Source: Oscillospiraceae bacterium (lineage in GTDB: Bacteria; Bacillota; Clostridia; Oscillospirales; Ruminococcaceae). From it: a stretch of 64,000 bases of DNA. A program made the position numbers and the translations under genes. Under the pieces are notes generated by a model. It had not been told where the DNA came from and did no database searches. It saw only the letters and a program-made list of their open reading frames with translations. How positions within the stretch are numbered: the first letter of the stretch is position 1; the number at the start of each line of letters is the position of its first letter. Location: NCBI GenBank assembly GCA_022766785.1, contig JALEOL010000024.1, positions 14,153-78,152 of the forward strand, given 5' to 3'. Below are positions 1 through 64,000 of the stretch, piece by piece.

Positions 1-2043
1 ACCGAGGATTTTGAAATGCGTTTTCAGAATGTTCATGTAAATAATGACCGTCCCGTTGATATACTTAGCTGCACAACAACGATGGAAGTTGGTATTGATA
101 TTGGCTCTCTAACCGCAGTTGGTTTAAGGAATATTCCTCCCATGAGAGAGAATTATCAGCAGCGTGCAGGTCGTGCTGGACGTAAAAGCGCCGCAATATC
201 AACTATTGTGACCTTTGCAGATAATCGTCCGCATGATAGTTATTATTTCCATAATCCTGAAGAAATCATTTCAGGAGAACCACGCACACCGTGGATAGAT
301 GTTCATAATGCAAAATTGGTTTCAAGACATTTTAATGTTATATTAATAACTGAATTCTTCGACAGCATTTACAGTGGTGCAGATCAGCAAGAAATTGATA
401 AATTCTATACACAATGGTATTCGCAATTCTCAGATTATATACTAAGTAAACAAGCTATGGATTTTGATATGACCGCACTGATTCCAGACGGCGTTGATTT
501 TAATTTCAGTCAATACAAAAATAAATTCTTGGAAGAAATGGATGCTTTGAAGCACAAGGTTGAAAGTTTCCCTGAAAATTACAAAGACGGTGAAGATTCT
601 TCAAAGACAGTTCTTGATACACTTTTGGAAGAGGGCATTTTCCCGACATATTCGTTCCCGAAGGATGTAATTGGGTTTTATGTTGAAGATAATCAAGGAA
701 AGAGTATTGTTCAAAAGCCTGAACGTTCTTTGGATATGGCAATTAGTGAATACGCTCCTGGTAGAATAATCGTTATCAATAAAGAAGTATATAAATCAGG
801 AGGTATTTATAGCTTCCACTCTAAATTCAAACCCGGAGAGCAAAAACATCCAGCACTACCTTATTTTTCAAGTACAGACTATTATAGGACTCTTTATATC
901 TGTGAAGATCAGTCTTGTAACTGGATGGGGCTATCGCCTGTGAAGAATTGTCCATTCTGTGGTAAAGACAATATTCAACAGAAGTTTGTATTGAAACCTT
1001 GGGGGTTTGCTCCGGTAAACGGCAGAAAACAGAGTGAAAACGATGATGACGCCGATATTTCATTTGCAGAAAATCCAAGTTACTCAATTACTCCTACTGA
1101 AGAGGAAATGATAGATGTAGAATCATATGATAATCTTAGATATTCAAAACGTGACGATGATCCGCTTATCATCGTAAACAAAGGTCCTAAATCAAAAGGC
1201 TTTATGGTGTGTAAGGAATGTGGGGCAGCCGTACCAGGCGATGATTCTGTTTCGCTCTCAAAATTACTGAAACCATTTGTACATCCATATAAAAAGTTTG
1301 ATTGCCATCATTCTCCCTCACAAATTACTAATACTTATTTAGGAAGTCAATTCCGAACAGACATGGTTGTGTACGAGATAGCTTTACCATACGATAAAGT
1401 TAATGTGGATCCCAAAGAGCTGTGGATTCACAGAGCGGGTCAGACTATGGCAGAAGCAATGACACTTGCAGGCGGTCGCCTTTTGGATATAGAATTTAAT
1501 GAAATACGAAGTGGTTATCGCTTGCGTTACGATAATGCACAGGAAAAAGCCTTTGTTGATGTTTTCTTATTTGATAGTTTGTCAAGCGGCGCAGGCTACT
1601 GCTCTACATTAGCTGATCGTACTGAGGAATTAATGGCTGAAATCAGGAAAGTACTGAGCGAATGTCCGGCAAAGTGTGATAGTGCTTGCCATGAATGTAT
1701 GATGCATTTCTGGAATCAAAGGGTGCAGAGTAACTTAGATCGATTTGCAGCACTACAATTGTTAGATTGGTGTCAATATTCTGTTCTTCCAGAACCGTTA
1801 TCCTATGAAGAACAAGAAAAATTATTGCTTCCATTAAACGCTCTTGGCTCAGATTATAGAATCGAAGCTCATGAGTGTCAACACTTCCTGATTGAAAATG
1901 GCAAATCACATAAAATCATGGTGTTGCCTGCAATGTGGAGCAAACTTTATAGTGGAATACCTTTAAACGTGATTACTGTTTCCGACAAATTGCTGAAATA
2001 TGCATTACCCAAAGCTGATGCCATAATACGTGAACAGCTATAA
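1..2043 (+). CDS. C-terminal part of a large SF2 (DEAD/DEAH-box) helicase with DUF1998/MrfA-type Zn-binding domain; 5' end lies outside the window
   Basis: Frame is open from base 1. Helicase motifs V ([11 protein letters not shown]) and VI ([10 protein letters not shown]); C-terminal [12 protein letters not shown]...[12 protein letters not shown] typical of DUF1998. Visibly more AT-rich than the backbone. Confidence 0.85.
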
Positions 2044-2405
2044 TCATGTGTACCACACAAGTCTTTGTCTATTGGTTTACTATCTTTCCGTTCCACGCAA
2101 GCCTAAATCATCGTTATGGCATATCACACAATCAGCAGATACGTTATTGAAACTGAATACAAACAGCAAGCCCCCGAGAACATTCTGCAAGCGTTTCTGA
2201 GGGCTTGTTCTTATAGGCACTTAAGTTTTCCATTCGCTAGGTTTGGTAGCACTGTGGAGCTTTTCCATTCGCTATAGGGCATAGCAACAGCGATCCGCTG
2301 TTTCCGTCAACTCGTTGTGCTGAGATCATTCATTCTCATCGCTGAAATCATCAACCCCATAAAGTATTGCAGGCAGCTTATTGCTCAAAAGGAGTGTGCT
2401 TTCCG

Positions 2406-3413
2406 CTATTTTGCTCTCCCTTCCAACTCTGCCCTCCTACTGTTAATACTACCGATATAGTCTTCAATCGCCTTCTCCAACTCCTCCCCACCGTTCTTCT
2501 CAAACTTCCGAAGCATAGCCGCAGAGGTGCGGATAAACTCGTCGTGAAGCGCCTTGTATTCGGCTTTGTCGGTGTCGGAAAGACGTTCCCAAGCCTTATT
2601 CTTGTGCATAAAATTCTCAAACCTATACTTTACTTGCTGTCGAAAGCTGAAAACTCCCTCCGAGCATTTCTCCCTGTAAATAACCTTGCTGTTTTTCTTG
2701 CGAAGCACCTTACAATCCTCACAGTATTGCGTGTTCTTCGACTTAGCGAGGAAGAAGCTGCCGCACAGCTTACACTGAACGCAGAACACTTTTCTGCTCG
2801 TCAAATAGCAGGAATACTCCGTCAATAGTTCCGAAATCTCGCTGCAATTAAACCTAATAACCTCACAAATCTCCGTGTCCTGCGGAGATTTTTTCTTTTT
2901 CAGCGTGGTGAATGTGTCGGTAATCAGCGTTTCCACATCATCACGGAACTGCTCGCCCAACAACGCTCTATCGGTCTGTTTCAGAGGCAATCCGTGCCGC
3001 GCGTTCATATAAAAGAAAGTGACGGTCTTGTACCATTTTGAGATAGTCCTTGCAAGCAGGCGCAGGGTAATGCTCTTATCAACCTTGAAGATGCAATCAA
3101 GCTCGTTTTTTGTTTCGGCAACTCTGTGGCTGTTGGAGTTCTTGTCGCAAAGGTTAGCGTAGAGCCTGTCCGAAAGTTCCTGAAGCTTCTCCACATCCGA
3201 CAACGACTTGAACACATCAGCAGCAAAAGTACCGAGCGGCTGTTCACGAAGATATATGTCCAAATCCTTAACGGCGAGATTTGGGGTGTCGCTGTTTTTC
3301 AGCGCCTTTTTGATGATTTTTGTCGAGCCGCCTATCAGGGTTTCGGTGCTGTCCGTGAGCAGAAGAACCGCCTCGTAATCATAATTAACATCAAATTTCT
3401 TCTCAAAATCCAT
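2406..3413 (-). CDS. Hypothetical protein with CxxC...CxxC zinc-binding motif (DUF6076-like), divergent from xis
   Basis: 335-aa ORF with RBS AAGGAGG; motif CVQCKLCGSFFLAKSKNTQYCEDC. Confidence 0.7.
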   Translation of the reverse strand: MDFEKKFDVNYDYEAVLLLTDSTETLIGGSTKIIKKALKNSDTPNLAVKDLDIYLREQPLGTFAADVFKSLSDVEKLQELSDRLYANLCDKNSNSHRVAETKNELDCIFKVDKSITLRLLARTISKWYKTVTFFYMNARHGLPLKQTDRALLGEQFRDDVETLITDTFTTLKKKKSPQDTEICEVIRFNCSEISELLTEYSCYLTSRKVFCVQCKLCGSFFLAKSKNTQYCEDCKVLRKKNSKVIYREKCSEGVFSFRQQVKYRFENFMHKNKAWERLSDTDKAEYKALHDEFIRTSAAMLRKFEKNGGEELEKAIEDYIGSINSRRAELEGRAK

Positions 3414-3637
3414 AGAAAACTACCTCCTTTACAAGGATAATGTACTAATAAAAGCGCCAAATAGGGCTGAAACAGCTGAAAATCCACCTGTAAATATGGC
3501 ATAATACAGCTATTCGCGGCAGGATTTAAGCCAGAACGCATTTTAACAAGGATAAAATGGAAAAGTGCAATTAACCGCATTATAAAAGCGTTTATTCAAT
3601 GGTAAAACGCAATTATTTCATAATACTATCCTTGTAT

Positions 3638-3682
3638 AGTATATCACAACCTATTGCATTTGTCAATCCCGAATGGTAGAAT
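3638..3682. promoter_or_regulatory. Overlapping divergent sigmaA-type promoters
   Basis: Minus strand: TTGACA(3666-3661)-17-TATACT(3643-3638) with TG. Plus strand: TTGCAT(3654-3659)-17-TAGAAT(3677-3682) with TG. Confidence 0.6.
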
Positions 3683-3744
3683 ATTGTCAAGGGACGAAGC
3701 TTCACCCGACATTCCGAACAACACCATTCAAGGAGGTAACTTTT

Positions 3745-4026
3745 ATGACAAACGCAAAGCGAGAAGAAATTATTGCGGCAATGAGCAGCCTGCTCGAACA
3801 GCTTGTAGAGAACGAGCAGCCGAAAGCCGAAACAACCGCCCCACCCGAAAAGGTTGAAATGCTGACGATAAAGGAGTGTACCGAAGCGGTCAAGGGGCTG
3901 AACGAGTACACGGTTCGGCAGCTTATCGCCCGCAAGGAAATCCCTTCAATCAGAACGGGACAAGGCAAGCGTGGAAAGATACTCGTTCCGAAAGCGGCTC
4001 TGCTTCGCTATTTTGTTGGTGCATAA
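3745..4026 (+). CDS. Excisionase-like helix-turn-helix (HTH_17) protein
   Basis: RBS GGAGGT before ATG 3745; MLTIKECTEAVKGLNEYTVRQLIARKEIPSIRTG xis-type wHTH. Confidence 0.8.
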   Translation: MTNAKREEIIAAMSSLLEQLVENEQPKAETTAPPEKVEMLTIKECTEAVKGLNEYTVRQLIARKEIPSIRTGQGKRGKILVPKAALLRYFVGA

Positions 4027-4952
4027 TGAAAATACTTGAACGGATTAACCCCACAAACACAGGCTCGTACAACCGCCCCATTGCTCACGCTTTGGGGCTT
4101 GGGGCGGCGGTGGTTTACGCTGCGCTGATTAGCAAGCAGGTCTATTACGAACAGCACGATATGCTTGACGAGGAAGGCTTCTTCTACTCCAAGATTGCAG
4201 ATTTGGAGGAAAGCACAACGCTTTCCAAACGCCAACAGAGCGCCGCAATAAAAGTGCTGATTGACGCAGGAATTATCGAGTGCAAGAGGTGCGGAATGCC
4301 CGCTAAACGGTATTTTCGTGTGCTTGACGATACAGAGCCGCTTGACGATTTGCTCAAACAGGGCGAAGCGGTTATGAACGAGCTGAACCCGATAGCCCAG
4401 AAGTGCGAAAATGTAACTTCTTGTAGTGACAAAATCGTCCAACAAGAAGTGACAAATTGTAACATCAAGTTGGCACAAAACGTGCCTTATACTATAAATC
4501 CTAATATAATAAAATCTAAAGAGAATAATCCTAATCAATCAATCCAAAGCGGCGATAGGATTGATATGATGGATAATTCAGCCGAGATTGTTTCTGCTGA
4601 TGAACGCAGCAATTACCTTGAGCTTATCCGTGAGAATATCGAGTATGACTGCTTTGAAGAAAAGGAGCAGGAGAAGGTTGACGAGCTGGTGGAGGTAATG
4701 GTTGATTTAGTGTGTTCAAGCCAAAACACAGTTCGGGTTCACGGCGAGGACTTGCCACACGAGGTGGTTAAGAGCCGCTTCCTGAAACTCAATCACGAGC
4801 ATATCGAATATGTGCTGCTTGCCTTGAAACGGAACACAAGCGACGTGAAGAACATCAGAGCTTATCTGATAACGACGCTTTACAACGCTCCGACAACAAA
4901 GGACGCCTACTACACAACGCTTGTTAATCACGATATGTATGGGAGTGCGTGA
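4026..4952 (+). CDS. Replication initiator-like protein (N-terminal wHTH, C-terminal DUF6017-like)
   Basis: ATG overlaps the xis stop (TAATG). C-terminus VVKSRFLKLNHEHIEYV...NIRAYLITTLYNAPTT is typical of Firmicute IME/ICE RepA-type proteins. Confidence 0.75.
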   Translation: MKILERINPTNTGSYNRPIAHALGLGAAVVYAALISKQVYYEQHDMLDEEGFFYSKIADLEESTTLSKRQQSAAIKVLIDAGIIECKRCGMPAKRYFRVLDDTEPLDDLLKQGEAVMNELNPIAQKCENVTSCSDKIVQQEVTNCNIKLAQNVPYTINPNIIKSKENNPNQSIQSGDRIDMMDNSAEIVSADERSNYLELIRENIEYDCFEEKEQEKVDELVEVMVDLVCSSQNTVRVHGEDLPHEVVKSRFLKLNHEHIEYVLLALKRNTSDVKNIRAYLITTLYNAPTTKDAYYTTLVNHDMYGSA

Positions 4953-5313
4953 CTGCTCGGAGAAATTTTTCTTTCAGATTTGAAAAGAAAAATTTTGTCG
5001 GGCTTGGAGAGTTTTCACTCCTGTCCGCAGAGGTCGAGTGAGAGAGGTTTTGAGATTTACCTCAATTCCGAGGTCAGTCATTTGGGAGCGATTTTCGCTT
5101 TTACCTCGTTTTACGAGGTGGCTGGTTGAGAGGGGTTTGAGAATTTATCTCAAATCTCGGAGTGGTAAGCGAAAAGAGGTTTGGGGAATTTTCCCCAACT
5201 CAATGTGATAATGACGGGCGGAGCTTGTCACTATCACTATTGAGTATAGCAACAACGACTAAAATCGAAAAATATGCTCAATTTCTTAAAACGGTTTAAT
5301 CGGGCATTTTGAA

Positions 5314-5462
5314 GATAAATTGAAAAACTGTATTTTTTGTCTTGCTGCCGATGATGAGATAAATTTTAAAACTGAACTTTTTAACTTGCTGCCGTTTTTA
5401 AGATAAATTCAAAAAATGATTTTTCGGAACAGCGGCAGCTGACAGGATAAATTCAAAAACAG
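5314..5462 (+). repeat. Four iteron-like repeats with exact 44-bp periodicity
   Basis: GATAAATT(G/T/C)AAAAA-type motif starts at 5314, 5358, 5402 and 5446; CTTGCTGCCG at 5341 and 5385. Confidence 0.8.
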
Positions 5463-5481
5463 ACGAAGGGAGATATATACA

Positions 5482-7200
5482 ATGAGCGTGAAAAAGTCAA
5501 ACGGGCTGTCGGTTTCGTTTCGTGTTGACAGCGGTTACCTCGACCACAACAACCGAGTTATCACCGCTCACAATGTTGATGTTTCAAGAACGGCAGATAA
5601 CATTACCTACACAAAAATCGACTTGCGTGATTTCTATCATCAGGTCTTTGGCGAGGCGATTATGGAATACAATCTGAAGCAAGACCGCCCAGACCGAGAA
5701 ATTCACGATTACTACGAGCAAGTCAAAAAATCGAAAAAGGTAAAGCTGTTCTATGAAGTGGTTGTGCAGTTTGGGGATTCGCACGACTGCGGACTTGATA
5801 CAGAGAATTGGGAAACTGCAAAAACTATGCTTGACGAATATGTGCAGGATTTTGAAAAACGCAATCCTAACCTTAAAGTGTTTAATGCCGTAATGCACCT
5901 TGACGAGAGTACGCCGCACCTTCATATTGACTTCGTTCCCGTGGCTCACAAGGGACGGCGAGGTATGTCGCTGAAAAACTCAATGAGCGGGGCGCTTCGG
6001 GAACAGGGGTTTTCCTCGTCCAACAAAATGCAGAACGAGTGGACGGCTTGGTCTGAAAGTGAGCGTTCGGTTATGGAGCAGATTTTGCTGAAACACGGTT
6101 TGCGGCGAGAGGATAAAAATGTTCATCGGCAGCATATGTCCGTTGAGGATTACAAGAAGGCTGCCCTTAAAGCGGAGCAAATCAACAAATTAAACGCTCA
6201 CATAAACGAGCTGAAAAAGAAACCTGTTGAGGAGCTAACCCCAGATGAAGTTACTCTTATCAAAAACCAGAATGATTTTATGCGTGGGGAAATCATAAAT
6301 CGTAACGAAACTATTTCCGAATTGAGCAAACAAGTTAATGCAAAATTTGTAACTGTAAACATTTACAGCCCCGACAAGCTACAATACATAGCGGACGGGT
6401 TGGCTCGTGCGAAAATACCTTGCGTTGCCGAAAGCAACACGCTTTATGTTCCCGATTACGCTTTGAGGACGGCAAAAGCGATTGCGTCCCACTACAAGCC
6501 CGACGAGAAAGCGCCGACTATCCGTGAGCAGATTAAGCTGGACATTGACAGGCTGGTGTATAGGACGGAAACCCTTGACGATTTGCTCTATCGGTTGCAG
6601 GAGTGTGGTTATGAAGTCAAAGAAGGCAAGTACATATCGGTGAAGCACCCCTCGGCTGAACGCTTCGTGCGGCTGAAAAACCTCGGTGATGAATACTTGC
6701 CGAAAAACCTTGAACAGCGCATAGCTGAAAAGGATATGTTTACCGACCGTGTGAGATATAAAGCGCAGAACGCAAGCCCGATTGAGAAGCGGTTTCATAT
6801 CACCATTCTTAACATTACAACCGCTGTCAAGCAGTTTCAGCTTGAACCGAAGAAAACAGATAAACGCAGATACTATTTCTTCCAAAATGACGCTCGGATA
6901 AACTATCTCTCGGAACAGCTTGCTACAATCGGCGAGTTTGGCTTGACCTCCCGTGACAGCATTTACGCAAAGGCGCAGGAGTTACAGCGCACCATTCATC
7001 AAATTCGCTCACAGGGCGACAATCCCGAAGAACAGGAAAAGGCGCTGAAACGCATAAACACGCTGATTAAAGTGTATGAGGAGATTGTGGAAGGCAACTA
7101 CATTGACAATCTCATAAAGGCACAACAGGAAGAAAAGCAGGCTGCGGAGCAGAACGCAAATGCACGCAAAAATACAACAAGAAATGCACAGAAAAGATAA
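5482..7200 (+). CDS. Relaxase/mobilization protein (MobV/Mob_Pre N-terminus)
   Basis: YLDHNNR and AVMHLDESTPHLHIDFVP MobV motifs; coiled-coil C-terminus. Confidence 0.85.
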   Translation: MSVKKSNGLSVSFRVDSGYLDHNNRVITAHNVDVSRTADNITYTKIDLRDFYHQVFGEAIMEYNLKQDRPDREIHDYYEQVKKSKKVKLFYEVVVQFGDSHDCGLDTENWETAKTMLDEYVQDFEKRNPNLKVFNAVMHLDESTPHLHIDFVPVAHKGRRGMSLKNSMSGALREQGFSSSNKMQNEWTAWSESERSVMEQILLKHGLRREDKNVHRQHMSVEDYKKAALKAEQINKLNAHINELKKKPVEELTPDEVTLIKNQNDFMRGEIINRNETISELSKQVNAKFVTVNIYSPDKLQYIADGLARAKIPCVAESNTLYVPDYALRTAKAIASHYKPDEKAPTIREQIKLDIDRLVYRTETLDDLLYRLQECGYEVKEGKYISVKHPSAERFVRLKNLGDEYLPKNLEQRIAEKDMFTDRVRYKAQNASPIEKRFHITILNITTAVKQFQLEPKKTDKRRYYFFQNDARINYLSEQLATIGEFGLTSRDSIYAKAQELQRTIHQIRSQGDNPEEQEKALKRINTLIKVYEEIVEGNYIDNLIKAQQEEKQAAEQNANARKNTTRNAQKR

Positions 7201-7291
7201 CATACCTCTTGACAAATCACACTTTAAAGTGGTAAAATAGAGTTGCAGAGAGTATGTCATAAATCTACAATATCGAAAGGAGCGATATTTT

Positions 7292-8476
7292 ATGGCAACA
7301 ATCAGAAAGCGCGGCGGCACGTATCAGATACGGGTGTCGCTGGGCTACGATAAAAACGGCAATCATAAGGAGCAGGCGATGACTTGGAAGCCCGACGAGG
7401 GTATGTCGGAGCGGCAAATTCAAAAGGAGCTGAACCGACAAGCGGTGATGTTCGAGGAAGCCTGTATGCACGGCTATAAGGCGAAAGCGGTCAAGTTTGA
7501 GGAACTGGCGGATGAGTGGTTCTCTGACTACGCAAGGCTCAATCTCCGAAGCACCACATACGAGCGAATGAAACAGCTTACCCACCGCATTTATCCTGCT
7601 ATCGGGCATTTGCGGATTGATAAGATTTCACCCCGACAGCTGCAAGGCTTTGTAAATTCCCTTGCCAAAGAGGGTGCGAACGAGAAAACGGGTAAGCCGC
7701 TTGCACCTAAAACTATACGGCATAATTTGAGTTTCATTTCAGATGTGTTCAGCTATGCTGTGAAAATGGGCGTAGTTTCGGAAAATCCCTGCACGAAGGT
7801 CACGATACCAAAAGGCGAGGTCAAGGAGAAGCAGATTTACTCGCAGGAGGAGCTGGAACTGCTTCTGAACAAACTCATCGACGAACCGACAAAGTACCGT
7901 GCGTTCTTTTACCTGATTTCCTACACGGGCTTGCGGCGCTCGGAAATGCTTGGTCTTGAATGGAAAGACATTGACTTTGAGCATAATGTTATTTCCGTTC
8001 GCAGGACGAGCAACTACACAGCAGAGCGCGGCACTTACACGGACACTACGAAAACCAAGCGTTCGCAGAGGGCACTGAAAATCTCGCCCTTTATTATGAA
8101 TATCCTGAAACAGCTGAAAGAGGAGCAGGACGAGGAAGCGCTGCGGTTGGGCAGCAAGTGGGTTGACACCGACCGCCTTTTCGTGAAATGGAACGGCGAA
8201 GAAATGAACAATCAGACGCCTTACGGCTGGTTAAAGGAGTTTTGCGAGAAGAACGATTTGCCGTTCTATGGCTTGCATAGTTTCAGGCATTTTGCGGCGA
8301 GCGCTTTGATTTCGGCTGGTCTTGATGTTACAACAGTTTCGGGAGCATTAGGGCACTCGAATTACGTCACGACTTTGAACGTATATTGTCATCAGTTCCA
8401 GAACGCACAGGCGAGAATTGCAGAAGCTATGGACGGGGCGTTCGGGTTCCTTGACGGTCGCAAGCTGGAGGCTTAA
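7292..8476 (+). CDS. int: Tyrosine recombinase/integrase
   Basis: TGLRRSE and HSFRH...LGH...VY catalytic residues; N-terminal arm-binding and SAM-like domains; own promoter TTGACA(7209)-18-TAAAAT. Confidence 0.95.
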   Translation: MATIRKRGGTYQIRVSLGYDKNGNHKEQAMTWKPDEGMSERQIQKELNRQAVMFEEACMHGYKAKAVKFEELADEWFSDYARLNLRSTTYERMKQLTHRIYPAIGHLRIDKISPRQLQGFVNSLAKEGANEKTGKPLAPKTIRHNLSFISDVFSYAVKMGVVSENPCTKVTIPKGEVKEKQIYSQEELELLLNKLIDEPTKYRAFFYLISYTGLRRSEMLGLEWKDIDFEHNVISVRRTSNYTAERGTYTDTTKTKRSQRALKISPFIMNILKQLKEEQDEEALRLGSKWVDTDRLFVKWNGEEMNNQTPYGWLKEFCEKNDLPFYGLHSFRHFAASALISAGLDVTTVSGALGHSNYVTTLNVYCHQFQNAQARIAEAMDGAFGFLDGRKLEA

Positions 8477-8589
8477 AGCGTGTATCTCGGAAAAATACGC
8501 AATAGCGGACAAACAGCGGACAAGCCGAAATTTTGGCAAAAAGAAAAGCCCACAAAAGGCTTCATTAAGCCAAATGTGAGCTATGCTTA

Positions 8590-8664
8590 TGGTGACCCGT
8601 ACGGGAATCGAACCCATGATTCCGCCGTGAAAGGGCGATGTCTTAACCTCTTGACCAACGGGCC
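8590..8664 (-). tRNA. tRNA-Glu (anticodon TTC)
   Basis: Reverse complement GGCCCGTTGGTCAAGAGGTTAAGACATCGCCCTTTCACGGCGGAATCATGGGTTCGATTCCCGTACGGGTCACCA folds as a cloverleaf with encoded CCA. Confidence 0.97.
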
Positions 8665-8701
8665 TAATAAAAAAACCGCACAACGAGGTATGCGGTTTTG
8701 A

Positions 8702-8778
8702 TGGTAGCGGTAATCGGATTCGAACCAATGACACCCTGGGTATGAACCAAGTGCTCTAGCCAACTGAGCTATACCGCC
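8702..8778 (-). tRNA. tRNA with anticodon CAT (elongator Met type)
   Basis: Reverse complement GGCGGTATAGCTCAGTTGGCTAGAGCACTTGGTTCATACCCAGGGTGTCATTGGTTCGAATCCGATTACCGCTACCA. Confidence 0.93.
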
Positions 8779-8814
8779 ATATTAAATCGTTAATCAACTC
8801 TCAACGACTTAATT

Positions 8815-8843
8815 ATTATATCACAAGGCAGCGGATTTGTCAA
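8815..8843 (-). promoter_or_regulatory. sigmaA promoter of the tRNA pair
   Basis: TTGACA-17-TATAAT with extended TG. Confidence 0.85.
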
Positions 8844-8891
8844 GCACTTTTTTAAATTTTTTTCGGTTTTTTTGCAGAAAGCGCTCCTGCG

Positions 8892-9452
8892 TCAATCCGC
8901 GCGGTATTCCGCGATGTAGGGCAGGTTCCTGTATTTCTCGCCGCAGTCCAGTCCGTAGCCTACCACGAAGTAATCCGGGATCGTGAACAGCGACATATCC
9001 GCCTTGAAGTCCACCACCCGTCTTGAGGGCTTGTCCAGCAGAGTGATCACCTCAAGCGAAAGCGGACGGCGCTCCCTCAGCTTCTCAACAACGGCGGCAA
9101 GCGTTCTGCCGGTGTCGATTATGTCCTCCGCGATCACCACATGATATCCGCTGATGTCCTGGCTGAGATCCTTTGTTATCGTCACCTCGCCGCTGGACAC
9201 GGTGCCGTCATAATAGCTGCGCGCACACATGAACCCCACCTCGCACGGGATCGTCACCGCACGGCAGAGATCCGCCATGAATATAAACGCGCCGTTAAGT
9301 ATGCTCACCAGCAGCAGCGGCTTGCCGGCGTATTTCTCGCTGATCATTCTGCCAGCTTCGGCAATGCGCTCCTTTATTTCCGCTTCGGTGAATATCACAC
9401 GGTTGATATGCTTTTCCAGTTCCTTGTCCACGGTCTTTCCTCCTGCTGCCAT
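8892..9452 (-). CDS. hpt: Hypoxanthine phosphoribosyltransferase
   Basis: PRPP-binding VVIAEDIIDTGRTL; FVVGYGLD...YRNLPYI. Confidence 0.95.
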   Translation of the reverse strand: MAAGGKTVDKELEKHINRVIFTEAEIKERIAEAGRMISEKYAGKPLLLVSILNGAFIFMADLCRAVTIPCEVGFMCARSYYDGTVSSGEVTITKDLSQDISGYHVVIAEDIIDTGRTLAAVVEKLRERRPLSLEVITLLDKPSRRVVDFKADMSLFTIPDYFVVGYGLDCGEKYRNLPYIAEYRAD

Positions 9453-9494
9453 TTTTGTCCCGGTGTTTTTACGACATTTTCTGCATTACTGCCC

Positions 9495-10013
9495 TCAGAT
9501 CCTGTATACCCAGTTCTCCTTCCTGGGCTTCGGTGCAGGAGCTTCCCCGGCAGGATAGCCTATAATGCAGTTGCCTATTCCCTCATAGTCGCCGGTTATA
9601 CCTAGCTTTTCGAGCAGCGCCTTTCCCTGCGGCGTCTCGAAAACCTCCTTCGCACGGTGTATCCAGCACGCTCCAAGCCCCTCGGAATGCGCCGCGTTCA
9701 GCAGATTTCCCATAACAAGGCTGCCGTCGTACAGATATGTCCCCGCGCTCCTGTCCGCAAGTACCACAAGAACCACCGGAGCGCCATAGAAAGGATCGCC
9801 CTTTCCGCCCATGACCGCAGCGTTAAGCTCGGACAACATGTCACGAGTCGCTTTGTCCGTCACCTCGATGATTATCGGCGACTGACGGTTCATGCCGGTG
9901 GGTGCGTGCGTCCCTGCTTCAATTATGCTGTCTATTACCTCCTGCGGCGGCATTTCAGGCTTGTATGCCTTTACGCTGGTGCGTGTTATCATATTCTTTA
10001 TCGGCTCTGTCAT
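9495..10013 (-). CDS. Nitroreductase family protein
   Basis: TRTSVKAY, APTGMNRQ and AAHSEGLGACWI motifs; start set at MTEPIK after RBS AAGGAG. Confidence 0.9.
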   Translation of the reverse strand: MTEPIKNMITRTSVKAYKPEMPPQEVIDSIIEAGTHAPTGMNRQSPIIIEVTDKATRDMLSELNAAVMGGKGDPFYGAPVVLVVLADRSAGTYLYDGSLVMGNLLNAAHSEGLGACWIHRAKEVFETPQGKALLEKLGITGDYEGIGNCIIGYPAGEAPAPKPRKENWVYRI

Positions 10014-10180
10014 AATTCTGCTCCTTCCGGGAATGAAATGATCTGCGCTTGTCCCTGTATTCTGATTATACCACCATCGCCGCGAATTGTCAACAATCAT
10101 TCCACACGATAAGCTATCCCCTGTTACTCTCAAAGACCGTCATGTCTGACCGCTTTCCGGCAGTAACCACGACCCCGTCT

Positions 10181-13081
10181 TTATTCCGCCGCTCTCAGAA
10201 CTGCTTCACTGTAAAGCGCAATTCCCCGGGTGCTGTTCGGGTGTATCCAGTCGATGAGATAGTCCGTCTGCACCTCCAGACTGAACACACGATTTAGTTC
10301 GGCGGCAGGGTCGCTGAACACAAAGCCGTTTTCGCCGCAGTATTCAGCCAGCGCCGCCGAATACTCCGCAAGCAGCCGGTCGCGCTCCTGCGCCGGGATA
10401 ACGCACGCTTTGTCGTTCTCAAGTGCGCACCACGGCGCGACAAACGCAAATTCCGCGTCCGGTCTCTCCTCCCGTATGCGCCGCACAAAGCCGTCGATCC
10501 GGGCGATGTAGTCCTCCGCGGTCATCGCGCAGAGGCTCTTGTCACGGTAACGCACATCGTTCGTGCCTATCGCGACAACGTACAGCGAGCTGTCCGCCGG
10601 GACTTCTCCCAGTATCGACCGTGTGGTGGCTCCTCCCCTTGCGGTCACGCGCCAGTCCGGAACCGCTCCGCAAAGCGGCTCAAACCAGCCGTAGCCGCCG
10701 TTTTTCGTGCCATGGGTAATGCTGTCCCCCACGAACCTGACCGTCTCCGCGCCGCTCAGCTGCTGATACAGTGGTGAGCTTTCAAGCTCCGGCGTTATTT
10801 CCAGAGGAACGACTTCCGGGGCGAGATACCCTTTCTCGTCAAGATAGCAGCGCTCCGCCGCCATATTGAACGGCAGCTCCACCCCGAGCACGGTGGACGT
10901 GATATGCGCCCAGACCTCCTTAACGCGCGCCAGGTCGTCCGCGGAAACGCCGCCGTCTGTAAGCCCGGCTATCGGCACCGGGCGGTAATTTCCGCCGTTT
11001 TCCGCGGTTATCCACATCGGAACGACAGCGGCGCCCACAGGCTTTCCGGTCTCCCGGTCGATGTAGACCTCTGCGATGATAGAGCAGTCGCCGTTGTGCT
11101 CCCGGTAAATATTCATGAAATTGCCGGGGCAGTTCACCGTGATCTTTCCGTCGGTAAATTCCACCGGCTGGACTGAATGCGTGTGGTCGCTCAGAATGAT
11201 ATCCGCGCCCTGCTCCCGGAAGAAAGCGTTCCAGGTGTTCTGATAATCGTCCGGCTGGTCAAGGAACTGCGTTCCCATATGTGGGAGGACTACTATGAGA
11301 TCCGGCTGCATTGACTTCGCCAGCGCAAAATCTGCCGCGACCTCTGCCTTTGCCCTGTCGTAATTCGCCCCGGACGGGTCGGCAAGCGCACTTGTGAGAT
11401 ACGAAAGGCTGCCGCCCTCCAGCAGCGTATCCTCGCCATAGCCGTTTGAGCCGAAGGTGTAGCTCAGCACCGCAAGGCGCAGTCCCCCGGTCTCCACCAG
11501 CTTCACCCGGCGCTCCGACTTATCCTCCGCGCTGCGATAGCTCCCGGTGCTGTCAAGACCTGCCTGCTCCAGTATATCCAACGTGCGCAGCGCTCCGCTT
11601 TCGCCCTTGTCAAGCAGGTGGTTGTTCGCGGTGGTCACAAGGTCGAAGCCGGCTTCCTTTACCGCGGCGGCGAACTCGTCCGGGTAGTTCAGGCACACTG
11701 TTTTTCCGTCGTCGTAGTTGCTGGTGGAATAGCCTGCTCCCTCGCCTGCCATAGGACCTTCAAATACCCCGATGGCGAGATCGGCGGAGGATATCAGCTC
11801 CCGGGTGGGGTCGAAAATATCGCCGAAATCATAGCTGCCGTCCTCCTGCCTGCCCAGCTTCACCTGATCCTCCAGCAGCAGAAGATCCCCGGCGAACACC
11901 AGCTTAAAACACCCGTCGAACTGCTCCTGCTGTTCCGGGGTGATCCTGCGGAATATCACATCGCCGCTTTCCGCCGAAGCGCTTTCCTGCTGAACCTCGT
12001 CAGCGCCGCTTGGAATGCAGTCCCGTATGCTTTTGACAAGCGGTACTGCGAACACCGCCGCCGCAAGCGTGACTACCGCCGCCCGGTAAGCGAGCTTCCT
12101 GCTGTCCTTAGTCTTTCCTAAGCCGGAGAGCAGCAGCTCCGAGCCGTATTTTCCGAGAGCACGGACAAACCTCTCCACCGACGGCAGCGAGAACACCGCC
12201 GTCAAAGCCAGCGAAGCGCCGAACGCCACGAGCAGCACGGCATATTCCGGCAGTCCGCCGATATTCCTGCCTATCCAGATCGTCGGCAGCCTGTGCAGCA
12301 GGAACACCGCCAGAGAGCTCTGCCCGAAACGGCTGAGCAGGGGTATTTTCCTGTCCGGCAGCAGGAACATCACCGCGAGTATCACAAGCGCGGCAATTAC
12401 AAAGATAACGCCCCGGTCGATAAGCCCGAAAACCCCGGAGAACGGCTCCATCATCATGCTGCCCAGAGTTACCTCCCGGCTCACGAACAGATACGACAGA
12501 AAGCTGCACACCATAAGCAGCAGGGCGCATTCCACCCGGCGGAACGACTTCGCACGCAGCGCGCTTTCCGCCTTTTCGGAGGGCAACATATATCCGGCGA
12601 GGAAGAACGGCAGGAACGAAATTATCCTTGATATGCTCAGCACGTTAGTCACATCGCCGAAGAAGCCGCACAGCAGCGCCGCCGCGACGCTCACGGGAAT
12701 GATATGCGGTCTGCCCGAAAGCCACTGCGCGGACGCTCTCCAGGCAATGACCGCCAGCAGATACCAGAATGAATACACCGGAGTCACCAGCAGCGACATC
12801 ACTCCGCCCGGCGCAGCAAAGCACATCGCAAAATTGAACACGAAATAAAGCGACAGCAGCCCGAAAAGGCTCTCCTGGCTGCGGCTGTGGCTGCTTTTGC
12901 TGAGATAGCCCGTGGTGAACACGAACGCCGGCATGTGGAATATGTAAATTATATTCAGCACCGGCGTGATAAGCTCACCGCCGCTGGTCTCATACAGGAT
13001 ATGCGCGAATACGACAAGGAAAATAAGTATCCCCTTGAAATTATCCCAGAAATAAACCCTGGAGCTGGTATTATCAGGCAT
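10181..13081 (-). CDS. Fusion: membrane acyltransferase-3 + CapA/PGA_cap metallophosphoesterase-like + SGNH/GDSL domain
   Basis: N-term WDNFKGILIFLVVFAH...FHMPAF (AT3); middle FAGDLLL, ANNHLLDKG, PHMG, HTHSVQP (CapA); C-term GDSIT, GTND, DWIHP (SGNH). Confidence 0.85.
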   Translation of the reverse strand: MPDNTSSRVYFWDNFKGILIFLVVFAHILYETSGGELITPVLNIIYIFHMPAFVFTTGYLSKSSHSRSQESLFGLLSLYFVFNFAMCFAAPGGVMSLLVTPVYSFWYLLAVIAWRASAQWLSGRPHIIPVSVAAALLCGFFGDVTNVLSISRIISFLPFFLAGYMLPSEKAESALRAKSFRRVECALLLMVCSFLSYLFVSREVTLGSMMMEPFSGVFGLIDRGVIFVIAALVILAVMFLLPDRKIPLLSRFGQSSLAVFLLHRLPTIWIGRNIGGLPEYAVLLVAFGASLALTAVFSLPSVERFVRALGKYGSELLLSGLGKTKDSRKLAYRAAVVTLAAAVFAVPLVKSIRDCIPSGADEVQQESASAESGDVIFRRITPEQQEQFDGCFKLVFAGDLLLLEDQVKLGRQEDGSYDFGDIFDPTRELISSADLAIGVFEGPMAGEGAGYSTSNYDDGKTVCLNYPDEFAAAVKEAGFDLVTTANNHLLDKGESGALRTLDILEQAGLDSTGSYRSAEDKSERRVKLVETGGLRLAVLSYTFGSNGYGEDTLLEGGSLSYLTSALADPSGANYDRAKAEVAADFALAKSMQPDLIVVLPHMGTQFLDQPDDYQNTWNAFFREQGADIILSDHTHSVQPVEFTDGKITVNCPGNFMNIYREHNGDCSIIAEVYIDRETGKPVGAAVVPMWITAENGGNYRPVPIAGLTDGGVSADDLARVKEVWAHITSTVLGVELPFNMAAERCYLDEKGYLAPEVVPLEITPELESSPLYQQLSGAETVRFVGDSITHGTKNGGYGWFEPLCGAVPDWRVTARGGATTRSILGEVPADSSLYVVAIGTNDVRYRDKSLCAMTAEDYIARIDGFVRRIREERPDAEFAFVAPWCALENDKACVIPAQERDRLLAEYSAALAEYCGENGFVFSDPAAELNRVFSLEVQTDYLIDWIHPNSTRGIALYSEAVLRAAE

Positions 13082-13179
13082 GGCTTTTTCTCCCTTTTAT
13101 CTTTTCTGCGCCGCACGGAAGTCTATGCGGTTTTTCTTTATTCTACCACAAACCGTCCGAGAATGCAAGCCGCAGCGGA

Positions 13180-13212
13180 AAAAAGGCGGAAACACCGCTG
13201 TGCCTCCGCCTG
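13180..13212 (-). terminator. Intrinsic terminator after the 3' half of the asparagine synthetase gene
   Basis: AGGCGGAGGCAC...GTGTTTCCGCC followed by a T-run on the minus strand. Confidence 0.6.
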
Positions 13213-13217
13213 TATGC

Positions 13218-13652
13218 TCACCTTATCTCAACATTGTATTCCCTCAGCCAGAACTCCGTCTGGAGCATGTATGCGTATATCTGCGGCAGCGTCATCAGCT
13301 GACCGTACCAGTTTTTGGTGAAGCTCGCTCCGTTCGTGTCCAGCAGCTCCCGGAGCTTGTCGGCGCTCACCAGCTCGACTAACCGGCAGTCGTCCCTGTC
13401 CAGAACGCTGCGCAGCCTTTCGCTCAGCAGTCTGAGATATTCCGGGTCGTAGGTCTTTGGGTAAGGGCTTTTCTTCCGCCAGAGCACGTCGTCCGGCAGT
13501 ATTCCGGTCATGGCATGGCGCACAAGCCCCTTTTCCCTGCCGTTGTACGCCTTCATCTCCCAGGGCACGTTATAGGCGTACTCCACCACGCGGTAGTCGC
13601 AGAACGGCACGCGAACCTCCAGCCCGTGCGCCATGCTCATTCTGTCCTTGCG
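13218..13652 (-). CDS. asnB: 3' segment (144 codons + stop) of split glutamine-hydrolysing asparagine synthetase (AsnO/AsnB type)
   Basis: RKDRMSMAHGLEVRVPFCDYRVVEY...REKGLVRHAM...LWRKKSPYP; no proper start/RBS; begins immediately after the TGAC core. Confidence 0.92.
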   Translation of the reverse strand, partial: RKDRMSMAHGLEVRVPFCDYRVVEYAYNVPWEMKAYNGREKGLVRHAMTGILPDDVLWRKKSPYPKTYDPEYLRLLSERLRSVLDRDDCRLVELVSADKLRELLDTNGASFTKNWYGQLMTLPQIYAYMLQTEFWLREYNVEIR

Positions 13653-13681
13653 GTCACGCCGCGTCACATGGGTAAAACAGT

Positions 13682-15199
13682 TCACACAACAAAACTGACC
13701 TCTACCGGGGAGGCTTTGTCCCAGACCGTGACCCGCGCTATCAGCAGCTTTGCTATCGCTTTCCGGTCGGCAAGAGAAAGATCCTCCCAGTCCTCCAGCA
13801 GCGGCAGGATACGGTCGGCGGCGCTCTCCTGCTTTGCTTCGGCAGAATACCGCTGTATATCGGCGTTAAGCTCGCTCAGCTGACGTTCAAGGACTGCCAT
13901 TTTCTCGTTCAGCCTTGTCCGGAGCAGCGCGTTTTCAGCCTGCGAAAAGCTCTCCACAATGCCGCTTATCTCCTCCTCCAGCTTTATTCTCCGGGCTTTG
14001 AGGGAGTTCAGCCCGGTCTCCTCTGCGGCTGACCTGTCCGCGGAATGATAGCGCAGCCCCTTTGCACGCTCCAGCAGAGCAGCACTAACGGCGTTCTCGA
14101 TCTCGTCAAAGGTAATGCCGCTCTTTCCGCCGCAGCAGACGTGGTGCTTCCTGCCGCCGCAGTACAAATAACGCTTCCCGTTGTGCTGACCGCTGACGAC
14201 ATTAACCGCATAGCCGCAGAAGCCGCATTTTATCAGCCCGGACAGCCAGCTGTGCGTTCCCCTGCCGCTGTTTCTGAGCGCCTTGTTCTCGGATAGGCGG
14301 CGCTGCACCCTCAGCCAGTCGCCGGCGGAAATGAAACCCTCGTGCCGGTTGAGCTGAATGTGTTCGCCCTCAAGGTCGCGGAATTTGCTCCTCGTCTTTC
14401 CCTGACGATGACCGTAGACCGTGCAGCCGCACACTCCTGCGAACTCGCTCACATCGTTGTGGAGCACCGCGCCCCGGCTCACGAAATAGGAATACACGTC
14501 CGCGTCCGCCCGGACATACACAGGGTTCGCCAGTATCCTGCTTATGCGGACGCTGCTGAACCGGATATCCTGATCTGTCCCGTGTTCCGGGGAATTCAGC
14601 TCCGCCGCTATCTCGCCGATAGATCTGCCGGACAAATAGCTGCGGTAAATGTACTTCACGATATGACTGGTGCTGACATCTTCTTCAAGCCTGCTGGTCT
14701 TTTTGCCGTCGATCTGGTCTGCGATCTTCCGGTACCCAAGCGGCGCTGCGCCCGCCATGAAAAATCCCCTCTCCGCCCTGCTGTAAAAATTGTCGGTCAC
14801 ACGCTTCTGGATAGTCTCGCGCTCCAGCTGCGCAAAGATAAGTATCACCCGGAGCATGGCTTCGCCCGTAATGCTTGTGGTGTCAAAATCCTCGGTCGCG
14901 GACACGAAATCCACATGGTGCCGCTTCAGTTCCCGATAGGTCAGCTCAAAATCCAGCACCGAACGGCTCATGCGGTCGATCCTGTAGACGATCACCTTGC
15001 TCAGCCTGCCGGCTCTGACGTCGGACATCAGGCGCTGAAAGTCCGGGCGGTTGGTGTTCTTTCCGCTGTAGCCCCTGTCGCTGTACACCATTACGTCGGT
15101 CTCGCCTTTCCGGAGCTTTGCGCGGCATTCCTGCTCCTGGGTCTCAACGCTGATACTGTCCTTTTTGTCCACCGACTGTCTGCAATATATCCCTGTCAC
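13682..15199 (-). CDS. Large serine recombinase (resolvase + recombinase + zinc-ribbon domains; SpoIVCA/CisA-like)
   Basis: Catalytic IYCRQS, YSDRGYSGKNTNRPDFQRL, RIDRMSR, GLIKCGFCG...YLYC. Start placed at GTG 15199 after RBS GAGGTG. Confidence 0.95.
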   Translation of the reverse strand: MTGIYCRQSVDKKDSISVETQEQECRAKLRKGETDVMVYSDRGYSGKNTNRPDFQRLMSDVRAGRLSKVIVYRIDRMSRSVLDFELTYRELKRHHVDFVSATEDFDTTSITGEAMLRVILIFAQLERETIQKRVTDNFYSRAERGFFMAGAAPLGYRKIADQIDGKKTSRLEEDVSTSHIVKYIYRSYLSGRSIGEIAAELNSPEHGTDQDIRFSSVRISRILANPVYVRADADVYSYFVSRGAVLHNDVSEFAGVCGCTVYGHRQGKTRSKFRDLEGEHIQLNRHEGFISAGDWLRVQRRLSENKALRNSGRGTHSWLSGLIKCGFCGYAVNVVSGQHNGKRYLYCGGRKHHVCCGGKSGITFDEIENAVSAALLERAKGLRYHSADRSAAEETGLNSLKARRIKLEEEISGIVESFSQAENALLRTRLNEKMAVLERQLSELNADIQRYSAEAKQESAADRILPLLEDWEDLSLADRKAIAKLLIARVTVWDKASPVEVSFVV

Positions 15200-15252
15200 A
15201 TTATCCCACCTCAAAGACAATGGAGCGCGAAAATATCACGCCCCGTTTTCCG

Positions 15253-15384
15253 CTATGCGCTCTTCTGCGGCTTCGCCTGCTTCTTCTGAGCCGCCGCTAA
15301 TTTCAGCAGTCCGTCCGTTATGACACCTATCCTCTGGCTGCGTTCCTCCTCGCTCAGCTGTGGGTATACCAGCTTTACCTGCAT
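15253..15384 (-). CDS. Unannotated 43-aa protein upstream of the recombinase; candidate recombination directionality factor
   Basis: RBS GAGGTGA 5 nt before ATG; MQVKLVYPQLSEEERSQRIGVITDGLLKLAAAQKKQAKPQKSA*; below the ORF-track size cutoff. Confidence 0.65.
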   Translation of the reverse strand: MQVKLVYPQLSEEERSQRIGVITDGLLKLAAAQKKQAKPQKSA

Positions 15385-15433
15385 TCGCCTCACCTCATCA
15401 CAAGTAATGCTGTACTGTTCGTCCGTTATTCAC

Positions 15434-15466
15434 AAAAAAGCAGGCGGAGCGACTCGCCCCACCTGC
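15434..15466 (-). terminator. Intrinsic terminator separating the cargo from the small ORF/recombinase unit
   Basis: GCAGGTGGGGCGAGTCGCTCCGCCTGC-TTTTTT on the minus strand. Confidence 0.75.
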
Positions 15467-15472
15467 ACTTTC

Positions 15473-17240
15473 TTATTCAATAACGAACTGCTTTACCTCG
15501 TCGCAAAGCTGAACCGCCTGAGTATTAAGCTCCTCGCAGGAAGCAGCGATCTCCTGCGCGGCTGCGCTGGTCTGCTGCACAACGTCGGATATCTGCGAAA
15601 TGCCGTTGGTGATCTGCCCGATCGACTTTGACTGATACTCCGCAGCGGCGGAAATATCGCCGATCATCTGCTTTGTTCTGCCGAATATCTCCACCACAGA
15701 TCCCAGCGACTGAGCGTTCTTTTCCGCGATCTCAGACCCCTCCGACACCGCCGATACCGCCGCCGTGATAAGCTGCGACGTTGTGCGGACGGCTTCTGCG
15801 GATTTTGCAGCAAGGTTTCTCACCTCGTCGGCTACCACTGCAAAGCCCTTTCCTGCCTCCCCTGCCCTTGCCGCCTCTATCGCGGCGTTGAGAGCAAGGA
15901 TATTCGTCTGGAATGCGATATCGTCTATCGTCTTGTTTATCCGTTCGATCTCGCCGGACTGCTTAGGGCAATACCGCATAATTATTGTCGTGCGATTGCG
16001 CCGCAGATTTTTCGTTAGATTGTACAAATTGAGTGCAGACAGGCTGACGCCTTTCAAGCGAAATTTGTGCAAGATAACGGAAAAGATGCAAGCAAGCGTG
16101 CGGCAAAGGCGACAGCCGGTAATTGTGCGGTATTGCCTTAGAGATGTTCTCCATTGCGGACATCATCTGATCCATGTACCTGTGCTGTTCGTCAAGCACC
16201 GCCGAGCCGTTGTCCGCAAGCTCCAGAGCGCCGCGCGACTTGTCCGCGGTCTCGTTCACCTTCGCAGATATCTCGCCCAGCGATGAGGAAAGCTCCTCGA
16301 TAGCCTCCGCCTGACGCACAGTTCCTGCCGCCAGAACGTCCGAGCCTTTTGCGGAAGCCGAAGCGTCGGCGTTTACGTTATCTGAGGTGACGTTGATCTT
16401 TGAGATGATCTGCTTCATCTGGTCAGAAATAAGCTCCACCGACCGGTTCAGCTCAACAAAATCGCCGCTGTACACCGCCTCGGTGTGTTCCGTGAAGTTC
16501 CCGGCAGCCATCGAACCCAGCACCCGGGACAGATCCTCAATGTACCCGTGCAGAGTATCGCGCATGTTCTCCACCTGCGAAAGCAGCTCGCCTACCTCGT
16601 CCTTTCCGTGACGGACATCGGTTATCTGACAGCTGAGGTTGCCCTTGTTCATCTCCTTTGCCAGTTCTCCGATATGAACCACCGGGGTGAGTATCCTGCG
16701 TCTGATGATCCTGAGACACACGATCACCGCTGCGGCAGTTATGACAATAGTAAGACCGACTCCCACAATGCTCATGACAAGCATTTTCTGGTCAAGCATA
16801 CCGTTGATAACGCCGGTCTGGTAGCCGCCGAAATACGCGCCGATGATATTGCCGTTTTTATCCGTCATCGGCTCGTAGCATACCACATAATCGCTTCCGC
16901 CTATGGTCGTTCTGCCCAGATAGGTCTGACCCTTTTGCAATACACGTTCGGCGATCTCTGCGGACATTTCCGAGCCTTCGATACGTTTTCCGTCCTCGCC
17001 CTCAATGGTGGTGGCGTACCTTATGTTGTCCCTGAATATGGTGAACTGACCGCCGGTTTTTTCGCGGACAGGATCAAGATGATCATATGCGCGCAGGTCG
17101 TATCCTGCTATGAACGACCCGGCTCCGTCGATCTTTGTCAGATAGCAGTAGTACAATCTGTCGCTGTCGTAATTGAGACCGTCTGTAACGGAAGAAAGGC
17201 TGGCGTTCTGCGGGAAATTCTCCGTCGCACATATCTGCAC
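15473..17240 (-). pseudogene. Methyl-accepting chemotaxis protein (Cache-TM-HAMP-MCP signal), interrupted by a MITE and apparently 5'-truncated
   Basis: [37 protein letters not shown] in the downstream ORF; Cache/HAMP in the upstream ORF; removing 15967-16141 restores ...[12 protein letters not shown]...; first TM helix missing. Confidence 0.88.
15967..16137. mobile_element. 171-bp MITE with 18-bp terminal inverted repeats and 4-bp target duplication TTAG
   Basis: TIRs GGCAATACCGCATAATTA / TAATTGTGCGGTATTGCC (17/18 match); TTAG at 15963-15966 and 16138-16141. Confidence 0.9.
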
Positions 17241-17301
17241 GCCAGTTGTGTTATTTTGTTTGATCTGCGCTATTGCTGATACACATGGTCTGCCCCGGGG
17301 G

Positions 17302-18681
17302 TCAACCCTCGCAGGTATCCGTGATGTTGCTTATCCAGATACCCTTTCTTATCAGCACATAACCGATGACAAGCTTCAGTATATCCGCCGCCTGAATAAT
17401 GGTGTATATCACAAAAACAGACAGCGAACTGAACCGGCAGAGCAAAAACGCCGCCGGAACAACGATCACCCAGGTGAACACGCTGTCGAACAGAAAGGTC
17501 ACAAAGGTCTTTCCGCCGGAACGCAAGGTGAAATACAGCGCGTTGAGATAGCCCTGCACCGGGAAAAACAGTGCGGTTATCACAATAAACAGCGCAGCGT
17601 TCTTCCGTATTTCGTCCGTTGTGTCATAGAAATCCGGGAACACGCCCGAGACGCTGACAAGTATCACGGTCAGGATAATGCAGATACCGCCGGTGAACCT
17701 CATCAGCGCAAAGGAGTCCTTTTTCGCCTGTTCATACTGCTTCGCGCCGAGGGTCTGACCTATCAGGATACCCACCGCGTTGCCCAGGGCGATGAACACG
17801 ACGTTCAGCAGGTTGCACAGCGCGTTAGAAATATTAATTCCGGGAACGATATCAAGCCCCAGAATGGAATAATTCTGCGTCAGCGCTGCAATGCCGCCTG
17901 CCCACAGGAACTCGTTAAAGAATATCGGCAGTCCCTTTCTGATAATGACCGAGGCGGTTTTCACCGGCACCAGCATAGTCCTGTACGCTCCCTGCAAAAA
18001 GGCATGACGCTTCTTTCTGACGAACGCCCAGACTATCACCACCAGCATTTCCACCACCCTAGCAATGACGGTAGCAAGCGCTGCGCCTTTCACGCCCATT
18101 TCGGGGAAACCGAGCTTTCCGAAGATCAGCAGATAGTTGAACAGAATATCCGTCACAACAGAGAACACGCCGCCGATCATCGGTTTAATGCTGTCGCCGG
18201 TTTCCCTCAGCGTGCTTGCAAAGATCTGCGTCACGGCAAACGGCAGCAGTCCCCACAGCATTATCCCGAGGTATTCCCCGGCAAGCTGCATTGTGAGCAC
18301 GGGATCGACAGTTTCGCTCTCCCCCTGAAGATACAGCCCGATAAGCTTATCGCCGCCCAACGTGAAAGCCAGCAGCCCCAGCGCAAGGCATACCGCGCAG
18401 ACATAGTGCTTTATCCGGAAAGTGTTCCTGACCCCCTCGATATCGCCTTTTCCGTAATACTGCGCGGAATAGATACCGGGCCCGGACAGCCCTCCGAACA
18501 CCGCCAGATTGAATACGAATATCAGCTGACCCACGATAGAGACCGCGGATATCGCCTCAGTGCCGAGATTTCCCACCATGATATTGTCGATAAGCCCTAC
18601 CATGTTGGTTATCCCGTTTTGTATCATCATGGGCACCGCAAGCGCCAGCGCCCGTTTGTATATGCTGTTGTTCTGATACAT
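17302..18681 (-). CDS. MATE family efflux transporter
   Basis: LAVPMMIQNGITNMVGLIDNIMVGNLG; FGKLGFPEMGVKGAALATVIAR; about 12 hydrophobic segments; start at MYQNN after GGAGAGGGAG. Confidence 0.93.
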   Translation of the reverse strand: MYQNNSIYKRALALAVPMMIQNGITNMVGLIDNIMVGNLGTEAISAVSIVGQLIFVFNLAVFGGLSGPGIYSAQYYGKGDIEGVRNTFRIKHYVCAVCLALGLLAFTLGGDKLIGLYLQGESETVDPVLTMQLAGEYLGIMLWGLLPFAVTQIFASTLRETGDSIKPMIGGVFSVVTDILFNYLLIFGKLGFPEMGVKGAALATVIARVVEMLVVIVWAFVRKKRHAFLQGAYRTMLVPVKTASVIIRKGLPIFFNEFLWAGGIAALTQNYSILGLDIVPGINISNALCNLLNVVFIALGNAVGILIGQTLGAKQYEQAKKDSFALMRFTGGICIILTVILVSVSGVFPDFYDTTDEIRKNAALFIVITALFFPVQGYLNALYFTLRSGGKTFVTFLFDSVFTWVIVVPAAFLLCRFSSLSVFVIYTIIQAADILKLVIGYVLIRKGIWISNITDTCEG

Positions 18682-18726
18682 GTTCTCCCTCTCCTGTTTC
18701 ACGTTTTTTAGAAATGCCCTTTAGTA

Positions 18727-20259
18727 TTACTCTCGCCAATACTCCGAGCCATAGCCCGTCCTGCCCATCAGCTTCAGATCTATCATTTCCCTGCGGATAA
18801 TCGCATAGTCAGAAAAGGTAATATTCTGCATGATGATCTCATTGACCTCTTTTTCGGTGTATATCCTGCCTTTCTCAAAGCATTCCGCTATTCTTCCGAG
18901 GGCAACGATCCTCAGCGGTCTCTTTCGCGGATACTGCGTCAGGCGGCCGTCCCTGTCGTAAAATACAGACGCTTTCTTCCGGTAAGCGATATTTCTGCTA
19001 AGCTCGCACAGCTTTTCATTCAGTTCGCCGATATGCTTTTCGAACCACACCAGCAGCCCCGACGCCAGGTCAGCCTGTTCCAAATAAATATGCCTGTTAT
19101 TTGAAATGGAATCGTAATACTGCCCGTAAAAATTGCATACAGCCAGGAAGTAATAGAACAGCTTCCCTGCGTTTTCTATGTCATAGGCGTTCAGCGTGCC
19201 GATCTCTATATAGTCGTCGATATAGCGTATCAGAGCCTCTATATTTATCTCTCCGCGCCCCGTCTCCGGCGCCATAAAGACATAGGATCGGACGATCTCC
19301 CAGATATACGGGTGCCGGCAGACGCAGGTCCAGTCAACGATCCCGTTCACCTTATCGTCAAGCCATACGAGCTGTGAGATCGTGTAATCGCCGTGGGTGT
19401 TGCCACATGTGAATTTGTCTGTATCGAACTCATACGAGGGCATAGACCCGACAATTCTCATATTGGAACGTATCGCTGCTGCGATATCCTTATCGCCGTT
19501 ATCCTCCGCCTGCCTGAGAGTCTGAAGATAACTTTCCTGTATGTATTGAGGCTTTCTGTGTTCGAAAAAACCGCTGCCTATACCGGTGGGAATATTCTCC
19601 ATATCCCTCATTGCCGCGTGTATCTCTGCAAGCAATACCGCCGACGCTTTCTGCAGACCCACGGGCGCTTCATTGCAGCCATAGGTCACGCCCTCATAGA
19701 ACTGCTGGACGGTAAATCTTCTCCCGTTCTCATCGGTGGAGAGCATTCTGCCATGCTTATCGGGAATAAATCTGCATGCCGGAATGCCTTTCTTTAAGAG
19801 CTGACTGCACACGCGTATCTCCGTTTCCGGGTGATTCATCGCATTATCGGAGGGGTACTTCACAACGTACTTTGCGCCGTTTGCAGTTACGAAATAGGTA
19901 AGCCCCCCAGCGCCGTTCCCGGAGGTCTCCATGGTCTCTGTCTCAATGTCGTAGAGCTTGTATATACGCATTCGCAGCTGCTCGAATTCCAGCTGTCTGA
20001 CCAGTTCCAGCCGCGACCTGTCGATAATGTTCATAAGCTCCAGAATTGGTATGGATTCTCCTGCCAGAAGTTCGTTCACGGTTATACCCAGGATCCGGCA
20101 CAAAGGCTCCATATATACGACCTCCGGCAGCCCGTTGCCGCACTCCCACTTTGATACCGTCTTTTCGCTTATTCCCAGTCTTGCCGCTATGTCTTTCTGC
20201 AAAAGACCGCGTTCTTTTCTGCGCATGGCGATGAATTTTCCTGTCTTTATCTGATCCAT
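18727..20259 (-). CDS. XRE HTH + APH/choline-kinase-like phosphotransferase + DUF2087-like wHTH fusion
   Basis: N-term IAARLGISEKTVSKWECGNGLP; HGDY...GIVDW kinase motifs; C-term YTEKEVNEII...DYAIIRREMID...GSEYWR. Confidence 0.8.
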   Translation of the reverse strand: MDQIKTGKFIAMRRKERGLLQKDIAARLGISEKTVSKWECGNGLPEVVYMEPLCRILGITVNELLAGESIPILELMNIIDRSRLELVRQLEFEQLRMRIYKLYDIETETMETSGNGAGGLTYFVTANGAKYVVKYPSDNAMNHPETEIRVCSQLLKKGIPACRFIPDKHGRMLSTDENGRRFTVQQFYEGVTYGCNEAPVGLQKASAVLLAEIHAAMRDMENIPTGIGSGFFEHRKPQYIQESYLQTLRQAEDNGDKDIAAAIRSNMRIVGSMPSYEFDTDKFTCGNTHGDYTISQLVWLDDKVNGIVDWTCVCRHPYIWEIVRSYVFMAPETGRGEINIEALIRYIDDYIEIGTLNAYDIENAGKLFYYFLAVCNFYGQYYDSISNNRHIYLEQADLASGLLVWFEKHIGELNEKLCELSRNIAYRKKASVFYDRDGRLTQYPRKRPLRIVALGRIAECFEKGRIYTEKEVNEIIMQNITFSDYAIIRREMIDLKLMGRTGYGSEYWRE

Positions 20260-20491
20260 TGTTTTTCTCCATTCACAATTTTTTCATGGAGTGATTATAT
20301 CATTTTTAATTATAGATTGGAACCCACGCTCCGTAGGATCCGATACCTGATCACTGCTATGTCTTTTTTATTATACTACATTTCCCCGTTTTTTTCAACT
20401 GGTTTTCATCGCGGAACAGCAAACGCCCCGGCTATGGTATGCCAGACATATAAGGTGTGATCCGGTCAGCGGCGCATAATTAATTTCTCTA

Positions 20492-20520
20492 TTGACTAAC
20501 AGCACAATTTAGTATATAAT
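20492..20520 (+). promoter_or_regulatory. sigmaA promoter of the HD-GYP gene
   Basis: TTGACT-17-TATAAT. Confidence 0.7.
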
Positions 20521-20580
20521 AGTATACAGAGCGATCCCCACCCTATAACAAAAGGCACCTCTATAATAAACGGTGATAAT

Positions 20581-23505
20581 ATGAAAAAAACCATTACTAT
20601 ACTTCTTTCTCTCGTGATAATGTTCGCCGCGTCGGTAAATGCCTTTGCGGAACACACCATGTCCTATGTCGGAAGTATCTTCAACGACCGCAACGGGCTT
20701 CCCACAGGTGAAGCAAACGCAGTCGTACAGACCCCCGACGGCTACATCTGGATAGGAAGCTACGCCGGGCTTATCCGCTACGACGGCACCGTGTTCCGCA
20801 ATTTCAGCGAGGAGGGCGCGCTCCAGACCGCCACGGTGCGTTCGCTGTTCGTGGATTCCTCCGGGCGGCTGTGGGTCGGCTCCAACGACATGGGCGTGTT
20901 CTGCATGGAGAACGACGTTTTCGTTCAGCCGGAGGGTCAGCCTGCGGACAGCTTCTCCACGATACGCAGCTTCACCGAGGGAGAAAACGGCGATATCTAT
21001 GTGTCAAGCTCCTCGGGGCTTGCAAGAGTTTCCGGCGGCGTGATGTCCATTTACGACGCGCCCGAGCTTTTCGGGCACACTGTATACTCCACCGCAGTCG
21101 ATAAATTCGGACGGGTGTGGTGCTCCACCAACTCCGGCTGCTGCGTTATCCTGCCGGACGGCACTATTGAGGGCACCCCGGACAGCAGCCTTATCTTCCG
21201 GGACGGGGAGAATATCTACAGCCTTGCCTCGGGAAAGGACGGAGCTGTCTGGTTCGGCTCTGACAGCAATATTCTTGCAATGGCGGAGTTCACAAGTAAG
21301 GCACTCTCCCCTGACGGGCTGAAAGTTACCTATTACAGCACGGAAAACGTCTATACCCACAACAGCATTGGCGTGCTCCCGGACGGCGGCGTGACAGTCC
21401 ACGGGCTGCGCGGCTTCGGGATACTCAGAAACGGCGGGTTCCTCGGCTTCGGAGAGGACGAGGGCGCGGCTTCGGTGGAGGGTTCCTGCGTTGACTATGA
21501 GGGCAATATCTGGCTCGCTTCCTCCACAAACGGCGTCGTGAAATTCACCGAGGGCTGCTATTCCACCCCGGACAGCAGCGCCGGGCTTTCCGGCAAATCC
21601 CTGAACACGATAGTTGGACAGGGCGGCTATTTCTTCATGGGAACGGACAACGGGCTGCTTATCTGCACGGAAAACTGGAAGCCGGTCTCAAACGACCTGA
21701 CCGCCGGTCTTGACGGAATAAGAGTGCGCCATATCATCGCAGACAGCAAGGGATATGTCTGGATAGCGTCCTATTCAGATACCCCGGTTATACGCGTTGA
21801 CCCTGCGAACTGGGAAACGGTATGCTACACCCAGGCTGACGGGCTTGCGGACAGGAACGCGCGTACTCTGCTGGAAATGTCCGACGGCTCGATAGCTGTG
21901 GGAATGCAGAACGGGCTGAGCATTATCACCCCCGCAGGAAACATCACCGGCTACAACGACCTCGCATATCCTGCTATACTCTGCATGACCGAGACCAGCA
22001 CCGGCGCTCTGCTTGCCGGCAGCGACGGCGGCGGTATCTACGAGATAGACGGCGGAAATATCACCGTGCACAGCTACTCCGAGGGACTGGACAACGGCAT
22101 TATACTGCGCATTATCGAGGACTCGAAACCGGGCTGCCTGTTCGTCAGCACCAGCAGCGGCATGTTTTATTATAACGGCACATCATTTCGAAAATTGTCG
22201 AAACTGAACAAAAGCCCCGGCAACATATTTGATATGTACCTTGTGGGCGACAGCCTTTACCTGCTGCAGAACAGCGGAATACTGACGATCCCCCGGGAGG
22301 ACGTTATTGCTGACAACGGCGCTCCCTCGCTCAGCTACGGGTTTGAGCACGGGCTTTCCGGCTCGCTGTATGCAAATACCTGGCACTGGCTCTCGCCGGA
22401 CGGGAAGCTGTACCTCGCCACAAGCAGCGGCGTGAGCATTTTCGGGTTCCACCAGCCCGAGAGCATTCTGCCAAAGGGCGTGGTGAACAGCATAACCGTG
22501 GACGGCACGGTGACAGAGCACCCACAGTCGCTGGAGATAAAAAAGGGCGCGCACCGTATCACGATCGATTTCGCGGCGCTCTCATACACCGGAACGACGC
22601 GCCTTGCGATAGCCTACAAGCTGGACGGCTTCGACAGCGAGGAGACGGTCATCACAGGCGAAAAGAAAGCGAACATCAGCTACACCAACCTGCCCGGCGG
22701 CGAATACACCTTCACCATGCGGATATTCCTCACCGACCACCCGGAGCAGAGCGAGACCTACACCGTCCCGATAAAAAAGGAAAGAGCCTTTTCCGAAAAG
22801 CCGGCGTTCGTGGCGCTGCTGATATTCTGCGGCATTGCCTTTGCGGTGGGAATTACCAGCCTTATTCTTTTCGCAAGGATAAGGGTGATGAAGCGCCGGC
22901 AGAAGATGTATAAGGAGATCATCGACCAGTCGCTGAAAACCTTTGCCGGGACGATAGACGCCAAGGACAAGTACACCAACGGACATTCCCTGCGCGTGGC
23001 GAAATACTCCCAGGAGCTGGCGCGCCGCATGAACATGAGCAAGGAGGAGCAGGAGCGGATATACTACATCGCCATGCTCCACGACATCGGAAAGATCGGT
23101 ATCCCCGACAACATTCTGAACAAGCCCGGAAAGCTCACCGATGAGGAACGGCAGATAATCCAGAAGCACCCTGCGATAGGCGCAGATATACTAAAGAACT
23201 ACACGGCGATCGAGGGCATTGCGGACGGTGCGAGATACCACCACGAAAGGATCGACGGAAAGGGCTACTGCGAGGGGCTTTCCGGGGACGATATTCCGCT
23301 GATCGCCCGTATAATCGGCGTTGCGGACACCTATGACGCTATGTCCAGCAGGCGCTGCTACCGTGACTGCCTGTCCTCGGACGTTATCATTGAAGAGCTG
23401 AAGCGCGTGGCAGGCAGCCAGCTCGACCGGGATATAGTTCCGCACATGCTGGATATGATAAAGGACGGCACAGCACCGATAATTCTCCCCGAGGACAAGG
23501 CATAA
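20581..23505 (+). CDS. Membrane sensor HD-GYP phosphodiesterase: signal peptide, beta-propeller (Reg_prop) repeats, YYY domain, TM, HD-GYP
   Basis: DGYIWIGS/GRLWVGS repeats; SYTNLPGGEYTF; DKYTNGHSLRV, LHDIGKIG, HHERIDGKGY, VADTYDAM. Confidence 0.9.
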   Translation: MKKTITILLSLVIMFAASVNAFAEHTMSYVGSIFNDRNGLPTGEANAVVQTPDGYIWIGSYAGLIRYDGTVFRNFSEEGALQTATVRSLFVDSSGRLWVGSNDMGVFCMENDVFVQPEGQPADSFSTIRSFTEGENGDIYVSSSSGLARVSGGVMSIYDAPELFGHTVYSTAVDKFGRVWCSTNSGCCVILPDGTIEGTPDSSLIFRDGENIYSLASGKDGAVWFGSDSNILAMAEFTSKALSPDGLKVTYYSTENVYTHNSIGVLPDGGVTVHGLRGFGILRNGGFLGFGEDEGAASVEGSCVDYEGNIWLASSTNGVVKFTEGCYSTPDSSAGLSGKSLNTIVGQGGYFFMGTDNGLLICTENWKPVSNDLTAGLDGIRVRHIIADSKGYVWIASYSDTPVIRVDPANWETVCYTQADGLADRNARTLLEMSDGSIAVGMQNGLSIITPAGNITGYNDLAYPAILCMTETSTGALLAGSDGGGIYEIDGGNITVHSYSEGLDNGIILRIIEDSKPGCLFVSTSSGMFYYNGTSFRKLSKLNKSPGNIFDMYLVGDSLYLLQNSGILTIPREDVIADNGAPSLSYGFEHGLSGSLYANTWHWLSPDGKLYLATSSGVSIFGFHQPESILPKGVVNSITVDGTVTEHPQSLEIKKGAHRITIDFAALSYTGTTRLAIAYKLDGFDSEETVITGEKKANISYTNLPGGEYTFTMRIFLTDHPEQSETYTVPIKKERAFSEKPAFVALLIFCGIAFAVGITSLILFARIRVMKRRQKMYKEIIDQSLKTFAGTIDAKDKYTNGHSLRVAKYSQELARRMNMSKEEQERIYYIAMLHDIGKIGIPDNILNKPGKLTDEERQIIQKHPAIGADILKNYTAIEGIADGARYHHERIDGKGYCEGLSGDDIPLIARIIGVADTYDAMSSRRCYRDCLSSDVIIEELKRVAGSQLDRDIVPHMLDMIKDGTAPIILPEDKA

Positions 23506-23541
23506 GCTGCGGTTTACGGGCAATAAACGGTGACGAATAAG

Positions 23542-23579
23542 CGAGCGACACTCCGAAAAAGGCGTGCCGCTCGTTTTTT
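23542..23579 (+). terminator. Terminator of the HD-GYP gene just inside the element end
   Basis: CGAGCGACAC...GTGCCGCTCG-TTTTTT. Confidence 0.65.
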
Positions 23580-23643
23580 CGTATTCACCGGGATAAAGCG
23601 TACATTCTCGGTTTAAAAGGGATTTTACCTTTGTATCACTATC

Positions 23644-25035
23644 GTCAAGCAGCGTTGCCATGAAATAGTCCATATTCATCATGAACATCTCCCTCATGCG
23701 GCGCTCCCCGGGGCTGTCGCTGTCGAGATACTCCGTCCGGGAAATGCACTTGCTGCAGCTTCTACGAACGTATTCCTCCGCCTCTATTCCGGACATCGGG
23801 CGCTTCATCAGCTCCGCCCTTTCGGGAACGGCAGTAGACCATGGGAAACCGTCATAGAACAGTAATTCCCTGCGGTGATACCACGGATATCCCCCAAGCA
23901 CCTCGTCCGCGCATTCCCCGGAGAGCGCCACCGGGAAGCGCTTTCGTATCTCCCTGCAGAACAGGTACAGCGAGCTGTCCACGTCCGCCATTCCAGGGAG
24001 ATCCCGCGCCCGGGTGGAGTCCTCCAGCGCGTCCGCAAGCGCCGGGGTTTCCAGTATCACGTTGGTGTGCTGCGACCCGATGTGCTCCGCCATGCGCACT
24101 ATCCAGGGGGCGTCCTCGTCCGGCTGGAAGCTGCTGGCGCGGAAATTCCTGTGGTTGTCCCTGTAGTCTATTGACCAGGTGGAAAGCTGCCTGCCCTGCT
24201 TTCGGAACTCCTCCGCAGCGACCGCCGAGATCACGCTGCTGTCCAGTCCCCCGGACAGAAAACAGCACAGCGGCACGTCGCTCACCAGCTGCCGCTTTAT
24301 TGCGTCGGTGAGAAGCTCCCTGATATGCGCCGAGGTCTCCTCAAAGCTCTCCGTGTGCGGCTTTGCGTGGACCTTCCAGTATTCCGTCAGGGTAAATCCC
24401 TCATCGGTCAGCACCGCGTAATTTGCCGGGGGTATCTCGCTGATATCGCGGAAAACGCCGCTGCCCACCCTCTTAGCCGGGCCTATCAGCATGATGTCCG
24501 CAATGCCGCTCTCGTCTATCACCGGTCTCACCTGGGGGTGCTTCAGCAGCGCCTTTATCTCGCTGGCGAACACTATGCCGTCCCGGGTATGGCTGTAGAA
24601 CAGCGGCTTTACGCCTATCCTGTCCCTTGCAAGGAAAAGCCTGCGCCTGCGGCTGTCCCATACCGCAAACGCAAATATACCGTTGAACTGCTTTACGCAC
24701 TCGTCGCCGTATTCCGCGTAGGCTCTCAGCACCACCTCGGTATCCGAATGCCCGGAAAACTCCACGCCGCGCCCCATAAGCCCAAGCCGAAGCTCCTGCG
24801 TATTGTAAAGCTCCCCGTTGTACACCAGCGTGTAACCGCCATAACTCATGGGCTGCGCACCGTTATCCGGGTCAATGACCGCAAGACGGCGATGTACAAG
24901 ATATGCGTGATCGTCAACATACACCCCCGAGGCGTCAGGTCCCCGGGGAGCTATAGCCTCGCTCATCTGCGTCATCACCGCGCTCATCTGCCGCATGTTT
25001 TCATGGTATCCTATCTGACCTGCAATACCGCACAT
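23644..25035 (-). CDS. asnB: 5' segment (464 codons) of split asparagine synthetase (AsnO/AsnB type)
   Basis: N-terminal MCGIAG (Ntn Cys), RGPD, YNGELYN, ARDRIGVKPL, LSGGLDSS, SGECADE; homology ends at FMATLLD; RBS AAAGGAG. Confidence 0.93.
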
Positions 25036-25066
25036 GGAAATATCTCCTTTCACTGAGTTCTTCATC

Positions 25067-25095
25067 ATAATATGCGTATCTGGGGTTTTGTGTGA
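25067..25095 (-). promoter_or_regulatory. Putative mother-cell sporulation (sigmaK/sigmaE-type) promoter of the split gene
   Basis: TCACA-16 nt-CATATTAT about 30 nt upstream of the start; no sigmaA consensus seen there. Confidence 0.65.
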
Positions 25096-25233
25096 TTTTC
25101 TGGTTTTTTTGAGAAAGAAAAAAGGGCTGCCATAATGACAGCCCCAAAAAAGGGAAAGGGAGCGGGATATCTTAAAGCGAGAAATTACGCTTTAAGTCAG
25201 ATGAATTTGCCGCATACTCTATTTTTATGCGGA

Positions 25234-27327
25234 TCATACGTTGAACAGAAGCTCATCGTATGTCGGGAACGGCCAGTACTCCTCACCGACGATAGTTTCA
25301 AGCTCGTCAGCGACTGCTCTCAGGCTCTGCATTGCAACGAATACTTCATCGCAGTAAACCTTTGCCTGCTCGGGGATATCGGAGATGCCCTGTGCCTTTA
25401 CAATAGCCGCATTCAGTGCGTCTATCTTCTCGTTGAGGGAAACGGTCAGTGTGTTGACCTTATTTACAATGCCGAGTTCAACTGTAGGCTCAACGCCGAC
25501 TGCCTTCTTGCTTGCTGCAATGTCGCATACGTCCTTTGAATACTTCATGACAGCCGGAAGGATCTCGGTCTTTGCCATATCGCTGGTGGTCAGCGCCTCG
25601 ATGTTGATGGTCTTTGAATAGTTCTCGTAGTTGATCTCCTGACGTGCGTGCAGCTCGACCTCGCTGTATACGCCGAACTTGGTGAACAGCTCGACAGACT
25701 TCTTGTCGGTGAGGCAGGGAACAGCAGCAACTGTGGACTTCAGGTTCGGCAGACCTCTCTTTTCTGCCTCAACAGGCCACTCAGCGCCATAGCCGTTGCC
25801 GTTGAAGATAACGCGTCTGTGCTCCTTGATGGTCTTTACCAGCAGGTCGTGAAGCGCGGTCTGGAAGTCGTCAGCCTTCTCCAGCTCGTCTGCGAACAGC
25901 TTGAGTGAGTCAGCTACTATCGTATTGAGTACAGTGTTCGGGCCTGCGATATTCAGGTTGGAACCGCACATTCTGAATTCGAACTTGTTACCGGTGAATG
26001 CGAACGGAGATGTTCTGTTTCTGTCGGTGGTATCCTTCGGGAAGCTCGGCAGGGAGGAAACGCCTACGTTGAACATAGTGCCGCTCTTGCTGGTGTAGTC
26101 AGTGCCTTCAACCAGGGCGTTTACAACAGCCTCCAGCTCCTCGCCGAGGAAGATGGAGATGATAGCAGGAGGTGCTTCGTTAGCGCCAAGTCTGTGGTCG
26201 TTGCCGGCGGAAGCTACCGACAGTCTGAGCAGCTCTGCGTACTCGTCAACAGAACGAATGATAGCCGCAAGGAACGTCAGGAACTGCGCGTTCTCCATCG
26301 GGGACTTGCCGGGATCAAGCAGGTTCTGACCGTCATCGGTGGACAGCGACCAGTTGTCGTGCTTACCGGAACCGTTGATACCTGCAAAGGGCTTCTCGTG
26401 AAGCAGGCAGACAAGTCCGTGCTCCAGAGCGATCTTCTTCATCAGCTCCATGGTGAGCTGGTTCTGGTCGGTCGCAAGGTTAGCCGGAGCGAAGATCGGA
26501 GCGTTCTCGTGCTGTGCGGGCGCAACCTCATTGTGCTTGGTCTTGGAGGTGATGCCCAGCTTCCAGAGATGCTCGTCCAGATCCTTCATGTAATCGGAAA
26601 CTCTCTGCTTGATAGTACCGAAATAATGATCCTCAAGCTCCTGTCCCTTGGGAGCCGGAGCGCCGAACAGCGTTCTGCCGGTGAAGATCAGGTCTTTTCT
26701 CTTGTCGTAGGTCTTTTTATCTACTAAGAAGTACTCCTGCTCAGCGCCAACGGTCGCAACGACTCTCTTTGAGGTTGTGTTGCCGAACAGACGCAGAATT
26801 CTCAGTGCCTGATCAGAAACAACGTCCATGGAGCGCAGCAGAGGAGTCTTCTTGTCCAGAGCCTCGCCGGAGTAGGAATAGAATGCGGTAGGAATGTAAA
26901 GAGAACCGTCCTTTACGAATGCGTAGGAAGTCGGATCCCATGCGGTGTAGCCTCTTGCCTCAAACGTAGCTCTGATACCGCCGGACGGGAAGCTGGACGC
27001 GTCAGGCTCGCCCTTTATCAGCTCCTTGCCGGAGAACTCCATGATGACTGTTCCGTCGCCGGCAGGTGAAATAAAGCTGTCATGCTTCTCAGCGGTGATG
27101 CCGGTCATAGGCTGGAACCAGTGGGTGTAATGAGTTGCGCCCTTTTCAATAGCCCAGTCCTTCATTGCGCTTGCAACTACATCAGCGATGCTGCTGTCAA
27201 GCTCCTTGCCCTCGGCAATGGTCTTTTTCAGAGTCTTGAAAACGTTCTTCGGAAGTCTCTGCTTCATCGTTTCCTCATTGAATACGTCAATGCCGAACTG
27301 CTCAACCACGTTAAAATGTTCTGCCAT
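25234..27327 (-). CDS. glnA: Glutamine synthetase type III
   Basis: [63 protein letters not shown]. Confidence 0.96.
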
Positions 27328-27367
27328 GTCCCTTTTCCTCCTGTTGATTGTGTTTACTTTCAGAAAC

Positions 27368-27466
27368 AAAAACGGCGTTCCAGACAACGGTAGTAAGCCC
27401 GTAGTCTGAAACGCCCTTGTTTCTTGATTACATTTATATTTTAGCCGAAAAATGCATTTTTGTCAA
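27368..27466 (-). promoter_or_regulatory. glnA promoter plus leader terminator overlapped by an ANTAR-like hairpin
   Basis: TTGACA-17-TAAAAT, then AAC-AAGGGC-GTT overlapping the 5' arm of GGCGTTTCAGAC...GTCTGGAACGCC-GTTTTT. Confidence 0.6.
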
Positions 27467-27642
27467 TTGCATTATTCAACAAAACACATCAACATAGCAC
27501 AGCGTTTTTGTGATATATGCACAAAATTACCGGAAAGCTGTGAAATTATAACAAATCGTCACTTCAAAAACCTTATCTTTCAACGTCGCCCTGGTTGTTT
27601 TTTTGGTATTTTTGCAGGATTTGAAATCACAACATGCAAATG

Positions 27643-28437
27643 TCAGGTGATGTTTTCGAGGGATTTTTCCAGGAACGCCTTCGTCTTGGGGCTGGAGGGT
27701 TTTCCGAACACCTCGTCCGGGGTGCCGTACTCCTCAATAACGCCGTCCGCCATGAATATCACCTTGTCCGCCGCGCTCCTCGCGAACCCCATCTCGTGGG
27801 TGACGAGGATCATCGTTCTGCCGGCGTCCTTCAGCTCCCGGATAACCCTGAGCACCTCGCCGGTAAGCTCCGGGTCAAGCGCCGAGGTCGGCTCGTCGAA
27901 GCAGAGTATCACAGGCTCCATAGCAAGCGCCCTCGCTATCGCAACACGCTGCTGCTGACCGCCGGAAAGCTCGCAGGGATAGTTCATCAGCTTGTCCGAA
28001 AGCCCTACCGAAGCCAGTATTCCACGCGCTTTTTCCTCGATCTCCTTGCGCAGCTTCGCTTTTTCCGCATGCTTCAGCCTCTTTTCGCTCCTGCTTATCT
28101 TCATAAGCTCCGGCGCAAGGCAGACATTTCTCAGCACCGTGTACTGCGGAAACAGGTTGAACGACTGGAACACAAGCCCGAAATGCAGCCGCTTCTCTCT
28201 TATCTCCTTGTCGGAGTACTTCTTCTGGACATCAAAGATCTCTTCTCCGTCCATGATGATCTTCCCCGTGTCGGGGGTCTCAAGAAAGTTCAGGCAGCGC
28301 AGCAGCGTGGTCTTTCCACTGCCGGAGGAACCGATTATCGCCAGCACCTCTCCCTTTTCCATTGTGAAGTCGATGCCCTTTAGTACCTCGGTCTTGCCGA
28401 AGCGCTTGAATATATCCTTAACCTCTAAGAATGCCAT
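27643..28437 (-). CDS. Polar amino acid ABC transporter ATP-binding protein
   Basis: GSSGSGKTT, LSGGQQQRVAIARAL, FDEPTSALDPE. Confidence 0.95.
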   Translation of the reverse strand: MAFLEVKDIFKRFGKTEVLKGIDFTMEKGEVLAIIGSSGSGKTTLLRCLNFLETPDTGKIIMDGEEIFDVQKKYSDKEIREKRLHFGLVFQSFNLFPQYTVLRNVCLAPELMKISRSEKRLKHAEKAKLRKEIEEKARGILASVGLSDKLMNYPCELSGGQQQRVAIARALAMEPVILCFDEPTSALDPELTGEVLRVIRELKDAGRTMILVTHEMGFARSAADKVIFMADGVIEEYGTPDEVFGKPSSPKTKAFLEKSLENIT

Positions 28438-28449
28438 GTCGCACCTCCG

Positions 28450-29097
28450 TCAGCCCTGGTAATAGTTCATCTTCTTTTCGGCGAAATTCAGCAGCAGCGT
28501 CACGATGCCGGTGAACAGCAGGTAGAATGCCCCGACGTAGAACAGCGGCCAGATAATGGACTTCTGGGCGATGATGTCCTGCGCGGACTTTACCAGCTCA
28601 ATGACCGAAATAACGCGTGCCAGGGATGTGTCCTTTACCAGCGTTATGATCTCGTTGCCCATCGGCGGTACGATCCGCTTTATCACCTGGAACAGCACCA
28701 CCCTGAAAAAGATCTGCGTCTTGGTCATGCCAAGCACCTGACCTGCCTCATACTGTCCTTTCTGAATGCTCTCTATACCGCCGCGGTATATCTCGGAGAA
28801 ATAGCAGGCGTAATTGATAATAAACGCCACGATGACCGCAAGAAGTCTGTCAAACTTAATATCAAGCCCCAAAAGCCCTGGTCCGTAAAACACCAGGATT
28901 ATCTGGAGCATAAGCGGAGTGCCGCGGATAATCCACACAAACACCTTGAATATCCACTTCACCGGCTTCAGCTTTGACATCGAGCCAAAGGTTATCAGCA
29001 GTCCCAGCGGCAATGCGCCCAGCAGCGTTATGCCGAATATCTGCAAAGTTGTCACAAAGCCTTTGGCAAGGTTCATCGTTACTTCAAGAAAAGACAT
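28450..29097 (-). CDS. Polar amino acid ABC transporter permease
   Basis: RGTPLMLQ, SEIYRGGIESI.KGQYEAG, LVKDTSL. Confidence 0.95.
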   Translation of the reverse strand: MSFLEVTMNLAKGFVTTLQIFGITLLGALPLGLLITFGSMSKLKPVKWIFKVFVWIIRGTPLMLQIILVFYGPGLLGLDIKFDRLLAVIVAFIINYACYFSEIYRGGIESIQKGQYEAGQVLGMTKTQIFFRVVLFQVIKRIVPPMGNEIITLVKDTSLARVISVIELVKSAQDIIAQKSIIWPLFYVGAFYLLFTGIVTLLLNFAEKKMNYYQG

Positions 29098-29172
29098 TAT
29101 TTGACCTCACATCTTAAAACAGAAGCAAGGGTGGGGCAAAACCGTCCCACCCTGCTTGTCGGGTTCAGTTGA

Positions 29173-30093
29173 TCAGTTATCAAATGCGTATACGCCGCCC
29201 AGACCGTACTTCTCGGCAAGTGCCTTGAGTGTGCCGTCAGCAACCAGCTCGTCGATAGCGGAGTTTACTTTCTCCACAGTTTCGGTGTCGCCCTTTCTGA
29301 GACCTACTGCATACTCCTCGGGAGCAAGCTCAATGCCTTCAACGATCATCAGGTCGGAGTAATCAGTGCCCTCGCCAACAGACGCGATCGCCATTACATA
29401 GTCGATAACGCCGACCTCGATAGTGCCGGACTTCAGTTCAAGCAGAACGTCCTTCTGAGCGGAAGTGGGAATATACTCGTTCTGGGAAAGCACGCTGTCA
29501 GCCTTGATAGCGCTCTCGCCTGCGGAGCCGCTCTCTGCCGCGCAGGAAGCGCCTGCCATTGAAGCGATATCGGTGTACTTGTCAGCATTCTTGGAATTGA
29601 TGACAACAACCTGCTTGTTTCTTACATAGGACTTGGAGAATGCCATATTCTCCTTGCGATCCTCGGTAACGGTAAGCCCGTTCCAGATAGCGTCGATGTT
29701 CTTGGAGTTAAGCTCAAGCTCCTTCTGCTCCCACTCGATCTCCTGGAATACCGGCTCAACGCCCAGCTTCTCGCATACAGCCTTTGTGAACTCGGTCTCA
29801 AAGCCGGTAAGCTCGCCGTTCTCGTCATAGTAATTCATCGGCTCGAATAGGGTGATTCCTGCAACGAATGTGCCCTTGTCAGCTATGTACGCCCAGTCGC
29901 CGCCCTCGGAAGCGGTGGAGTCTGCGTCAGAAGCCACGGAATCAGCAGCGGAGCTGTCTGCGCCGGATGCCGCAGAATCAGCTGCGGAGCTGTTGTCGGA
30001 AGCTGCGGAGCTGTTGTCGGAAGAAGCGCAGGAGCACAGTCCCACGGACATAATTCCTGCTAAAAGCATTGCTGCGATCTTTTTGATTTTCAT
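29173..30093 (-). CDS. Amino acid ABC transporter substrate-binding lipoprotein
   Basis: Lipobox LCSC, Ser/Ala/Asp repeat linker, SBP_bac_3-like domain; start MKIKK after AAGGAG. Confidence 0.92.
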   Translation of the reverse strand: MKIKKIAAMLLAGIMSVGLCSCASSDNSSAASDNSSAADSAASGADSSAADSVASDADSTASEGGDWAYIADKGTFVAGITLFEPMNYYDENGELTGFETEFTKAVCEKLGVEPVFQEIEWEQKELELNSKNIDAIWNGLTVTEDRKENMAFSKSYVRNKQVVVINSKNADKYTDIASMAGASCAAESGSAGESAIKADSVLSQNEYIPTSAQKDVLLELKSGTIEVGVIDYVMAIASVGEGTDYSDLMIVEGIELAPEEYAVGLRKGDTETVEKVNSAIDELVADGTLKALAEKYGLGGVYAFDN

Positions 30094-30148
30094 ATTAGGT
30101 TTTCCTTTCTCCTTGTGAATGTGTTTATTTCTCTTCTGCACGCCGATA

Positions 30149-30310
30149 ATACTAATAACCATTTGAACTCAGGAAATCTTTGCAGAAATCCAGCACCGCT
30201 CTCGTCGTCAAAGAAACTTGACGTACATAAAGTACGCCTGCGTTTCTTTTCCTAGATATCGGCACTGTCTTTCTGCAAATCTTTTCCTTCGTTCAAACGG
30301 TTATTAGTAT
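30149..30310. repeat. 162-bp palindromic interspersed repeat/MITE, copy 1
   Basis: Ends ATACTAATAACCATTTGAAC / GTTCAAACGGTTATTAGTAT; 8 substitutions versus copy 2. Confidence 0.9.
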
Positions 30311-30463
30311 AAGACATGCAATCACTTTCTTATGATAGCACATTCAAGCGATTTTGTCAACCTTTTGGCAGGAAAAATATGCGGCAGTTAAGCGGCGGTT
30401 TTTGTGAGTTTCCACAATGAAAAGGGACTGCGGACAGCTTTTACATCCCCACAGTCCCGTTTT

Positions 30464-31162
30464 TTACCTTTTGATCTGCCCGTAGTAGGCGTTTGCGCCG
30501 TGCTTCCTGAAATAGTGCTTGTCCAGAAGCTCCTGCTGCATGGGCTGAATGCCGGGATACATCATCTGGTCGTGCCACGCCATGAACGCCAGCTCCTCCA
30601 GCACCACCGCGTTGTGCACCGCGTTATCCGGGCTTGTCCCCCAGGCGAACGGCCCGTGGCTGTGCACCAGCACCGCCGGGATATCCTCCGCAGGCTTATC
30701 CCTGAACGTCTCCACGATCACATTTCCGGTCTCCTTTTCGTACTCCCCTGCGATCTCCTCCGGGGTCATCTTCCGGGTGCAGGGTATCTCGCCATGGAAA
30801 TAGTCCCCGTGGGTAGTCCCAAGCGGCGGTATCCCCCTGCCTGCCTGTGAATACACCGTAGCCCACCGGCTGTGGGTGTGCACCACTCCCCCGATCCCCG
30901 GGAACGCCCGGTACAATACAAGATGCGTCGCCGTGTCGGAGCTTGGCTCAAGCTCTCCGTCCACGCGCTCACCGGTCATGAGGTCTACCACCACCATGTC
31001 CTCCGGGCGCATTTCGCAATACTCCACGCCGGAGGGCTTTATCACCACCAGACCCTTTGCGCGGTCTATTCCGGACACATTTCCCCAGGTGAATGTCACC
31101 AGTCCGTGAGCCGGAAGCTTCATATTCGCCCGGTAAACCTTTTCCTTTAATTCCTCTAACAT
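30464..31162 (-). CDS. araD: L-ribulose-5-phosphate 4-epimerase
   Basis: [37 protein letters not shown]. Confidence 0.95.
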
Positions 31163-31182
31163 AGCTGCTCCTTCCCGGCAGT

Positions 31183-32091
31183 TCAGCAGGCTGCCGATGT
31201 TTCCTTTTCCTTTTCGTTATCGTGATTTGCGCTGAAAATATCCGCGACCTCGTTTATCGTGATGTACGCCGACGGGTCAACGTCATGGACGATAGACCGC
31301 ATTTTGCCTATCTGGAAGCGGTTCACGACAAAATAGATCAGCGTTCTGTCGGTGCCGGAATATCCGCCCTTTGCCGGTATCTCGGTTATTCCGCAGCCAA
31401 AGCCCTCGCTGAGCGCCCTGCCGACCTCCTCCGGTCTCACCGTCACGATGAACGCAGCCTTGGAACGGCTGATACCCTCGACGATGAAATCCAGCGTTTT
31501 CAGCGCCGCATAGTACGCGATAATGGAGTACAGCGGAAGCTCCCAGCTTGCGAACACAAAGCCGCAGACTATGTACAGTATCACGTTGTAGATCATCACG
31601 AACGTGCCGACCGTCATTCCCAGCCGCTTTGAGAATATCACCGCCAGCACCTCGATACCGTCCATTGCGCCGCCGAACCGCACCGCAAGTCCGCTGCCTA
31701 CGCCGGAGATAAGTCCGCCGAACACCGCGCACAGCAGCTTATCGTCCCCGGCAAGAGGGGAGCTTGTCGCCACGTCGATCGGCAGGACGTAGGTTATAAG
31801 CCATGAGAACAGCGAATAGCACGCCACCGCGTAGCTTGCGTATATCGTGAACGCCAGCCCCTGCCGTTTCAGCCCGTACAGGAACAGCGGCAGGTTCAGC
31901 ACCAGCAGGAATATCGAAAGCGACAGGTACTCCGGCGTGACATAGCCAAGCAGCATGGACGTTCCCGAAATGCCGCTGTCGTACAGGTTGACCGGCATCA
32001 GGAACACCGTGATACCGAACGCGTTGATAAGTCCGGCAAGCGTCAGCATGATAAAGTTGACGAAGCTCAGTTTTTTCAGTTCATTCTTCAA
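31183..32091 (-). other. YitT family membrane protein
   Basis: DSGISG, LVLNLPLF, GGAMDG, C-terminal DUF2179-like IVHDVDPSAYITI; TTG start after GGAGG. Confidence 0.88.
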
Positions 32092-32144
32092 TGGTATTCC
32101 TCCCTGTGTCACCGTGTCAGTTATCTCATGTTAAAACGTCGTGC

Positions 32145-33086
32145 TCAGCGCATTCCAAGAAACAGGTTCCTGAAATCCTCCGCCGTGTATGTATAAGCCA
32201 GCGCCCACATCGAGCGCATGACCGCATATTCCGTCGTCATGCCCTCCGCCGGTATCGCGCCGGCTTTCAGAGCCTTTCTCCCCACCTCGTAGACCGTAAG
32301 ATCACAGCCGCCGCCGTGCACCTGGGTGGTCATTATCACCCGGACATTGCAGGAGATCAGCTGCTCTATCACCCCGGAAAGCCCCTCGGGCACTCCCCCC
32401 ATGCCGAAGCCCTCGATCACCAGCGCATTGACATGAGTTCCGAAGTCATGCACCATTTCCGCGGAAATACCCGGGGTGAGCTTCAGCACTGCGGCGCTGC
32501 TGTTCAGCCGGTTATAGAACACCGTTCCGCCGTCCGGCTCGCTTCCTCCGGCGCAGAATTCGCCCACCGTCTGCTCGTCCTCCGGGGTAAACCCACGGTA
32601 CGCGTCAAAATCATGGGTGTGCACCTTTCGGGCGGCTCTGCCGTTTATCACTCTGCCGTTAAAGCACACCCAAATCCCTCCGCTTCCCATAACAGCACAT
32701 TGGAATGCGTCGCCGAGGTTCCTTTCGGCGTCCGTTCCCTGGGTTTTCGCCGGAAGCTGCGCCCCGGTAAACACCACCGGCTTATCGGCGTGCTGGATAA
32801 GGCAGCTCAGCGCCGCCGCGCCATAACCCATGGTATCGGTGCCGTGAGCTATTACGAACCCGTCGAAGTCCTGCCAGCCGTCGCGAATGATAGAAGCAAG
32901 CTGCGTCCAGTGCTCCGGAACAAGGTTCGTACTGTCCAGCGAAAACGGCTGCACGGCGTGTATCTCCGCTTCCGGCAGGACAACCCCGGAAAGCAGTTCA
33001 CCTGCGGACAGCTCCGGCACAAGTCCCTCTGGGGAAGGCTCGCTTGCGATAGTGCCGCCGGTGGCGATAAACAATATTTTTTTCAT
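32145..33086 (-). CDS. ansA: L-asparaginase (type I)
   Basis: ATGGTIAS, HGTDTM, TGAQLP. Confidence 0.9.
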   Translation of the reverse strand: MKKILFIATGGTIASEPSPEGLVPELSAGELLSGVVLPEAEIHAVQPFSLDSTNLVPEHWTQLASIIRDGWQDFDGFVIAHGTDTMGYGAAALSCLIQHADKPVVFTGAQLPAKTQGTDAERNLGDAFQCAVMGSGGIWVCFNGRVINGRAARKVHTHDFDAYRGFTPEDEQTVGEFCAGGSEPDGGTVFYNRLNSSAAVLKLTPGISAEMVHDFGTHVNALVIEGFGMGGVPEGLSGVIEQLISCNVRVIMTTQVHGGGCDLTVYEVGRKALKAGAIPAEGMTTEYAVMRSMWALAYTYTAEDFRNLFLGMR

Positions 33087-33297
33087 ATTACTCCTCCATA
33101 TCAGCTGCCGCAAACACAAACAGTCCTGTCACCGCCGTAATTATCCCCGATTTGACAGTGCTGCTGACTAATTTTGCCATTTATCGCTTCAAAAAAGCAC
33201 CGGACACACGCAGTTACACGCACCGGTAAGTGCGCCATTGACACAAATGCGTGTTATCCAGTGCCTTGAAAAATAACCCGTCTGCGAAAAATCAAAA

Positions 33298-33558
33298 TCA
33301 CCTGGGTTCCACGATGAATTTCATCGCTGTGCGCTCGTCCCCGTCGATATCCACGGTGGTGAACGCCGGAATGCAGATGAGGTCAACGCCGACCAGAGCC
33401 ATGTAGCTGCGCGCGATAGCGATCGACTTCACCGCCTGGTTTGCCGCGCCTGCGCCCACCGCCTGCACCTCAACCTCGCCGTTCTCTCTTATAACAGCGG
33501 CGATCGCGCCTGCAACTGATTTAGGCACAGAATGCGCCGAAACTTTTACGATCTCCAT
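33298..33558 (-). CDS. spoVS: Stage V sporulation protein S
   Basis: MEIVKVSAHSVPKSVAGAIA...AVGAGAANQAVKSIAIAR...IPAF. Confidence 0.93.
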   Translation of the reverse strand: MEIVKVSAHSVPKSVAGAIAAVIRENGEVEVQAVGAGAANQAVKSIAIARSYMALVGVDLICIPAFTTVDIDGDERTAMKFIVEPR

Positions 33559-33589
33559 AATATCACCATTCACCTTTCGGTAGTAACAC

Positions 33590-34363
33590 TCACTGAATGA
33601 TCTGCCTGTATCTTTCGATAGAAACGCACTTTCCTGTTTTCGCGTCGATATCCAGCAGAACACCGTTCAACTCAATTTCTCCCCCGGCAAATTTATGCCG
33701 CTTCGGGTAATAGGTCAGGAAGCGCTCGATTATGATGTCCTTTTCCACGCCGAGTATCGAGTTTTTCGGTCCGGTCATTCCCACATCAGTGATATATCCC
33801 GTGCCGTCTATCACCTGCTCGTCTGCGGTGGTGACGTGGGTGTGAGTACCCAGCACCGCAGATACCCGCCCGGCGAGGTAATAGCCAAGCGCCCGTTTCT
33901 CCGAGGTGGCCTCTGCATGAAAGTCCACGATCTTTATCCGCGCGGTACAGCTTTCCAGTATTCTGTCAATGCAGCGGAACGGATTTTCCAGCGGCTGCAT
34001 GAAAGTAGTCCCCATGAGATTTATCACTGCAATGGAATATGCGCCGCGATCCAGCAAGCACATTCCCCTGCCGATAACATCGTCGCCGTAATTCGCAGGG
34101 CGGATAATGCGCTCGTTCTGATCCCACTCCGCCTCCATTGTTTTCTGGCGGAAGCAGTGGTTGCCGGTGGTGATAACGTCCGCGCCGGCTTCGAATATCG
34201 CTGCGGCAGAGGCAGGATTTATGCCGTTGCCCTCCGCGGAGTTCTCGCCGTTCACAACGACTATCTCCGCGCCGAGCTTCTGCTTAATGCCGTGCAGCTC
34301 CTTTCGCAGAGCCTCGCAGCTGTTCATTCCCACCACGTCGCCGATAAAAAGGATCTTCATCAT
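33590..34363 (-). CDS. ymdB: YmdB-like metallophosphoesterase (TIGR00282)
   Basis: FIGDVVG, NGENSA, TGNH, DFHAEATSEK, GTHTHV. Confidence 0.92.
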   Translation of the reverse strand: MMKILFIGDVVGMNSCEALRKELHGIKQKLGAEIVVVNGENSAEGNGINPASAAAIFEAGADVITTGNHCFRQKTMEAEWDQNERIIRPANYGDDVIGRGMCLLDRGAYSIAVINLMGTTFMQPLENPFRCIDRILESCTARIKIVDFHAEATSEKRALGYYLAGRVSAVLGTHTHVTTADEQVIDGTGYITDVGMTGPKNSILGVEKDIIIERFLTYYPKRHKFAGGEIELNGVLLDIDAKTGKCVSIERYRQIIQ

Positions 34364-35643
34364 CTGTAGATGATCTGATCTCTGCCGGGACCTATTCCAA
34401 GGAACTTGATCGGGCAGCCGCACAGCTCTTCAAGGCGCTTCACATAAGCCTGTGCCTTTTCGGGCATATCCTCAAAGCTCCTGCACTTTGACAGATCTCC
34501 CTCATAGCCCTCGATCTCCTCGTAAACGGGGCTGCACTTCGCAAGCTCCTCCAGGGTCACGGGGAAGTCCCTGAGCGTCTCGCCGTCGGTGGTCTTGTAC
34601 GCCACGCAGACCTTGAGCGTGGGGATCCCAGCCAGGGTATCGAACTTGTTTATCGCAAGGGAAGTAAGCCCGTTCACACGGACAGCATGCCGCATGATGA
34701 CCGCGTCGAACCAGCCGGTTCTTCTGGGGCGGCCGGTGGTGGTGCCGTACTCGCCGCCGCGCTCGCGGATAAGGTCGCCGGTCTCGTCAAACAGCTCGGT
34801 GGGGAAAGGCCCGTTGCCTACTCTGGTGGTGTAGCTCTTGCCAACGCCGATGACCTCGTCTATCATCTTCGGACCGACGCCAGTGCCAACGCAAGCGCCG
34901 CCTGCAATGGGGTGAGAGGAAGTAACAAACGGATAGGTACCGAAATCAATGTCAAGCAGAGTAGCCTGCGCGCCCTCGAACAGCACCTTTTTGCCAGCCT
35001 CGTAAGCCTCGAAAGCGATCACGGACGCGTCCGCCATGTACTTTGCCAGCTTCTCGCCGTAGCCCTTGTATTCCTCATAAATCGCGTCAAGATCGCACTC
35101 TTCGCCGCCGTAAACCTTTGTGATGATAAGGTTCTTCAGCTCGCCGGTCTCCTTTATCTTCTTCTTCAGCACCTCGGGGTGAACGAGGTCGTACATACGG
35201 ATACCGATACGCTCAGCCTTGTCGGTGTAGCAGGGACCGATACCTCTGCCGGTGGTGCCGATATTCACGCCGGTCTGCTTCGCCTTGAACTCCTCGGAGA
35301 GCCTGTCAAGCAGCCTGTGCCAGGGCATGATGATGTCTGCACGGGCATCTATGCGGAGATTGTCGCAGGTAACTCCGCGCTCGTTCATATTCTGTATTTC
35401 CTCAAGAAGAACGGACGGGTCAACCACAACGCCGCTGCCGATAAGGCAAAGCGTCTCGGGGTAGAGTATTCCGGAGGGGAGCAGGTGGAGCTTGTAGACC
35501 TGGTCGCCGTGAACTACGGTGTGACCTGCGTTGTTTCCGCCGCTGGAGCGTACAACGACATCAGCCTGTGCCGCCATGATGTCGATTATCTTTCCCTTGC
35601 CCTCGTCGCCCCACTGGGTTCCGACAATTACACTTGATGACAT
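34360..35643 (-). CDS. purA: Adenylosuccinate synthetase
   Basis: QWGDEGKGK, GGNNAGHT, GTTGRGIGP, EYGTTTGRPRR. Confidence 0.97.
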   Translation of the reverse strand: MSSSVIVGTQWGDEGKGKIIDIMAAQADVVVRSSGGNNAGHTVVHGDQVYKLHLLPSGILYPETLCLIGSGVVVDPSVLLEEIQNMNERGVTCDNLRIDARADIIMPWHRLLDRLSEEFKAKQTGVNIGTTGRGIGPCYTDKAERIGIRMYDLVHPEVLKKKIKETGELKNLIITKVYGGEECDLDAIYEEYKGYGEKLAKYMADASVIAFEAYEAGKKVLFEGAQATLLDIDFGTYPFVTSSHPIAGGACVGTGVGPKMIDEVIGVGKSYTTRVGNGPFPTELFDETGDLIRERGGEYGTTTGRPRRTGWFDAVIMRHAVRVNGLTSLAINKFDTLAGIPTLKVCVAYKTTDGETLRDFPVTLEELAKCSPVYEEIEGYEGDLSKCRSFEDMPEKAQAYVKRLEELCGCPIKFLGIGPGRDQIIYR

Positions 35644-35804
35644 TTGATGATCCTCATTTCTGAAAATAGAGTAGTCGGGAAAATGCAACCATAATCCCAC
35701 ATATTAATATTATATCACAACAGGGTAATGAATTCAAGGTTTTTTTGAGATTTTTTCTTGATTCAAGTAAAAATTCCGTCCCGGAATGAGCGGAATACGG
35801 AAAA

Positions 35805-36176
35805 CTACTGTTTCCTTTGAGTTTTTATGATCGTGTAAATATCAACCCATTCAGAAAATGTGCATTTATCAAACACCTCTACGACCTCATCAATATTGTA
35901 CGAAAATTCTTGATGTTCAATAACGTTGTACTCTTTTAAATATTTTTTTGCATACATTAATCCATCTTGGACGGAGCATTCATTTCCAGCAAAAAATCTA
36001 TTGAATATTTCCATGAAAATTTCATAGTATGCCGGGTCTGCTGTTCCATCGTCAGCCCAGATGTAGGGATTTAAATTACCAATGTAGTATATATATTCTT
36101 CGCTTTTGTCCTTATCTGTGAGCCATTGTTTATCAAGATAGGAATAAATACATAGCAAAATTTCATATTTGGTCAT
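35805..36176 (-). CDS. AT-rich hypothetical protein
   Basis: 123-aa ORF with RBS GGGGAG and own TTGACT-17-TATAAT promoter (36243-36215). Confidence 0.7.
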   Translation of the reverse strand: MTKYEILLCIYSYLDKQWLTDKDKSEEYIYYIGNLNPYIWADDGTADPAYYEIFMEIFNRFFAGNECSVQDGLMYAKKYLKEYNVIEHQEFSYNIDEVVEVFDKCTFSEWVDIYTIIKTQRKQ

Positions 36177-36284
36177 TTATTGATCTCCCCCAATAATATT
36201 TTTTTCAACATTTTATTATATCACAAACTATCCATAAAGTCAAAAAGAGGGAAGTTTTCACTTCCCTCTCATATGAAGTTATTA

Positions 36285-38411
36285 TCAGCCCTGTGCCTGA
36301 GCCTTTCTCTTAGCCTCGATATCAGCAAGAGCGTCCTTTCTGGACAGGTTGATACGACCCTGCTGGTCGATCTCCATTACCTTGACGATGATCTCGTCGC
36401 CGATGGAAACAACGTCCTCCACCTTCTCAACTCTGTGGTTGTCCAGCTTGGAGATGTGAACCATTCCGTCCTTGCCGGGAGCGATCTCCACAAATGCGCC
36501 GAAGTTCATGATCCGAACGACCTTGCCCTTGTAGATAGCGCCGATCTCGGGCGGATTTACGATCGTGGAAATAACCTGAACACAGGCGTTTGCCTTGTCC
36601 AGATCAAGACCGCAGATGAATACGTTGCCGTCGTCGTCGATGTCGATTTTAACGTCAAAGTCAGCACACAGCTTCTGAATGATCTTGCCGCCCTTGCCGA
36701 TAACCTCGCTGATCTTGTCAACCGGAACCTTGGTGTGGATCATCTTGGGAGCGTACTTGCCGACAGTCTTTCTCGGCTCCGGAATAGCCTTGAGCATTAC
36801 CTCGTCAAGGATATAGTCGCGTGCCTTGTGGGTCTTTTCAAATGCATTCCTGATGATCTCCGGGGTCAGACCGTCGATCTTTAAGTCCATCTGGATAGCG
36901 GTGATACCGTCGTGGGTGCCGGCTACCTTGAAGTCCATGTCGCCGAAGAAGTCCTCAACGCCCTGGATATCAACCATTGTATCCCATCTGTCGCCCTCGG
37001 TGATAAGACCGCAGGAGATACCTGCGACCGGCTTCTTTATCGGAACGCCGGCGTCCATGAGCGCCAGTGTAGAACCGCATACAGAACCCTGAGAAGTAGA
37101 ACCGTTGGAGGAAAGCACCTCTGATACAAGACGGATAGCATAGGGGAACTCCTCAACGCTGGGGATAACCGGGAGCAGCGCACGTTCAGCCAGCGCGCCG
37201 TGACCTATCTCACGTCTTCCGGGGCCTCTGCTTGCCTTGGTTTCGCCGACGGAGTATGCCGGGAAGTTGTAGTGGTGCATATAGCGCTTGCCCTCTTCCT
37301 CGTCAAGACCCTCCAGCTTCTGGCTGTCGGATACGGGGCCGAGGGTGCAGATTGTCATTACCTGGGTCTGACCTCTGGTGAACAGACCGGAGCCGTGAAC
37401 TCTGGGCAGCATGCCGACTTCCGCAGCAAGGGGACGGATCTCGTCCATCTGTCTGCCGTCAACGCGCTTGTGATCGTCCAGCAGCCAACGGCGCACAACG
37501 AACTTCTGGAGCTTGTAGATAGCCTCGTCGATCATGCTGATCTTCTCGGGATAAACCTCGTCGAACTTCGCGTGGATCTCGTCAACAATGGGCTTCAGGC
37601 GCTCCTCACGGATATTCTTGTCGTCGGTGTCGAGAGCATAACGGATCTTCTCGATAGCGAAATCGGAGATCGCATCGAACATATCGTGGTCAACTTCCTG
37701 TGACTCAAACGCGAACTTAGGCTTGCCTATCTGCGCCTGAATGTCCTTGATGAACGGAATGAGGGACTTCACGATCTCGTTGTGACCTGCCATGATAGCG
37801 TCGAACATAACGTCGTCGGGAACTTCGTTTGCGCCTGCCTCTATCATTACGACCTTCTTCTCGGATGAAGCAACGGTGAGGTTAAGATCGGACTTAGCTC
37901 TCTGCTCAAGGTTCGGCATGAGAACTATTTCTCCGTCTACCAGACCAACGCTGATACCGCCGATAGGCCCGTTCCACGGAACGTCAGAGATCGAAACCGC
38001 GATAGAAGCGCCGATCATTCCGAGAATTTCCGGCGAGCAGTCGGGGTCAACTGCGAGAACAGTCATGGTGATAGCTACGTCGTTTCTCATGTCCTTCGGG
38101 AACAGCGGACGCATAGGGCGGTCTACCACACGGGAGGTGAGGATCGCCTTTTCGCTGGGTCTGCCCTCTCTCTTGAGGAAGCCACCGGGGATCTTGCCGA
38201 CAGAATACAGCTTCTCCTCGTAGTCAACGGAAAGGGGGAAGAAATCCACGCCGTCACGGGGCTTTGCGCTTGCAGCCACGTTTACCATAACGACTGTCTC
38301 GCCGTATCTCACCCAGCAGGAGCCGTTTGCAAGACCGCACACCTTGCCGGTCTCAACAGTAAGCTCTCTGCCTGCGAACATCGTCTTGAAAACTCTGTAA
38401 TTTTCGAACAT
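36285..38411 (-). CDS. pnp: Polyribonucleotide nucleotidyltransferase
   Basis: DFFPLSVDYEEK, FTRGQTQ, RREIGHG, GDMDFKVAG; KH and S1 domains. Confidence 0.98.
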   Translation of the reverse strand: MFENYRVFKTMFAGRELTVETGKVCGLANGSCWVRYGETVVMVNVAASAKPRDGVDFFPLSVDYEEKLYSVGKIPGGFLKREGRPSEKAILTSRVVDRPMRPLFPKDMRNDVAITMTVLAVDPDCSPEILGMIGASIAVSISDVPWNGPIGGISVGLVDGEIVLMPNLEQRAKSDLNLTVASSEKKVVMIEAGANEVPDDVMFDAIMAGHNEIVKSLIPFIKDIQAQIGKPKFAFESQEVDHDMFDAISDFAIEKIRYALDTDDKNIREERLKPIVDEIHAKFDEVYPEKISMIDEAIYKLQKFVVRRWLLDDHKRVDGRQMDEIRPLAAEVGMLPRVHGSGLFTRGQTQVMTICTLGPVSDSQKLEGLDEEEGKRYMHHYNFPAYSVGETKASRGPGRREIGHGALAERALLPVIPSVEEFPYAIRLVSEVLSSNGSTSQGSVCGSTLALMDAGVPIKKPVAGISCGLITEGDRWDTMVDIQGVEDFFGDMDFKVAGTHDGITAIQMDLKIDGLTPEIIRNAFEKTHKARDYILDEVMLKAIPEPRKTVGKYAPKMIHTKVPVDKISEVIGKGGKIIQKLCADFDVKIDIDDDGNVFICGLDLDKANACVQVISTIVNPPEIGAIYKGKVVRIMNFGAFVEIAPGKDGMVHISKLDNHRVEKVEDVVSIGDEIIVKVMEIDQQGRINLSRKDALADIEAKRKAQAQG

Positions 38412-38574
38412 TGCATTATTTCCTTTCAATAAAATATCGTTTTTACTGAAGGCACAGTGATAGCAATTAAAGTCAATATCCGGCTGCCCGGATACTCAAT
38501 TTAATGCTAAGACCTGCGCCTTAGTAAAAAAGGCAGCACTGTTTCGTGCGCAGCGCTGCCCTTTTCTCCATAGA

Positions 38575-38841
38575 TTACTTACGGATACCCAGCTTAGCGA
38601 TGATTGCACGATAGCGCTCGATATCCTTCTTCTGGAGGTAGTTCAGAAGGTTTCTTCTGTGACCTACCATCTTCAGAAGACCACGGCGGGAGTGGTGATC
38701 CTTCTGGTGAACCTTGATGTGTTCAGTCAGCTCGTTGATCCTCTTGGTGAGGATAGCGATCTGAACCTCGGGAGAACCGGTGTCCTGCTCATGCAGACGG
38801 TTAGCCTCGATAACGGCTGTCTTTTCTTCTTTTCTTAACAT
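38575..38841 (-). CDS. rpsO: 30S ribosomal protein S15
   Basis: [13 protein letters not shown]...[14 protein letters not shown]. Confidence 0.98.
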
Positions 38842-39021
38842 AAAAACACCTCATTTTATTTATTCCGGTATCGCAGCAGAGGGACATAGGTGCGTTAAGA
38901 TCCGCTCTCCGGGAAACCGGTATGGTCGTGCACATGCACAACATATGTATTATATCACATTTTTTCAGCTTTGTAAATAGGTTTTTTGTATTTTTTCAAA
39001 AAAAGTCTGATTTTTTCCGGG

Positions 39022-40032
39022 TCACTTTTCCTCGGCAGTTCGAACCTGCACGAAATGCCATGCGTCGCGGCACATCTCGTCCAGGGTCTTTTCCGCCTTC
39101 CAGCCAAGCTCCTTTTCAGCGAGGGAGGGGTCGGCATAGGTCACGGCTGCGTCGCCGGGACGTCTTTCTCCCACGGTGTAACCGAGGTCGATCCCGTTCA
39201 CGCGCTGGAACGTGTCGAGTATCTCAAATACGGAATACCCCTTTCCTGTGCCGAGGTTGTAAGCAGGAGCGCCGGTGATCGTGCGAGCCTTCCTGACCGC
39301 AGCGACATGCCCCTTTGCAAGATCGACAACGTGGATATAGTCGCGCACACAGCTGCCGTCCGGGGTGGGGTAATCATTGCCGGCAACGCTGAGCACATCG
39401 CGCTTTCCGGTCGCCTTATCGAGAACTATCGGCATGAGGTTGTTCGGAACGCCGTTAGGATCCTCGCCGATAAGACCGCTCTCATGTGCGCCCACCGGGT
39501 TGAAATAGCGTAGCAGTATCATCGTCCAGGACGGATCAGCCGCGGACATCTCACGGCAGAGGTTCTCGATGATGAGCTTCGTGCTGCCGTAGGGATTGAT
39601 CGCGGACAGCGGAAAGTCCTCCTTCACCGGGACAGTCTCCGGGATACCGTAAACGGTCGCAGAGGAACTGAACACGAACCTTGTACAGCCGTACTTCTTC
39701 ATGGTCTCAAGTATGTTGAACGTGCCGCGCAGATTGTTGGAATAGTACATCAGCGGCTTTTTCACGCTCTCGGGAACGCACTTGTAGCCTGCGAAATGAA
39801 TCACCTGCTCGATGTCGTTCTCCTCAAATATCTTATCCACTGCGGCGATGTCCAGCATGTCCGCCTCGTAGAATTTAAAATCCTTGCCGGTGATCTTTCT
39901 GATCCCCTCAAGAGCCTTGGGATTTGAGTTGTAGAAGTTGTCCATGACAACGATATCCTCGCCTGCGTTAAGAAGTTCCACGCAGGTGTGGGAGCCGATG
40001 AAGCCTGCTCCTCCGGTTACAAGAATAGCCAT
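39022..40032 (-). CDS. galE: UDP-glucose 4-epimerase
   Basis: TGGAGFIGSHT, FSSSATVYG, YGSTK, LRYFNPVGAH. Confidence 0.96.
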   Translation of the reverse strand: MAILVTGGAGFIGSHTCVELLNAGEDIVVMDNFYNSNPKALEGIRKITGKDFKFYEADMLDIAAVDKIFEENDIEQVIHFAGYKCVPESVKKPLMYYSNNLRGTFNILETMKKYGCTRFVFSSSATVYGIPETVPVKEDFPLSAINPYGSTKLIIENLCREMSAADPSWTMILLRYFNPVGAHESGLIGEDPNGVPNNLMPIVLDKATGKRDVLSVAGNDYPTPDGSCVRDYIHVVDLAKGHVAAVRKARTITGAPAYNLGTGKGYSVFEILDTFQRVNGIDLGYTVGERRPGDAAVTYADPSLAEKELGWKAEKTLDEMCRDAWHFVQVRTAEEK

Positions 40033-40169
40033 GATATGACCCTCCGAATGTTTCATTTCTCGGCGTGCACCGAAAATACACATATATTATATACCTTTTC
40101 AGGGATTTTGTCAATATTGATTTGCGGAAAAAGCACGGCGGACTGCCTTTGAAACAGTCCGCCGGGATA

Positions 40170-41999
40170 TCACTCAGTTGTCACGGATTTTGCAAGATTT
40201 CTGGGCTTGTCGGGGTCTATTCCGCGAAGCACCGAGGTGTAATACGCGATAAGCTGGAGAGCGCAAACCGTCGGCAGCGGCACCAGCATGTCGTCAAGCT
40301 CCGGCGCGTCTATCTCGAGCTTCATATCCACCGTGCCCTCCGCAAAAGACGTACCCTTGCGGCAGACCGCGATTATCACGCCGCCGCGCGCCTTGACCTC
40401 CTCCATGTTGCTGATAGTCTTGGCAAGGATATTCGCCTGGGTAGCGACGGTTATCACCGGGATACCCTGCTCGATAAGCGAGATCGTGCCGTGCTTTAAC
40501 TCACCTGCGGCATACGCCTCGGAATGGATATAGCTTATCTCTTTCAGCTTCAGCGAGCCTTCCAGCGACAGCGCGTAATCGAACGTCCTGCCGATAAAGA
40601 ACAGATTATCCGCGTTCACCAGCTTGCTTGCGATGAACTGGCACTCCTTTTTCCGGTCTATAACACGCTGGATAGACCCGGGAGCGCTCAGCAGCTGTGC
40701 GGTAAGCTCTCTCATTCTGTCCTCGCTGATAGTCCCCCGGGCAAACGCAAACCGGAACGCCAGCAGGTACATCACCGATATCTGCGCGGTATACGCCTTT
40801 GTGGAAGCCACCGCGATCTCCGGGCCTGCAAGCGTGTGGATATACATATCCGCCTGCCGCGCGATCGCTGAATACTTCACATTCACCACCGCCAGGGTCT
40901 TTGCGCCCCTGTGCTGTGCAAGCTCCATTCCTGCCCTGGTATCCGCAGTCTCGCCGCTCTGGGAAACAACGATCACAAGATCGCCCTCACCCACGATAGG
41001 ATCCATATACCGGAACTCCGACGCCACCTCAACAGTGACCGGCACCCTCGCAAGCCCCTCGATCGCATAACGCCCGATGATACCGGCGTGCATAGCCGTT
41101 CCGCAGGCGACAACAAATACGCGCTTTACGCCGCGGATAAGCTCGTCTGTAAGCCCGATATCGTCGAAATACGGAACTCCGTCACGGCAGCAGGACTCCA
41201 CGGTGTTCCCCACTATCCCGGGCTGCTCGTGTATTTCTTTCAGCATGAAATGGGGGTAGCCGCACTTCTGCGCCTGTTCCACGTCCCACTCCGCGACGCT
41301 TATCTCCTTTTTCTCCGGAAGCCCGTGGACGTCGTAGAACTCTATGCCGTCAGTCTTCATGCAGACGATATCGTCATCTTCCAGAAGCACATAATTCTTT
41401 GTGTATTTGAGGAACGCCGGGATGTCGCTGCCGATGAAATACTCGTTCTCGCCGATGCCGACTATCAGCGGAGACTCCTTGCGCGTGGCGTAAACCCTGT
41501 CCGGAAAATCACGGAAAATTATACCCAGGGCATAGCTTCCCTGCAATTCCTTTACAGTCTCCATAATGGCACGCAGCGGATTTCTCTCGGAATAATAATA
41601 ATCCAGCAGGCAAGCCACCACCTCGCTGTCCGTCTGGGACTGAAAAACGTAGCCCTTTTCGGTCAGGAACTCTTTCAGCTCTTTGTAATTCTCGATTATC
41701 CCGTTATGCACGATAGTGACGCGCCCGTTTGAATGGGGGTGGGAGTTCTGGTCGCTCGGCTCTCCGTGGGTCGCCCACCTGGTGTGACCTATACCGCAAT
41801 GTCCCACGGGGCTGCCCTCTTTTTGCAGCTTGTCGCGCATGTCAATGAGCTTGCCCTTGGTCTTTACTGTCTTTATCCCGGTCTTTTCAAATACCGCGAT
41901 CCCGGCGCTGTCATAGCCGCGGTACTCCAGCTTCTCCAGCCCGTCCATAAGTACGTCGGTGCAGTCGCGCTGACCTATATAGCCCACTATTCCACACAT
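40170..41999 (-). CDS. glmS: Glutamine-fructose-6-phosphate aminotransferase
   Basis: MCGIVG, LEYRGYDSAG, HTRWATHG, SQSGET, PRNLAKSVT. Confidence 0.98.
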   Translation of the reverse strand: MCGIVGYIGQRDCTDVLMDGLEKLEYRGYDSAGIAVFEKTGIKTVKTKGKLIDMRDKLQKEGSPVGHCGIGHTRWATHGEPSDQNSHPHSNGRVTIVHNGIIENYKELKEFLTEKGYVFQSQTDSEVVACLLDYYYSERNPLRAIMETVKELQGSYALGIIFRDFPDRVYATRKESPLIVGIGENEYFIGSDIPAFLKYTKNYVLLEDDDIVCMKTDGIEFYDVHGLPEKKEISVAEWDVEQAQKCGYPHFMLKEIHEQPGIVGNTVESCCRDGVPYFDDIGLTDELIRGVKRVFVVACGTAMHAGIIGRYAIEGLARVPVTVEVASEFRYMDPIVGEGDLVIVVSQSGETADTRAGMELAQHRGAKTLAVVNVKYSAIARQADMYIHTLAGPEIAVASTKAYTAQISVMYLLAFRFAFARGTISEDRMRELTAQLLSAPGSIQRVIDRKKECQFIASKLVNADNLFFIGRTFDYALSLEGSLKLKEISYIHSEAYAAGELKHGTISLIEQGIPVITVATQANILAKTISNMEEVKARGGVIIAVCRKGTSFAEGTVDMKLEIDAPELDDMLVPLPTVCALQLIAYYTSVLRGIDPDKPRNLAKSVTTE

Positions 42000-42168
42000 T
42001 ATATTTTCCTCCGATCGTGTCTGTCTTGATCAATGTTTATTCGGCTCCCCTGCCGGATAAAACCGTTGCAATCCAATTATAGCACACGCAGCGGAAAAAT
42101 TCAACCCCGGCGCGCTTTTTTATCCGGCGCACAAAAGCCGCTTTTCCGCTGCATAGTTTATACGATTT

Positions 42169-42330
42169 ATACTAATAACCATTTAAACTCAGGAAATCTT
42201 TGCCGAAATCCAGCACCGTTATCGTCGTCAAAGAAACTTGACGTACATACAGTACGCCTGCGTTTCTTTTCCTAGATATCGGTACTGTCTTTCAGCAAAT
42301 CTTTTCCTTCGTTTAAACGGTTATTAGTAT
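42169..42330. repeat. 162-bp palindromic interspersed repeat/MITE, copy 2
   Basis: Near-identical to 30149-30310; abuts the stop codon of the amidase gene. Confidence 0.9.
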
Positions 42331-45300
42331 TATTCCACTCTGATCCCACCGCCGCCCGGGTCGTCCGGTTCGTCGGTAGAGGGTTTTACCGGCTCGTCCG
42401 TTGTCGCAGGCGTCGGTTCCTCCGACTCTGCGGTAGGCTCGGTGGATCCGCTCTCGTCAGTTTCCGGAACTTCCGGCTCGTCTGTTCCGGGAGCTGTCGG
42501 CTCGTCGGTCGGCGGCGCAGGCGGCTGGTCGGGATCATCCGGCGTTGTGGGAGCGTCCGGCGCCTCGCTGCTGCCGCTGGAATAGCTCAGTCCGCTTCTG
42601 GCAAAGTACGCCTTTACGCCCTGGGCTATCGCCTGCGCGATACCCTCCTGGTGCGTGGGGTCAGCCATTACCATGCACTCGCGCTCGTTGGTGACAAAGC
42701 CCATTTCCACAAGAACGGACGGGAAATCATGCTGCAAAGTCACCCAGTAATAGCTGTACTTGTCGCCGCGGTTGCTGTTCGTGCCGTCGGCATACACCGT
42801 GTTGTCATAATATGAAACGAGATTGTCGTTGATGTACTTCGCGAGCGGCTGCGAGTACGGCGTGTGATAGTACACCTCTACGCCGTGCGCCTGCTCGTTC
42901 AGCACGGAATTGCAATGGAGCGATATGAACATGTCCGCGCCGTAGGTTCTGGCAACTGACGGGCGTGTGTTTGTCAGAATGAACTCGCTCTCGGTTCTGA
43001 GCCTTACAACGGTAGCGCCCATTGCGGTCAGCTTCTGTTCAAGCAGCTTCGACACCGCAAGATTTACCGACTGCTCGGTAACATAGCCTATTCCGCCCGG
43101 GTCGAGTTTTGTCGCGGTCTTTCCGTAGCCGTGTCCCGGGTCGATAACGATGACCTTGCCGGAAAGAGAAGCGGTCGGCACGTTGAAGGTTATCATCAGG
43201 TCGCCGTTTTCGTCATAATACGCGCCGCAGCCGCTGTAAATGCCTGCCTGTCTCAATGTGAGGGTAAGTCTGAATTTCGGCACGCCGTTCTGCTCAACGG
43301 TGTCCCAGCCCCCTGCGCTGAACAGCGAGCAGCTGTCAAAATCCGGCAGCTTTGTAACGCTGGTCACGTTGTCGAATACTATCTCGACCTTTGTGGGGCT
43401 GTAATCCGAAACGCCGTAGGGACCGTCGTCCGCGTCAAAGAACGTCACCGGCGCTTTGACATTAAATGTGGACTTGTAATCCAGATGTATCTTCAGGTAG
43501 CTGTTTCCGCCGGAATTGCCTATCGCCTTGACATATAGCGCATTTGTACCGAGACCGGTATCATAGAACGTAGTCACGTCAGTCGCCTTGTACCGCCTGC
43601 CTGAGGTGCTTATCACATAGTCGCCGGAGGTGCTCTTGTAGTAATCCAGGCTTCCTGCCGGGAGCTGCGACAACACCGGAGAGGGGTCGCCGCCGGTGGT
43701 CTGGCTGTCGTACACGGTGGTGTAGTTGTTCAGCGTCTTTATGTAGGTGACATATTCGCTGTCTGTCACCACCGGAGACATCGTGCCGACTACCTCGCCG
43801 GTGCCGACGCTCGCTTCATCGACGAACTTTCCCTTGTCTATGTCCTTGGGAGGCTCCGGCTCGGCGTCTATCGTGATACTTCCGCCGGTCATGTACTCCT
43901 CGTAGCCCTTGTATGCGGCGTAATAGGTCGTGCTGCCCAGCTGCTGCTGTTGTCCTATGAGCCCCTCCGGTACGCGGTAATAGCCCACAAATCTCGCGTA
44001 ATCGGAGTTTGCGTCCAGCTCCTCGCTTGCGGTGGATTTTTCTTTCAGCGTTATCGTCTGACCGGCGATAACGGCGCTTACCTTGCTGCCGCTGTACGCA
44101 ACCGCCTCAAGAGTTACCCGGGAGCCACCCTCTACAAGAATATCCTTGGTCTGCCCGATAGAACGCAGCACGTCCACCTGGCGCTCGATAACGTAGGTTA
44201 TCTTCCTGCCCTTGTGCTCGATGACAAAGGTGTTGCGCCCGACCTTCAGCTCTTTCTGGAAATAGAAGGTGCCTGCCTCGTTCAGCTTCACCTTTTCGCC
44301 GTCGAACAGCACGTCAAAGTTCTCGTCGAACGTGCCCATGAATTTCACGGTGGAGTCATATGTGACAAAGCTGGTCTGGGTGGGTGAGGTCATTTGCAGG
44401 GTATCGAACAGGGAGCTGGTGTTTATCTTCTCGTCGAAGTACTTCATCAGCGTGTCCGTGGAGCCGAGAAGGTTATCCCTCAGCGCCCCGAGGGAGTTGA
44501 AGCAGCTGCCGCCTATATCATCGTAGTCCTCCATTATCGTAAGCTGACGCAGCAGCTGATCCTCATACCAGCCGGAGTACTGCCCTATCCTGTCGTTAAG
44601 GTGCAGCATGTACAGCTTAACGTCGTTCTCTGCGGCAAGGTCATACCACCAGGAGACAACGCTGCCGAAGCCCAGCGCGGCGTCGCTGTCTGTGCCGTAT
44701 GCCTTTACCATTAACATATCGGCATAGCCACGGCGGACATACTCCCTCGTGTCGCAATAGCCGTCGTAAAGCGCCTGTATTGTATCGGCGGTGGCGGAGC
44801 CCTCCTCGTTGGAGGAGCTGTTCGCCCACATATCCTCTATGATAAGCCCCACCGCCGTGGTGTTGCTGGTGCGGCGTATCACCTCGGAAAGCGTGCGGAT
44901 AACGTACTCATTGGTCTCGTACAGCCAGTTGGAATAGCCTATCCCGGAGCCGCTGCGCATGTATTCCGCGTACATCTCCGGGGTGTCCTTGGTGTAATAA
45001 TCCGCGAGCAGGATACCATCGCAGGCGTATTTCATCACGAACTTATGCGCCGCCGCTGCGAAGCCGGATTTCAGTCCGCCGCCCTGCGCCGCGACCTCAG
45101 CCGCGAGGGAATTCACGTCCAGCTGGACATACGCGTAAAAGCCGCATTCCCGTGCCTTGTCAATGACAGTGCCCAGCACTCCCCTGCCGGAGGTCATGTC
45201 AAGGTCGTAGTACTTCACGCCGTCGCTGTCGGTATTGATAAGCACGGCGTTCATATCATAGCCGGAAAGCTCCTCAAACAGCGCCGGAAGCTCCTCCGCA

Positions 45301-45539
45301 AGCGCCGCGTCCGTGGTCTCTCCGGTGCAGAAATCCGTTCCCGGAACAAGCGTCACCGCGCGAATTCCGTCCGGCAGGAACACCATGCTCTCCCCGGAAA
45401 CAAGGTCGGCGGCGGTGAAGTCGTCCGCCGGCTCCCCTATTGCCTGCGAAGTTTCTTCCGAGATCACCGCCGAAGCGCCGCAGGTCAGGATACCGAACGA
45501 CAGAACGGCGCTCAGCAGCCCTTTAATAATTCTGTTCAT
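42330..45539 (-). CDS. Secreted multidomain N-acetylmuramoyl-L-alanine amidase (Amidase_3) with N-terminal GH-like barrel and Pro/Thr/Glu-rich tail
   Basis: VIVIDPGHG, FISLHCNS, SVLVEMGFVTN; signal peptide. Confidence 0.85.
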   Translation of the reverse strand: MNRIIKGLLSAVLSFGILTCGASAVISEETSQAIGEPADDFTAADLVSGESMVFLPDGIRAVTLVPGTDFCTGETTDAALAEELPALFEELSGYDMNAVLINTDSDGVKYYDLDMTSGRGVLGTVIDKARECGFYAYVQLDVNSLAAEVAAQGGGLKSGFAAAAHKFVMKYACDGILLADYYTKDTPEMYAEYMRSGSGIGYSNWLYETNEYVIRTLSEVIRRTSNTTAVGLIIEDMWANSSSNEEGSATADTIQALYDGYCDTREYVRRGYADMLMVKAYGTDSDAALGFGSVVSWWYDLAAENDVKLYMLHLNDRIGQYSGWYEDQLLRQLTIMEDYDDIGGSCFNSLGALRDNLLGSTDTLMKYFDEKINTSSLFDTLQMTSPTQTSFVTYDSTVKFMGTFDENFDVLFDGEKVKLNEAGTFYFQKELKVGRNTFVIEHKGRKITYVIERQVDVLRSIGQTKDILVEGGSRVTLEAVAYSGSKVSAVIAGQTITLKEKSTASEELDANSDYARFVGYYRVPEGLIGQQQQLGSTTYYAAYKGYEEYMTGGSITIDAEPEPPKDIDKGKFVDEASVGTGEVVGTMSPVVTDSEYVTYIKTLNNYTTVYDSQTTGGDPSPVLSQLPAGSLDYYKSTSGDYVISTSGRRYKATDVTTFYDTGLGTNALYVKAIGNSGGNSYLKIHLDYKSTFNVKAPVTFFDADDGPYGVSDYSPTKVEIVFDNVTSVTKLPDFDSCSLFSAGGWDTVEQNGVPKFRLTLTLRQAGIYSGCGAYYDENGDLMITFNVPTASLSGKVIVIDPGHGYGKTATKLDPGGIGYVTEQSVNLAVSKLLEQKLTAMGATVVRLRTESEFILTNTRPSVARTYGADMFISLHCNSVLNEQAHGVEVYYHTPYSQPLAKYINDNLVSYYDNTVYADGTNSNRGDKYSYYWVTLQHDFPSVLVEMGFVTNERECMVMADPTHQEGIAQAIAQGVKAYFARSGLSYSSGSSEAPDAPTTPDDPDQPPAPPTDEPTAPGTDEPEVPETDESGSTEPTAESEEPTPATTDEPVKPSTDEPDDPGGGGIRVE

Positions 45540-45551
45540 ATTATTTCCCCA

Positions 45552-47129
45552 TTATATCAGTTCTTTCAGCGAGGATAACTCCCGACCCACTGCGGCGCTC
45601 ACAGAGCTGTCCGGCGTGAACACGCTGCGGTAGCTGTACAGGGCAAATCCGCCGTAGCTGCGGCATTCCTTTGCCGCGGCAAGCTGCCTGGAGATAATAT
45701 CGCTGTTGTTTATCCACTCGTATTTTCCGCTGCCTGCCCAGGTATCCTCGCACCCGACCTTTGACACCGAAAGCCCTGCGACAAGCGGTATCCCGCCCCT
45801 GACCGCCAATGCCTCCCACTCGTCAAGGGTGGCTTTGTAGGGCGCCGAGGAGTTCTCAAAGCCGTAATATATCTGCGGAATTATCACATCAAGATAGCCG
45901 GAGGAGGTGCACCATTTTCGCACGTCAGCGTAAAGCTGGGTGTAGTTATTCTCGATACGTCCCTGCACGCTCACGCTGAATACCGCGGTGGGGTTGGTCT
46001 TTTTCACCGCGCTGTAAAGCTCCGACACCATTCTGTCGCAGTTTGCAAATCTGAAATCCGACAGGCTGGACGCGGAGCTTGCGGAAAAGGCGCTGCTGTC
46101 AAACGAAGCGTCGGTCGTGGGATAGAAATAGTCGTCGATATGCAGCCCGTCAACGTTGTAATTTGCGAGAATTTCGGCGGCTCCGGCGGCGATAAGCTCC
46201 GTCACCTGCTCATATGCCGGGTTCAGGTAATAAGTCCCGTTCACGTCCACGGCGTATTTCCCAGCCATTCCCGCAGCGGTGGCAAATGTATACACCGGAT
46301 AGCTTCCGTAGGAGCCTATCTGCGACGTGCTGCACGCCCTCAGCGGATTGATCCACGCCTGGAACGACAGACCGCGGTCGTGAGCCTCCCGGAGCATTAC
46401 CGCCAGGGGGTCGTAACCGGGGTCGCTGCCGAGAGTTCCCGTGACATATTTCGACCAGGGGAACAGTTCCGACTTGTAATACGCGTCGCTGTGTGAGCGT
46501 ACATGGACGTACACCGTGTTTATCCCCAGCTCCACGCTGTTGTCGAAAACCTCTGCGATATTGCTGCGGAAACCGCTCTCAGACTGCCCCTGCATAAGCT
46601 CCGACAGCTCGATGTAGCTTATCCATATACCCTTTATCTCGGAGTAATTCACCGCCTGGTAGCTGTTGCTGCCAAACCGGTATTCCGGGGTGTCCGGCTC
46701 AGCCGCTGTGGTCGCTGCCGTTGAGGTTGACTTTGTGGTTGCGGCGGCTGTTGTTCCGGAAGTGGTGGAGGCTGAAGTCCCGGAATTCGTGCTGTCTGAT
46801 GACGAGGGTGAGCTTTCTGTAACGTCCGTCCGGGCGGTGGTTTTCTCCGCCGGGGTAGTTCCGGCAGGCTCGGAGTACTCCGGGTCTGACGTGGCAGTCT
46901 GCGGCTCGGCGAAATGCGCCGTCTGTTCAGGCAAGTCACCTGTGGCGGTACTCTCCGTAACGTTCTCCGCGCTCGTCACTCCGGCAGTGTCAGTCCCGGA
47001 ATAATCCACGCCGCCGCTTCCGCCAAAATCCGCAATGCTGACCCCTTCGGAGCTTTCCCTGGAGCCGCACCCTGTCAGAAGCGCCGCCGCCAGAACAGCA
47101 CAGAGCGCCCTTGTTATTCTGTTTTTCAT
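45552..47129 (-). CDS. Lipoprotein with GHL10/DUF187 glycoside hydrolase-like domain
   Basis: Lipobox LTGC, Ser/Thr linker, INTVYVHVR, AWINPLR, DGLHIDDYFYP, PQIYYGF. Confidence 0.88.
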   Translation of the reverse strand: MKNRITRALCAVLAAALLTGCGSRESSEGVSIADFGGSGGVDYSGTDTAGVTSAENVTESTATGDLPEQTAHFAEPQTATSDPEYSEPAGTTPAEKTTARTDVTESSPSSSDSTNSGTSASTTSGTTAAATTKSTSTAATTAAEPDTPEYRFGSNSYQAVNYSEIKGIWISYIELSELMQGQSESGFRSNIAEVFDNSVELGINTVYVHVRSHSDAYYKSELFPWSKYVTGTLGSDPGYDPLAVMLREAHDRGLSFQAWINPLRACSTSQIGSYGSYPVYTFATAAGMAGKYAVDVNGTYYLNPAYEQVTELIAAGAAEILANYNVDGLHIDDYFYPTTDASFDSSAFSASSASSLSDFRFANCDRMVSELYSAVKKTNPTAVFSVSVQGRIENNYTQLYADVRKWCTSSGYLDVIIPQIYYGFENSSAPYKATLDEWEALAVRGGIPLVAGLSVSKVGCEDTWAGSGKYEWINNSDIISRQLAAAKECRSYGGFALYSYRSVFTPDSSVSAAVGRELSSLKELI

Positions 47130-47319
47130 ATCTGTATATTTTCCTCAATTGCGCAGGCTTCCCCGTTCCGTTCACCTGCGGTCTGTATTATCTTATACAG
47201 ATTTATTATAACATCGTTCGGCGCTGTTGTCAATAGCCGGAAAATAAAAGACCGCATACAGGACTCTGTGGTAAAAAAAAATAGGAGGACATATGTCCTC
47301 CTATTAGGTATACTGGTGA

Positions 47320-47823
47320 TCAGCCCTTCACGTTGTAATCTTCGCAGAGAGCATTCATCGCGCCAAACAGCTTTGCTAAATAAATAAACGGACCAACAAT
47401 AATTAATGAACCAAGAACATTCCAGAGCCAGTACGTTGAAGCGCCGAATTCGATCGGAATGTTACGTCTTCTGAGTTCAGCACCGATCCTATCAGAAATG
47501 TTATTATACCATACCAGAGCACCAATTCCTAAAGTAATACCTGTGACCAGGAAAGCCAGCAGGCAAAAGTGCATTGTCCTTCTGTTATCATAGCGAGAAG
47601 CAATAATATTTATCCTCTCAGAAATGGAAGACATAACAACGATCGGGTAAATTCCAAAAGTGATCAGACCCAGGAATATGTACTTTACCAGAGAGTAGTT
47701 AGCTTTGAACTTTAGCGCCGGAGCGTTTGAATAGTTCTGATATCCACCACCAGTCAAAGCACCGCATGAGGGACAAGCAACCGCATTCATCGGAAGCTCG
47801 CTACCACAATTTGAACAAACCAT
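47320..47823 (-). CDS. Zinc-ribbon + DUF4234-like membrane protein
   Basis: CSNCG...CPSCG; LITFGIY and ITLGIG hydrophobic segments. Confidence 0.75.
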   Translation of the reverse strand: MVCSNCGSELPMNAVACPSCGALTGGGYQNYSNAPALKFKANYSLVKYIFLGLITFGIYPIVVMSSISERINIIASRYDNRRTMHFCLLAFLVTGITLGIGALVWYNNISDRIGAELRRRNIPIEFGASTYWLWNVLGSLIIVGPFIYLAKLFGAMNALCEDYNVKG

Positions 47824-48223
47824 AATAATTCTCCTTTTTGTGTGTATTATCGGTAATACCCGACACTAAAATTATACAACAAAATATTGTTCTTGTCAAC
47901 ACGAAAAGAGACAATAATTTGAATTTTGTGCATTATACATGATTTACACAAATTATGTTATATATGTTGCTATATTTTTTGGAACATATTAGAAAAACGT
48001 CCTGCATATAAGCAGGACGTTTATTTTTATTTCGTGTGGTCGAGATTGAAGCTGCAGTTTTCGTGGAACTGCTTGCTTTCCTTCGCGCCCTTTCCCGTTT
48101 TTCTGTCATCAGGGTGAAGCTCGTTGTGCAGATGAACGTCCTGGGTGTTTTTTTTGCCCCGGACAAGATCCGCGTCCTGCTTCATCGTGTGAGTTTTCTT
48201 TTCACTCATAGCGCCACCGGCTG

Positions 48224-49627
<1,404 letters not shown>

Positions 49628-50066
49628 TCACGGCTGCCCAGCCATGAATGTGCCGCAGCCCTACGGACTGTATTCATTATACAACATGTTATCCTGTTTT
49701 GCAAGATGATTTTGAGATTTTTTCATTACAAAAATGCTTTTTGTACACTTGCAACAATACCGCTGTGCCGCGATTGTTAATTATGCACAGTATATTTTAC
49801 TAAAAAAACCTATTTCTTTGTGCCAGTCCTGCAAAAATACGCACAAACCGACATCATTCCCGGCTCCGGAAATAGTGCTGCGGCACATGGGAAACGGCGG
49901 TGTGATACCGTTTGGGCAGTTTTCGGGCAATCAACAGCATTCCGCGGCTGTGCCCGGTGAAGCAGACAGCGTAATATTTTTGAAATATTCACCAGAAAAA
50001 AATTCATTTCCCACAGATTTTTGCATAACGATCTCTGCTAACCACAAAAAAATTGTAGAATACCCC

Positions 50067-50124
50067 TTGACAACTCCAAGCTGCTTGTGATATAATCTGT
50101 ACATAGGAATGATTTTTATGTACA
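50067..50124 (+). promoter_or_regulatory. sigmaA promoter with downstream palindromic operator
   Basis: TTGACA-18-TATAAT (50067-50096), then TGTACATA-N11-TATGTACA (50098-50124). Confidence 0.7.
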
Positions 50125-50148
50125 TTCAACAGAATTCAGAGGGAGTGA

Positions 50149-50577
50149 ATGATAATGCCTGATATAATCGGAATACTTGAACGGGCGCGTTCTTCAGAGC
50201 AGGAAATATCCACCCAGCTAGAGCATATTGAAAGGCTTCACCGTATTTCAAAACGTGCACAATCATCGCCGGAATATGCACGTCAGACAGTTGAAAAGCT
50301 CGCCGGGCTTGAAAGGCAGCTCAACGACGCTATCGACAGAATGTGCGACGCCAAGGCGGACGCGCTGCGGCTTATCAGCTTCCTCACCGGGGAGGAACGC
50401 AGCGTTATCGAGGGCTACTACATTCTCGCCAAAAGCTGGCAGCAGCTCTCCTACGACCTGTACATGAGCGAACGCCGGGTGTATTTGCTTCGCAAAAGCG
50501 CTCTGACAAAGCTGATGAACAGGTACGGCGGCGCACCGCCTGTCGGCAGCACCAAGAGAACTGCCCCACGGCTATGA
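50149..50577 (+). CDS. ArpU/RinA-like (sigma70 region 4-like) transcriptional regulator
   Basis: Coiled coil followed by EERSVIEGYYI...SWQQLSYDLYMSERRVYLLRKSAL. Confidence 0.7.
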   Translation: MIMPDIIGILERARSSEQEISTQLEHIERLHRISKRAQSSPEYARQTVEKLAGLERQLNDAIDRMCDAKADALRLISFLTGEERSVIEGYYILAKSWQQLSYDLYMSERRVYLLRKSALTKLMNRYGGAPPVGSTKRTAPRL

Positions 50578-50596
50578 CTATTGAAAGGAGAACTAT

Positions 50597-51028
50597 ATGG
50601 GCATCGGAATAAGGATAAGGGCGCTGCGTGAGCGCATCGGGATAACGCAGGAGGAGCTTGCGCGGCGGATAGGCGTCACCCCGTCCGCTGTCGGGAATTA
50701 CGAACGGGATATAAGCCACCCGAAGGAGGAGGTGCTGTACCGGCTGTTCACCGCGCTTTCCTGCGAGCCGAACGAGCTTTTCGCTGACTATTACAACGTG
50801 CGGCTCTCCCCAGTAAGGCTGCACATGATGAAGTATCAGGAGCTGGACGAGCACGGCAGGGAGCTTGTGGACGCCTGCACCGAGATAGAGCACAGCCGCT
50901 GCTGCAAAGGGCTCACGGCAGTGGCGGCAAGAAGCTTCGGGAAGAACAAAGCCCCGGAAAAACTACGCCTTTCCAAGAGAAAGGGTGCGGGGAGCATTCT
51001 CGACAAGCCTGACTACAAGGAGGAATGA
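50597..51028 (+). CDS. XRE family HTH repressor
   Basis: IRALRERIGITQEELARRIGVTPSAVGNYE. Confidence 0.9.
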   Translation: MGIGIRIRALRERIGITQEELARRIGVTPSAVGNYERDISHPKEEVLYRLFTALSCEPNELFADYYNVRLSPVRLHMMKYQELDEHGRELVDACTEIEHSRCCKGLTAVAARSFGKNKAPEKLRLSKRKGAGSILDKPDYKEE

Positions 51029-51726
51029 ACATGACAGGTACTGAAGCTCTTTTGCGCTGCGGCGCAGCTTCGCTCCCGGTGAACGTTTCGGATATCGCGG
51101 CGCACTTCGGGATCAAGCTGGTCAGCTATAACGATTTCACGTCGGTTTATGATATCGACAAGGCGGAACTTTACCGCCGGGTCAGCTACGGTGGGTTCAG
51201 CCTTTTTGATGAAGGTATATATATCTGTGTCGTGAACAGCAGCCTGTGCGGAAAGCCCCGGAGAAAATGGACTGCCGCGCACGAAATAGGTCATATTCTC
51301 TGCGGACACATTTCCGGAAAGCTTATCCAACTGGATCCGGAAATGGAAAAACAGGCGGACGACTTCACAGCGGAGCTTCTTGCGCCGTTGACGGTGCTGC
51401 ACTTCTGCGGCGTTTCCTCCGCGGCGGAGATAAAGCGGCTGTGCGGTATCTCCGAGGAGGCTGCGGAATACCGCTTCCGGGAGCTTTCTGCGCTGCGCCG
51501 CCGGCAGGAGGATATCTTCCGCAGCGGTCTGAGGACGCAGCCGCTTTCCCCGGACGAAATACCGGAATACACCCAGCCCCATAGCGTGTTCCTGCAAAGG
51601 GAATGCGACCGGGAGCTGTTCATGCAGTTCTCGCCGTTCATCAGCAGCTATATCGCAAAGCGCGCTTCCCATGACGGGTATGAGCAGTATCTTTCCCGGA
51701 TATCTCATGAGCCTATGGCGATATAG
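51025..51726 (+). CDS. ImmA/IrrE family metallo-endopeptidase
   Basis: WTAAHEIGH (HExxH)...EKQADDFTAELLAP; start overlaps the XRE stop. Confidence 0.88.
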   Translation: MNMTGTEALLRCGAASLPVNVSDIAAHFGIKLVSYNDFTSVYDIDKAELYRRVSYGGFSLFDEGIYICVVNSSLCGKPRRKWTAAHEIGHILCGHISGKLIQLDPEMEKQADDFTAELLAPLTVLHFCGVSSAAEIKRLCGISEEAAEYRFRELSALRRRQEDIFRSGLRTQPLSPDEIPEYTQPHSVFLQRECDRELFMQFSPFISSYIAKRASHDGYEQYLSRISHEPMAI

Positions 51727-51783
51727 TTGACAATATCAGGCAGAGGTGATATACTGATTAATATACAGAAAGGAGTGGGAAAA

Positions 51784-52890
51784 ATGATTCCGGAAAACTA
51801 TTCCAGCGGAAAATACGCCGTGGGTACAGAGACGTTCACCCTCACAGACCACGGCAGGAAAGAGCTTCTCGGCGGAAAGGACGAACACCGCCGTATCCCG
51901 GTGAGGGTATATTATCCGGCTGACAGGGCTTCCACCGCAGGCATGGAGCGTGCGCGGATTTTCTCCGAGAGAAAAAAAGCTGCGCTGCAAAAGGCGTTCC
52001 ATATCCCGCAGATAAACGAGGAGATTAACGCCGCCGATTATTACGAGGGCGCTGCGCATGCGCCGGGAGAGAGATTTCCCGTGATACTGTTCAGCCACGG
52101 TTACAACAGCTATGTCGAGGCTGACACCTACCTTTGTATCGACCTTGCGTCCCATGGGTACATCGTGGCTTCGGTCGGTCACGCCTATGAAGCTGTTGAA
52201 AACGACTACGAGGACGGCAGCTTCGACCTGTTCGACAAGAACATCAACAAGATGATGTACACCAGCATGATAAAAGCTATTTTTTCCCAGATGAAGCTGC
52301 TGAAGAAAAAGCTCTCCCCTGAGGAAGCCTACGCCGCTTTCCGGGATTTCCAGGAAAAATACACCCCTTACATAAAGGGCAGGATACCGGAATGGCGCAG
52401 CGACAGCTTATGCGTACTGGCTGCGCTAAAGGAGCGGTACGGACAGTGGGCGGACTTCTCTGCTGGCGTGGGAGCCTCGGGACATTCTCTGGGCGGCGCT
52501 TCGGCATACGACCTTTGCCAGAACAGCGGCGAGGTTGTATGCGGAATAAACATCGACGGCGGTTTATTCGGGGAATATGACGGCATGACGATGACAAAGC
52601 CGTTTTTCCAGATATGCTGCAAGGAGAACTACAACGTCGAGACAAGACCGCTTCTTAATACCACAGCCCCGGTGCATTACGCGGTTTTCACCGGAATGAA
52701 GCACATCGGCTTCACCGACGCGAAGTTCTTTGTCAAAAACGCCATGCTGACCGGAAAAATGCCGCCCCGGACGATGTACCGCCACCTCTCCGATATTCAT
52801 ATCCGCTTCTTTGATAAGTATCTGAAAAAGCAAAACAACATCGAAATTCCAAACGGTGAAAAGGACGGAGTTACTTACACCACAAAATAA
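51784..52890 (+). CDS. Alpha/beta hydrolase (PAF-acetylhydrolase-like)
   Basis: FPVILFSHG, LASHGYIV, GHSLGG, INIDG, HIGFTD. Confidence 0.85.
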   Translation: MIPENYSSGKYAVGTETFTLTDHGRKELLGGKDEHRRIPVRVYYPADRASTAGMERARIFSERKKAALQKAFHIPQINEEINAADYYEGAAHAPGERFPVILFSHGYNSYVEADTYLCIDLASHGYIVASVGHAYEAVENDYEDGSFDLFDKNINKMMYTSMIKAIFSQMKLLKKKLSPEEAYAAFRDFQEKYTPYIKGRIPEWRSDSLCVLAALKERYGQWADFSAGVGASGHSLGGASAYDLCQNSGEVVCGINIDGGLFGEYDGMTMTKPFFQICCKENYNVETRPLLNTTAPVHYAVFTGMKHIGFTDAKFFVKNAMLTGKMPPRTMYRHLSDIHIRFFDKYLKKQNNIEIPNGEKDGVTYTTK

Positions 52891-52927
52891 AAACGCCGGT
52901 CTGAGGATAATTTCAGACCGGTATTTT

Positions 52928-54139
52928 TTACTGATCAAGCCGGAAGTGAACAGGGATACCGTTTCTGTACTCCAGCTGTGGTTCACCCTGTATAAGCGGC
53001 AGGAAGTAGTTCAGCGCGTCCACCGTAACGTTGTTGCCGGCTTCGTTTATCCACTCCCGGGGGAACTTCTTCTCCTTGTTCGCCACCTTGCCGATGTCAG
53101 CAGGGACGATCTCCACACGGTAGGGATTATTGCTGATCCTGCGGAACGACATCATAACTCCGCTCCTGCCGGCTTCCAGTGCGCATTTTACCGCTTCCCT
53201 GCCGATACGCTCCGCTTCCATGAGGTCGGTAAGCGAGGCGACATGGGAGCTGCACCTCTGCATGACATTCAGCTCAATGGAACGCACCTTGCAGCCGATA
53301 TTATCACGGGTGTACTGCTCCAGCCACTTGCCGATACCCGAAAGGTACCTGTGCCCGAACGCGTCCACCACCTCCGATGAATGGAAGCCGTCCCCGGGGG
53401 TTATCCCCTCGGATACCGCGACTATCACCGCCTTGTAGCGCTGCTGAGCCTGTTTCACGTCATCAAGGTACTTTTCCGGGGAGAACTCCCCCTCCGGCAG
53501 ATATATCATGTGCGGCGCAGGTTCACCGTTAGCCCTCAGTACGCAGGAGCTTGCGGCAAGCCAGCCGGCGTCCCTGCCCATTATCTCAACGATAGTCACG
53601 GAGGGTATGGAATACACGCGGCTGTCCCGGATTATCTCCTGCAAGGTCGCTGCGACATACTTCGCCGCCGAGCCGAAGCCAGGGGTGTGGTCGGTCTCGG
53701 TCACGTCGTTGTCTATCGTCTTGGGAACGCCCACTACCCTGATGCGGATATCCTTTGCGGTAAAATAGCTGTGCAGCTTCATCACCGTGTCCATGGAGTC
53801 GTTGCCGCCGATATAAAAGAACGCCCGGATATTGTGGCGGTTGAAAACCTCTGTTATACGCAGGTAGTCCGTCTCGTCCTCGCGCCAGTCTTTCAGCTTG
53901 AAGCGGCAGGATCCGAGTATCGTGGACGGCGTGGTCATGAGCAGCTGTTTGTCGTGCTCGTCCATGAGTATGCTCCGCAGATTGAGCAGCCTGTCCCCCA
54001 GTATTCCCTCAATGCCGTTCTCCGCGCCGTATATCTCATCGACCTCGCTGTTATTCTCCGCTCCGTTGAACACCCCTGTAAGGCTGGCGTTTATCGCGGC
54101 TGTAGGCCCACCGGACTGCGCCACTGCAATATTGAACAT
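52928..54139 (-). CDS. pfkA: 6-phosphofructokinase (PPi-dependent-type motifs)
   Basis: QSGGPTAAIN, GGNDSMD, PKTIDND, EIMGRDAGW. Confidence 0.9.
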   Translation of the reverse strand: MFNIAVAQSGGPTAAINASLTGVFNGAENNSEVDEIYGAENGIEGILGDRLLNLRSILMDEHDKQLLMTTPSTILGSCRFKLKDWREDETDYLRITEVFNRHNIRAFFYIGGNDSMDTVMKLHSYFTAKDIRIRVVGVPKTIDNDVTETDHTPGFGSAAKYVAATLQEIIRDSRVYSIPSVTIVEIMGRDAGWLAASSCVLRANGEPAPHMIYLPEGEFSPEKYLDDVKQAQQRYKAVIVAVSEGITPGDGFHSSEVVDAFGHRYLSGIGKWLEQYTRDNIGCKVRSIELNVMQRCSSHVASLTDLMEAERIGREAVKCALEAGRSGVMMSFRRISNNPYRVEIVPADIGKVANKEKKFPREWINEAGNNVTVDALNYFLPLIQGEPQLEYRNGIPVHFRLDQ

Positions 54140-54342
54140 TCTTTTGTCCTCCATAATTATCTGTATGGGAAAATCCTGATATAATTTTAGCATATAGTGA
54201 TATAATTTTCAATAGCCGTAATCAACAAAAAGCCATGAGCATATCACCATATCGCTGTGCAGATAAACGATTTTTCAGGAATACCTTTCCCACCCCGGGG
54301 TAATGTTATACAAAAAAGGACGACCGAAGCCGTCCTTTTATG

Positions 54343-54768
54343 CTACTTCAGCGAACCCTCGCCGCCCATGAGCCGGGTCAGCTCCTCTATCCTCTCGATA
54401 GGGAACGGCGGCTCGCACAGCGGTTTAAGGGCAATGCTCATCAGCTTCATGGGATTGTCGTCGGCTGCCACGCGGTTGCTTGACAACGCTCCGCATCGGC
54501 GGCACCGGTGTATCACCGCGCTCTCGCCGTTCTTCCTTACCCACAGCGCAACAGCGTCCATAATTCCGCCGCAGTCCGCCTGACGGTCGCACGGCGTAAT
54601 ATCCACATGCAGGCTGGTAAGACAGTTCGGGCAGTGGTTCCTGTGGGCGCTGCCGGCTCCCTGCGGCACTATCGTCCTTGCGCACACGCGGCAGGTGAAT
54701 ACCTCGTCGCAGGGGTGGGTCCTGTAATATCCCTTTTCATAGAGCTTTCGCTTGTTTTCACGGTTCAT
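54343..54768 (-). CDS. RNHCP domain protein
   Basis: FTCRVC...HRNHCPNCLTSLHVD...DCGG...HRCRRCG. Confidence 0.9.
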   Translation of the reverse strand: MNRENKRKLYEKGYYRTHPCDEVFTCRVCARTIVPQGAGSAHRNHCPNCLTSLHVDITPCDRQADCGGIMDAVALWVRKNGESAVIHRCRRCGALSSNRVAADDNPMKLMSIALKPLCEPPFPIERIEELTRLMGGEGSLK

Positions 54769-54889
54769 CGTGTTTCCTCCATACAGTATCCTAAGTTACC
54801 TCAGAAACCGGGAGGAATGCTGTCCGCAGACCTCCCGGTCAGCGAACAATCTCCTTTGTAAATTTAATCAAACAAATTATCCTTATTGA

Positions 54890-55465
54890 TCAGACATTTA
54901 CGCCGTAGCCGCGGCAGATCGCCTCAAGTCCTCCCTGATAGCCTGCGCCCACTGCGTTGAACTTCCACTCGCCGTTGTGGCGGTAAAGCTCCGCGATGAT
55001 AAGCGCGGTCTCAATGGAATAGTCCTCGGTGAGATCGTACCGGATAAGCTCTTCGTTGGTGTCGGGATTGTAGATCCTGATGAACGCATTGCGCACCTGA
55101 CCGAAGTTCTGGTTACGGGTCTCGGCGTCGTAGATAGTCGCAACGAACGAGATACGGGTGATGCTCTCCGGAACACGGCTGAGATCGATCCTGATCGTCT
55201 CATCGTCGCCCTCGCCTGCGCCGTCACGGTTGTCGCCGGTGTGCTCTACCGCCCCGGAGGGGTGGGTCATATTGCCATAGAAAATGAAATCGCTGTCGGA
55301 TGTCACCTTGCCGTTATCGCCCAGCAGGAACACCTCTGCGTCCAGGTCGAACGCCGTACCGCTGTCAAACGCGTTGACGTCCCAGCCAAGACCTGCATTG
55401 ATCTTTGTCAGACCGGGATTGCTCTTTGTAAGCTCCACTTTCTGACCCTTAACAAGATTAACCAT
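54890..55465 (-). CDS. terD: TerD family stress protein
   Basis: LVKGQKV, GLGWD, HTGDN.DGAGEGDDE, ELYRHNGEWKF. Confidence 0.92.
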   Translation of the reverse strand: MVNLVKGQKVELTKSNPGLTKINAGLGWDVNAFDSGTAFDLDAEVFLLGDNGKVTSDSDFIFYGNMTHPSGAVEHTGDNRDGAGEGDDETIRIDLSRVPESITRISFVATIYDAETRNQNFGQVRNAFIRIYNPDTNEELIRYDLTEDYSIETALIIAELYRHNGEWKFNAVGAGYQGGLEAICRGYGVNV

Positions 55466-55521
55466 AATAATACCTCTCTTTCAGAATTGAATATTTGTAA
55501 CGGAAAGATCCCGTAAACCAC

Positions 55522-56208
55522 TTATTCCACAGGCTTACCCTCACGGGCAAGTCTTTCGCGCTCCGCCTGGGGCAGTCTCAGATAGCTTGGCATGAGCGCC
55601 GCCGGGTCTATCGTCTCCCTGCCTTCCGCCGCAAGGCACACTCCGCTGCCGCGCTGATATCTCAGAGGATAAGGCGCAAGCTCGTACTTTTCTTCCATGA
55701 ATTTGTGCGCTAATTCCGCTCCGTCTCCGGCGAGAATTATCCTCCCGGACATGCCGGAAAGCTCCTGCGCAAGCTCCTCCAGGCGTATCGCGCGGTCGTC
55801 GCACAGCCGGGTGATAACTCCCCCCTCGCTGCTGAAAACCGCATTGTACACCTGACCGCAGCGCGCGTCCATGCAGGCGATTATCTTTCCGTCGATACCG
55901 GGGAAATTGTACGCCACAGCCTCCAGCGAGGAGACCGGAATGCACTGTTTTCCTGCGCCGAAGCACATTCCCTTTACGGTGGAAACGCCTATCCTAAGCC
56001 CGGTGAACGACCCCGGTCCCACAGTCACCGCCGCCGCGTCGATATCCCCAAGGCTGACGCCGGCGCACTTCATCATGCTCTCTATCATCGGCAGGAGCGT
56101 CTGTGAGTGGGTGTGCTTCGTGTTCAGAAACTGCTCGGCGATCACCCTGCCATTATCCATAAGCGCACACCCGGCGGTTATCGCAGAGCTGTCTATTCCT
56201 AAAATCAT
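55522..56208 (-). CDS. tsaB: tRNA t6A biosynthesis protein TsaB
   Basis: ILGIDSS, HSQTLLP, GPGSFTGLRIG, MDAR. Confidence 0.95.
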   Translation of the reverse strand: MILGIDSSAITAGCALMDNGRVIAEQFLNTKHTHSQTLLPMIESMMKCAGVSLGDIDAAAVTVGPGSFTGLRIGVSTVKGMCFGAGKQCIPVSSLEAVAYNFPGIDGKIIACMDARCGQVYNAVFSSEGGVITRLCDDRAIRLEELAQELSGMSGRIILAGDGAELAHKFMEEKYELAPYPLRYQRGSGVCLAAEGRETIDPAALMPSYLRLPQAERERLAREGKPVE

Positions 56209-56232
56209 CAGATCACTTCTTTTCGTTGTTGT

Positions 56233-56886
56233 TCAGATATACTCCCCGGTTTCCAGCTCGTTCCAATAGGGCTTCAAGCCCTTGCTCTCCATGTAGCCGG
56301 CAAAAACACGGGCATTATCCGCGCTTATCCTCGGTTCAGTCCATAGCGCCTCGCATTCCTCACATACGCTTATCTGCTCCCCGGTCTGCTTCACCACTGC
56401 ACGCATAAGTTCCGCGCCGCCGCACACCGGACAGATGATATGACCGCTCACCTTTATGCGCCGCTCGTTCTCGCCGGACTTCTCAATGCGTATCCTTAGT
56501 ATAGTCCGGGAGCTGTCGCCTGCCAGTTCCTGCTCCAGACCCCCGATATTCTCGCTCCATTCCGCGGCGATGATACCGCCCCGGTCGAGGTAGTCGAGAA
56601 ACCCTATCGCGTACAGATCGTCGTAGCTGTCTATGCGGTAAAGGTCGAAGTGGAACAGCGGCAGCCGCCCCTCGGTGTACTCGTTCACCAGGGCGAAGGT
56701 CGGGCTTGTCACCGTGTCGGTTATCCCCAGCGCCGCCGCCAGTCCCTTGGTGAATGTGGTCTTGCCGGCGCCCATGTCGCCCTCATACAGGATAATGTCC
56801 CCTGCCCTCAGCTGCGAAGCCACCTCGGCGGCTATTCGCGCGGTGTCCTCCGGGCTGTGGGAGGTGTATTCAGCGTATTCTTCCAT
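56233..56886 (-). CDS. tsaE: tRNA t6A ATPase TsaE with C-terminal zinc-ribbon extension
   Basis: GDMGAGKTTF, SPTF, HFDLYR; extra CPVC...CEEC domain. Confidence 0.93.
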   Translation of the reverse strand: MEEYAEYTSHSPEDTARIAAEVASQLRAGDIILYEGDMGAGKTTFTKGLAAALGITDTVTSPTFALVNEYTEGRLPLFHFDLYRIDSYDDLYAIGFLDYLDRGGIIAAEWSENIGGLEQELAGDSSRTILRIRIEKSGENERRIKVSGHIICPVCGGAELMRAVVKQTGEQISVCEECEALWTEPRISADNARVFAGYMESKGLKPYWNELETGEYI

Positions 56887-58556
56887 CAGAACAGACCGGT
56901 GATCTTTCCGTCCGCGTCAACGTCGATATTGTCTGCGGCAGGAACCTTTGGCAGACCCGGCATTACCATAACGTCGCCGGTGTAGACTACCACGAAGCCT
57001 GCGCCTGCGGACGCCCTGACGTCGCTTACCGTGATGTTGAAGTGCTCCGGCTTGCCCAGCTTTGCAGGGTCGTCAGAGAGAGAATACTGCGTCTTTGCCA
57101 CGCACACCGGAACTCTGTCAAGACCCAGCGCCTCGATCTCGGAGAGCGCCTTTGCCGCCTTAGAGGTGAACTCCACGCCGTCTGCGCGGTAGATCTCCTT
57201 TGCGATGATGTCCAGCTTCTCACGGACGGTGAGCTTCTCATCATACAGCGGTCTGTAATCGCTCTTTGTGCTCCCGATAGTCTCGACAACTGCATTGGCA
57301 AGCTCCACGCCGCCCTCGCCGCCCTTGAGGAACACATCGGAGAAAGCGACCTTTGCACCGTGCTTCTCGCAGTAATCCTTAACCACGGCAATTTCAGCGT
57401 CGGTATCGGTATAGAAATGGTTGATCGCAACGACAACCGGCACACCGAACTTCTTCAGGTTCTCGATGTGCACGCCGAGGTTCACGATGCCCTTTTCCAG
57501 AGCCTCAACATTTTCCTTGGTGAGGTCGGGCTTCGCAACGCCGCCGTTGTACTTCAGCGCACGGATAGTCGCAACCAGCACGGTGCAGTCCGGCTTTAAT
57601 CCGGCGATGCGGCACTTGATGTCGAAGAACTTCTCCGCGCCGAGGTCAGAGCCGAAGCCGGCTTCGGTGATGGTGTAATCGGCAAGCTTTAATGCGAGCT
57701 TTGTCGCTCTTACCGAGTTGCAGCCGTGGGCGATATTCGCGAACGGACCGCCGTGAATGAGCGCCGGATTTCCCTCCAGCGTCTGCACGAGGTTCGGGTT
57801 GACAGCGTCCTTTAACAGAGCGGTCATTGCGCCTACTGCCTTCAGATCACGGGCGAATACAGGCTCGCCGGAACAGGTGTACGCAACCAGGATATTGCCA
57901 AGGCGCTTCTTCAGGTCTTCAAGATCGGAGGAAAGGCAGAGTATCGCCATGATCTCGCTTGCAACGGTGATCTGGAAGTGATCCTCGCGGGGGATACCGT
58001 TCACCTTGCCGCCCATGCCGATAACGATGTTGCGAAGCGCCCTGTCGTTCATATCCAGTACGCGCTTGAACAGCACCCTGCGCACGTCTATACCCAGAGC
58101 GTTACCCTGCTGGATATGGTTATCCAGAAGTGCCGCAAGCAGATTGTTCGCCGCAGTGATAGCGTGCATATCCCCGGTAAAGTGCAGGTTGATGTCCTCC
58201 ATGGGCACTACCTGGGAATATCCGCCGCCTGCCGCGCCGCCCTTTACGCCAAACACCGGACCCAGGGACGGCTCACGCAGTGCGAGTATCGCCTTTCTGC
58301 CGGTACGGTTCATGGCTTCGCACAGACCTACGGAAGTGGTGGTCTTGCCTTCGCCTGCCGGGGTGGGATTTATGGCGGTGACAAGTATCAGCTTTCCGTC
58401 AGGCTTGTCCGCAAGTCTGTTGAACAGCTTCTGGGAGAGCTTCGCCTTGTAATGTCCGTAGGGTTCGATCTCCTCTTCCTCTATGCCGAGGTTCGCGGCG
58501 ATCTCGGTGATCTTCTTCATTTTTGCCTGCTGTGCAATTTCAATATCTGTAAGCAT
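56886..58556 (-). CDS. fhs: Formate-tetrahydrofolate ligase
   Basis: [34 protein letters not shown]. Confidence 0.97.
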
Positions 58557-58571
58557 ATTTTTCCTCCGTTA

Positions 58572-60806
58572 TTACATCAGCGTGAGCTGAGTTATATCCT
58601 CGTCTGTTGCAGTTCCGGCTGACGGAATGCTCTTAATCCGCAGCGCCTCGATGTCCTTTACGCCGCTCTGCTCCGCAAGGTACGCCCCGGCAAGCTCCGC
58701 TTTTGTCAGGCGCATTACCTGCACGCCCTGGGTGTCTCTCGCCGCCTTGGGGAGAACCAGCGCCGTGTTGAACGCCAGCGCCTTGCCTGCGGTGGATCTG
58801 AGCACGAAGTCCGCTTCGCCCTTTATCAGGAATATCCCCACAAGCTCCGAAAGGTCGGAATACGCACCGGACAGCTTCTTGCGGCGCGTCTTTGTCTCAT
58901 AGCTGGAAAGCGGAACCTTTGCACACTTTCCGTTGCGGAAGAACATCACCAGCGTTTCGCTGTAGTCCTCCGTCACTGCCATGAAGCGAATGCTCTCGCC
59001 GTCGTCAAAGCCCAGCTTTGCCGGAATATAGTCGCCCATAACGCTCGCCTTTGTCTCGTCAAAGTCGGTGCAGCGTGACTTGTACACCTGGTGCCTGTCG
59101 GTGAAGAACAGCAGCTCCGCACCGCCGTTCACCTCGCCGGAATAAACGATCTCGTCGTTCTCCTTCAGCTTGTGCTGATTGCTCATTCTGAGGGACTGCG
59201 GCGTGATCTTCTTGAAATAGCCCTCCCGGGTGAGGAATATGTTCACCGGTCCCAGCTTCACCGGCTCCTCGACAGCCGCAGCGGTCTCCTCCACGTCATA
59301 GAGGAACATCGTGCGGCGCGGCTGACCGTACTTTTTTGAGATATCCCGAAGCTCGCCGATGATGATCTTGTTGACGCGGCTTTCATTGCCGAGGATATCC
59401 TCCATGTCCGCGATCTCGTTTTCAAGGTCGGCGGTCTCCTGGGTGCGTTTGAGGATATATTCACGGTTGATATGACGCAGCTTTATCTCCGCAACGAACT
59501 CCGCCTGAACCTCGTCAATGCCGAAGCCTATCATCAGGTTCGGAACGACCTCCGCTTCCTCGTCGGTCTCGCGAATGAGCTTTATCGCATAGTCGATATC
59601 CAGCAGTATCTTTTTCAGACCGTTGAGCAGGTGCAGCTTTTCTTTCTTCTTTTTCAGGTCGAAAGCCACCCGGCGCTTTACACACTCCCGGCGGAACGTT
59701 GTCCACTCGTTCAGTATCTCGTAAACGCCCATGACCCTCGGGGTGCCGTTTATCAGCACGTTGAAGTTGCAGTTGAAGTTGTCCTGCAGCGGGGTGAGCC
59801 TGAACAGCTTGTTCATCACCGCGTCCGGATCCTGACCTTTTTTCAGATCGAACGCAAGCCGCAGACCGGAAAGGTCGGTCTCGTCCCGGACGTCGGATAT
59901 CTCCTTCAGCTTGCCCTCCTTGACGAGATCAACCACCTTGTCGATTATCGCCTCGATGGTGGTGGAGGGAGGGATCTGCGTTACCTCGATACAACGCGCG
60001 TCCGGGTCGTAGTTATACACGGCTCTGACCTTGACTGCGCCCATTCCCGTGCGGTAGATCTTGTTCATCTCGGCTTCATCGTAGACGATATAGCCGCCGC
60101 CGGGGAAATCCGGGCCTTTCAGCGTGGAAAGCGCGTCGTGCTCCGGGTCTTTCATCAGCGCTATCGTAGTATCACATATCTCGCTGAGATTGAACGAACA
60201 GATGTTGCTCGCCATGGATACCGCCAGACCAAAGTTGCTGTTCACCAGCACCGCCGGGTATCTCACCGGGAAAAGGCTCGGCTCCAGCATGGTGTTGTCG
60301 TAGTTCGGCACCATGTCCACGGCGTCCTTGTCGATCTCGGCGAAAAGCTCGGCGCTTATCGGCTCCAGCTTCGCTTCGGTGTATCGGGAGGCGGCATACG
60401 CCATATCTCTGGAATACGCCTTTCCGAAGTTTCCCTTGCTGTCCACATAAGGGTGCAGCAGCGCTTCGTTCCCTCTCGCCAGACGAACCATTGTTTCATA
60501 GATAGCCGCGTCGCCGTGAGGGTTGAGCCGCATGGTCTGACCCACGATATTTGCGGACTTGGTGCGCCCTCCGGTCAGCAGTCCCATTTTGTACATGGTG
60601 TAAAGCAGCTTGCGGTGAGAGGGCTTGAAGCCGTCTATCTCAGGAAGCGCACGGCTGACGATAACGCTCATCGCGTAGGGCATGTAGTTCTCCTCCAGGG
60701 TGCTTACGATGTCCTTCTGCTCAACTATTCCGCTGCCCTCAATATAAGCCCCGGCAATCGACGACTCAAACCGCTTCGGCTGCTTTTTTGGTTCTTTTTT
60801 CTTCAA
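58572..60806 (-). CDS. parC: Type IIA topoisomerase subunit A (probably topoisomerase IV)
   Basis: DGFKPSHR, KSANIVG, PHGD, AASRYTE; short CTD without a clear GyrA box; not in a dnaA/recF context. Confidence 0.75.
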   Translation of the reverse strand: MKKKEPKKQPKRFESSIAGAYIEGSGIVEQKDIVSTLEENYMPYAMSVIVSRALPEIDGFKPSHRKLLYTMYKMGLLTGGRTKSANIVGQTMRLNPHGDAAIYETMVRLARGNEALLHPYVDSKGNFGKAYSRDMAYAASRYTEAKLEPISAELFAEIDKDAVDMVPNYDNTMLEPSLFPVRYPAVLVNSNFGLAVSMASNICSFNLSEICDTTIALMKDPEHDALSTLKGPDFPGGGYIVYDEAEMNKIYRTGMGAVKVRAVYNYDPDARCIEVTQIPPSTTIEAIIDKVVDLVKEGKLKEISDVRDETDLSGLRLAFDLKKGQDPDAVMNKLFRLTPLQDNFNCNFNVLINGTPRVMGVYEILNEWTTFRRECVKRRVAFDLKKKKEKLHLLNGLKKILLDIDYAIKLIRETDEEAEVVPNLMIGFGIDEVQAEFVAEIKLRHINREYILKRTQETADLENEIADMEDILGNESRVNKIIIGELRDISKKYGQPRRTMFLYDVEETAAAVEEPVKLGPVNIFLTREGYFKKITPQSLRMSNQHKLKENDEIVYSGEVNGGAELLFFTDRHQVYKSRCTDFDETKASVMGDYIPAKLGFDDGESIRFMAVTEDYSETLVMFFRNGKCAKVPLSSYETKTRRKKLSGAYSDLSELVGIFLIKGEADFVLRSTAGKALAFNTALVLPKAARDTQGVQVMRLTKAELAGAYLAEQSGVKDIEALRIKSIPSAGTATDEDITQLTLM

Positions 60807-60859
60807 AAGTAATTGCTCCTTAATATGCTGTCAATAATTCCGAATTTCGCATTCCGAAT

Positions 60860-62845
60860 TTAACTGATGTCCGCAGCGGCGAGGTACTTGCTGCCGTTGT
60901 CCCTGATGAACCGCTTTCTTCCCTCCAGGTCGTTGCCCAGAAGCACGTCGAACATCTCCCGGGTAGCTGCCGCGTCGGTGGGATTTACCTTTATAAGACG
61001 GCGGGTTTCGGGGTTCATGGTGGTAAGGCTCATCATGTCCGGGTCGTTCTCGCCGAGACCTTTGCTTCGCTGAATGGTGTACTTTGCCTCGCCTATCATG
61101 CCGAGTATCTTCGTTTTTTCCGGCTCGGTGTAGGCGAAGTAGGTGCGCTCCTTGGTGGTTATCTCATACAGCGGCGACTCCGCAATGTAGACATAGCCCT
61201 TCTCAATAAGCGTGGGGCAAAGCTCCTGTATCATCGTGAGTATCAGCGTGCGTATCTGGAAGCCGTCCTCGTCCGCATCGGTGCAGATAACGATCTTATT
61301 CCACCGCAGATTGTCGAGATTAAAGGTAGAAAGCTGCTTGTTCGCCTTAGTCTTTACCTCAACTCCGCAGCCCAGCACCTTTATCAGATTTGTGATAATT
61401 TCGCTCTTGAATATCTTGTCGTAGCTTGCTTTAAGGCAGTTCAGTATCTTACCTCTTACCGGAATGACCGCCTGGAACTCCGCGTCCCGGGCAAGCTTTA
61501 CCGAACCTAACGCCGAGTCGCCCTCCACGATGTAGACCTCTCTGCGTGAAACGTCCTTGCTGCGGCAGTCCACGAATTTGTCTATGCGGTTGGTGAGGTC
61601 GATAGTTCCGGTGAGCTTCTGGAGCGTGCTCTGGCGCACCTTGTCGGCGTTCTCACGGGAACGCTTGTTTATCAGCACCTGGGTGCCTATCCTCACCGCT
61701 TCGTCCGGATTTTCCAGGAAGTAGACCTCCAGCTGATGCTTCAGCCATTCGGTCATAGCCTCGGTAATAAACTCGTTGGTGACGGCTTTCTTGGTCTGGT
61801 TTTCGTAGCTTGCCTGGGTGGAAAAGTTGTTGGAGATGAACACCAGGCAGTCCTCGATATCCTCCCACTTTATGCCCTTTTCGCCCTTGTTGTACTTGTT
61901 CCCGTTCTTTAGATAGCTGTCGATCTGGGACAGGAAAGCCTTTTGCAGCGCCTTCTGAGGGCTTCCGCCGTGTTCAAGCCAGCTGGAATTGTGGTAGTGC
62001 TCGATGAACTGGACTTCCTTGCTGAACGTGAACGCAACGTTCATTTTCAGCTTGTACTCGTCCTTATCCTCGCGGTCGCGACCCTGCCGTTCCGCAGTCC
62101 AGTGCTGGGGAGTTGTCAGCGACTTCTCGCCCACCAGCTCCAGCAGGTAATCGCTGATCCCGTTCTCATAGCAGAATATCTGCTCGGTAAAGGTGCCGTC
62201 GTCATGCTGCTGTTTGAGCACCAGCTCCACGCCGTCGTTTACCACAGCCTGCCTGCGCAGGATATCCGCGAGGTAATCCGCGCCGATGTCGATATCGGTG
62301 AACACCTCCAGATCAGGCTTCCAGTGTATTCTGGTGCCGGTTGAGCCGTCCCCCCGGGACTTTTTGAAACCGCGCTCGTCCTGGGTCACATTGAAGCCCT
62401 TTTCAAAGCGCAGCGAATAGTTCCACTGCCCCCTGCGGCTCTCTACCTCCATGTATTCGCTGGCGAACTGCGTCGCGCAAAGTCCCAGACCGTTAAGTCC
62501 CAGCGCGAAAGAGTAGTTGCCGCCGGAATTATTGTTGTACTTGCTTCCTGCGTAGAGCGTGCAGAACGCAAGCTCCCAGTTGTACTTGTCCTCAGCCTTG
62601 TTGAAATCTATCGGAATACCGCGCCCGAAGTCCTCAACGGTTATCGACTTATCCTCGAAAAGCGTGATGATTATGCGCTTTCCGTAGCCCTCGCGCGCCT
62701 CGTCAATGGAGTTCGAGATTATTTCAAACACCGAATGGCGGCAGCCGTCCACGCTGTCAGAGCCGAAGATAACACCCGGCCGCAGCCTGACCTGATCCGG
62801 ACCTTTCAGCGACACAAGGTCGTTGTAATTGTTTTCCTTTGCCAT
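60860..62845 (-). CDS. parE: Type IIA topoisomerase subunit B (probably topoisomerase IV)
   Basis: VRLRPG, NSIDE, DFGRGIP, EGDSA, PVRGKILN, DADEDG, KGLGE. Confidence 0.75.
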   Translation of the reverse strand: MAKENNYNDLVSLKGPDQVRLRPGVIFGSDSVDGCRHSVFEIISNSIDEAREGYGKRIIITLFEDKSITVEDFGRGIPIDFNKAEDKYNWELAFCTLYAGSKYNNNSGGNYSFALGLNGLGLCATQFASEYMEVESRRGQWNYSLRFEKGFNVTQDERGFKKSRGDGSTGTRIHWKPDLEVFTDIDIGADYLADILRRQAVVNDGVELVLKQQHDDGTFTEQIFCYENGISDYLLELVGEKSLTTPQHWTAERQGRDREDKDEYKLKMNVAFTFSKEVQFIEHYHNSSWLEHGGSPQKALQKAFLSQIDSYLKNGNKYNKGEKGIKWEDIEDCLVFISNNFSTQASYENQTKKAVTNEFITEAMTEWLKHQLEVYFLENPDEAVRIGTQVLINKRSRENADKVRQSTLQKLTGTIDLTNRIDKFVDCRSKDVSRREVYIVEGDSALGSVKLARDAEFQAVIPVRGKILNCLKASYDKIFKSEIITNLIKVLGCGVEVKTKANKQLSTFNLDNLRWNKIVICTDADEDGFQIRTLILTMIQELCPTLIEKGYVYIAESPLYEITTKERTYFAYTEPEKTKILGMIGEAKYTIQRSKGLGENDPDMMSLTTMNPETRRLIKVNPTDAAATREMFDVLLGNDLEGRKRFIRDNGSKYLAAADIS

Positions 62846-63325
62846 TTATGCATCTCCTGTTTACCGCAGTATCACGCAGATGAGCGCAACGCCGCATTAT
62901 CTTATATAGTATAACACAATTTCACAAAAAAAGCAAGTATAAAGTTCCAATGAAGTCGATATGAGCACAAAGCTCACCGACGCGTCTTTCCACAGACAGA
63001 GCATTTCGCAGCATACCCGGAAAACTGTAGGATATTTTTTATAGTATATGCCGCGAATTGACCGTACACAAAAATCAAGAAACCGGGCAATATACTGTGA
63101 TCGTTTTGTTAATTTTTTGTCATGATTTTCCGCTTTTTGCTATGTAATTTCTGATATATGCAAGCGATTGGGAATAACATACAGGGCATATAATGTTTTT
63201 CCAGAAGTGCGGCTGCTTTCCTGAAAAAAGACCCGTAACACAAGATATTGTGTTTGATTTTTCAAACAAATACCCCAGATATAAAAAAATAATAAATAAA
63301 AATTCTGTAAAATCAGAAATCGCTA

Positions 63326-63354
63326 TTGACTTTATAAATCGTATATGTTATAAT
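63326..63354 (+). promoter_or_regulatory. sigmaA promoter of pflB
   Basis: TTGACT-17-TATAAT with extended TG. Confidence 0.75.
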
Positions 63355-63465
63355 ATTATCAGGTCAAGACAACGGCACAGAGCGTATGTCAGGCGGTATC
63401 CCTCCGGGGAAGAACAGCCCTGCCGCGCGCTGCGCCTGAAATAAAGACGGAGGTAACTAAATACA

Positions 63466-64000
63466 ATGGCAATGTTTGAACAATGGAAAGGCTTCAAAGG
63501 CAAGATCTGGCAGGAAGAAATAAATACAAGAGACTTCATCCAGAACAACTACACCCCCTATGACGGCGACGAGTCCTTCCTCGCAGGCCCGGCGGACTCC
63601 ACCAACAAGCTCTGGGGAAAGCTCCAGGAGCTTCAGAAGGAAGAGCGTGCAAAGGGCGGCGTGCTCGATATGGACACCCACATCGTTTCCGGCATCACAT
63701 CCCACGAGCCCGGTTACATCGACCCCGAAATGAAGGATCTTGAAAAGATCGTCGGTCTCCAGACTGATAAGCCCCTCAAGAGAGCATTCATGCCGTATGG
63801 CGGCATCAAGATGGCTGAGGAGGCATGCACCACCTACGGCTACACCCCCGACCCCGAGCTGCACAAGATCTTCACAGAATATCACAAGACCCACAACCAG
63901 GGCGTATTCGACGCTTACACCCCCGAAATGCGCGCTGTCAGAAAGAACAAGATCATCACCGGTCTGCCCGACACCTACAGCAGAGGACGTATCGTCGGCG
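63466..64000 (+). CDS. pflB: Pyruvate formate-lyase, 5' part (runs off the window; absent from the ORF track)
   Basis: MAMFEQWKGFKGKIWQEEINTRDFIQNNYTPYDGDESFLAGP...IVGLQTDKPLKR...KTHNQGVFDAY...ITGLPDTYSRGRIVG; RBS GGAGG. Confidence 0.95.
   Translation, partial: MAMFEQWKGFKGKIWQEEINTRDFIQNNYTPYDGDESFLAGPADSTNKLWGKLQELQKEERAKGGVLDMDTHIVSGITSHEPGYIDPEMKDLEKIVGLQTDKPLKRAFMPYGGIKMAEEACTTYGYTPDPELHKIFTEYHKTHNQGVFDAYTPEMRAVRKNKIITGLPDTYSRGRIVG

What the first reader, a model, noticed from the sequence alone, without database searches (positions are those of the whole stretch)
13218..25095. Asparagine synthetase (asnO-like) gene split by a ~10-kb serine-recombinase element: candidate new skin-like programmed rearrangement
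Seen: the 5' half (25035-23644) ends ...ATG GCA ACG CTG CTT GAC (MATLLD) and the 3' half (13652-13218) starts CGC AAG GAC AGA ATG AGC ATG (RKDRMSM). Both junctions share the core TGAC. Deleting the 9,991 bp between the cores gives an in-frame 608-aa protein reading through TLLDRKDRMSM. Neither half has internal stops or frameshifts, whereas the cargo MCP gene is decayed, which suggests the split gene is still under selection. An intact large serine recombinase sits at the element end. Known: serine-recombinase elements interrupt mother-cell sporulation genes and are excised during sporulation (skin in sigK, SPbeta in spsM, elements in gerE and spoVFB), and B. subtilis asnO is a mother-cell sigmaE-dependent asparagine synthetase needed for sporulation. 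Inference: this is an asnO-intervening element whose excision switches the enzyme on in the mother cell. I do not recall asnO as a characterised target, but novelty needs a literature check.
Basis: partly seen in the sequence, partly recalled or inferred. Interest (0 to 1): 0.95.

Follow-up and report, generated by a model that had tools for sequence, protein, structure and literature searches.

The report
Recombinase island splitting asparagine synthetase gene
A 10-kb mobile DNA island that carries its own cut-and-paste enzyme sits inside the only asparagine-synthetase-type gene of an uncultured gut bacterium with sporulation genes, and related islands or prophages split the same gene in about a third of its sister species, which points to a reversible gene switch that may be tied to spore formation.

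Summary
Window 23644-25035(-) and 13218-13652(-) are codons 1-464 and 465-608 of one asparagine-synthase-family gene. They are separated by a 9,991-bp element with a large serine recombinase (LSR) at one end. Joining them in silico gives a 608-aa protein that aligns end to end with intact orthologues.

New findings:
- Of 96 congeneric species with the gene, 34 have it interrupted. Eighteen are split at this site by related LSR islands, 15 at codon ~379 by an unrelated LSR element (a complete-looking prophage in the one examined), and one at both.
- All 41 fragments checked are open, and dN/dS equals that of intact genes.
- The att sites keep dyad-symmetric arms.
- A conserved 40-63-aa ORF precedes every LSR. 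It is modelled to bind the LSR where directionality factors bind.
- The genus has sporulation genes and lacks AsnRS.
- The gene has a conserved promoter matching either a mother-cell sigma or sigma-A.

Against a domesticated relic, the islands move horizontally and carry varied cargo. No excised form was seen, though only contigs were available.

Verdict: a real, excision-competent gene-intervening element. Sporulation coupling is plausible but unproven. The target was not found in the literature searched.

The parts
25067..25093 (-). Promoter-like element of the asn gene: AC (25093-25092), 17 nt, then CATATTAT (25074-25067), 39 nt before the ATG
   Evidence: CATAnnnT lies at -29 to -43 in 22 of 32 orthologue upstream regions. 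The genome background is 48 of 1986 crude genes, or 5 of 1986 when the AC is required. CATATTAT is called a canonical -10 for mother-cell sigma factors, and AC the sigma-K -35, in PMC3789822. The element can also be read as sigma-A (TCACA/TTCACA-N17-TAnAAT).
23644..25035 (-). 5' fragment of the asparagine-synthase-family gene, codons 1-464 (MCGIAG...MATLLD)
   Evidence: GATase_6/7 plus Asn_synthase profile positions 1-223; no stops.
23623..23647 (-). attL: core TGAC (23647-23644) and element-side P' arm GATAGTGATACAAAGGTAAAA (23643-23623)
   Evidence: The P' arm is the inverted partner of the P arm at attR. The same layout occurs in the other site-B elements.
13653..23643 (-). Intervening element, 9,991 bp
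   Evidence: Contigs of three runs (X2, X3, X6) bridge both junctions.
20581..23505 (+). Cargo: Reg_prop/Y_Y_Y sensor with HD-GYP-type HD domain (974 aa)
18727..20259 (-). Cargo: HTH_3 + APH phosphotransferase + DUF2087 protein (510 aa)
17302..18702 (-). Cargo: MATE efflux protein (466 aa)
15473..17240 (-). Cargo: methyl-accepting chemotaxis protein (sCache_3_3, HAMP, MCPsignal). It is in two overlapping ORFs here because of 175 extra bases at 15962-16136.
   Evidence: A contig of run X3 skips the 175 bp, and removing them gives one 530-aa ORF.
15402..15430 (-). Conserved promoter-like block before the small ORF (AATAAC GGACGAAC ... GCATTACTT)
   Evidence: conserved in 4 of 4 clade-I elements aligned. 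GGACGAAC recurs in 3 of the 6 clade-III elements aligned (G103, G100, G058). Function unknown.
15256..15384 (-). 43-aa ORF, candidate recombination directionality factor
   Evidence: an ORF of 40-63 aa core (two carry longer N-terminal extensions) stands directly before, or overlaps by 4 nt, the LSR start in 13 of 13 elements with upstream sequence; the complex model supports binding to the LSR (0.72 against a best control of 0.00).
13682..15220 (-). Large serine recombinase (512 aa from TTG 15220; relatives align from residue 8, so the start may lie 21 nt downstream)
   Evidence: three LSR domains, the invariant YxRxS serine (S16), and dN/dS 0.10-0.19 between relatives.
13653..13677 (-). attR: P arm TTTTACCCATGTGACGCGGCG (13677-13657) and core TGAC (13656-13653)
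13218..13652 (-). 3' fragment of the gene, codons 465-608 plus stop (RKDRMSM...)
   Evidence: Asn_synthase profile positions 225-353; no stops. An in-frame GTG at 13685 overlaps the LSR stop codon.

Best explanation
This is an excision-competent gene-intervening island. It holds a 9,991-bp cargo segment, a small protein that acts as a recombination directionality factor, and a large serine recombinase, the last two arranged as an operon. It is integrated at a conserved attB (CTGCTTGAC|CGCAAGGAC) inside the only asparagine-synthase-family gene of an uncultured Oscillospiraceae-type bacterium that has sporulation genes. While integrated, the gene is split after codon 464 and no full enzyme can be made. 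When the small protein and the recombinase are expressed, attL and attR recombine within the TGA core. The island leaves as a circle carrying a dyad-symmetric attP, and the 608-codon gene is restored exactly. Because the split gene stays under purifying selection while the island is kept, I infer that excision mostly happens in cells that leave no descendants. The sporulating mother cell is the most likely such cell, as for skin, SPbeta, gin and skinCd. The germ line in the spore would then keep the island. Shown here: the anatomy, the exact in-silico restoration, conserved att sites, selection on the recombinase and on both gene halves, the recurrence across species, and a modelled small-protein/recombinase interface. 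Inferred: that excision occurs at all, that the small protein controls its direction, and that it is timed to sporulation.
For: (1) The gene is restored exactly in silico and matches intact orthologues.
(2) Recurrence. Of 96 congeneric genomes with the gene, 56 are full-length and 6 are cut by contig ends. Eighteen are split at codon ~464, 15 at codon ~379 and 1 at both (G092 is only probable, since its contig ends at the junction). All 14 genomes with an LSR at least 52% identical are split at codon ~464.
(3) The codon-379 elements use an LSR only 22% identical to this one. In G022 the element is a 46-kb prophage with terminase, portal, sheath and tape measure. So at least two LSR families, only ~22% identical, target one gene.
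(4) LSR relatives of 42-74% identity lie beside an asn fragment broken at the same codon in 21 of the 25 best genome-contig loci, including other genera. None of the other 55 loci does.
(5) No stop codon was found in 16/16 and 13/13 site-B fragments, 6/6 and 5/5 site-A fragments, or the G049 middle piece. dN/dS is 0.013-0.164 for split pairs and 0.043-0.183 for intact pairs. G049 and G096 carry collinear elements (72-88% nt identity across three aligned blocks, LSR dS 0.29) while their gene halves show dN/dS 0.039 and 0.013.
(6) The P and P' arms are inverted repeats in every element.
(7) The small ORF is conserved before the LSR in 13 of 13 elements. The complex model scores 0.72 against a best control of 0.00; that mark was reached by 58 of 80 solved complexes and 2 of 110 mismatched pairs. 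Contacts agree in at least 97% between runs and partner pLDDT is at least 73. The contacts are LSR residues 373-392, 467-495 and 504-512. They comprise a strand added to the C-terminal sheet and a helix against the base of the coiled coil. This is the mode described for verified directionality factors (PMC12286644, passages).
(8) Sporulation genes are present: Spo0A, SpoIVA and SpoIIID in this genome, and SpoIVA in 97 of 101 genomes of the genus.
(9) AsnRS is over the cut-off in 0 of 1 for this genome and in 1 of 101 for the genus. GatB is present twice and no AsnA was found. The enzyme is therefore not needed to charge tRNA-Asn and probably has a specialised role.
(10) The promoter AC-N17-CATATTAT is conserved in 22 of 32 orthologues and rare in the genome. 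It matches the mother-cell consensus quoted in PMC3789822. spoIIID of this genome has ATA...CATAAGAT upstream.
Against: No excised attB or circular attP junction was seen. All four runs laid were assembled contigs, which drop rare forms. The islands are not vertical relics. G087 against G083/G089 shows host gene identity of ~96% but LSR identity of 64%. G100 against G058 shows LSR dS 0.32 against host dS 1.23. Cargo differs between islands: signalling genes here; BspA-type LRR proteins, a methylase, a Schlafen/AlbA_2 ATPase, Fic and a small resolvase elsewhere. If insertions are mostly young, intact halves and low dN/dS need no reconstitution. The promoter is also a good sigma-A promoter (TTCACA-N17-TACAAT in several species). 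Of the six other genes in the genome with the AC-N16/17-CATAnnnT layout, none is a recognised sporulation gene (YqeK, Amidase_6, DUF2935 and three unknown). The small ORF and the LSR appear co-transcribed. That leaves open how integration, which needs recombinase without the directionality factor, is achieved. AsnO-clade membership is untested. The complex model shows likeness of a binding mode, not binding. SPbeta integrase-RDF structures exist in the PDB, although similarity to them is weak (37 bits, N-terminal domain only).
Confidence: 0.45

Rival explanations
1. Ordinary mobile genomic island. The LSR family simply uses a highly conserved stretch of a dispensable gene as its attB. Insertion knocks the gene out, and the host tolerates this because Asn-tRNA is made by GatCAB. 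Excision serves only the island's own transfer. The gene halves look intact because insertions are young and turn over.
For: LSR and host trees are incongruent and cargo is variable. Both att sites lie in the most conserved motifs of the enzyme, SGECADE|IFGGY and MATLLD|RKDRMSM, as expected if the sites were chosen for sequence conservation. No AsnRS was found and GatB is present, so loss of the gene is survivable. The codon-379 element in G022 is a complete-looking prophage. No excised form was seen.
Against: The gene is kept in 96 of 101 genomes. None of 41 fragments is decayed. G049 and G096 share a collinear element with LSR dS 0.29, yet their gene halves have dN/dS 0.01-0.04. Two LSR families, only ~22% identical, hit the same gene, and one genome carries both. 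No transfer genes (relaxase, conjugation or capsid) were found among the island ORFs scanned. No close relative occurs in viral contigs: the best is 44% identical, and 0 of 80 loci have an asn fragment.
Confidence: 0.3
2. A reversible switch in growing cells ('active lysogeny' type). The island excises in response to a nutritional or envelope signal, persists as a circle while the enzyme is needed, and then re-integrates. Sporulation plays no part.
For: The same anatomy and selection evidence as the best explanation applies. The promoter can be read as sigma-A. The cargo here is sensory (MCP, HD-GYP, kinase). The islands can evidently integrate into new hosts.
Against: No replication or maintenance function for a circle was found among the ORFs scanned. 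The co-transcribed small ORF and LSR favour excision rather than cycling. No circular junction was seen in contigs, which is a weak test.
Confidence: 0.15
3. The two halves work as a split enzyme. The C-terminal 144-aa piece would be translated from the recombinase transcript, using the in-frame GTG at 13685 that overlaps the LSR stop, and would assemble with the 464-aa piece. Selection would then need no excision.
For: The 3' fragment follows the LSR on the same strand with an in-frame start overlapping its stop. In some relatives the LSR frame runs straight into the fragment: open frames of 661 and 654 aa in G058 and G024, and 780-794 aa at site A in G006, G095 and G077.
Against: The break lies inside a conserved core motif of the synthetase domain, and a second family breaks the gene at a different motif. 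The 5' ORF runs on for about 150 unrelated codons. The arrangement is not uniform across elements. No assembly test was run.
Confidence: 0.05

Closest known systems
gin element in gerE of Bacillus cereus ATCC10987 (GirC recombinase, 42-aa GirX)
   Same: A non-phage island with no phage genes splits a coding gene. An LSR and a very small accessory protein (42 aa there, 43 aa here) carry out excision. A short shared core marks the junctions. The element is found in several strains with differing gene content and is thought to spread horizontally (PMC5595907, abstract and passages read).
   Different: gin is 28.6 kb with three recombinases, and girX is not adjacent to girC. Its target is a transcription factor of known late sporulation function, and excision at mid-sporulation was shown by PCR and Southern blot. 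Here the target is an amidotransferase-family enzyme, the small ORF abuts the LSR, and excision is not shown.
skinCd in sigK of Clostridioides difficile (CD1231 recombinase, CD1234 RDF)
   Same: A clostridial host, an LSR and a small protein (72 aa) with no database similarity that binds the recombinase and sets direction (PMC5025042, passages read).
   Different: There the recombinase is constitutive (sigma-A) and the RDF is a separate sigma-E/SpoIIID-dependent gene. The element is prophage-like and the target is a sigma factor. Here the two genes appear to form one operon, and regulation is unknown.
SPbeta prophage in spsM of Bacillus subtilis (SprA/SprB)
   Same: An active prophage with an LSR splits a gene. 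Excision serves both the phage cycle and gene reconstitution in the mother cell (PMC4191935 and PMC5499854; abstract and passages for the first, listing and abstract only for the second). The 46-kb prophage at codon ~379 in G022 is the direct parallel.
   Different: The window's own element has no phage genes. The LSRs are only distantly related: the PDB match to the SPbeta integrase is 37 bits over the N-terminal domain only.
skin in sigK of Bacillus subtilis (SpoIVCA); vfbin in spoVFB, vrin in spoVR, yin in yabG
   Same: Elements with serine recombinases that interrupt mother-cell genes and are removed in the mother cell (PMC4191935 passages; PMC10747680 abstract only).
   Different: Those are defective prophages in Bacilli or Clostridium sensu stricto. 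None targets an asparagine-synthase-family gene in the texts I read.
fdxN-element recombinase XisF of Anabaena (heterocyst-specific excision)
   Same: It is the best NCBIfam match of the LSR (NF041201), and it is a developmentally timed excision by a serine recombinase.
   Different: The score of 162 bits is far below the 375-bit cut-off, and the best aligned stretch covers only residues 45-235, the N-terminal part. This is not a member. The biology of XisF is recalled, not read here.
Tn4451/Tn5397-type clostridial mobilisable transposons (TnpX/TndX)
   Same: LSR-driven small elements of Clostridia with a GA inside the crossover core (recalled). A TGA core is seen here. There is a weak PDB match to the TnpX N-terminal domain (34.5 bits).
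   Different: No mobilisation gene was found among the ORFs scanned. Insertion is strictly site-specific in one gene. A separate small partner protein is present, which those recombinases are not known to need (recalled).

Membership tests
Sporulation-linked gene-intervening elements (skin / SPbeta / gin / skinCd class) | The element interrupts a protein-coding gene, and precise deletion between short identical cores restores the frame | tested here: met
   the core is TGA(C), and the 608-aa product is collinear with intact orthologues.
Sporulation-linked gene-intervening elements (skin / SPbeta / gin / skinCd class) | The element encodes a large serine recombinase responsible for excision | tested here: met
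   Presence is shown. Purifying selection is shown by dN/dS 0.10-0.19. Activity was not tested.
Sporulation-linked gene-intervening elements (skin / SPbeta / gin / skinCd class) | A recombination directionality factor controls excision | tested here: inconclusive
   A conserved 40-63-aa ORF lies before the LSR in 13 of 13 elements. The model supports binding at the DBD2/coiled-coil base: 0.72 against a best control of 0.00; mark reached by 58 of 80 solved complexes and 2 of 110 mismatched pairs; contacts agree in at least 97% between runs; partner pLDDT at least 73. Function as an RDF is not shown.
Sporulation-linked gene-intervening elements (skin / SPbeta / gin / skinCd class) | The host forms endospores | tested here: inconclusive
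   Spo0A, SpoIVA and SpoIIID are present, and SpoIVA is in 97 of 101 genus genomes. The organisms are uncultured, so spores have not been observed.
Sporulation-linked gene-intervening elements (skin / SPbeta / gin / skinCd class) | The target gene is expressed in, and needed by, the mother cell | tested here: inconclusive
   AC-N17-CATAnnnT is conserved in 22 of 32 orthologues and is rare in the genome, but it can also be read as sigma-A. The B. subtilis asnO analogy comes from PMC517825. No expression data: no RNA holder was listed.
Sporulation-linked gene-intervening elements (skin / SPbeta / gin / skinCd class) | Excision occurs during sporulation, in the mother cell only, while the spore keeps the element | not testable with these tools
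   Only assembled contigs were available, and no joint across 13652/23644 was seen.
Large serine recombinases | N-terminal resolvase catalytic domain with the nucleophilic serine, a recombinase domain, and a zinc-ribbon domain with an inserted coiled coil | tested here: met
   PF00239, PF07508 and PF13408 are all over their cut-offs. R14 and S16 are invariant in 12 relatives. The protein matches phrog_95 integrase at 1e-100.
Asparagine synthase, glutamine-hydrolysing (TIGR01536) | N-terminal Cys nucleophile, GATase domain, synthetase domain, and a score over the curated cut-off | tested here: met
   The protein starts MCGIAG. The intact orthologue from G017 scores 500.7 bits against a cut-off of 267.1. 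The closest solved chain is 7ylz, 'hydroxyamidotransferase' (452 bits), ahead of E. coli AsnB 1ct9 (159 bits), so the true substrate is open.
AsnO clade of Bacillus subtilis | Groups with AsnO rather than AsnB or AsnH in a tree | not tested
No B. subtilis sequences could be obtained through the tools.
Temperate phage / prophage | Capsid, portal, terminase and tail genes | tested here: not met
   The window's element has none. The islands of G044, G083, G058, G100 and G096 have none among the ORFs scanned. The codon-379 element of G022 does have them.

The most novel reading that the evidence does not exclude
Across a large genus of uncultured gut Oscillospiraceae, and in neighbouring genera, an amidotransferase of the asparagine-synthase family is wired as a developmental gene. 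This enzyme is not needed for translation and may act on the cell wall or spore envelope. Two LSR lineages only ~22% identical have each settled in it: a small cargo island with a coupled RDF-recombinase excision operon, and an element seen as a myovirus-type prophage in the one examined. Each is cut out only in the sporulating mother cell. The enzyme would then be made exactly when the spore is built, while the spore inherits the element. The ratio of attB/attP junctions to attL/attR junctions in metagenomes would then report sporulation in the gut in situ.
Probability: 0.4. Interest if true: 0.85.

Novelty: new member of a known kind. Interest (0 to 1): 0.7.

Why it matters
All characterised gene-intervening elements of spore formers are in Bacilli or in Clostridium/Clostridioides, and they sit in regulators or spore-structure genes. 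This case would add four things.
- A new target, a metabolic or envelope amidotransferase.
- A new host group: abundant, uncultured gut Oscillospiraceae found in pig and sheep samples.
- An unusually clear natural experiment. At least two LSR families, only ~22% identical, use two sites in one gene. A third of species are affected and one species carries both insertions.
- A conserved, adjacent candidate directionality factor.

There are two practical uses. First, the junction sequences could serve as a culture-free marker of excision, and perhaps of sporulation, in metagenomes. Second, the three LSR clades come with defined attB and attP sites and a candidate RDF, which makes them ready-made material for recombinase tool development. 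If excision proves unrelated to sporulation, the finding is still a well-resolved example of a hot attB in a conserved gene.

Tried and rejected
- No RNA holder was listed for the element, so nothing can be said on expression.
- Read laying on 4 runs found no joint across 13652/23644 and no circle junction. All runs were contigs, which cannot show rare forms.
- The metagenome-contig scan with the 5' half returned 6 loci. The best is 84% identical (another species, also ending at codon 464) and none is from the same species, so there is no test of empty-site polymorphism.
- Rfam at E up to 0.1 over 9000-29000 found nothing, so no T-box or riboswitch precedes the gene.
- In viral contigs the closest LSR is 44% identical, and 0 of 80 loci have an asn fragment. 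The inverted repeat after that LSR is shorter than, and unlike, our attP. This was not pursued.
- PHROGs gave no family for three small ORFs.
- For the sister LSR clade (~39% identity, in many genus genomes), 10 downstream ORFs gave no Pfam hit, so its target remains unknown.
- The apparent extension of the G044 5' match to residue 560-595 is a spurious low-identity run with stops, not a relic copy.
- Six other genes in the genome share the AC-N16/17-CATAnnnT layout: YqeK, Amidase_6, DUF2935 and three without a family. This is inconclusive as a check of the motif.
- The neighbours are not conserved. glnN appears upstream in none of the 31 loci checked (flanks of only ~1.5 kb in several), and the PGA_cap gene appears downstream only in G021.
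- I compared the conserved GGACGAAC box with SpoIIID consensus sequences. The C. difficile consensus KRTAACARK (PMC5025042) fits only partly, and the B. subtilis motif is shown only as a logo. No claim is made.
- A specific search for the joined attB sequence in public collections was not run. It would need a joined sequence to be typed.
- Supplementary tables of the papers cited (lists of sigma-E/sigma-K genes and of intervening elements) were not seen. They could hold an asn-family gene that I missed.

Full report
OBSERVATION

On the - strand, window 25035-23644 encodes 464 residues beginning MCGIAG and ending MATLLD. Window 13652-13218 encodes 144 residues beginning RKDRMSM. Pfam places the two glutamine-amidotransferase domains and Asn_synthase profile positions 1-223 in the first piece, and positions 225-353 in the second. 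Joining the pieces in a script gives 608 codons and a stop. The product aligns over 1-607/608 with intact orthologues of ten congeneric genomes at 66-84% identity. TGAC stands at both junctions.

The 9,991 bp between them (13653-23643) carry:
- a 512-aa large serine recombinase (LSR) at 13682-15220(-), next to the 3' fragment;
- a methyl-accepting chemotaxis protein;
- a MATE transporter;
- an HTH/APH/DUF2087 protein;
- a Reg_prop/HD-GYP protein.

Contigs from three of the four runs laid (four studies: pig gut and one sheep sample) bridge both junctions in the integrated form, so this is not a mis-assembly.

Two details need correction. First, comparison with relatives narrows the common core to TGA. 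Second, the 'decayed' chemotaxis gene is peculiar to this assembly. A contig of run X3 lacks 175 bp (15962-16136), and without them the gene is one 530-aa ORF.

THE SAME GENE IS SPLIT IN MANY SPECIES, AT TWO SITES

The window lies in a 2.48-Mb, 112-contig genome that is 85.75% complete. This is its only PF00733 gene. I searched the 101 species genomes of the genus with an intact orthologue. Ninety-six have the gene:
- 56 are full-length;
- 6 are cut by contig ends;
- 18 are split at codon ~464 ('site B', as in the window);
- 15 are split at codon ~379 ('site A');
- one, G049, is split at both, giving three pieces.

G092 is only probable, because its contig ends at the junction.

All 14 genomes with an LSR at least 52% identical to the window's are split at site B. 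The LSR lies beside the 3' fragment in 9 of 11 fetched loci. In G083 extra cargo lies between them.

Site-A elements carry an LSR only 22% identical to ours. In G022 the element is a 46-kb prophage with terminase, portal, protease, major head, sheath, tape-measure and tail-fibre genes.

Beyond the genus, I scanned one genome per species of the GTDB collection. LSR relatives of 42-74% identity lie beside an asn fragment broken at the same codon in 21 of the 25 best loci. Ten of these are from other genera. None of the other 55 loci (35-44% identity) does. One metagenome contig (84% identical 5' half) also stops at codon 464. Record titles describe these genomes as uncultured Oscillospiraceae, Ruminococcaceae or Clostridia MAGs.

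ATT SITES

The intact attB reads CTGCTTGAC|CGCAAGGACAGAATG. Every attL examined reads ...CTGCTTGA followed by A, T, C or G and then element sequence. Every attR reads element ...TGA, then C (T in one), then the 3' fragment (CGCAAGGAC or a synonymous variant).

The element ends are imperfect inverted repeats. In the window these are TTTTACCCATGT...GCGTGA and CGATAGTGATACAAAGGTAAAA. The pattern recurs, with clade-specific changes on both arms, in all elements. This is how an LSR attP looks.

Site A has the same logic: attB is GAATGCGCCGATGA|RATHTTCGGCGG, with P arms AACAGGTGTGTTC and GAACACACCTGTT. Both sites lie in the most conserved motifs of the enzyme, SGECADE|IFGGY and MATLLD|RKDRMSM.

A CONSERVED SMALL PARTNER

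Directly before the LSR, overlapping its start by 4 nt in five elements and 1-2 nt away in three others, stands an ORF of 40-63 aa core. It is present in 13 of 13 elements with upstream sequence. The rule-based script recovered 12. In the window it is 15256-15384(-), 43 aa, with a GAGGTGAG ribosome-binding site.

M1 and T23 are invariant, and V3, L27 and I29 nearly so, across LSR clades that are only ~52% identical. It has no Pfam or PHROG family.

A complex model of this protein with LSR residues 150-512 (both as alignments) scored 0.72, 0.71 and 0.73, against 0.00 for the best of three controls. That mark was reached by 58 of 80 solved complexes and 2 of 110 mismatched pairs. Contacts agree in at least 97% between runs, and partner pLDDT is at least 73.

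Residues 1-8 add a strand to LSR residues 504-512. The helix at 15-33 packs on residues 373-392 and 467-495, which flank the coiled coil. Verified directionality factors are reported to bind this DBD2/coiled-coil junction, often by adding a strand (PMC12286644, passages).

SPbeta integrase-RDF structures are in the PDB, so a pass from likeness cannot be excluded. Even so, sequence similarity to them is confined to the catalytic domain (37 bits). The model supports binding but does not show it.

SELECTION

None of 41 fragments has a stop: 16 and 13 at site B, 6 and 5 at site A, and the G049 middle piece. Nei-Gojobori dN/dS is 0.013-0.164 for pairs of split genes and 0.043-0.183 for pairs of intact genes. 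LSR dN/dS is 0.10-0.19.

The most telling pair is G049 and G096. Their elements are collinear (72-88% nt identity across three aligned blocks) with LSR dS 0.29, and the gene halves show dN/dS 0.039 and 0.013 at dS 0.45.

MOBILITY

The islands are not simply inherited:
- G087 and G083/G089 have host genes ~96% identical but LSRs 64% identical.
- G100 and G058 have LSR dS 0.32 against host dS 1.23.
- G083 and G089 have LSR dS 0.96 against host dS 0.40.

Cargo differs between islands. Examples are a 719-aa protein without a family; a 5'-nucleotidase and a solute-binding protein; a Schlafen/AlbA_2 ATPase, a small resolvase, an HTH protein, BspA-type LRR proteins, an N6/N4 methylase and Fic; and a 1176-aa LRR protein. 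No phage, relaxase or conjugation gene was found among the ORFs scanned. No close LSR relative occurs in IMG/VR contigs.

WHAT THE GENE IS FOR, AND THE LINK TO SPORULATION

The intact orthologue passes TIGR01536 (500.7 bits against a cut-off of 267.1). Its nearest solved relative, however, is a 'hydroxyamidotransferase' (7ylz, 452 bits) rather than E. coli AsnB (159 bits).

The genome has no AsnA match and no AsnRS over the cut-off. In the genus, AsnRS is over the cut-off in 1 of 101 genomes. GatB is present twice. Asn-tRNA is therefore presumably made by transamidation, and the enzyme is not needed for translation. It probably has a specialised role. I recall that AsnB-type enzymes amidate peptidoglycan in several Firmicutes; this was not tested here.

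Spo0A, SpoIVA and SpoIIID are present, and SpoIVA is in 97 of 101 genus genomes.

Thirty-nine nucleotides before the start codon stands CATATTAT, with AC 17 nt further upstream. CATAnnnT occurs at -29 to -43 in 22 of 32 orthologues. The genome background is 48 of 1986 crude genes, or 5 of 1986 when the AC is required.

Saujet et al. call CATATTAT 'a canonical -10 box for mother cell sigma factors', and give AC as the sigma-K -35 (PMC3789822, passages). The spoIIID gene of this genome has ATA...CATAAGAT upstream.

The same element can also be read as a good sigma-A promoter (TTCACA-N17-TACAAT in several species). The six other genes with this layout are not recognisable sporulation genes. The promoter evidence is therefore suggestive only.

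In B. subtilis, asnO belongs to the sigma-E regulon, is activated by SpoIIID, and is one of three SpoIIID-activated units whose inactivation lowered sporulation (PMC517825, passages). Whether the present protein is its orthologue could not be tested.

A conserved block (AATAnnGGACGAnC...GCATTAnT) precedes the small ORF in clade-I elements, and GGACGAAC recurs in part of clade III (G103, G100, G058). Its meaning is unknown.

MECHANISM AND RIVALS

The best-supported reading is an excision-competent gene-intervening island. The small protein and the LSR recombine attL x attR in the TGA core. This releases a circle with a symmetric attP and restores the gene.

The split gene stays under selection while the island is retained, the host has sporulation genes, and the gene may have a mother-cell promoter. 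Excision in the mother cell is therefore the most economical timing (0.45).

The main rival is a plain mobile island in a dispensable, conserved gene, with intact halves explained by young insertions (0.30). A vegetative, reversible switch (0.15) and a functional split enzyme (0.05) are less likely.

No excised form was detected, but only assembled contigs were available.

COMPARISON AND NOVELTY

The closest known case is gin in gerE of B. cereus. It is non-phage cargo with an LSR (GirC) and a 42-aa accessory protein (GirX), and it spreads horizontally, but it was shown to excise at mid-sporulation (PMC5595907). skinCd (CD1231 and the 72-aa CD1234; PMC5025042) and SPbeta/spsM (PMC4191935) are the parallels for the RDF logic and for the prophage at site A.

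Four full-text searches found no paper naming an asparagine-synthase-family gene as the target of such an element. Supplements were not visible.

I file it as a new member of a known kind. The recurrence, the two sites used by LSR families only ~22% identical, and the adjacent RDF candidate make it an unusually good system for an experimental test.

Noticed in passing
window 15962-16136 (and 15438-16912): The MCP gene varies between samples. A contig of run X3 lacks 175 bp, which restores a 530-aa ORF. A contig of run X6 replaces 1,473 bp with 51 other letters. Word depth over 15952-16395 is 17-25 times that of the flanks (conserved MCP signalling domain), so the window's version may be a strain variant or an assembly chimera.
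   Followed up: partly
G049 (L045 2550-2810 and 7957-8391; L046 3587-4717): One species carries both insertions, so the gene is in three open pieces (codons 1-379, 380-464 and 465-608).
   Followed up: partly
G058:C66:43726-44181, G024:C72:3334-3792, G006:C6:2723-3415, G095:C93, G077:C9: In some relatives the recombinase reading frame runs without a stop into the 3' gene fragment (open frames of 654-661 aa at site B and 780-794 aa at site A). In the window an in-frame GTG at 13685 overlaps the LSR stop codon. The integrated state may thus give the recombinase a different C-terminus, or may express the fragment.
   Followed up: no
genus genomes, e.g. G021:C2:4833-6302, G044:C23:319-1788; L092-L119: A second LSR clade (~39% identical to this one) is present in about 30 genomes of the genus at another, unidentified target. 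Ten downstream ORFs had no Pfam hit.
   Followed up: partly
G000 whole genome; genus: The genus appears to lack asparaginyl-tRNA synthetase (over the cut-off in 1 of 101 genomes) and has two GatB and two AspRS-like genes, yet keeps an asparagine-synthase-family gene in 96 of 101 genomes. This argues that the enzyme has a role other than supplying Asn for translation.
   Followed up: partly
G091:C1, G079:C55, G075:C21, G007:C33: In several genomes spoIVA lies about 6-10 kb from the asn gene on the same contig.
   Followed up: no
L040 (G083) 1821-7483: In G083, 5.6 kb of extra cargo (a 5'-nucleotidase, a 313-aa ORF and a solute-binding protein) lies between the LSR and attR, whereas the otherwise similar G044 island ends right after the LSR. 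The islands therefore gain cargo next to attR.
   Followed up: no
window 25234-27387 and 10181-13081: The flanking genes are a type III glutamine synthetase upstream and a 966-aa Acyl_transf_3 + PGA_cap + GDSL fusion protein downstream. This neighbourhood is not conserved in the relatives checked.
   Followed up: partly

What the first reader, a model, noticed from the sequence alone, without database searches (positions are those of the whole stretch)
13653..23647. Base-pair-resolved att sites: symmetric attP around TGAC
Seen: joining the element ends (minus strand) gives TTTTACCCATGTGACGCGGCG-TGAC-GATAGTGATACAAAGGTAAAA. The two 21-nt arms are equidistant from the core, have a perfect outer inverted repeat TTTTACC/GGTAAAA and match at 12 of 21 positions overall. 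The predicted attB is ATGGCAACGCTGCT-TGAC-CGCAAGGACAGAAT, with central dinucleotide GA. Known: large serine recombinases use ~45-50-bp imperfectly palindromic attP sites and a 2-bp crossover. Inference: a complete recombinase/attB/attP set, potentially usable as an integration tool.
Basis: partly seen in the sequence, partly recalled or inferred. Interest (0 to 1): 0.8.

Follow-up and report, generated by a model that had tools for sequence, protein, structure and literature searches.

The report
Serine-recombinase island splitting asparagine synthase gene
A 10-kb mobile island sits inside a gut bacterium's asparagine synthase gene, and comparison with related genomes fixes its recombination sites almost to the base pair; it is a well-defined but ordinary serine-integrase system.

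Summary
TGAC (minus strand) stands at 13653-13656 and 23644-23647. The two flanks are the halves of one asparagine synthase gene (asnB). Removing the element with one core copy gives an open 619-codon gene. Of 11 congener loci, 10 carry the uninterrupted site and 1 a related element.

A full-length large serine recombinase (LSR, 13682-15199, minus strand) ends 4 nt from the outer edge of the attP arm. The genus holds 14 more genomes with an LSR of 51% identity or more; 12 show asnB downstream. Of 13 LSRs at 42-46% identity in other Clostridia, 9 also flank asnB.

In 11 reconstructed attP sites the core shared with attB shrinks to TGA in 9. Dyad symmetry peaks between G and A in all 11 (sum 163 against 98 at the next best offset). 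Two elements are inserted in the opposite orientation, keep the arm register and read TC at the centre. The central dinucleotide GA is therefore supported.

Not shown:
- any recombination activity
- a directionality factor
- attB half-site motifs

Excision with the recombinase alone should fail. This is a new member of a known kind, of moderate interest.

The parts
13657..23647 (-). Integrated island, 9,991 bp counted with one copy of the core.
   Evidence: Distance between the two core copies. Alignment to empty sites breaks exactly here.
13653..13656 (-). Core copy at the recombinase-side junction (TGAC on the minus strand). The inferred crossover dinucleotide GA is 13655-13654.
23644..23647 (-). 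Core copy at the far junction (TGAC on the minus strand). The inferred crossover dinucleotide GA is 23646-23645.
13655..13677 (-). attP half-site P (positions -1 to -23), next to the recombinase gene. Its outer edge lies 4 nt after the recombinase stop codon.
   Evidence: In register with 11 related junctions. Half-site position counts.
23623..23645 (-). attP half-site P' (positions +1 to +23).
23646..23665 (-). attB half-site B, about 20 nt of asnB coding sequence; its extent is assumed.
   Evidence: Conserved in empty sites. No attP-like motif could be shown in it.
13635..13654 (-). attB half-site B', about 20 nt of asnB coding sequence; its extent is assumed.
13682..15199 (-). Large serine recombinase, 505 aa from the GTG at 15199. 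The mechanical ORF starts at a TTG at 15220.
   Evidence: Resolvase, Recombinase and Zn_ribbon_recom domains. Orthologues start at the position of the GTG.
23648..25035 (-). asnB 5' fragment: glutamine amidotransferase domain plus Asn_synthase profile positions 1-221.
13218..13652 (-). asnB 3' fragment: Asn_synthase profile positions 225-353.
15473..17240 (-). Cargo: methyl-accepting chemotaxis protein (sCache, HAMP, MCPsignal), split by a 177-bp repeat at about 15964-16140.
17302..18702 (-). Cargo: MATE efflux protein.
18727..20259 (-). Cargo: protein with HTH_3, APH-type phosphotransferase and DUF2087 domains.
20581..23505 (+). Cargo: protein with Reg_prop repeats, Y_Y_Y and HD_5 (HD-GYP-like) domains.

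Best explanation
A 9,991-bp cargo island was inserted into the coding sequence of asparagine synthase (asnB) by its own large serine recombinase. The insertion lies at the Asp codon of a conserved Leu-Leu-Asp-Arg-Lys-Asp-Arg-Met stretch. The reaction was attP x attB site-specific recombination. attP is an imperfect palindrome of about 46 bp that starts 4 nt after the recombinase stop codon. attB is the asnB sequence. Shown here: the junctions are exact to within the 3-4 bp shared core. Inferred here: the 2-bp staggered cut and exchange take place at the non-palindromic dinucleotide GA in the centre of that core. From established serine-integrase mechanism, that dinucleotide sets the orientation of insertion. 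Integration needs only the recombinase and the two sites; excision would need an unidentified directionality factor (inferred from the family's known behaviour).
For: - Domains: Resolvase, Recombinase and Zn_ribbon_recom are present and DUF4368 is absent.
- Conserved residues: in 14 aligned orthologues R14 and S16 of the N-terminal motif are at least 90% conserved; D82, R83, R86 and four cysteines (C332, C335, C354, C362) are invariant.
- Host gene: the two flanks match Asn_synthase profile positions 1-221 and 225-353. The in-silico join is an open 619-codon gene.
- Empty sites: 10 of 11 congener loci have the uninterrupted site; the 11th (L010) holds a related element at the same position.
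- Recurrence within the genus: of 101 genus genomes, 14 besides this one have an LSR of 51-74% identity, and the next best is 40%. 12 of the 14 have the asnB 3' fragment downstream; the other two contigs are too short.
- Recurrence outside the genus: 9 of 13 LSRs of 42-46% identity in other Clostridia MAGs also flank asnB. None of the listed LSRs of 41% identity or less does.
- Register: all 12 recombinase-side junctions align without gaps.
- Core: attP and attB share exactly TGA in 9 of 11 elements, TGAC here, and 10 nt in one.
- Symmetry: the dyad score is maximal at the G|A centre in all 11 attP sites (12-18 of 23; sum 163, next best offset 98; the T|G centre sums 74).
- Half-site conservation over 22 half-sites: T at -22 to -20 (21-22 of 22), C at -18 (16), T at -12 (22), C at -9 (20).
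- Flipped elements: L079 and L085 are inserted in the opposite orientation, keep the arm register and read T|C at the centre. L085's host has GGA instead of TGA, so only GA is kept.
- Not a misassembly: contigs from other studies (X2, X3) bridge both junctions and X5 bridges the recombinase side.
- Horizontal spread: for G100 against G058, LSR dS is 0.31 while asnB 5' fragment dS is 1.23.
Against: - No recombination product was seen. Only assembled contigs could be laid. They gave no clean empty-site or circle joint for this organism, only one weak joint 13626->23877 in X3 with a 21-nt side.
- attB shows no dyad peak at the centre (sum 88, against 114 at -6).
- attB half-sites score negatively against the attP half-site matrix. 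The attB centre therefore rests on the shared core alone.
- On this element alone the symmetry is marginal (12 against 11 at another offset).
- One of 7 same-orientation third-tier junctions (L089) does not show the arm motif.
- The compared elements are related, so the 11 attP sites are not 11 independent tests.
- The structure model is of low confidence (mean pLDDT 57.8).
Confidence: 0.85

Rival explanations
1. The sites and mechanism are the same, but the 2-bp crossover is TG rather than GA.
For: Sequence identity between attP and attB allows either dinucleotide: the shared core is TGA in 9 of 11 elements.
Against: The dyad score with the centre between T and G sums to 74, against 163 for G|A. 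In the two flipped elements the conserved arm positions keep their distance to the centre only if the centre is GA/TC. L085's host reads GGA at the site, although its attP is not known.
Confidence: 0.1
2. The island is a stranded relic. It was inserted by this mechanism, but the recombinase or the sites no longer work in this organism.
For: No excised form or empty site of this strain was seen. No directionality factor was found. Diverged strains from three other studies carry the island at the same place. One cargo gene is broken by a repeat.
Against: The recombinase frame is full length with all conserved residues. LSR dN/dS between orthologues is 0.10-0.14. The arms fit the family consensus. 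A near-identical LSR pair sits in hosts with far more diverged asnB, which indicates recent transfer in the clade.
Confidence: 0.2
3. The island is a regulated intervening element of the skin/sigK or SPbeta/spsM type. It excises under some condition to rebuild asnB, so that asparagine synthesis is switched by recombination.
For: Precise excision would restore an intact gene. In the own genome (85.75% complete) only the two asnB halves match PF00733, and no AsnA (PF03590) was found. Split halves have no stops in 10 other occupied genomes. Their dN/dS is 0.01-0.17, including the pair G096/G049 in which LSR dS (0.29) is close to asnB dS (0.34-0.45).
Against: Occupancy is patchy (15 of 101 genus genomes). 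Cargo is unrelated between elements. There is evidence of horizontal transfer. All of this fits an ordinary mobile element whose insertions are recent. No regulator or directionality factor was found. In G049 the asnB 5' part is further split over two contigs.
Confidence: 0.12
4. The TGAC pair is a target-site duplication made by a transposase, or a chance repeat, and the recombinase is a bystander.
For: A 4-nt direct repeat alone is weak evidence.
Against: No transposase domain was found in the six large ORFs. The recombinase is the only gene common to all elements at this site. The conserved palindromic arms stand at a fixed distance from the core in 12 of 12 recombinase-side junctions within the genus, and in 8 of 9 more distant ones.
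Confidence: 0.01

Closest known systems
Listeria phage A118 / LI serine integrase with its attP and attB (PMC3783163; passages read)
   Same: Same three-domain enzyme type. attP is a pseudo-palindrome with half-sites of about 23-25 bp whose outermost conserved feature is a run of T. The site lies inside a host coding sequence. The central dinucleotide is non-palindromic.
   Different: Sequence relatedness is low: the A118/LI chain is not among the 12 PDB sequences matched at E<=1e-5. The T run here is at positions 20-22, not 22-24. The 5-bp inward shift of the zinc-ribbon motif in attB could not be shown. The element is not a phage.
Bxb1 integrase (PMC3642061; passages read)
   Same: Small attP and attB (48 and 38 bp in Bxb1), with partial symmetry and little similarity outside a short common core. 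[quoted passage not shown]
   Different: Bxb1 is a mycobacteriophage integrase with an 8-bp common core. Here the core is 3-4 bp, the host is a gut Clostridia lineage and the element is a small cargo island.
Computationally paired LSRs and att sites of Durrant et al. 2022 (PMC10083194; passages read)
   Same: Same logic (occupied against empty sites) and same class: a site-specific LSR without DUF4368, with several diverged LSR clusters targeting one conserved site in one gene, as in their prolyl isomerase example.
   Different: asnB is not named as a target in the passages I read. Their tables are in supplements that I could not open, so this clade or target may already be listed there.
Gene-interrupting LSR elements of spore formers: skin with SpoIVCA in sigK, SPbeta with SprA in spsM (biology recalled from memory; SprA/YokA structures matched at E 1.5e-8)
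   Same: An LSR-bearing element splits a chromosomal gene, and precise excision would rebuild it.
   Different: No evidence here of regulated excision. The target is a metabolic gene. The elements are 4-17 kb cargo islands with unrelated contents.
TP901-1 integrase (best PDB match, catalytic domain 3bvp, E 4.9e-14) and phage integrases in the phage collection
   Same: Catalytic domain family.
   Different: The best full-length phage match is only 30.5% identical, and all 792 matching records are below 60%.

Membership tests
Large serine recombinase (serine integrase) | N-terminal resolvase-type catalytic domain | tested here: met
   PF00239, E 4.7e-32, residues 11-152.
Large serine recombinase (serine integrase) | C-terminal Recombinase domain followed by a zinc beta-ribbon domain | tested here: met
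   PF07508 E 1.4e-15 and PF13408 E 6.5e-11. Four cysteines are invariant in 14 orthologues.
Large serine recombinase (serine integrase) | Conserved nucleophile serine and arginines of the catalytic pocket | tested here: met
   R14 and S16 are at least 90% conserved; D82, R83 and R86 are invariant. That S16 is the nucleophile is recalled from its position in the family motif, not tested.
Large serine recombinase (serine integrase) | Coiled-coil motif inserted in the zinc-ribbon domain | tested here: inconclusive
   Two long helices, 398-427 and 431-460 (block pLDDT 66-82), in a model of mean pLDDT 57.8. No fold search was made.
Large serine recombinase (serine integrase) | Catalyses attP x attB recombination without host factors | not testable with these tools
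   Needs an assay.
Serine-integrase attachment sites | attP of about 45-50 bp, an imperfect palindrome | tested here: met
   Dyad maximum at one centre in 11 of 11 sites. Conservation reaches out to position 22 on both arms.
Serine-integrase attachment sites | Non-palindromic 2-bp crossover shared by attP and attB | tested here: met
   The shared core is TGA or longer in 11 of 11 elements. The symmetry centre is G|A. The flipped elements read T|C. The cut itself was not observed.
Serine-integrase attachment sites | attB shorter than attP, with the zinc-ribbon motif shifted about 5 bp inward | tested here: inconclusive
   The attP half-site matrix gives negative scores on attB. The only positive match is a weak one of the outer motif, 2-3 bp inward on one arm.
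Serine-integrase systems | Cognate recombination directionality factor for excision | tested here: not met
   No gene other than the LSR is shared between this island and five related ones. Such factors are diverse, so one may be present but unrecognised.
Prophage | Phage structural, packaging or lysis genes | tested here: not met
   The five non-recombinase ORFs scanned here (two of them the halves of the split chemotaxis-receptor gene) carry signalling, efflux and kinase-like domains. Ten cargo ORFs from three related islands gave LRR, methylase, Schlafen/AlbA, small resolvase or nothing.
Integrative conjugative or mobilizable element | Relaxase, coupling protein or type IV secretion genes | tested here: not met
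   None in the ORFs scanned with Pfam. Small ORFs and oriT were not searched.
Regulated intervening element (skin / SPbeta type) | Precise excision rebuilds the interrupted gene | tested here: met
   In silico only: the 619-codon open join is collinear with intact orthologues.
Regulated intervening element (skin / SPbeta type) | Excision is programmed by a developmental or environmental signal | not testable with these tools
   Only contigs of public runs were available.

The most novel reading that the evidence does not exclude
The asnB-splitting islands are recombinase-operated switches rather than passengers. In carriers whose only detectable asparagine synthase gene is split, condition-dependent excision rebuilds asnB. 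This would explain why both halves stay open and under strong purifying selection across species.
Probability: 0.12. Interest if true: 0.65.

Novelty: new member of a known kind. Interest (0 to 1): 0.35.

Why it matters
The finding delivers a recombinase with attP and attB defined to 3 bp by sequence and to the dinucleotide by symmetry. It comes from an uncultured gut Clostridia lineage. It also comes with about two dozen natural variants, which give a half-site conservation map and two natural orientation flips. That is useful starting material for integrase tool building and for studying how these enzymes read their sites. It also marks a conserved asnB motif as a recurrent landing site. Thousands of such pairs have already been predicted by the same logic, so it does not change what is known about the mechanism.

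Tried and rejected
- attB symmetry and motif scan: no dyad peak at the centre, and the attP half-site matrix scores negatively on attB. This is inconclusive, not evidence against.
- Public runs: all 24 listed were kept as contigs. Laying X1, X2, X3 and X5 gave no clean joint for an empty site or a circle. There was only a weak joint 13626->23877 in X3 (side 21, letters between not known), probably a related organism's intact asnB. Absence in contigs says nothing about rare excision.
- Structure prediction from the 14-sequence alignment gave mean pLDDT 57.8. This is too poor for a fold search, so none was run.
- Order-wide sample: 1 of 400 other genomes had a match at E<=1e-120, at 39% identity. 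Only 3 candidates per genome were scored.
- Directionality factor: an all-against-all comparison of ORFs from six elements found only the LSR in common, apart from antisense ORFs overlapping it.
- Literature: three searches found no report of asnB as a serine-recombinase target. The hits were unrelated.
- I did not search collections for the attP or attB junction strings, because that would have needed a joined sequence typed into a tool.
- Complex prediction, the protein-database searches and the atlas were not used.
Full report
**Observation.** The plus strand reads GTCA at 13653-13656 and at 23644-23647. The 21-nt arms on either side of the core match at 12 of 21 positions when one is reverse-complemented, and the outer 7 nt match perfectly. 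Using every position of the window as background with the same geometry:
- 170 of 63,945 positions reach 12 matches.
- 6 of 63,945 have a perfect outer 7-mer.
- None has both.

The symmetry of this one element is real but modest. In a scan of 33 alternative centres the junction centre scores 12 of 23 and another offset scores 11.

**What is interrupted.** The flanks are the two halves of one glutamine-hydrolysing asparagine synthase gene.
- The 5' fragment has the amidotransferase domains and Asn_synthase profile positions 1-221.
- The 3' fragment has positions 225-353.
- Removing the element with one core copy gives 1860 nt with no stop.

I searched 41 genomes (this one and 40 relatives) with the 3' fragment, and 32 had a match. 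Of the 11 relatives' loci that were fetched and aligned, 10 run straight through the site with the predicted attB sequence or synonymous variants of it. One (L010) breaks exactly at the core and continues into a related element. The element ends are thus fixed by empty sites, not only by the repeat.

**The enzyme.** The ORF next to one end has the Resolvase, Recombinase and Zn_ribbon_recom domains and no DUF4368. Durrant et al. associate DUF4368 with multi-targeting enzymes (passages of PMC10083194). R14 and S16 are conserved in at least 90% of the sequences. D82, R83, R86 and four cysteines of the ribbon are invariant in 14 sequences. The best solved relatives are the TP901-1 integrase catalytic domain (E 4.9e-14) and SPbeta SprA (E 1.5e-8). 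The best phage integrase in the phage collection is 30.5% identical. An AlphaFold model was poor (mean pLDDT 57.8). It shows two long helices after the ribbon, as expected for the coiled-coil motif, but I give that little weight.

**A family of elements at the same site.** Among 101 genomes of the genus, 14 besides this one carry an LSR of 51-74% identity, and the next tier is at 40% or below.
- Eleven of the 14 have the asnB 3' fragment directly downstream.
- A twelfth has it 5.7 kb downstream.
- The other two contigs end too early.

A scan of one genome per species across bacteria found 13 further LSRs at 42-46% identity. The record titles call their hosts uncultured Clostridia, Oscillospiraceae, Acutalibacteraceae or Ruminococcus MAGs.
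- Seven have the 3' fragment downstream, starting at the same codon.
- Two have the 5' fragment on the opposite strand.
- Four show no asnB within the flank.
- None of the listed LSRs at 41% identity or less is next to asnB.

**The core.** The 12 recombinase-side junctions of the genus align without gaps. Far-side junctions were recovered for 10 relatives, giving 11 reconstructed attP sites. The stretch identical between attP and attB is TGA in 9 of them, TGAC in this element and 10 nt in G058. Sequence alone therefore confines the exchange to TG or GA.

**The centre.** For every one of the 11 attP sites the dyad score over 23 positions is highest when the centre lies between G and A (12-18). 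The sum is 163, against 98 for the next best of 33 offsets and 74 for a centre between T and G. Position counts over 22 half-sites:

| Position from centre | Base | Half-sites with it (of 22) |
|---|---|---|
| 20-22 | T | 21-22 |
| 18 | C | 16 |
| 12 | T | 22 |
| 11 | A | 16 |
| 10 | A | 17 |
| 9 | C | 20 |
| 7 | C | 17 |

There is little conservation beyond position 23. This implies an attP of about 46 bp whose outer edge lies 0-4 nt from the recombinase stop codon.

The two opposite-orientation elements (L079, L085) are a natural control. Their recombinase-proximal arm has the T run, C18 and T12 in the same register. The outer 20 nt of L079's arm are identical to those of the same-orientation element L078. 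Yet the centre reads T|C, the reverse complement of GA. L085's host reads GGA instead of TGA at the site, so only GA is retained. This is what the known rule predicts: the central dinucleotide alone sets polarity (PMC3642061, passage). The 11 sites come from related elements and are not independent. They do span LSR identities down to 51%, and the half-site motif extends to 42%.

**Results that do not fit or stay open.**
- attB has no dyad peak at the centre (sum 88; the highest is 114 at -6).
- A matrix built from attP half-sites scores attB half-sites negatively. I could not show the 5-bp inward shift of the zinc-ribbon motif described for A118 (PMC3783163).
- One of the seven same-orientation third-tier junctions (L089) lacks the arm motif.
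- No directionality factor was found, since the LSR is the only gene common to six compared elements.
- No excised form was seen. All public runs were available as contigs only, and these gave no clean empty-site or circle joint.

**Is it real DNA, and does it move?** Contigs from other studies bridge both junctions (X2, X3) or the recombinase-side junction (X5), at 90-99% likeness. The arrangement is therefore not an assembly artefact of this genome. Those strains lack 15692-17301, which is replaced by 25 nt there, so the chemotaxis-receptor gene is a variable part.

Comparison of species pairs:

| Pair | LSR dS | asnB dS | Reading |
|---|---|---|---|
| G100 / G058 | 0.31 | 1.23 (5' fragment) | Points to horizontal transfer and independent insertion at the same site |
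| G096 / G049 | 0.29 | 0.34-0.45 | Compatible with co-inheritance |
| G044 / G085 | 1.15 | 0.9-1.1 | Compatible with co-inheritance |

LSR dN/dS is 0.10-0.14. The asnB halves have no stops in the ten other carriers compared, and their dN/dS is 0.01-0.17.

**Kind of element.** Related elements measure roughly 4.4-17 kb (coordinates). This island carries a Cache-HAMP chemotaxis receptor, a MATE exporter, an HTH-APH-DUF2087 protein and a Reg_prop/Y_Y_Y/HD-domain protein. The receptor gene is split by a 177-bp repeat. Related islands carry BspA-type LRR proteins, a DNA methylase, a Schlafen/AlbA ATPase, a small resolvase or unknowns. No phage, relaxase or secretion genes were seen in the ORFs scanned. 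It is best described as a small cargo island whose only constant part is the compact recombinase-attP module.

**Consequence for the host.** In the own genome (85.75% complete) only the two halves match Asn_synthase, and no AsnA was found. The intact, selected halves leave room for the bolder reading that excision rebuilds the gene on demand, as in skin/sigK or SPbeta/spsM (recalled). Patchy occupancy, unrelated cargo and the sign of transfer fit ordinary recent insertions better. I put the switch reading at about 0.12.

**Comparison and novelty.** Everything tested fits a site-specific large serine recombinase system. The approach is the one Durrant et al. applied to thousands of enzymes, including cases in which diverged LSR clusters share one site in a conserved gene. 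Three literature searches found no report of asnB as such a target. The supplements of that paper, which I could not open, may list it.

**Verdict.** The att sites are correct to within the TGA, and GA is the well-supported crossover. Integration activity is probable but untested. Excision with the recombinase alone should not be expected. This is a new member of a known kind; interest 0.35.

Noticed in passing
window 15964-16140: A repeat of about 177 bp with 42-nt imperfect terminal inverted repeats (71% complementary) splits the chemotaxis-receptor gene. It has 44 matches in the own genome including itself, many at contig ends. Its depth in four metagenome runs is 50-205, against 5-50 for its neighbours. 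One X5 contig joins 15961 to 16137 without it. It looks like a MITE-type element.
   Followed up: partly
window 15692-17301: In contigs of three other studies (X2, X3, X5) this 1,610-bp stretch, most of the chemotaxis-receptor gene, is replaced by 25 other letters. The island's cargo therefore varies between strains.
   Followed up: no
L079:2486-2520 and L085:6208-6245: Two related elements in other Clostridia MAGs are inserted in asnB in the opposite orientation relative to the recombinase gene, and the centre reads TC instead of GA. Their far ends are not on the contigs.
   Followed up: partly
L012 (G004) and L008 (G001), empty asnB sites: These congeners have a Thr codon (ACG) where the others have the Asp codon that carries the crossover. 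GA is therefore missing at that register, and both sites are unoccupied.
   Followed up: no
G049:C12:9586-10086 and G049:C22:40546-40803: In this carrier the asnB 5' part is itself divided between two contigs, about 85 codons upstream of the island. This could be a second insertion, a rearrangement or a paralogue.
   Followed up: partly
G083:C4:229320-234986 (L063): In this relative 5.7 kb lie between the recombinase gene and the asnB junction, unlike the 0-4 nt in most elements. This may be extra cargo or a tandem element.
   Followed up: no
own genome, contigs C70 (6045-7864) and C36 (3066-4280): Three further serine-recombinase-like genes, at most 30% identical to this one. Two of them are adjacent on C70.
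   Followed up: no
window 10181-13081 (minus strand): A 966-aa ORF next to asnB combines Acyl_transf_3, PGA_cap and GDSL lipase domains in one frame.
   Followed up: no
own genome (G000): Only the two halves of the split asnB match PF00733, and no AsnA (PF03590) was found. The genome is 85.75% complete.
   Followed up: partly

What the first reader, a model, noticed from the sequence alone, without database searches (positions are those of the whole stretch)
15253..15433. Hidden 43-aa ORF upstream of the recombinase: candidate directionality factor with its own transcription start
Seen: strong RBS (GAGGTGA) and ORF MQVKLVYPQLSEEERSQRIGVITDGLLKLAAAQKKQAKPQKSA, co-oriented with and 53 bp ahead of the recombinase. 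It is insulated from the cargo by a terminator (15434-15466). Between the terminator and the RBS lies GTGAATAA-N16-CATTACTT, loosely like sporulation-sigma promoters (weak match). Known: excision by serine integrases needs a small RDF (SprB for SPbeta, CD1234 for the C. difficile skin) whose expression times the excision. Inference: this peptide is the RDF.
Basis: inference. Interest (0 to 1): 0.7.

Follow-up and report, generated by a model that had tools for sequence, protein, structure and literature searches.

The report
Mini excision-factor gene beside a recombinase
A real, conserved 43-residue gene sits just ahead of the recombinase of a 10-kb DNA element that splits an asparagine synthase gene in a spore-forming gut bacterium, and it is most likely the small helper protein that tells the recombinase to cut the element out.

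Summary
The 43-aa ORF (15253-15384, minus strand), its GAGGTGA ribosome site, the terminator before it and the 53-nt gap to a large serine recombinase (LSR) are all present.

The ORF is a true gene. All 13 orthologous elements with readable upstream DNA, from other species of the genus, carry it in the same place. It is often fused ATGA-style to the recombinase start. It aligns without gaps over residues 1-33, and dN/dS is 0.07-0.83.

It is a distant member of a wider family of 35-70-aa proteins encoded directly upstream of this Clostridial LSR clade (51 of 76 species loci, against 0 of 76 on the control strand). Two family members are listed as AlphaFold-predicted directionality factors (RDFs) in a published supplement.

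Proven precedents share the size or the position: GirX (42 aa) and Skr (64 aa, overlapping spoIVCA).

Which sigma factor reads it is uncertain.

The element (about 9.99 kb) splits an asnB-type gene at a TGAC core. The host has Spo0A, SpoIIID and SpoIVA.

Binding and excision were not tested, because the complex predictor never accepted the job.

Verdict: a probable RDF (about 0.6) and a new member of a known kind.

The parts
15434..15466 (-). Intrinsic terminator ending the upstream chemotaxis-receptor (MCP) gene. It insulates the small-ORF unit from the cargo.
   Evidence: 12-pair stem, 9 G-C pairs, loop of 3, then TTTTTT.
15402..15433 (-). Conserved promoter-like block: GTGAATAA (15433-15426), GGACGAACA (15424-15416) and CATTACTT (15409-15402).
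   Evidence: alignment A6. The block is recognisable in 11 of 14 orthologous loci, and GGACGAAC is exact in 7 of 14. It resembles the host spoIIID promoter TCATATA-N14-CATAAGAT, but its spacer is 1-2 nt longer.
15390..15396 (-). Ribosome-binding site GAGGTGA, 5 nt before the ATG.
   Evidence: TGAGGTGA is conserved in 8 of 14 orthologous loci and replaced by AAGGAG-type sites in the other 6.
15253..15384 (-). 43-aa small protein gene, the candidate recombination directionality factor.
15222..15244 (-). Weak hairpin between the small ORF and the recombinase. Orthologues in G439 and G436 have a full terminator-like hairpin at this position.
   Evidence: 9 pairs, poor T tail; L056, 14-pair hairpin followed by T run; centroid fold.
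13682..15199 (-). Large serine recombinase, 505 aa from GTG 15199. Its domains are catalytic, recombinase (DBD1), zinc ribbon (DBD2) and a coiled-coil hairpin at residues 391-454.
   Evidence: PF00239, PF07508, PF13408; alignments; AlphaFold2 model, pLDDT 80.6.
13653..13656 (-). attR crossover core TGAC, about 26 nt after the recombinase stop codon.
   Evidence: comparison of attL, attR and an intact attB from genus relatives.
23644..23647 (-). attL crossover core TGAC. The element between the two cores is 9,991 bp.
23644..25035 (-). 5' part of the split asparagine synthase (asnB/asnO-type) gene. The likely start is the ATG at 25035 (MCGIAG...).
   Evidence: (GATase_7; Asn_synthase profile positions 1-227).
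13218..13656 (-). 3' part of the split asparagine synthase gene.
   Evidence: (Asn_synthase profile positions 219-353).
15473..23505 (.). Cargo of the element: a frameshifted MCP (15473-17240, minus), a MATE transporter (17302-18702, minus), an HTH-APH-DUF2087 protein (18727-20259, minus) and a propeller/Y_Y_Y/HD-GYP protein (20581-23505, plus).
   Evidence: One search shows the MCP is largely deleted in contigs of two other samples.

Best explanation
The 43-aa ORF encodes the recombination directionality factor (RDF) of the adjacent large serine recombinase.

The recombinase alone would only integrate (attP x attB). The small protein has an extended N-terminal strand-like segment (residues 1-11) followed by one amphipathic helix (12-37). 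I infer that it binds the recombinase at the junction of the zinc-ribbon domain (DBD2) and its coiled coil, and re-aims the coiled coil so that attL x attR can synapse. The 9.99-kb element is then cut out at the TGAC core and the asparagine synthase reading frame is rebuilt (...LLD|RKD...).

The pair is expressed from a conserved promoter-like block directly upstream, after a terminator. This is probably a sporulation (mother-cell type) promoter in this spore-forming host.

Shown here: the gene is real, is under purifying selection, and is strictly syntenic with, and often translationally coupled to, this recombinase clade. The element splits the gene precisely.

Inferred: binding, the effect on directionality, and the timing.
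For: 1. Conservation with the recombinase.
- Orthologous recombinases (52-74% identity) occur in 14 of 100 other genomes of the genus.
- All 13 with upstream sequence have the small ORF in the same place.
- The gap to the recombinase start is -4 nt (ATGA overlap) in 5, -1 to +2 nt in 5, and 100-122 nt in 3.

2. Protein-level selection.
- Residues 1-33 align without gaps, and T23 is invariant.
- Third codon positions change most in 28 of 28 within-group pairs. dN/dS is 0.07-0.83 in the 23 unsaturated pairs.

3. Wider family.
- hhalign of this clade's profile (A4) against the small ORFs upstream of 34-38%-identical recombinases (A1) gives E = 1.7e-4. A7 against A1 gives E = 1e-5.
- The A1 HMM ranks the syntenic ORF first of about 97 six-frame ORFs in 10 of 14 loci of this clade, including the window.
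- 51 of 76 loci from different species have a family hit upstream, against 0 of 76 on the opposite strand.

4. Published predictions. Supplementary Table 1 of PMC12286644 lists the small upstream ORFs of LSRs Cd04 and uCb4 as their AlphaFold2-multimer-predicted RDFs. Their sequences are identical to my loci L017 and L032.

5. Proven precedents.
- GirX, 42 aa, no motif, sometimes unannotated (PMC5595907, sections 8 and 10).
- Skr, 64 aa, directly upstream of and overlapping spoIVCA, sigma-E controlled (PMC6957869, passages).
- CD1234, 72 aa, with its transcription start 14 bp before the start codon and a constitutive recombinase (PMC5025042, passages).

6. Separate regulation in some orthologues.
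- In G456 a perfect TTGACA-17-TATAAT lies between the small ORF and the recombinase.
- In G439 a terminator-like hairpin follows the small ORF.
- The small gene can therefore be regulated apart from a constitutive recombinase, as in skinCd.

7. Shape. The shape fits the report that most predicted RDFs add a beta strand to DBD2 (PMC12286644, passage).

8. Context.
- The host encodes SpoIIID, SpoIVA and Spo0A.
- asnO is a sigma-E/SpoIIID target in B. subtilis (PMC517825, passage).
Against: - No direct test of binding or activity was made.
- The published predictions for the homologues are computational only, and 4 of 11 bench-tested hits of that method were false positives.
- Homology of this clade to the predicted-RDF family is remote (hhalign probability 49%; A4 and A7 HMMs rank the syntenic ORF first in only 3-4 of 14-18 loci).
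- Constant co-expression of an RDF with its integrase would hinder integration. That is awkward for the family members on mobilisable elements (Mob relaxase upstream).
- The promoter's -10 element (CATTACTT) and its 16-nt spacer fit the sigma-E pattern only loosely.
- A genome-wide search for the block found no regulon.
Confidence: 0.6

Rival explanations
1. The small protein is a dedicated partner of the recombinase with a different job. It could be a subunit or chaperone needed for both integration and excision, a stabiliser, or an autoregulator of the operon, rather than a switch of direction.
For: Strict synteny and frequent ATGA coupling imply roughly 1:1 co-production. That suits a constitutive subunit better than a switch. 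Family members sit on mobilisable elements that must also integrate. The peptide evolves as fast as the coiled-coil region, with mean pairwise identity of 0.41 for both, which any tight partner would show.
Against: The proven small partners of LSRs in the same position or of the same size (Skr, GirX) are RDFs. Uncoupled transcription units in G456 and G439 argue for separate regulation. LSRs characterised so far integrate without a helper (PMC12286644 abstract).
Confidence: 0.2
2. The ORF is a leader or upstream ORF whose translation merely controls translation of the recombinase. The peptide itself has no function in trans.
For: The stop and start codons overlap or abut in 10 of 13 orthologues.
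Against: The amino-acid sequence is conserved under purifying selection. In the window and in 3 orthologues the gap is 53-122 nt, with a hairpin, terminator or promoter in between, so coupling is not obligatory. The recombinase has its own RBS.
Confidence: 0.08
3. The protein has an unrelated function (cargo, toxin-antitoxin-like or membrane peptide), or the ORF is open by chance.
For: No family, fold or name is attached to it.
Against: It is linked to the recombinase and not to the cargo. The cargo differs or is deleted between strains while the ORF-recombinase unit stays. The family is seen upstream of recombinases in 51 of 76 loci. It has no hydrophobic segment. Chance is excluded by the conservation.
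Confidence: 0.05

Closest known systems
Skr, the RDF of the B. subtilis skin element (PMC6957869; passages read)
   Same: It is a small (64 aa), previously unannotated ORF, co-oriented with and directly upstream of the large serine recombinase gene (spoIVCA). It lies in an element that splits a gene in a spore former and is required for excision. Its expression is sigma-E dependent.
   Different: skr overlaps spoIVCA by 101 nt in another frame. Here the gap is 53 nt (ATGA overlap in relatives). The target gene differs (sigK against an asnB-type gene) and the recombinase belongs to another clade. Sequence relatedness to Skr was not tested, because no Skr sequence was at hand.
GirX, the RDF of GirC in the gerE-intervening gin element of B. 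cereus (PMC5595907; sections 8 and 10 read)
   Same: It is 42 aa with no known motif and is sometimes missed by annotation. The element is not a prophage. GirX was proven to enable attL x attR and to block attP x attB recombination.
   Different: girX lies within the BCE4620-4625 region, and its position relative to girC is not stated in the text I read. The host is a Bacillus. Homology was not tested.
Predicted RDFs of LSRs Cd04 (A4Y97_RS04300, 71 aa) and uCb4 (KH198_02355, 49 aa) in Supplementary Table 1 of PMC12286644
   Same: They belong to the same recombinase clade (35-37% identity to the window's LSR) and occupy the same position directly upstream. They have the same strand-plus-helix layout. 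They are remote homologues (hhalign E = 1.7e-4; A1 HMM ranks the window ORF first).
   Different: Those proteins carry an N-terminal extension and a ...LYEVFxKY helix end. They sit on mobilisable elements. They are predictions, not bench-tested.
CD1234, the RDF of the C. difficile skin element (PMC5025042; passages read)
   Same: It is a small protein (72 aa) with no database similarity. Its leader is short (transcription start 14 bp before the start codon). Its mother-cell promoter (sigma-E plus SpoIIID) times the excision, and the recombinase is constitutive, as the G456 orthologue here appears to be.
   Different: It is not adjacent to the recombinase gene (CD1231 against CD1234). It is acidic (pI 5.5), whereas this peptide has a basic tail.
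SprB, the RDF of SPbeta integrase SprA (PMC11722253 abstract; PMC12286644 results)
   Same: It is a small RDF that binds DBD2 near the coiled coil and repositions it. It is the structural model for the mechanism proposed here.
   Different: It is phage-borne and lies far from the integrase gene. The window's LSR matches SprA only in the catalytic and DBD1 region (E = 1.5e-8).

Membership tests
Recombination directionality factors of large serine recombinases (a functional class) | Encoded on the same element as its cognate large serine recombinase. | tested here: met
   The ORF lies 53 nt upstream of the LSR, inside the 9.99-kb element.
Recombination directionality factors of large serine recombinases (a functional class) | Binds the cognate recombinase at the DBD2 / coiled-coil junction. 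| not tested
The partner does have the needed DBD2 and coiled coil.
Recombination directionality factors of large serine recombinases (a functional class) | Enables attL x attR recombination and inhibits attP x attB. | not testable with these tools
   This needs a recombination assay.
Small upstream-ORF family of this Clostridial LSR clade (includes the predicted RDFs of Cd04 and uCb4) | Profile-level sequence similarity in the same register. | tested here: met
   hhalign A4 against A1 gives E = 1.7e-4, probability 49%, over 36 columns. The A1 HMM ranks the window ORF first of about 97 ORFs, and ranks the syntenic ORF first in 10 of 14 clade loci. The similarity is remote, and the reverse searches are weaker (3-4 of 14-18 loci).
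Small upstream-ORF family of this Clostridial LSR clade (includes the predicted RDFs of Cd04 and uCb4) | Co-oriented and ending within about 120 nt of the start of an LSR of the AIY(A/C)RQSVDKKDSISIE type. | tested here: met
Skr-type arrangement (RDF ORF directly upstream of the recombinase in a sporulation intervening element) | Position and orientation relative to the recombinase. | tested here: met
   The precedent is in PMC6957869.
Skr-type arrangement (RDF ORF directly upstream of the recombinase in a sporulation intervening element) | Sequence homology to Skr. | not tested
   No Skr sequence was available from a tool.
Sporulation gene-intervening elements (skin, gin, SPbeta type) | Splits a coding gene, and precise excision restores the frame. 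| tested here: met
   attL, attR and attB share the core TGAC. Joining gives ...ATLLD-RKDRMSMA..., as in intact orthologues.
Sporulation gene-intervening elements (skin, gin, SPbeta type) | The host is an endospore former. | tested here: met
   SpoIIID, SpoIVA and Spo0A_C matches are above the Pfam cut-offs in the window's own genome. Sporulation itself has not been observed.
Sporulation gene-intervening elements (skin, gin, SPbeta type) | The target is a sporulation (mother-cell) gene, and excision occurs during sporulation. | tested here: inconclusive
   B. subtilis asnO is a sigma-E/SpoIIID target (PMC517825), but orthology to asnO was not tested. The asnB upstream region shows only a weak sigma-E-like -35 element. 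No excised form was seen in contigs.
Classical excisionases / small DNA-binding folds (Xis winged helix, ribbon-helix-helix) | A match to a known excisionase or RHH family or fold. | tested here: not met
   There was no Pfam, NCBIfam or PHROG match. The model has a single helix only.

The most novel reading that the evidence does not exclude
The peptide is one branch of a single, profile-recognisable superfamily of 35-70-aa RDFs. They are encoded immediately upstream of, and often translationally fused to, one large clade of Clostridial serine integrases. For hundreds of these enzymes the RDF could then be read off by position and profile, contrary to the stated view that RDFs lack sequence conservation and synteny. 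In this Oscillospiraceae genus the module has also been domesticated repeatedly: an asnO-type asparagine synthase gene is interrupted at two different codons by two unrelated recombinase elements, which are excised in the sporulating mother cell.
Probability: 0.45. Interest if true: 0.72.

Novelty: new member of a known kind. Interest (0 to 1): 0.55.

Why it matters
Large serine integrases are leading tools for inserting large DNA cargoes, but they are reversible only with their cognate RDF. RDFs are said to be hard to find because they lack conservation and synteny (PMC12286644).

A family of RDFs of only 40-70 residues that sits predictably upstream of a large integrase clade would supply many compact, orthogonal integrase-RDF pairs. 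It would also give a simple rule for finding them.

Biologically, this adds an amino-acid biosynthesis gene (asnB/asnO type) to the list of genes split by developmentally excised elements in gut spore formers. The split gene is the only Asn_synthase match in this genome, which is 86% complete. In one genus, 14 of 100 species carry this element type, and about 10 more carry a second type at another codon.

My literature search for intervening elements with 'asparagine synth' found no paper holding that term together with the others.

Tried and rejected
1. Complex prediction (peptide with recombinase DBD2-CC). The job was never accepted: the queue was full or the machine gave no answer at every attempt. 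There is no result either way.

2. Expression. Contigs of two RNA-library runs (X16, X20) cover short pieces of the recombinase (14851-15034 and 15052-15202) but nothing on 15244-15617. Contigs cannot show absence, so nothing follows.

3. Excised form. No contig joins 13656 to 23647 in the four runs laid. This too is uninformative.

4. Regulon search. GGACGAACN{5,9}ATTAC occurs twice in the genome. The second site overlaps the RBS and start of a glycosyltransferase gene and looks like chance.

5. Known RNA. There was no Rfam match in 15100-15600 at E <= 1. The 221-nt leader and ORF fold no better than shuffles (z = -0.26).

6. ESM Atlas. No usable hit.

7. Pfam, NCBIfam and PHROGs on the peptide and on 14 family members. 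Only sub-threshold noise appeared.

8. SpoIIID-box reading of GGAC(G/A)AAC. It rests on a recalled B. subtilis consensus (RRACAR). The printed C. difficile consensus KRTAACARK matches 6 of 9 positions. I keep it only as a lead.

9. Mirror-tree correlation of peptide and recombinase domains. All domains correlate (Spearman 0.76-0.86), so it does not discriminate.

10. Earlier scan notes by place and by sequence. Nothing was found.

Full report
**What is there**

On the minus strand a strong intrinsic terminator (stem 15466-15440, then TTTTTT) ends a chemotaxis-receptor gene. The following elements come next:
- the motif GTGAATAA-N16-CATTACTT (15433-15402);
- the ribosome site GAGGTGA (15396-15390);
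- an ATG-initiated 43-codon ORF (15384-15253);
- a weak hairpin (15244-15222);
- after 53 nt, a second ribosome site and the GTG start (15199) of a 505-aa large serine recombinase.

The recombinase has the Resolvase, Recombinase and zinc-ribbon domains. Its AlphaFold2 model shows a coiled-coil hairpin at residues 391-454 (pLDDT 80.6).

**The element**

The recombinase stop lies about 26 nt from a junction inside an asparagine synthase gene. The 3' part of that gene (13218-13656) and its 5' part (23644-25035) match Asn_synthase profile positions 219-353 and 1-227.

Comparison with intact orthologues in other species of the genus shows a shared TGAC core in all three sites:
- attL: ...CTTGAC|GATAG...
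- attR: ...CGTGAC|CGCAAGG...
- attB: ...CTTGAC|CGCAAGG...

Precise excision of 9,991 bp would therefore restore the frame.

The cargo is non-phage: a frameshifted MCP, a MATE pump, an HTH-kinase-DUF2087 protein and an HD-GYP protein. In contigs of two other samples most of the MCP gene is deleted, while the recombinase and small-ORF segment is kept.

The host genome encodes SpoIIID, SpoIVA and Spo0A. The two halves are the only Asn_synthase matches in the genome, which is 85.75% complete.

**Is the ORF a gene?**

A word-indexed protein search found 4 hits among 4 candidates, 82-98% identical, one of them with an in-frame one-codon insertion.

Searching 100 other genomes of the genus with the recombinase gave orthologues of 52-74% identity in 14 of them. 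Where both were found, the recombinase lies upstream of the same asnB 3' part. The gap between them is 30-50 nt in 10 genomes and 270 nt, 670 nt and 5.7 kb in three.

One orthologue starts at a contig end. All 13 others have a co-oriented ORF of 40-69 aa directly upstream. Its spacing to the recombinase start falls into three groups:
- a stop overlapping the recombinase ATG as ATGA in 5;
- within -1 to +2 nt in 5;
- 100-122 nt away in 3.

The proteins align without gaps over residues 1-33, with pattern M-x-V-x4-(P/S)-x-L-(S/T)-x2-(E/D)-(R/K)-x6-(I/V)-T-x2-(M/L)-L-x-I.

In 28 of 28 within-group pairs the third codon position changes most. dN/dS is 0.07-0.83 in the 23 pairs that are not saturated.

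A full HMMER scan of 1.84 billion representatives found 21 clusters, 19 of them proteins of 33-68 aa with the same pattern.

The ORF is therefore a protein-coding gene under purifying selection, tied to the recombinase.

**A wider family**

More distant recombinases of the same clade (34-42% identity) also carry a small co-oriented upstream ORF. Three profiles were built: A4 (this clade), A7 (38-40% relatives in the genus) and A1 (relatives in the family). They match one another weakly but always in the same register:

| Comparison | E-value |
|---|---|
| A4 against A1 | 1.7e-4 |
| A7 against A1 | 1e-5 |
| A4 against A7 | 8e-4 |

In a cross-group test the A1 HMM ranks the syntenic ORF first among about 97 six-frame ORFs in 10 of 14 loci of this clade (the window included) and in 12 of 15 A7 loci. 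The reverse searches are weaker, at 3-4 of 14-18 loci.

In 80 loci from named Clostridia (Oscillospiraceae, Lachnospiraceae, Ruminococcus, Ruminiclostridium, Sporobacter and others), 76 have at least 200 nt upstream. Of these, 51 have a family hit in the forward frames, against 0 of 76 on the opposite strand.

Public names for A1-type proteins are 'hypothetical protein' or a spurious 'exonuclease I'. No Pfam or NCBIfam model covers them.

**What the family does**

Three lines point to a directionality factor.

1. Published prediction.
   - Supplementary Table 1 of Shin et al. (PMC12286644) lists, for LSRs Cd04 and uCb4, predicted RDFs whose sequences are identical to the upstream ORFs of my loci L017 and L032.
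   - These came from an AlphaFold2-multimer pulldown over all ORFs of each element.
   - They were not among the nine integrases tested at the bench, and 4 of 11 tested hits of that method were false positives.

2. Proven RDFs of sporulation intervening elements have the same size or the same position.
   - GirX is 42 aa, has no motif, and is unannotated in some genomes.
   - Skr is a 64-aa ORF directly upstream of and overlapping spoIVCA.
   - CD1234 is 72 aa and is transcribed from a sigma-E/SpoIIID promoter with a 14-nt leader, while its recombinase is constitutive.

3. Separate regulation in some orthologues.
   - In G456 a perfect sigma-70 promoter lies between the small ORF and the recombinase.
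   - In G439 a terminator-like hairpin follows the small ORF.
   - The small gene can therefore be regulated on its own, as an RDF that times excision should be.

The peptide model has an extended N-terminus and a helix at 12-37. This fits the remark that most predicted RDFs add a strand to DBD2.

**The promoter**

(G/T)AATA, GGACGAACA and CATTAC or AATACGAT recur at the same distance from the start codon in 11 of 14 orthologous loci, although the surrounding DNA is unalignable. GGACGAAC is exact in 7 of the 14.

The host's own spoIIID gene has a textbook sigma-E-type promoter, TCATATA-N14-CATAAGAT. The block here shares the ATA of the -35 element and the CATnAnnT of the -10 element, but has a longer spacer.

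The conserved GGAC(G/A)AAC resembles a SpoIIID box only by a recalled consensus. A functional cis element and probable transcription start are therefore supported, but the sigma factor is not settled.

**What is missing**

- Binding and activity are untested, because the complex predictor never took the job.
- RNA contigs say nothing about this ORF.
- Co-expression of an RDF with its integrase is natural for a domesticated, excise-only element, but needs explaining for the mobilisable relatives.

**Verdict**

The hidden ORF is real and is most probably the recombinase's directionality factor (about 0.6). It is a new member of a known kind (Skr, GirX, CD1234). The added interest is that it belongs to a widespread, syntenic mini-protein family, and that it marks an undescribed family of asnB-splitting elements.

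Noticed in passing
window 15473-17240 (around 16003): The MCP gene is in two overlapping frames. Contigs of other samples carry an extra T after 16003. In two DNA runs 15691-17302 is replaced by 25 nt, so the cargo is decaying while the recombinase unit is kept.
   Followed up: partly
L084 (G488:C16:7000-14400), 4823-7181; about 10 genus genomes with 236-243-aa open frames: A second, unrelated 525-aa serine recombinase element interrupts the same asparagine synthase gene about 95 codons further upstream (at ...GECADE|IFGGYPWY...). It has no family small ORF ahead of it. A divergent 79-aa ORF lies nearby.
   Followed up: partly
window 1-9000: A low-GC (38-48%) stretch holds a Mob_Pre relaxase, a DUF6017 protein and a tyrosine integrase. 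It is a separate mobilisable island next to the region studied.
   Followed up: no
G450, G453 and G300: In the 73-74% orthologues, 5.7 kb, 670 nt and 270 nt lie between the recombinase stop and the asnB 3' part, against 30-50 nt elsewhere. This may be extra DNA or nested insertions at attR.
   Followed up: no
window 15253-15264; L056, L066, L068, L078, L080 and others: Many otherwise divergent family members end in K-(S/T/N)-A when they do not overlap the recombinase start. No explanation was found.
   Followed up: no
L159 and L115: Contigs titled Escherichia coli and Muribaculum carry this Clostridial recombinase module. They are probably mis-binned contigs.
   Followed up: no
window 23191-25068 and 13218-13685; own genome: The split gene is the only Asn_synthase-family match in the genome, which is 85.75% complete. 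It lies directly downstream of a type III glutamine synthetase gene (25234-27387).
   Followed up: partly
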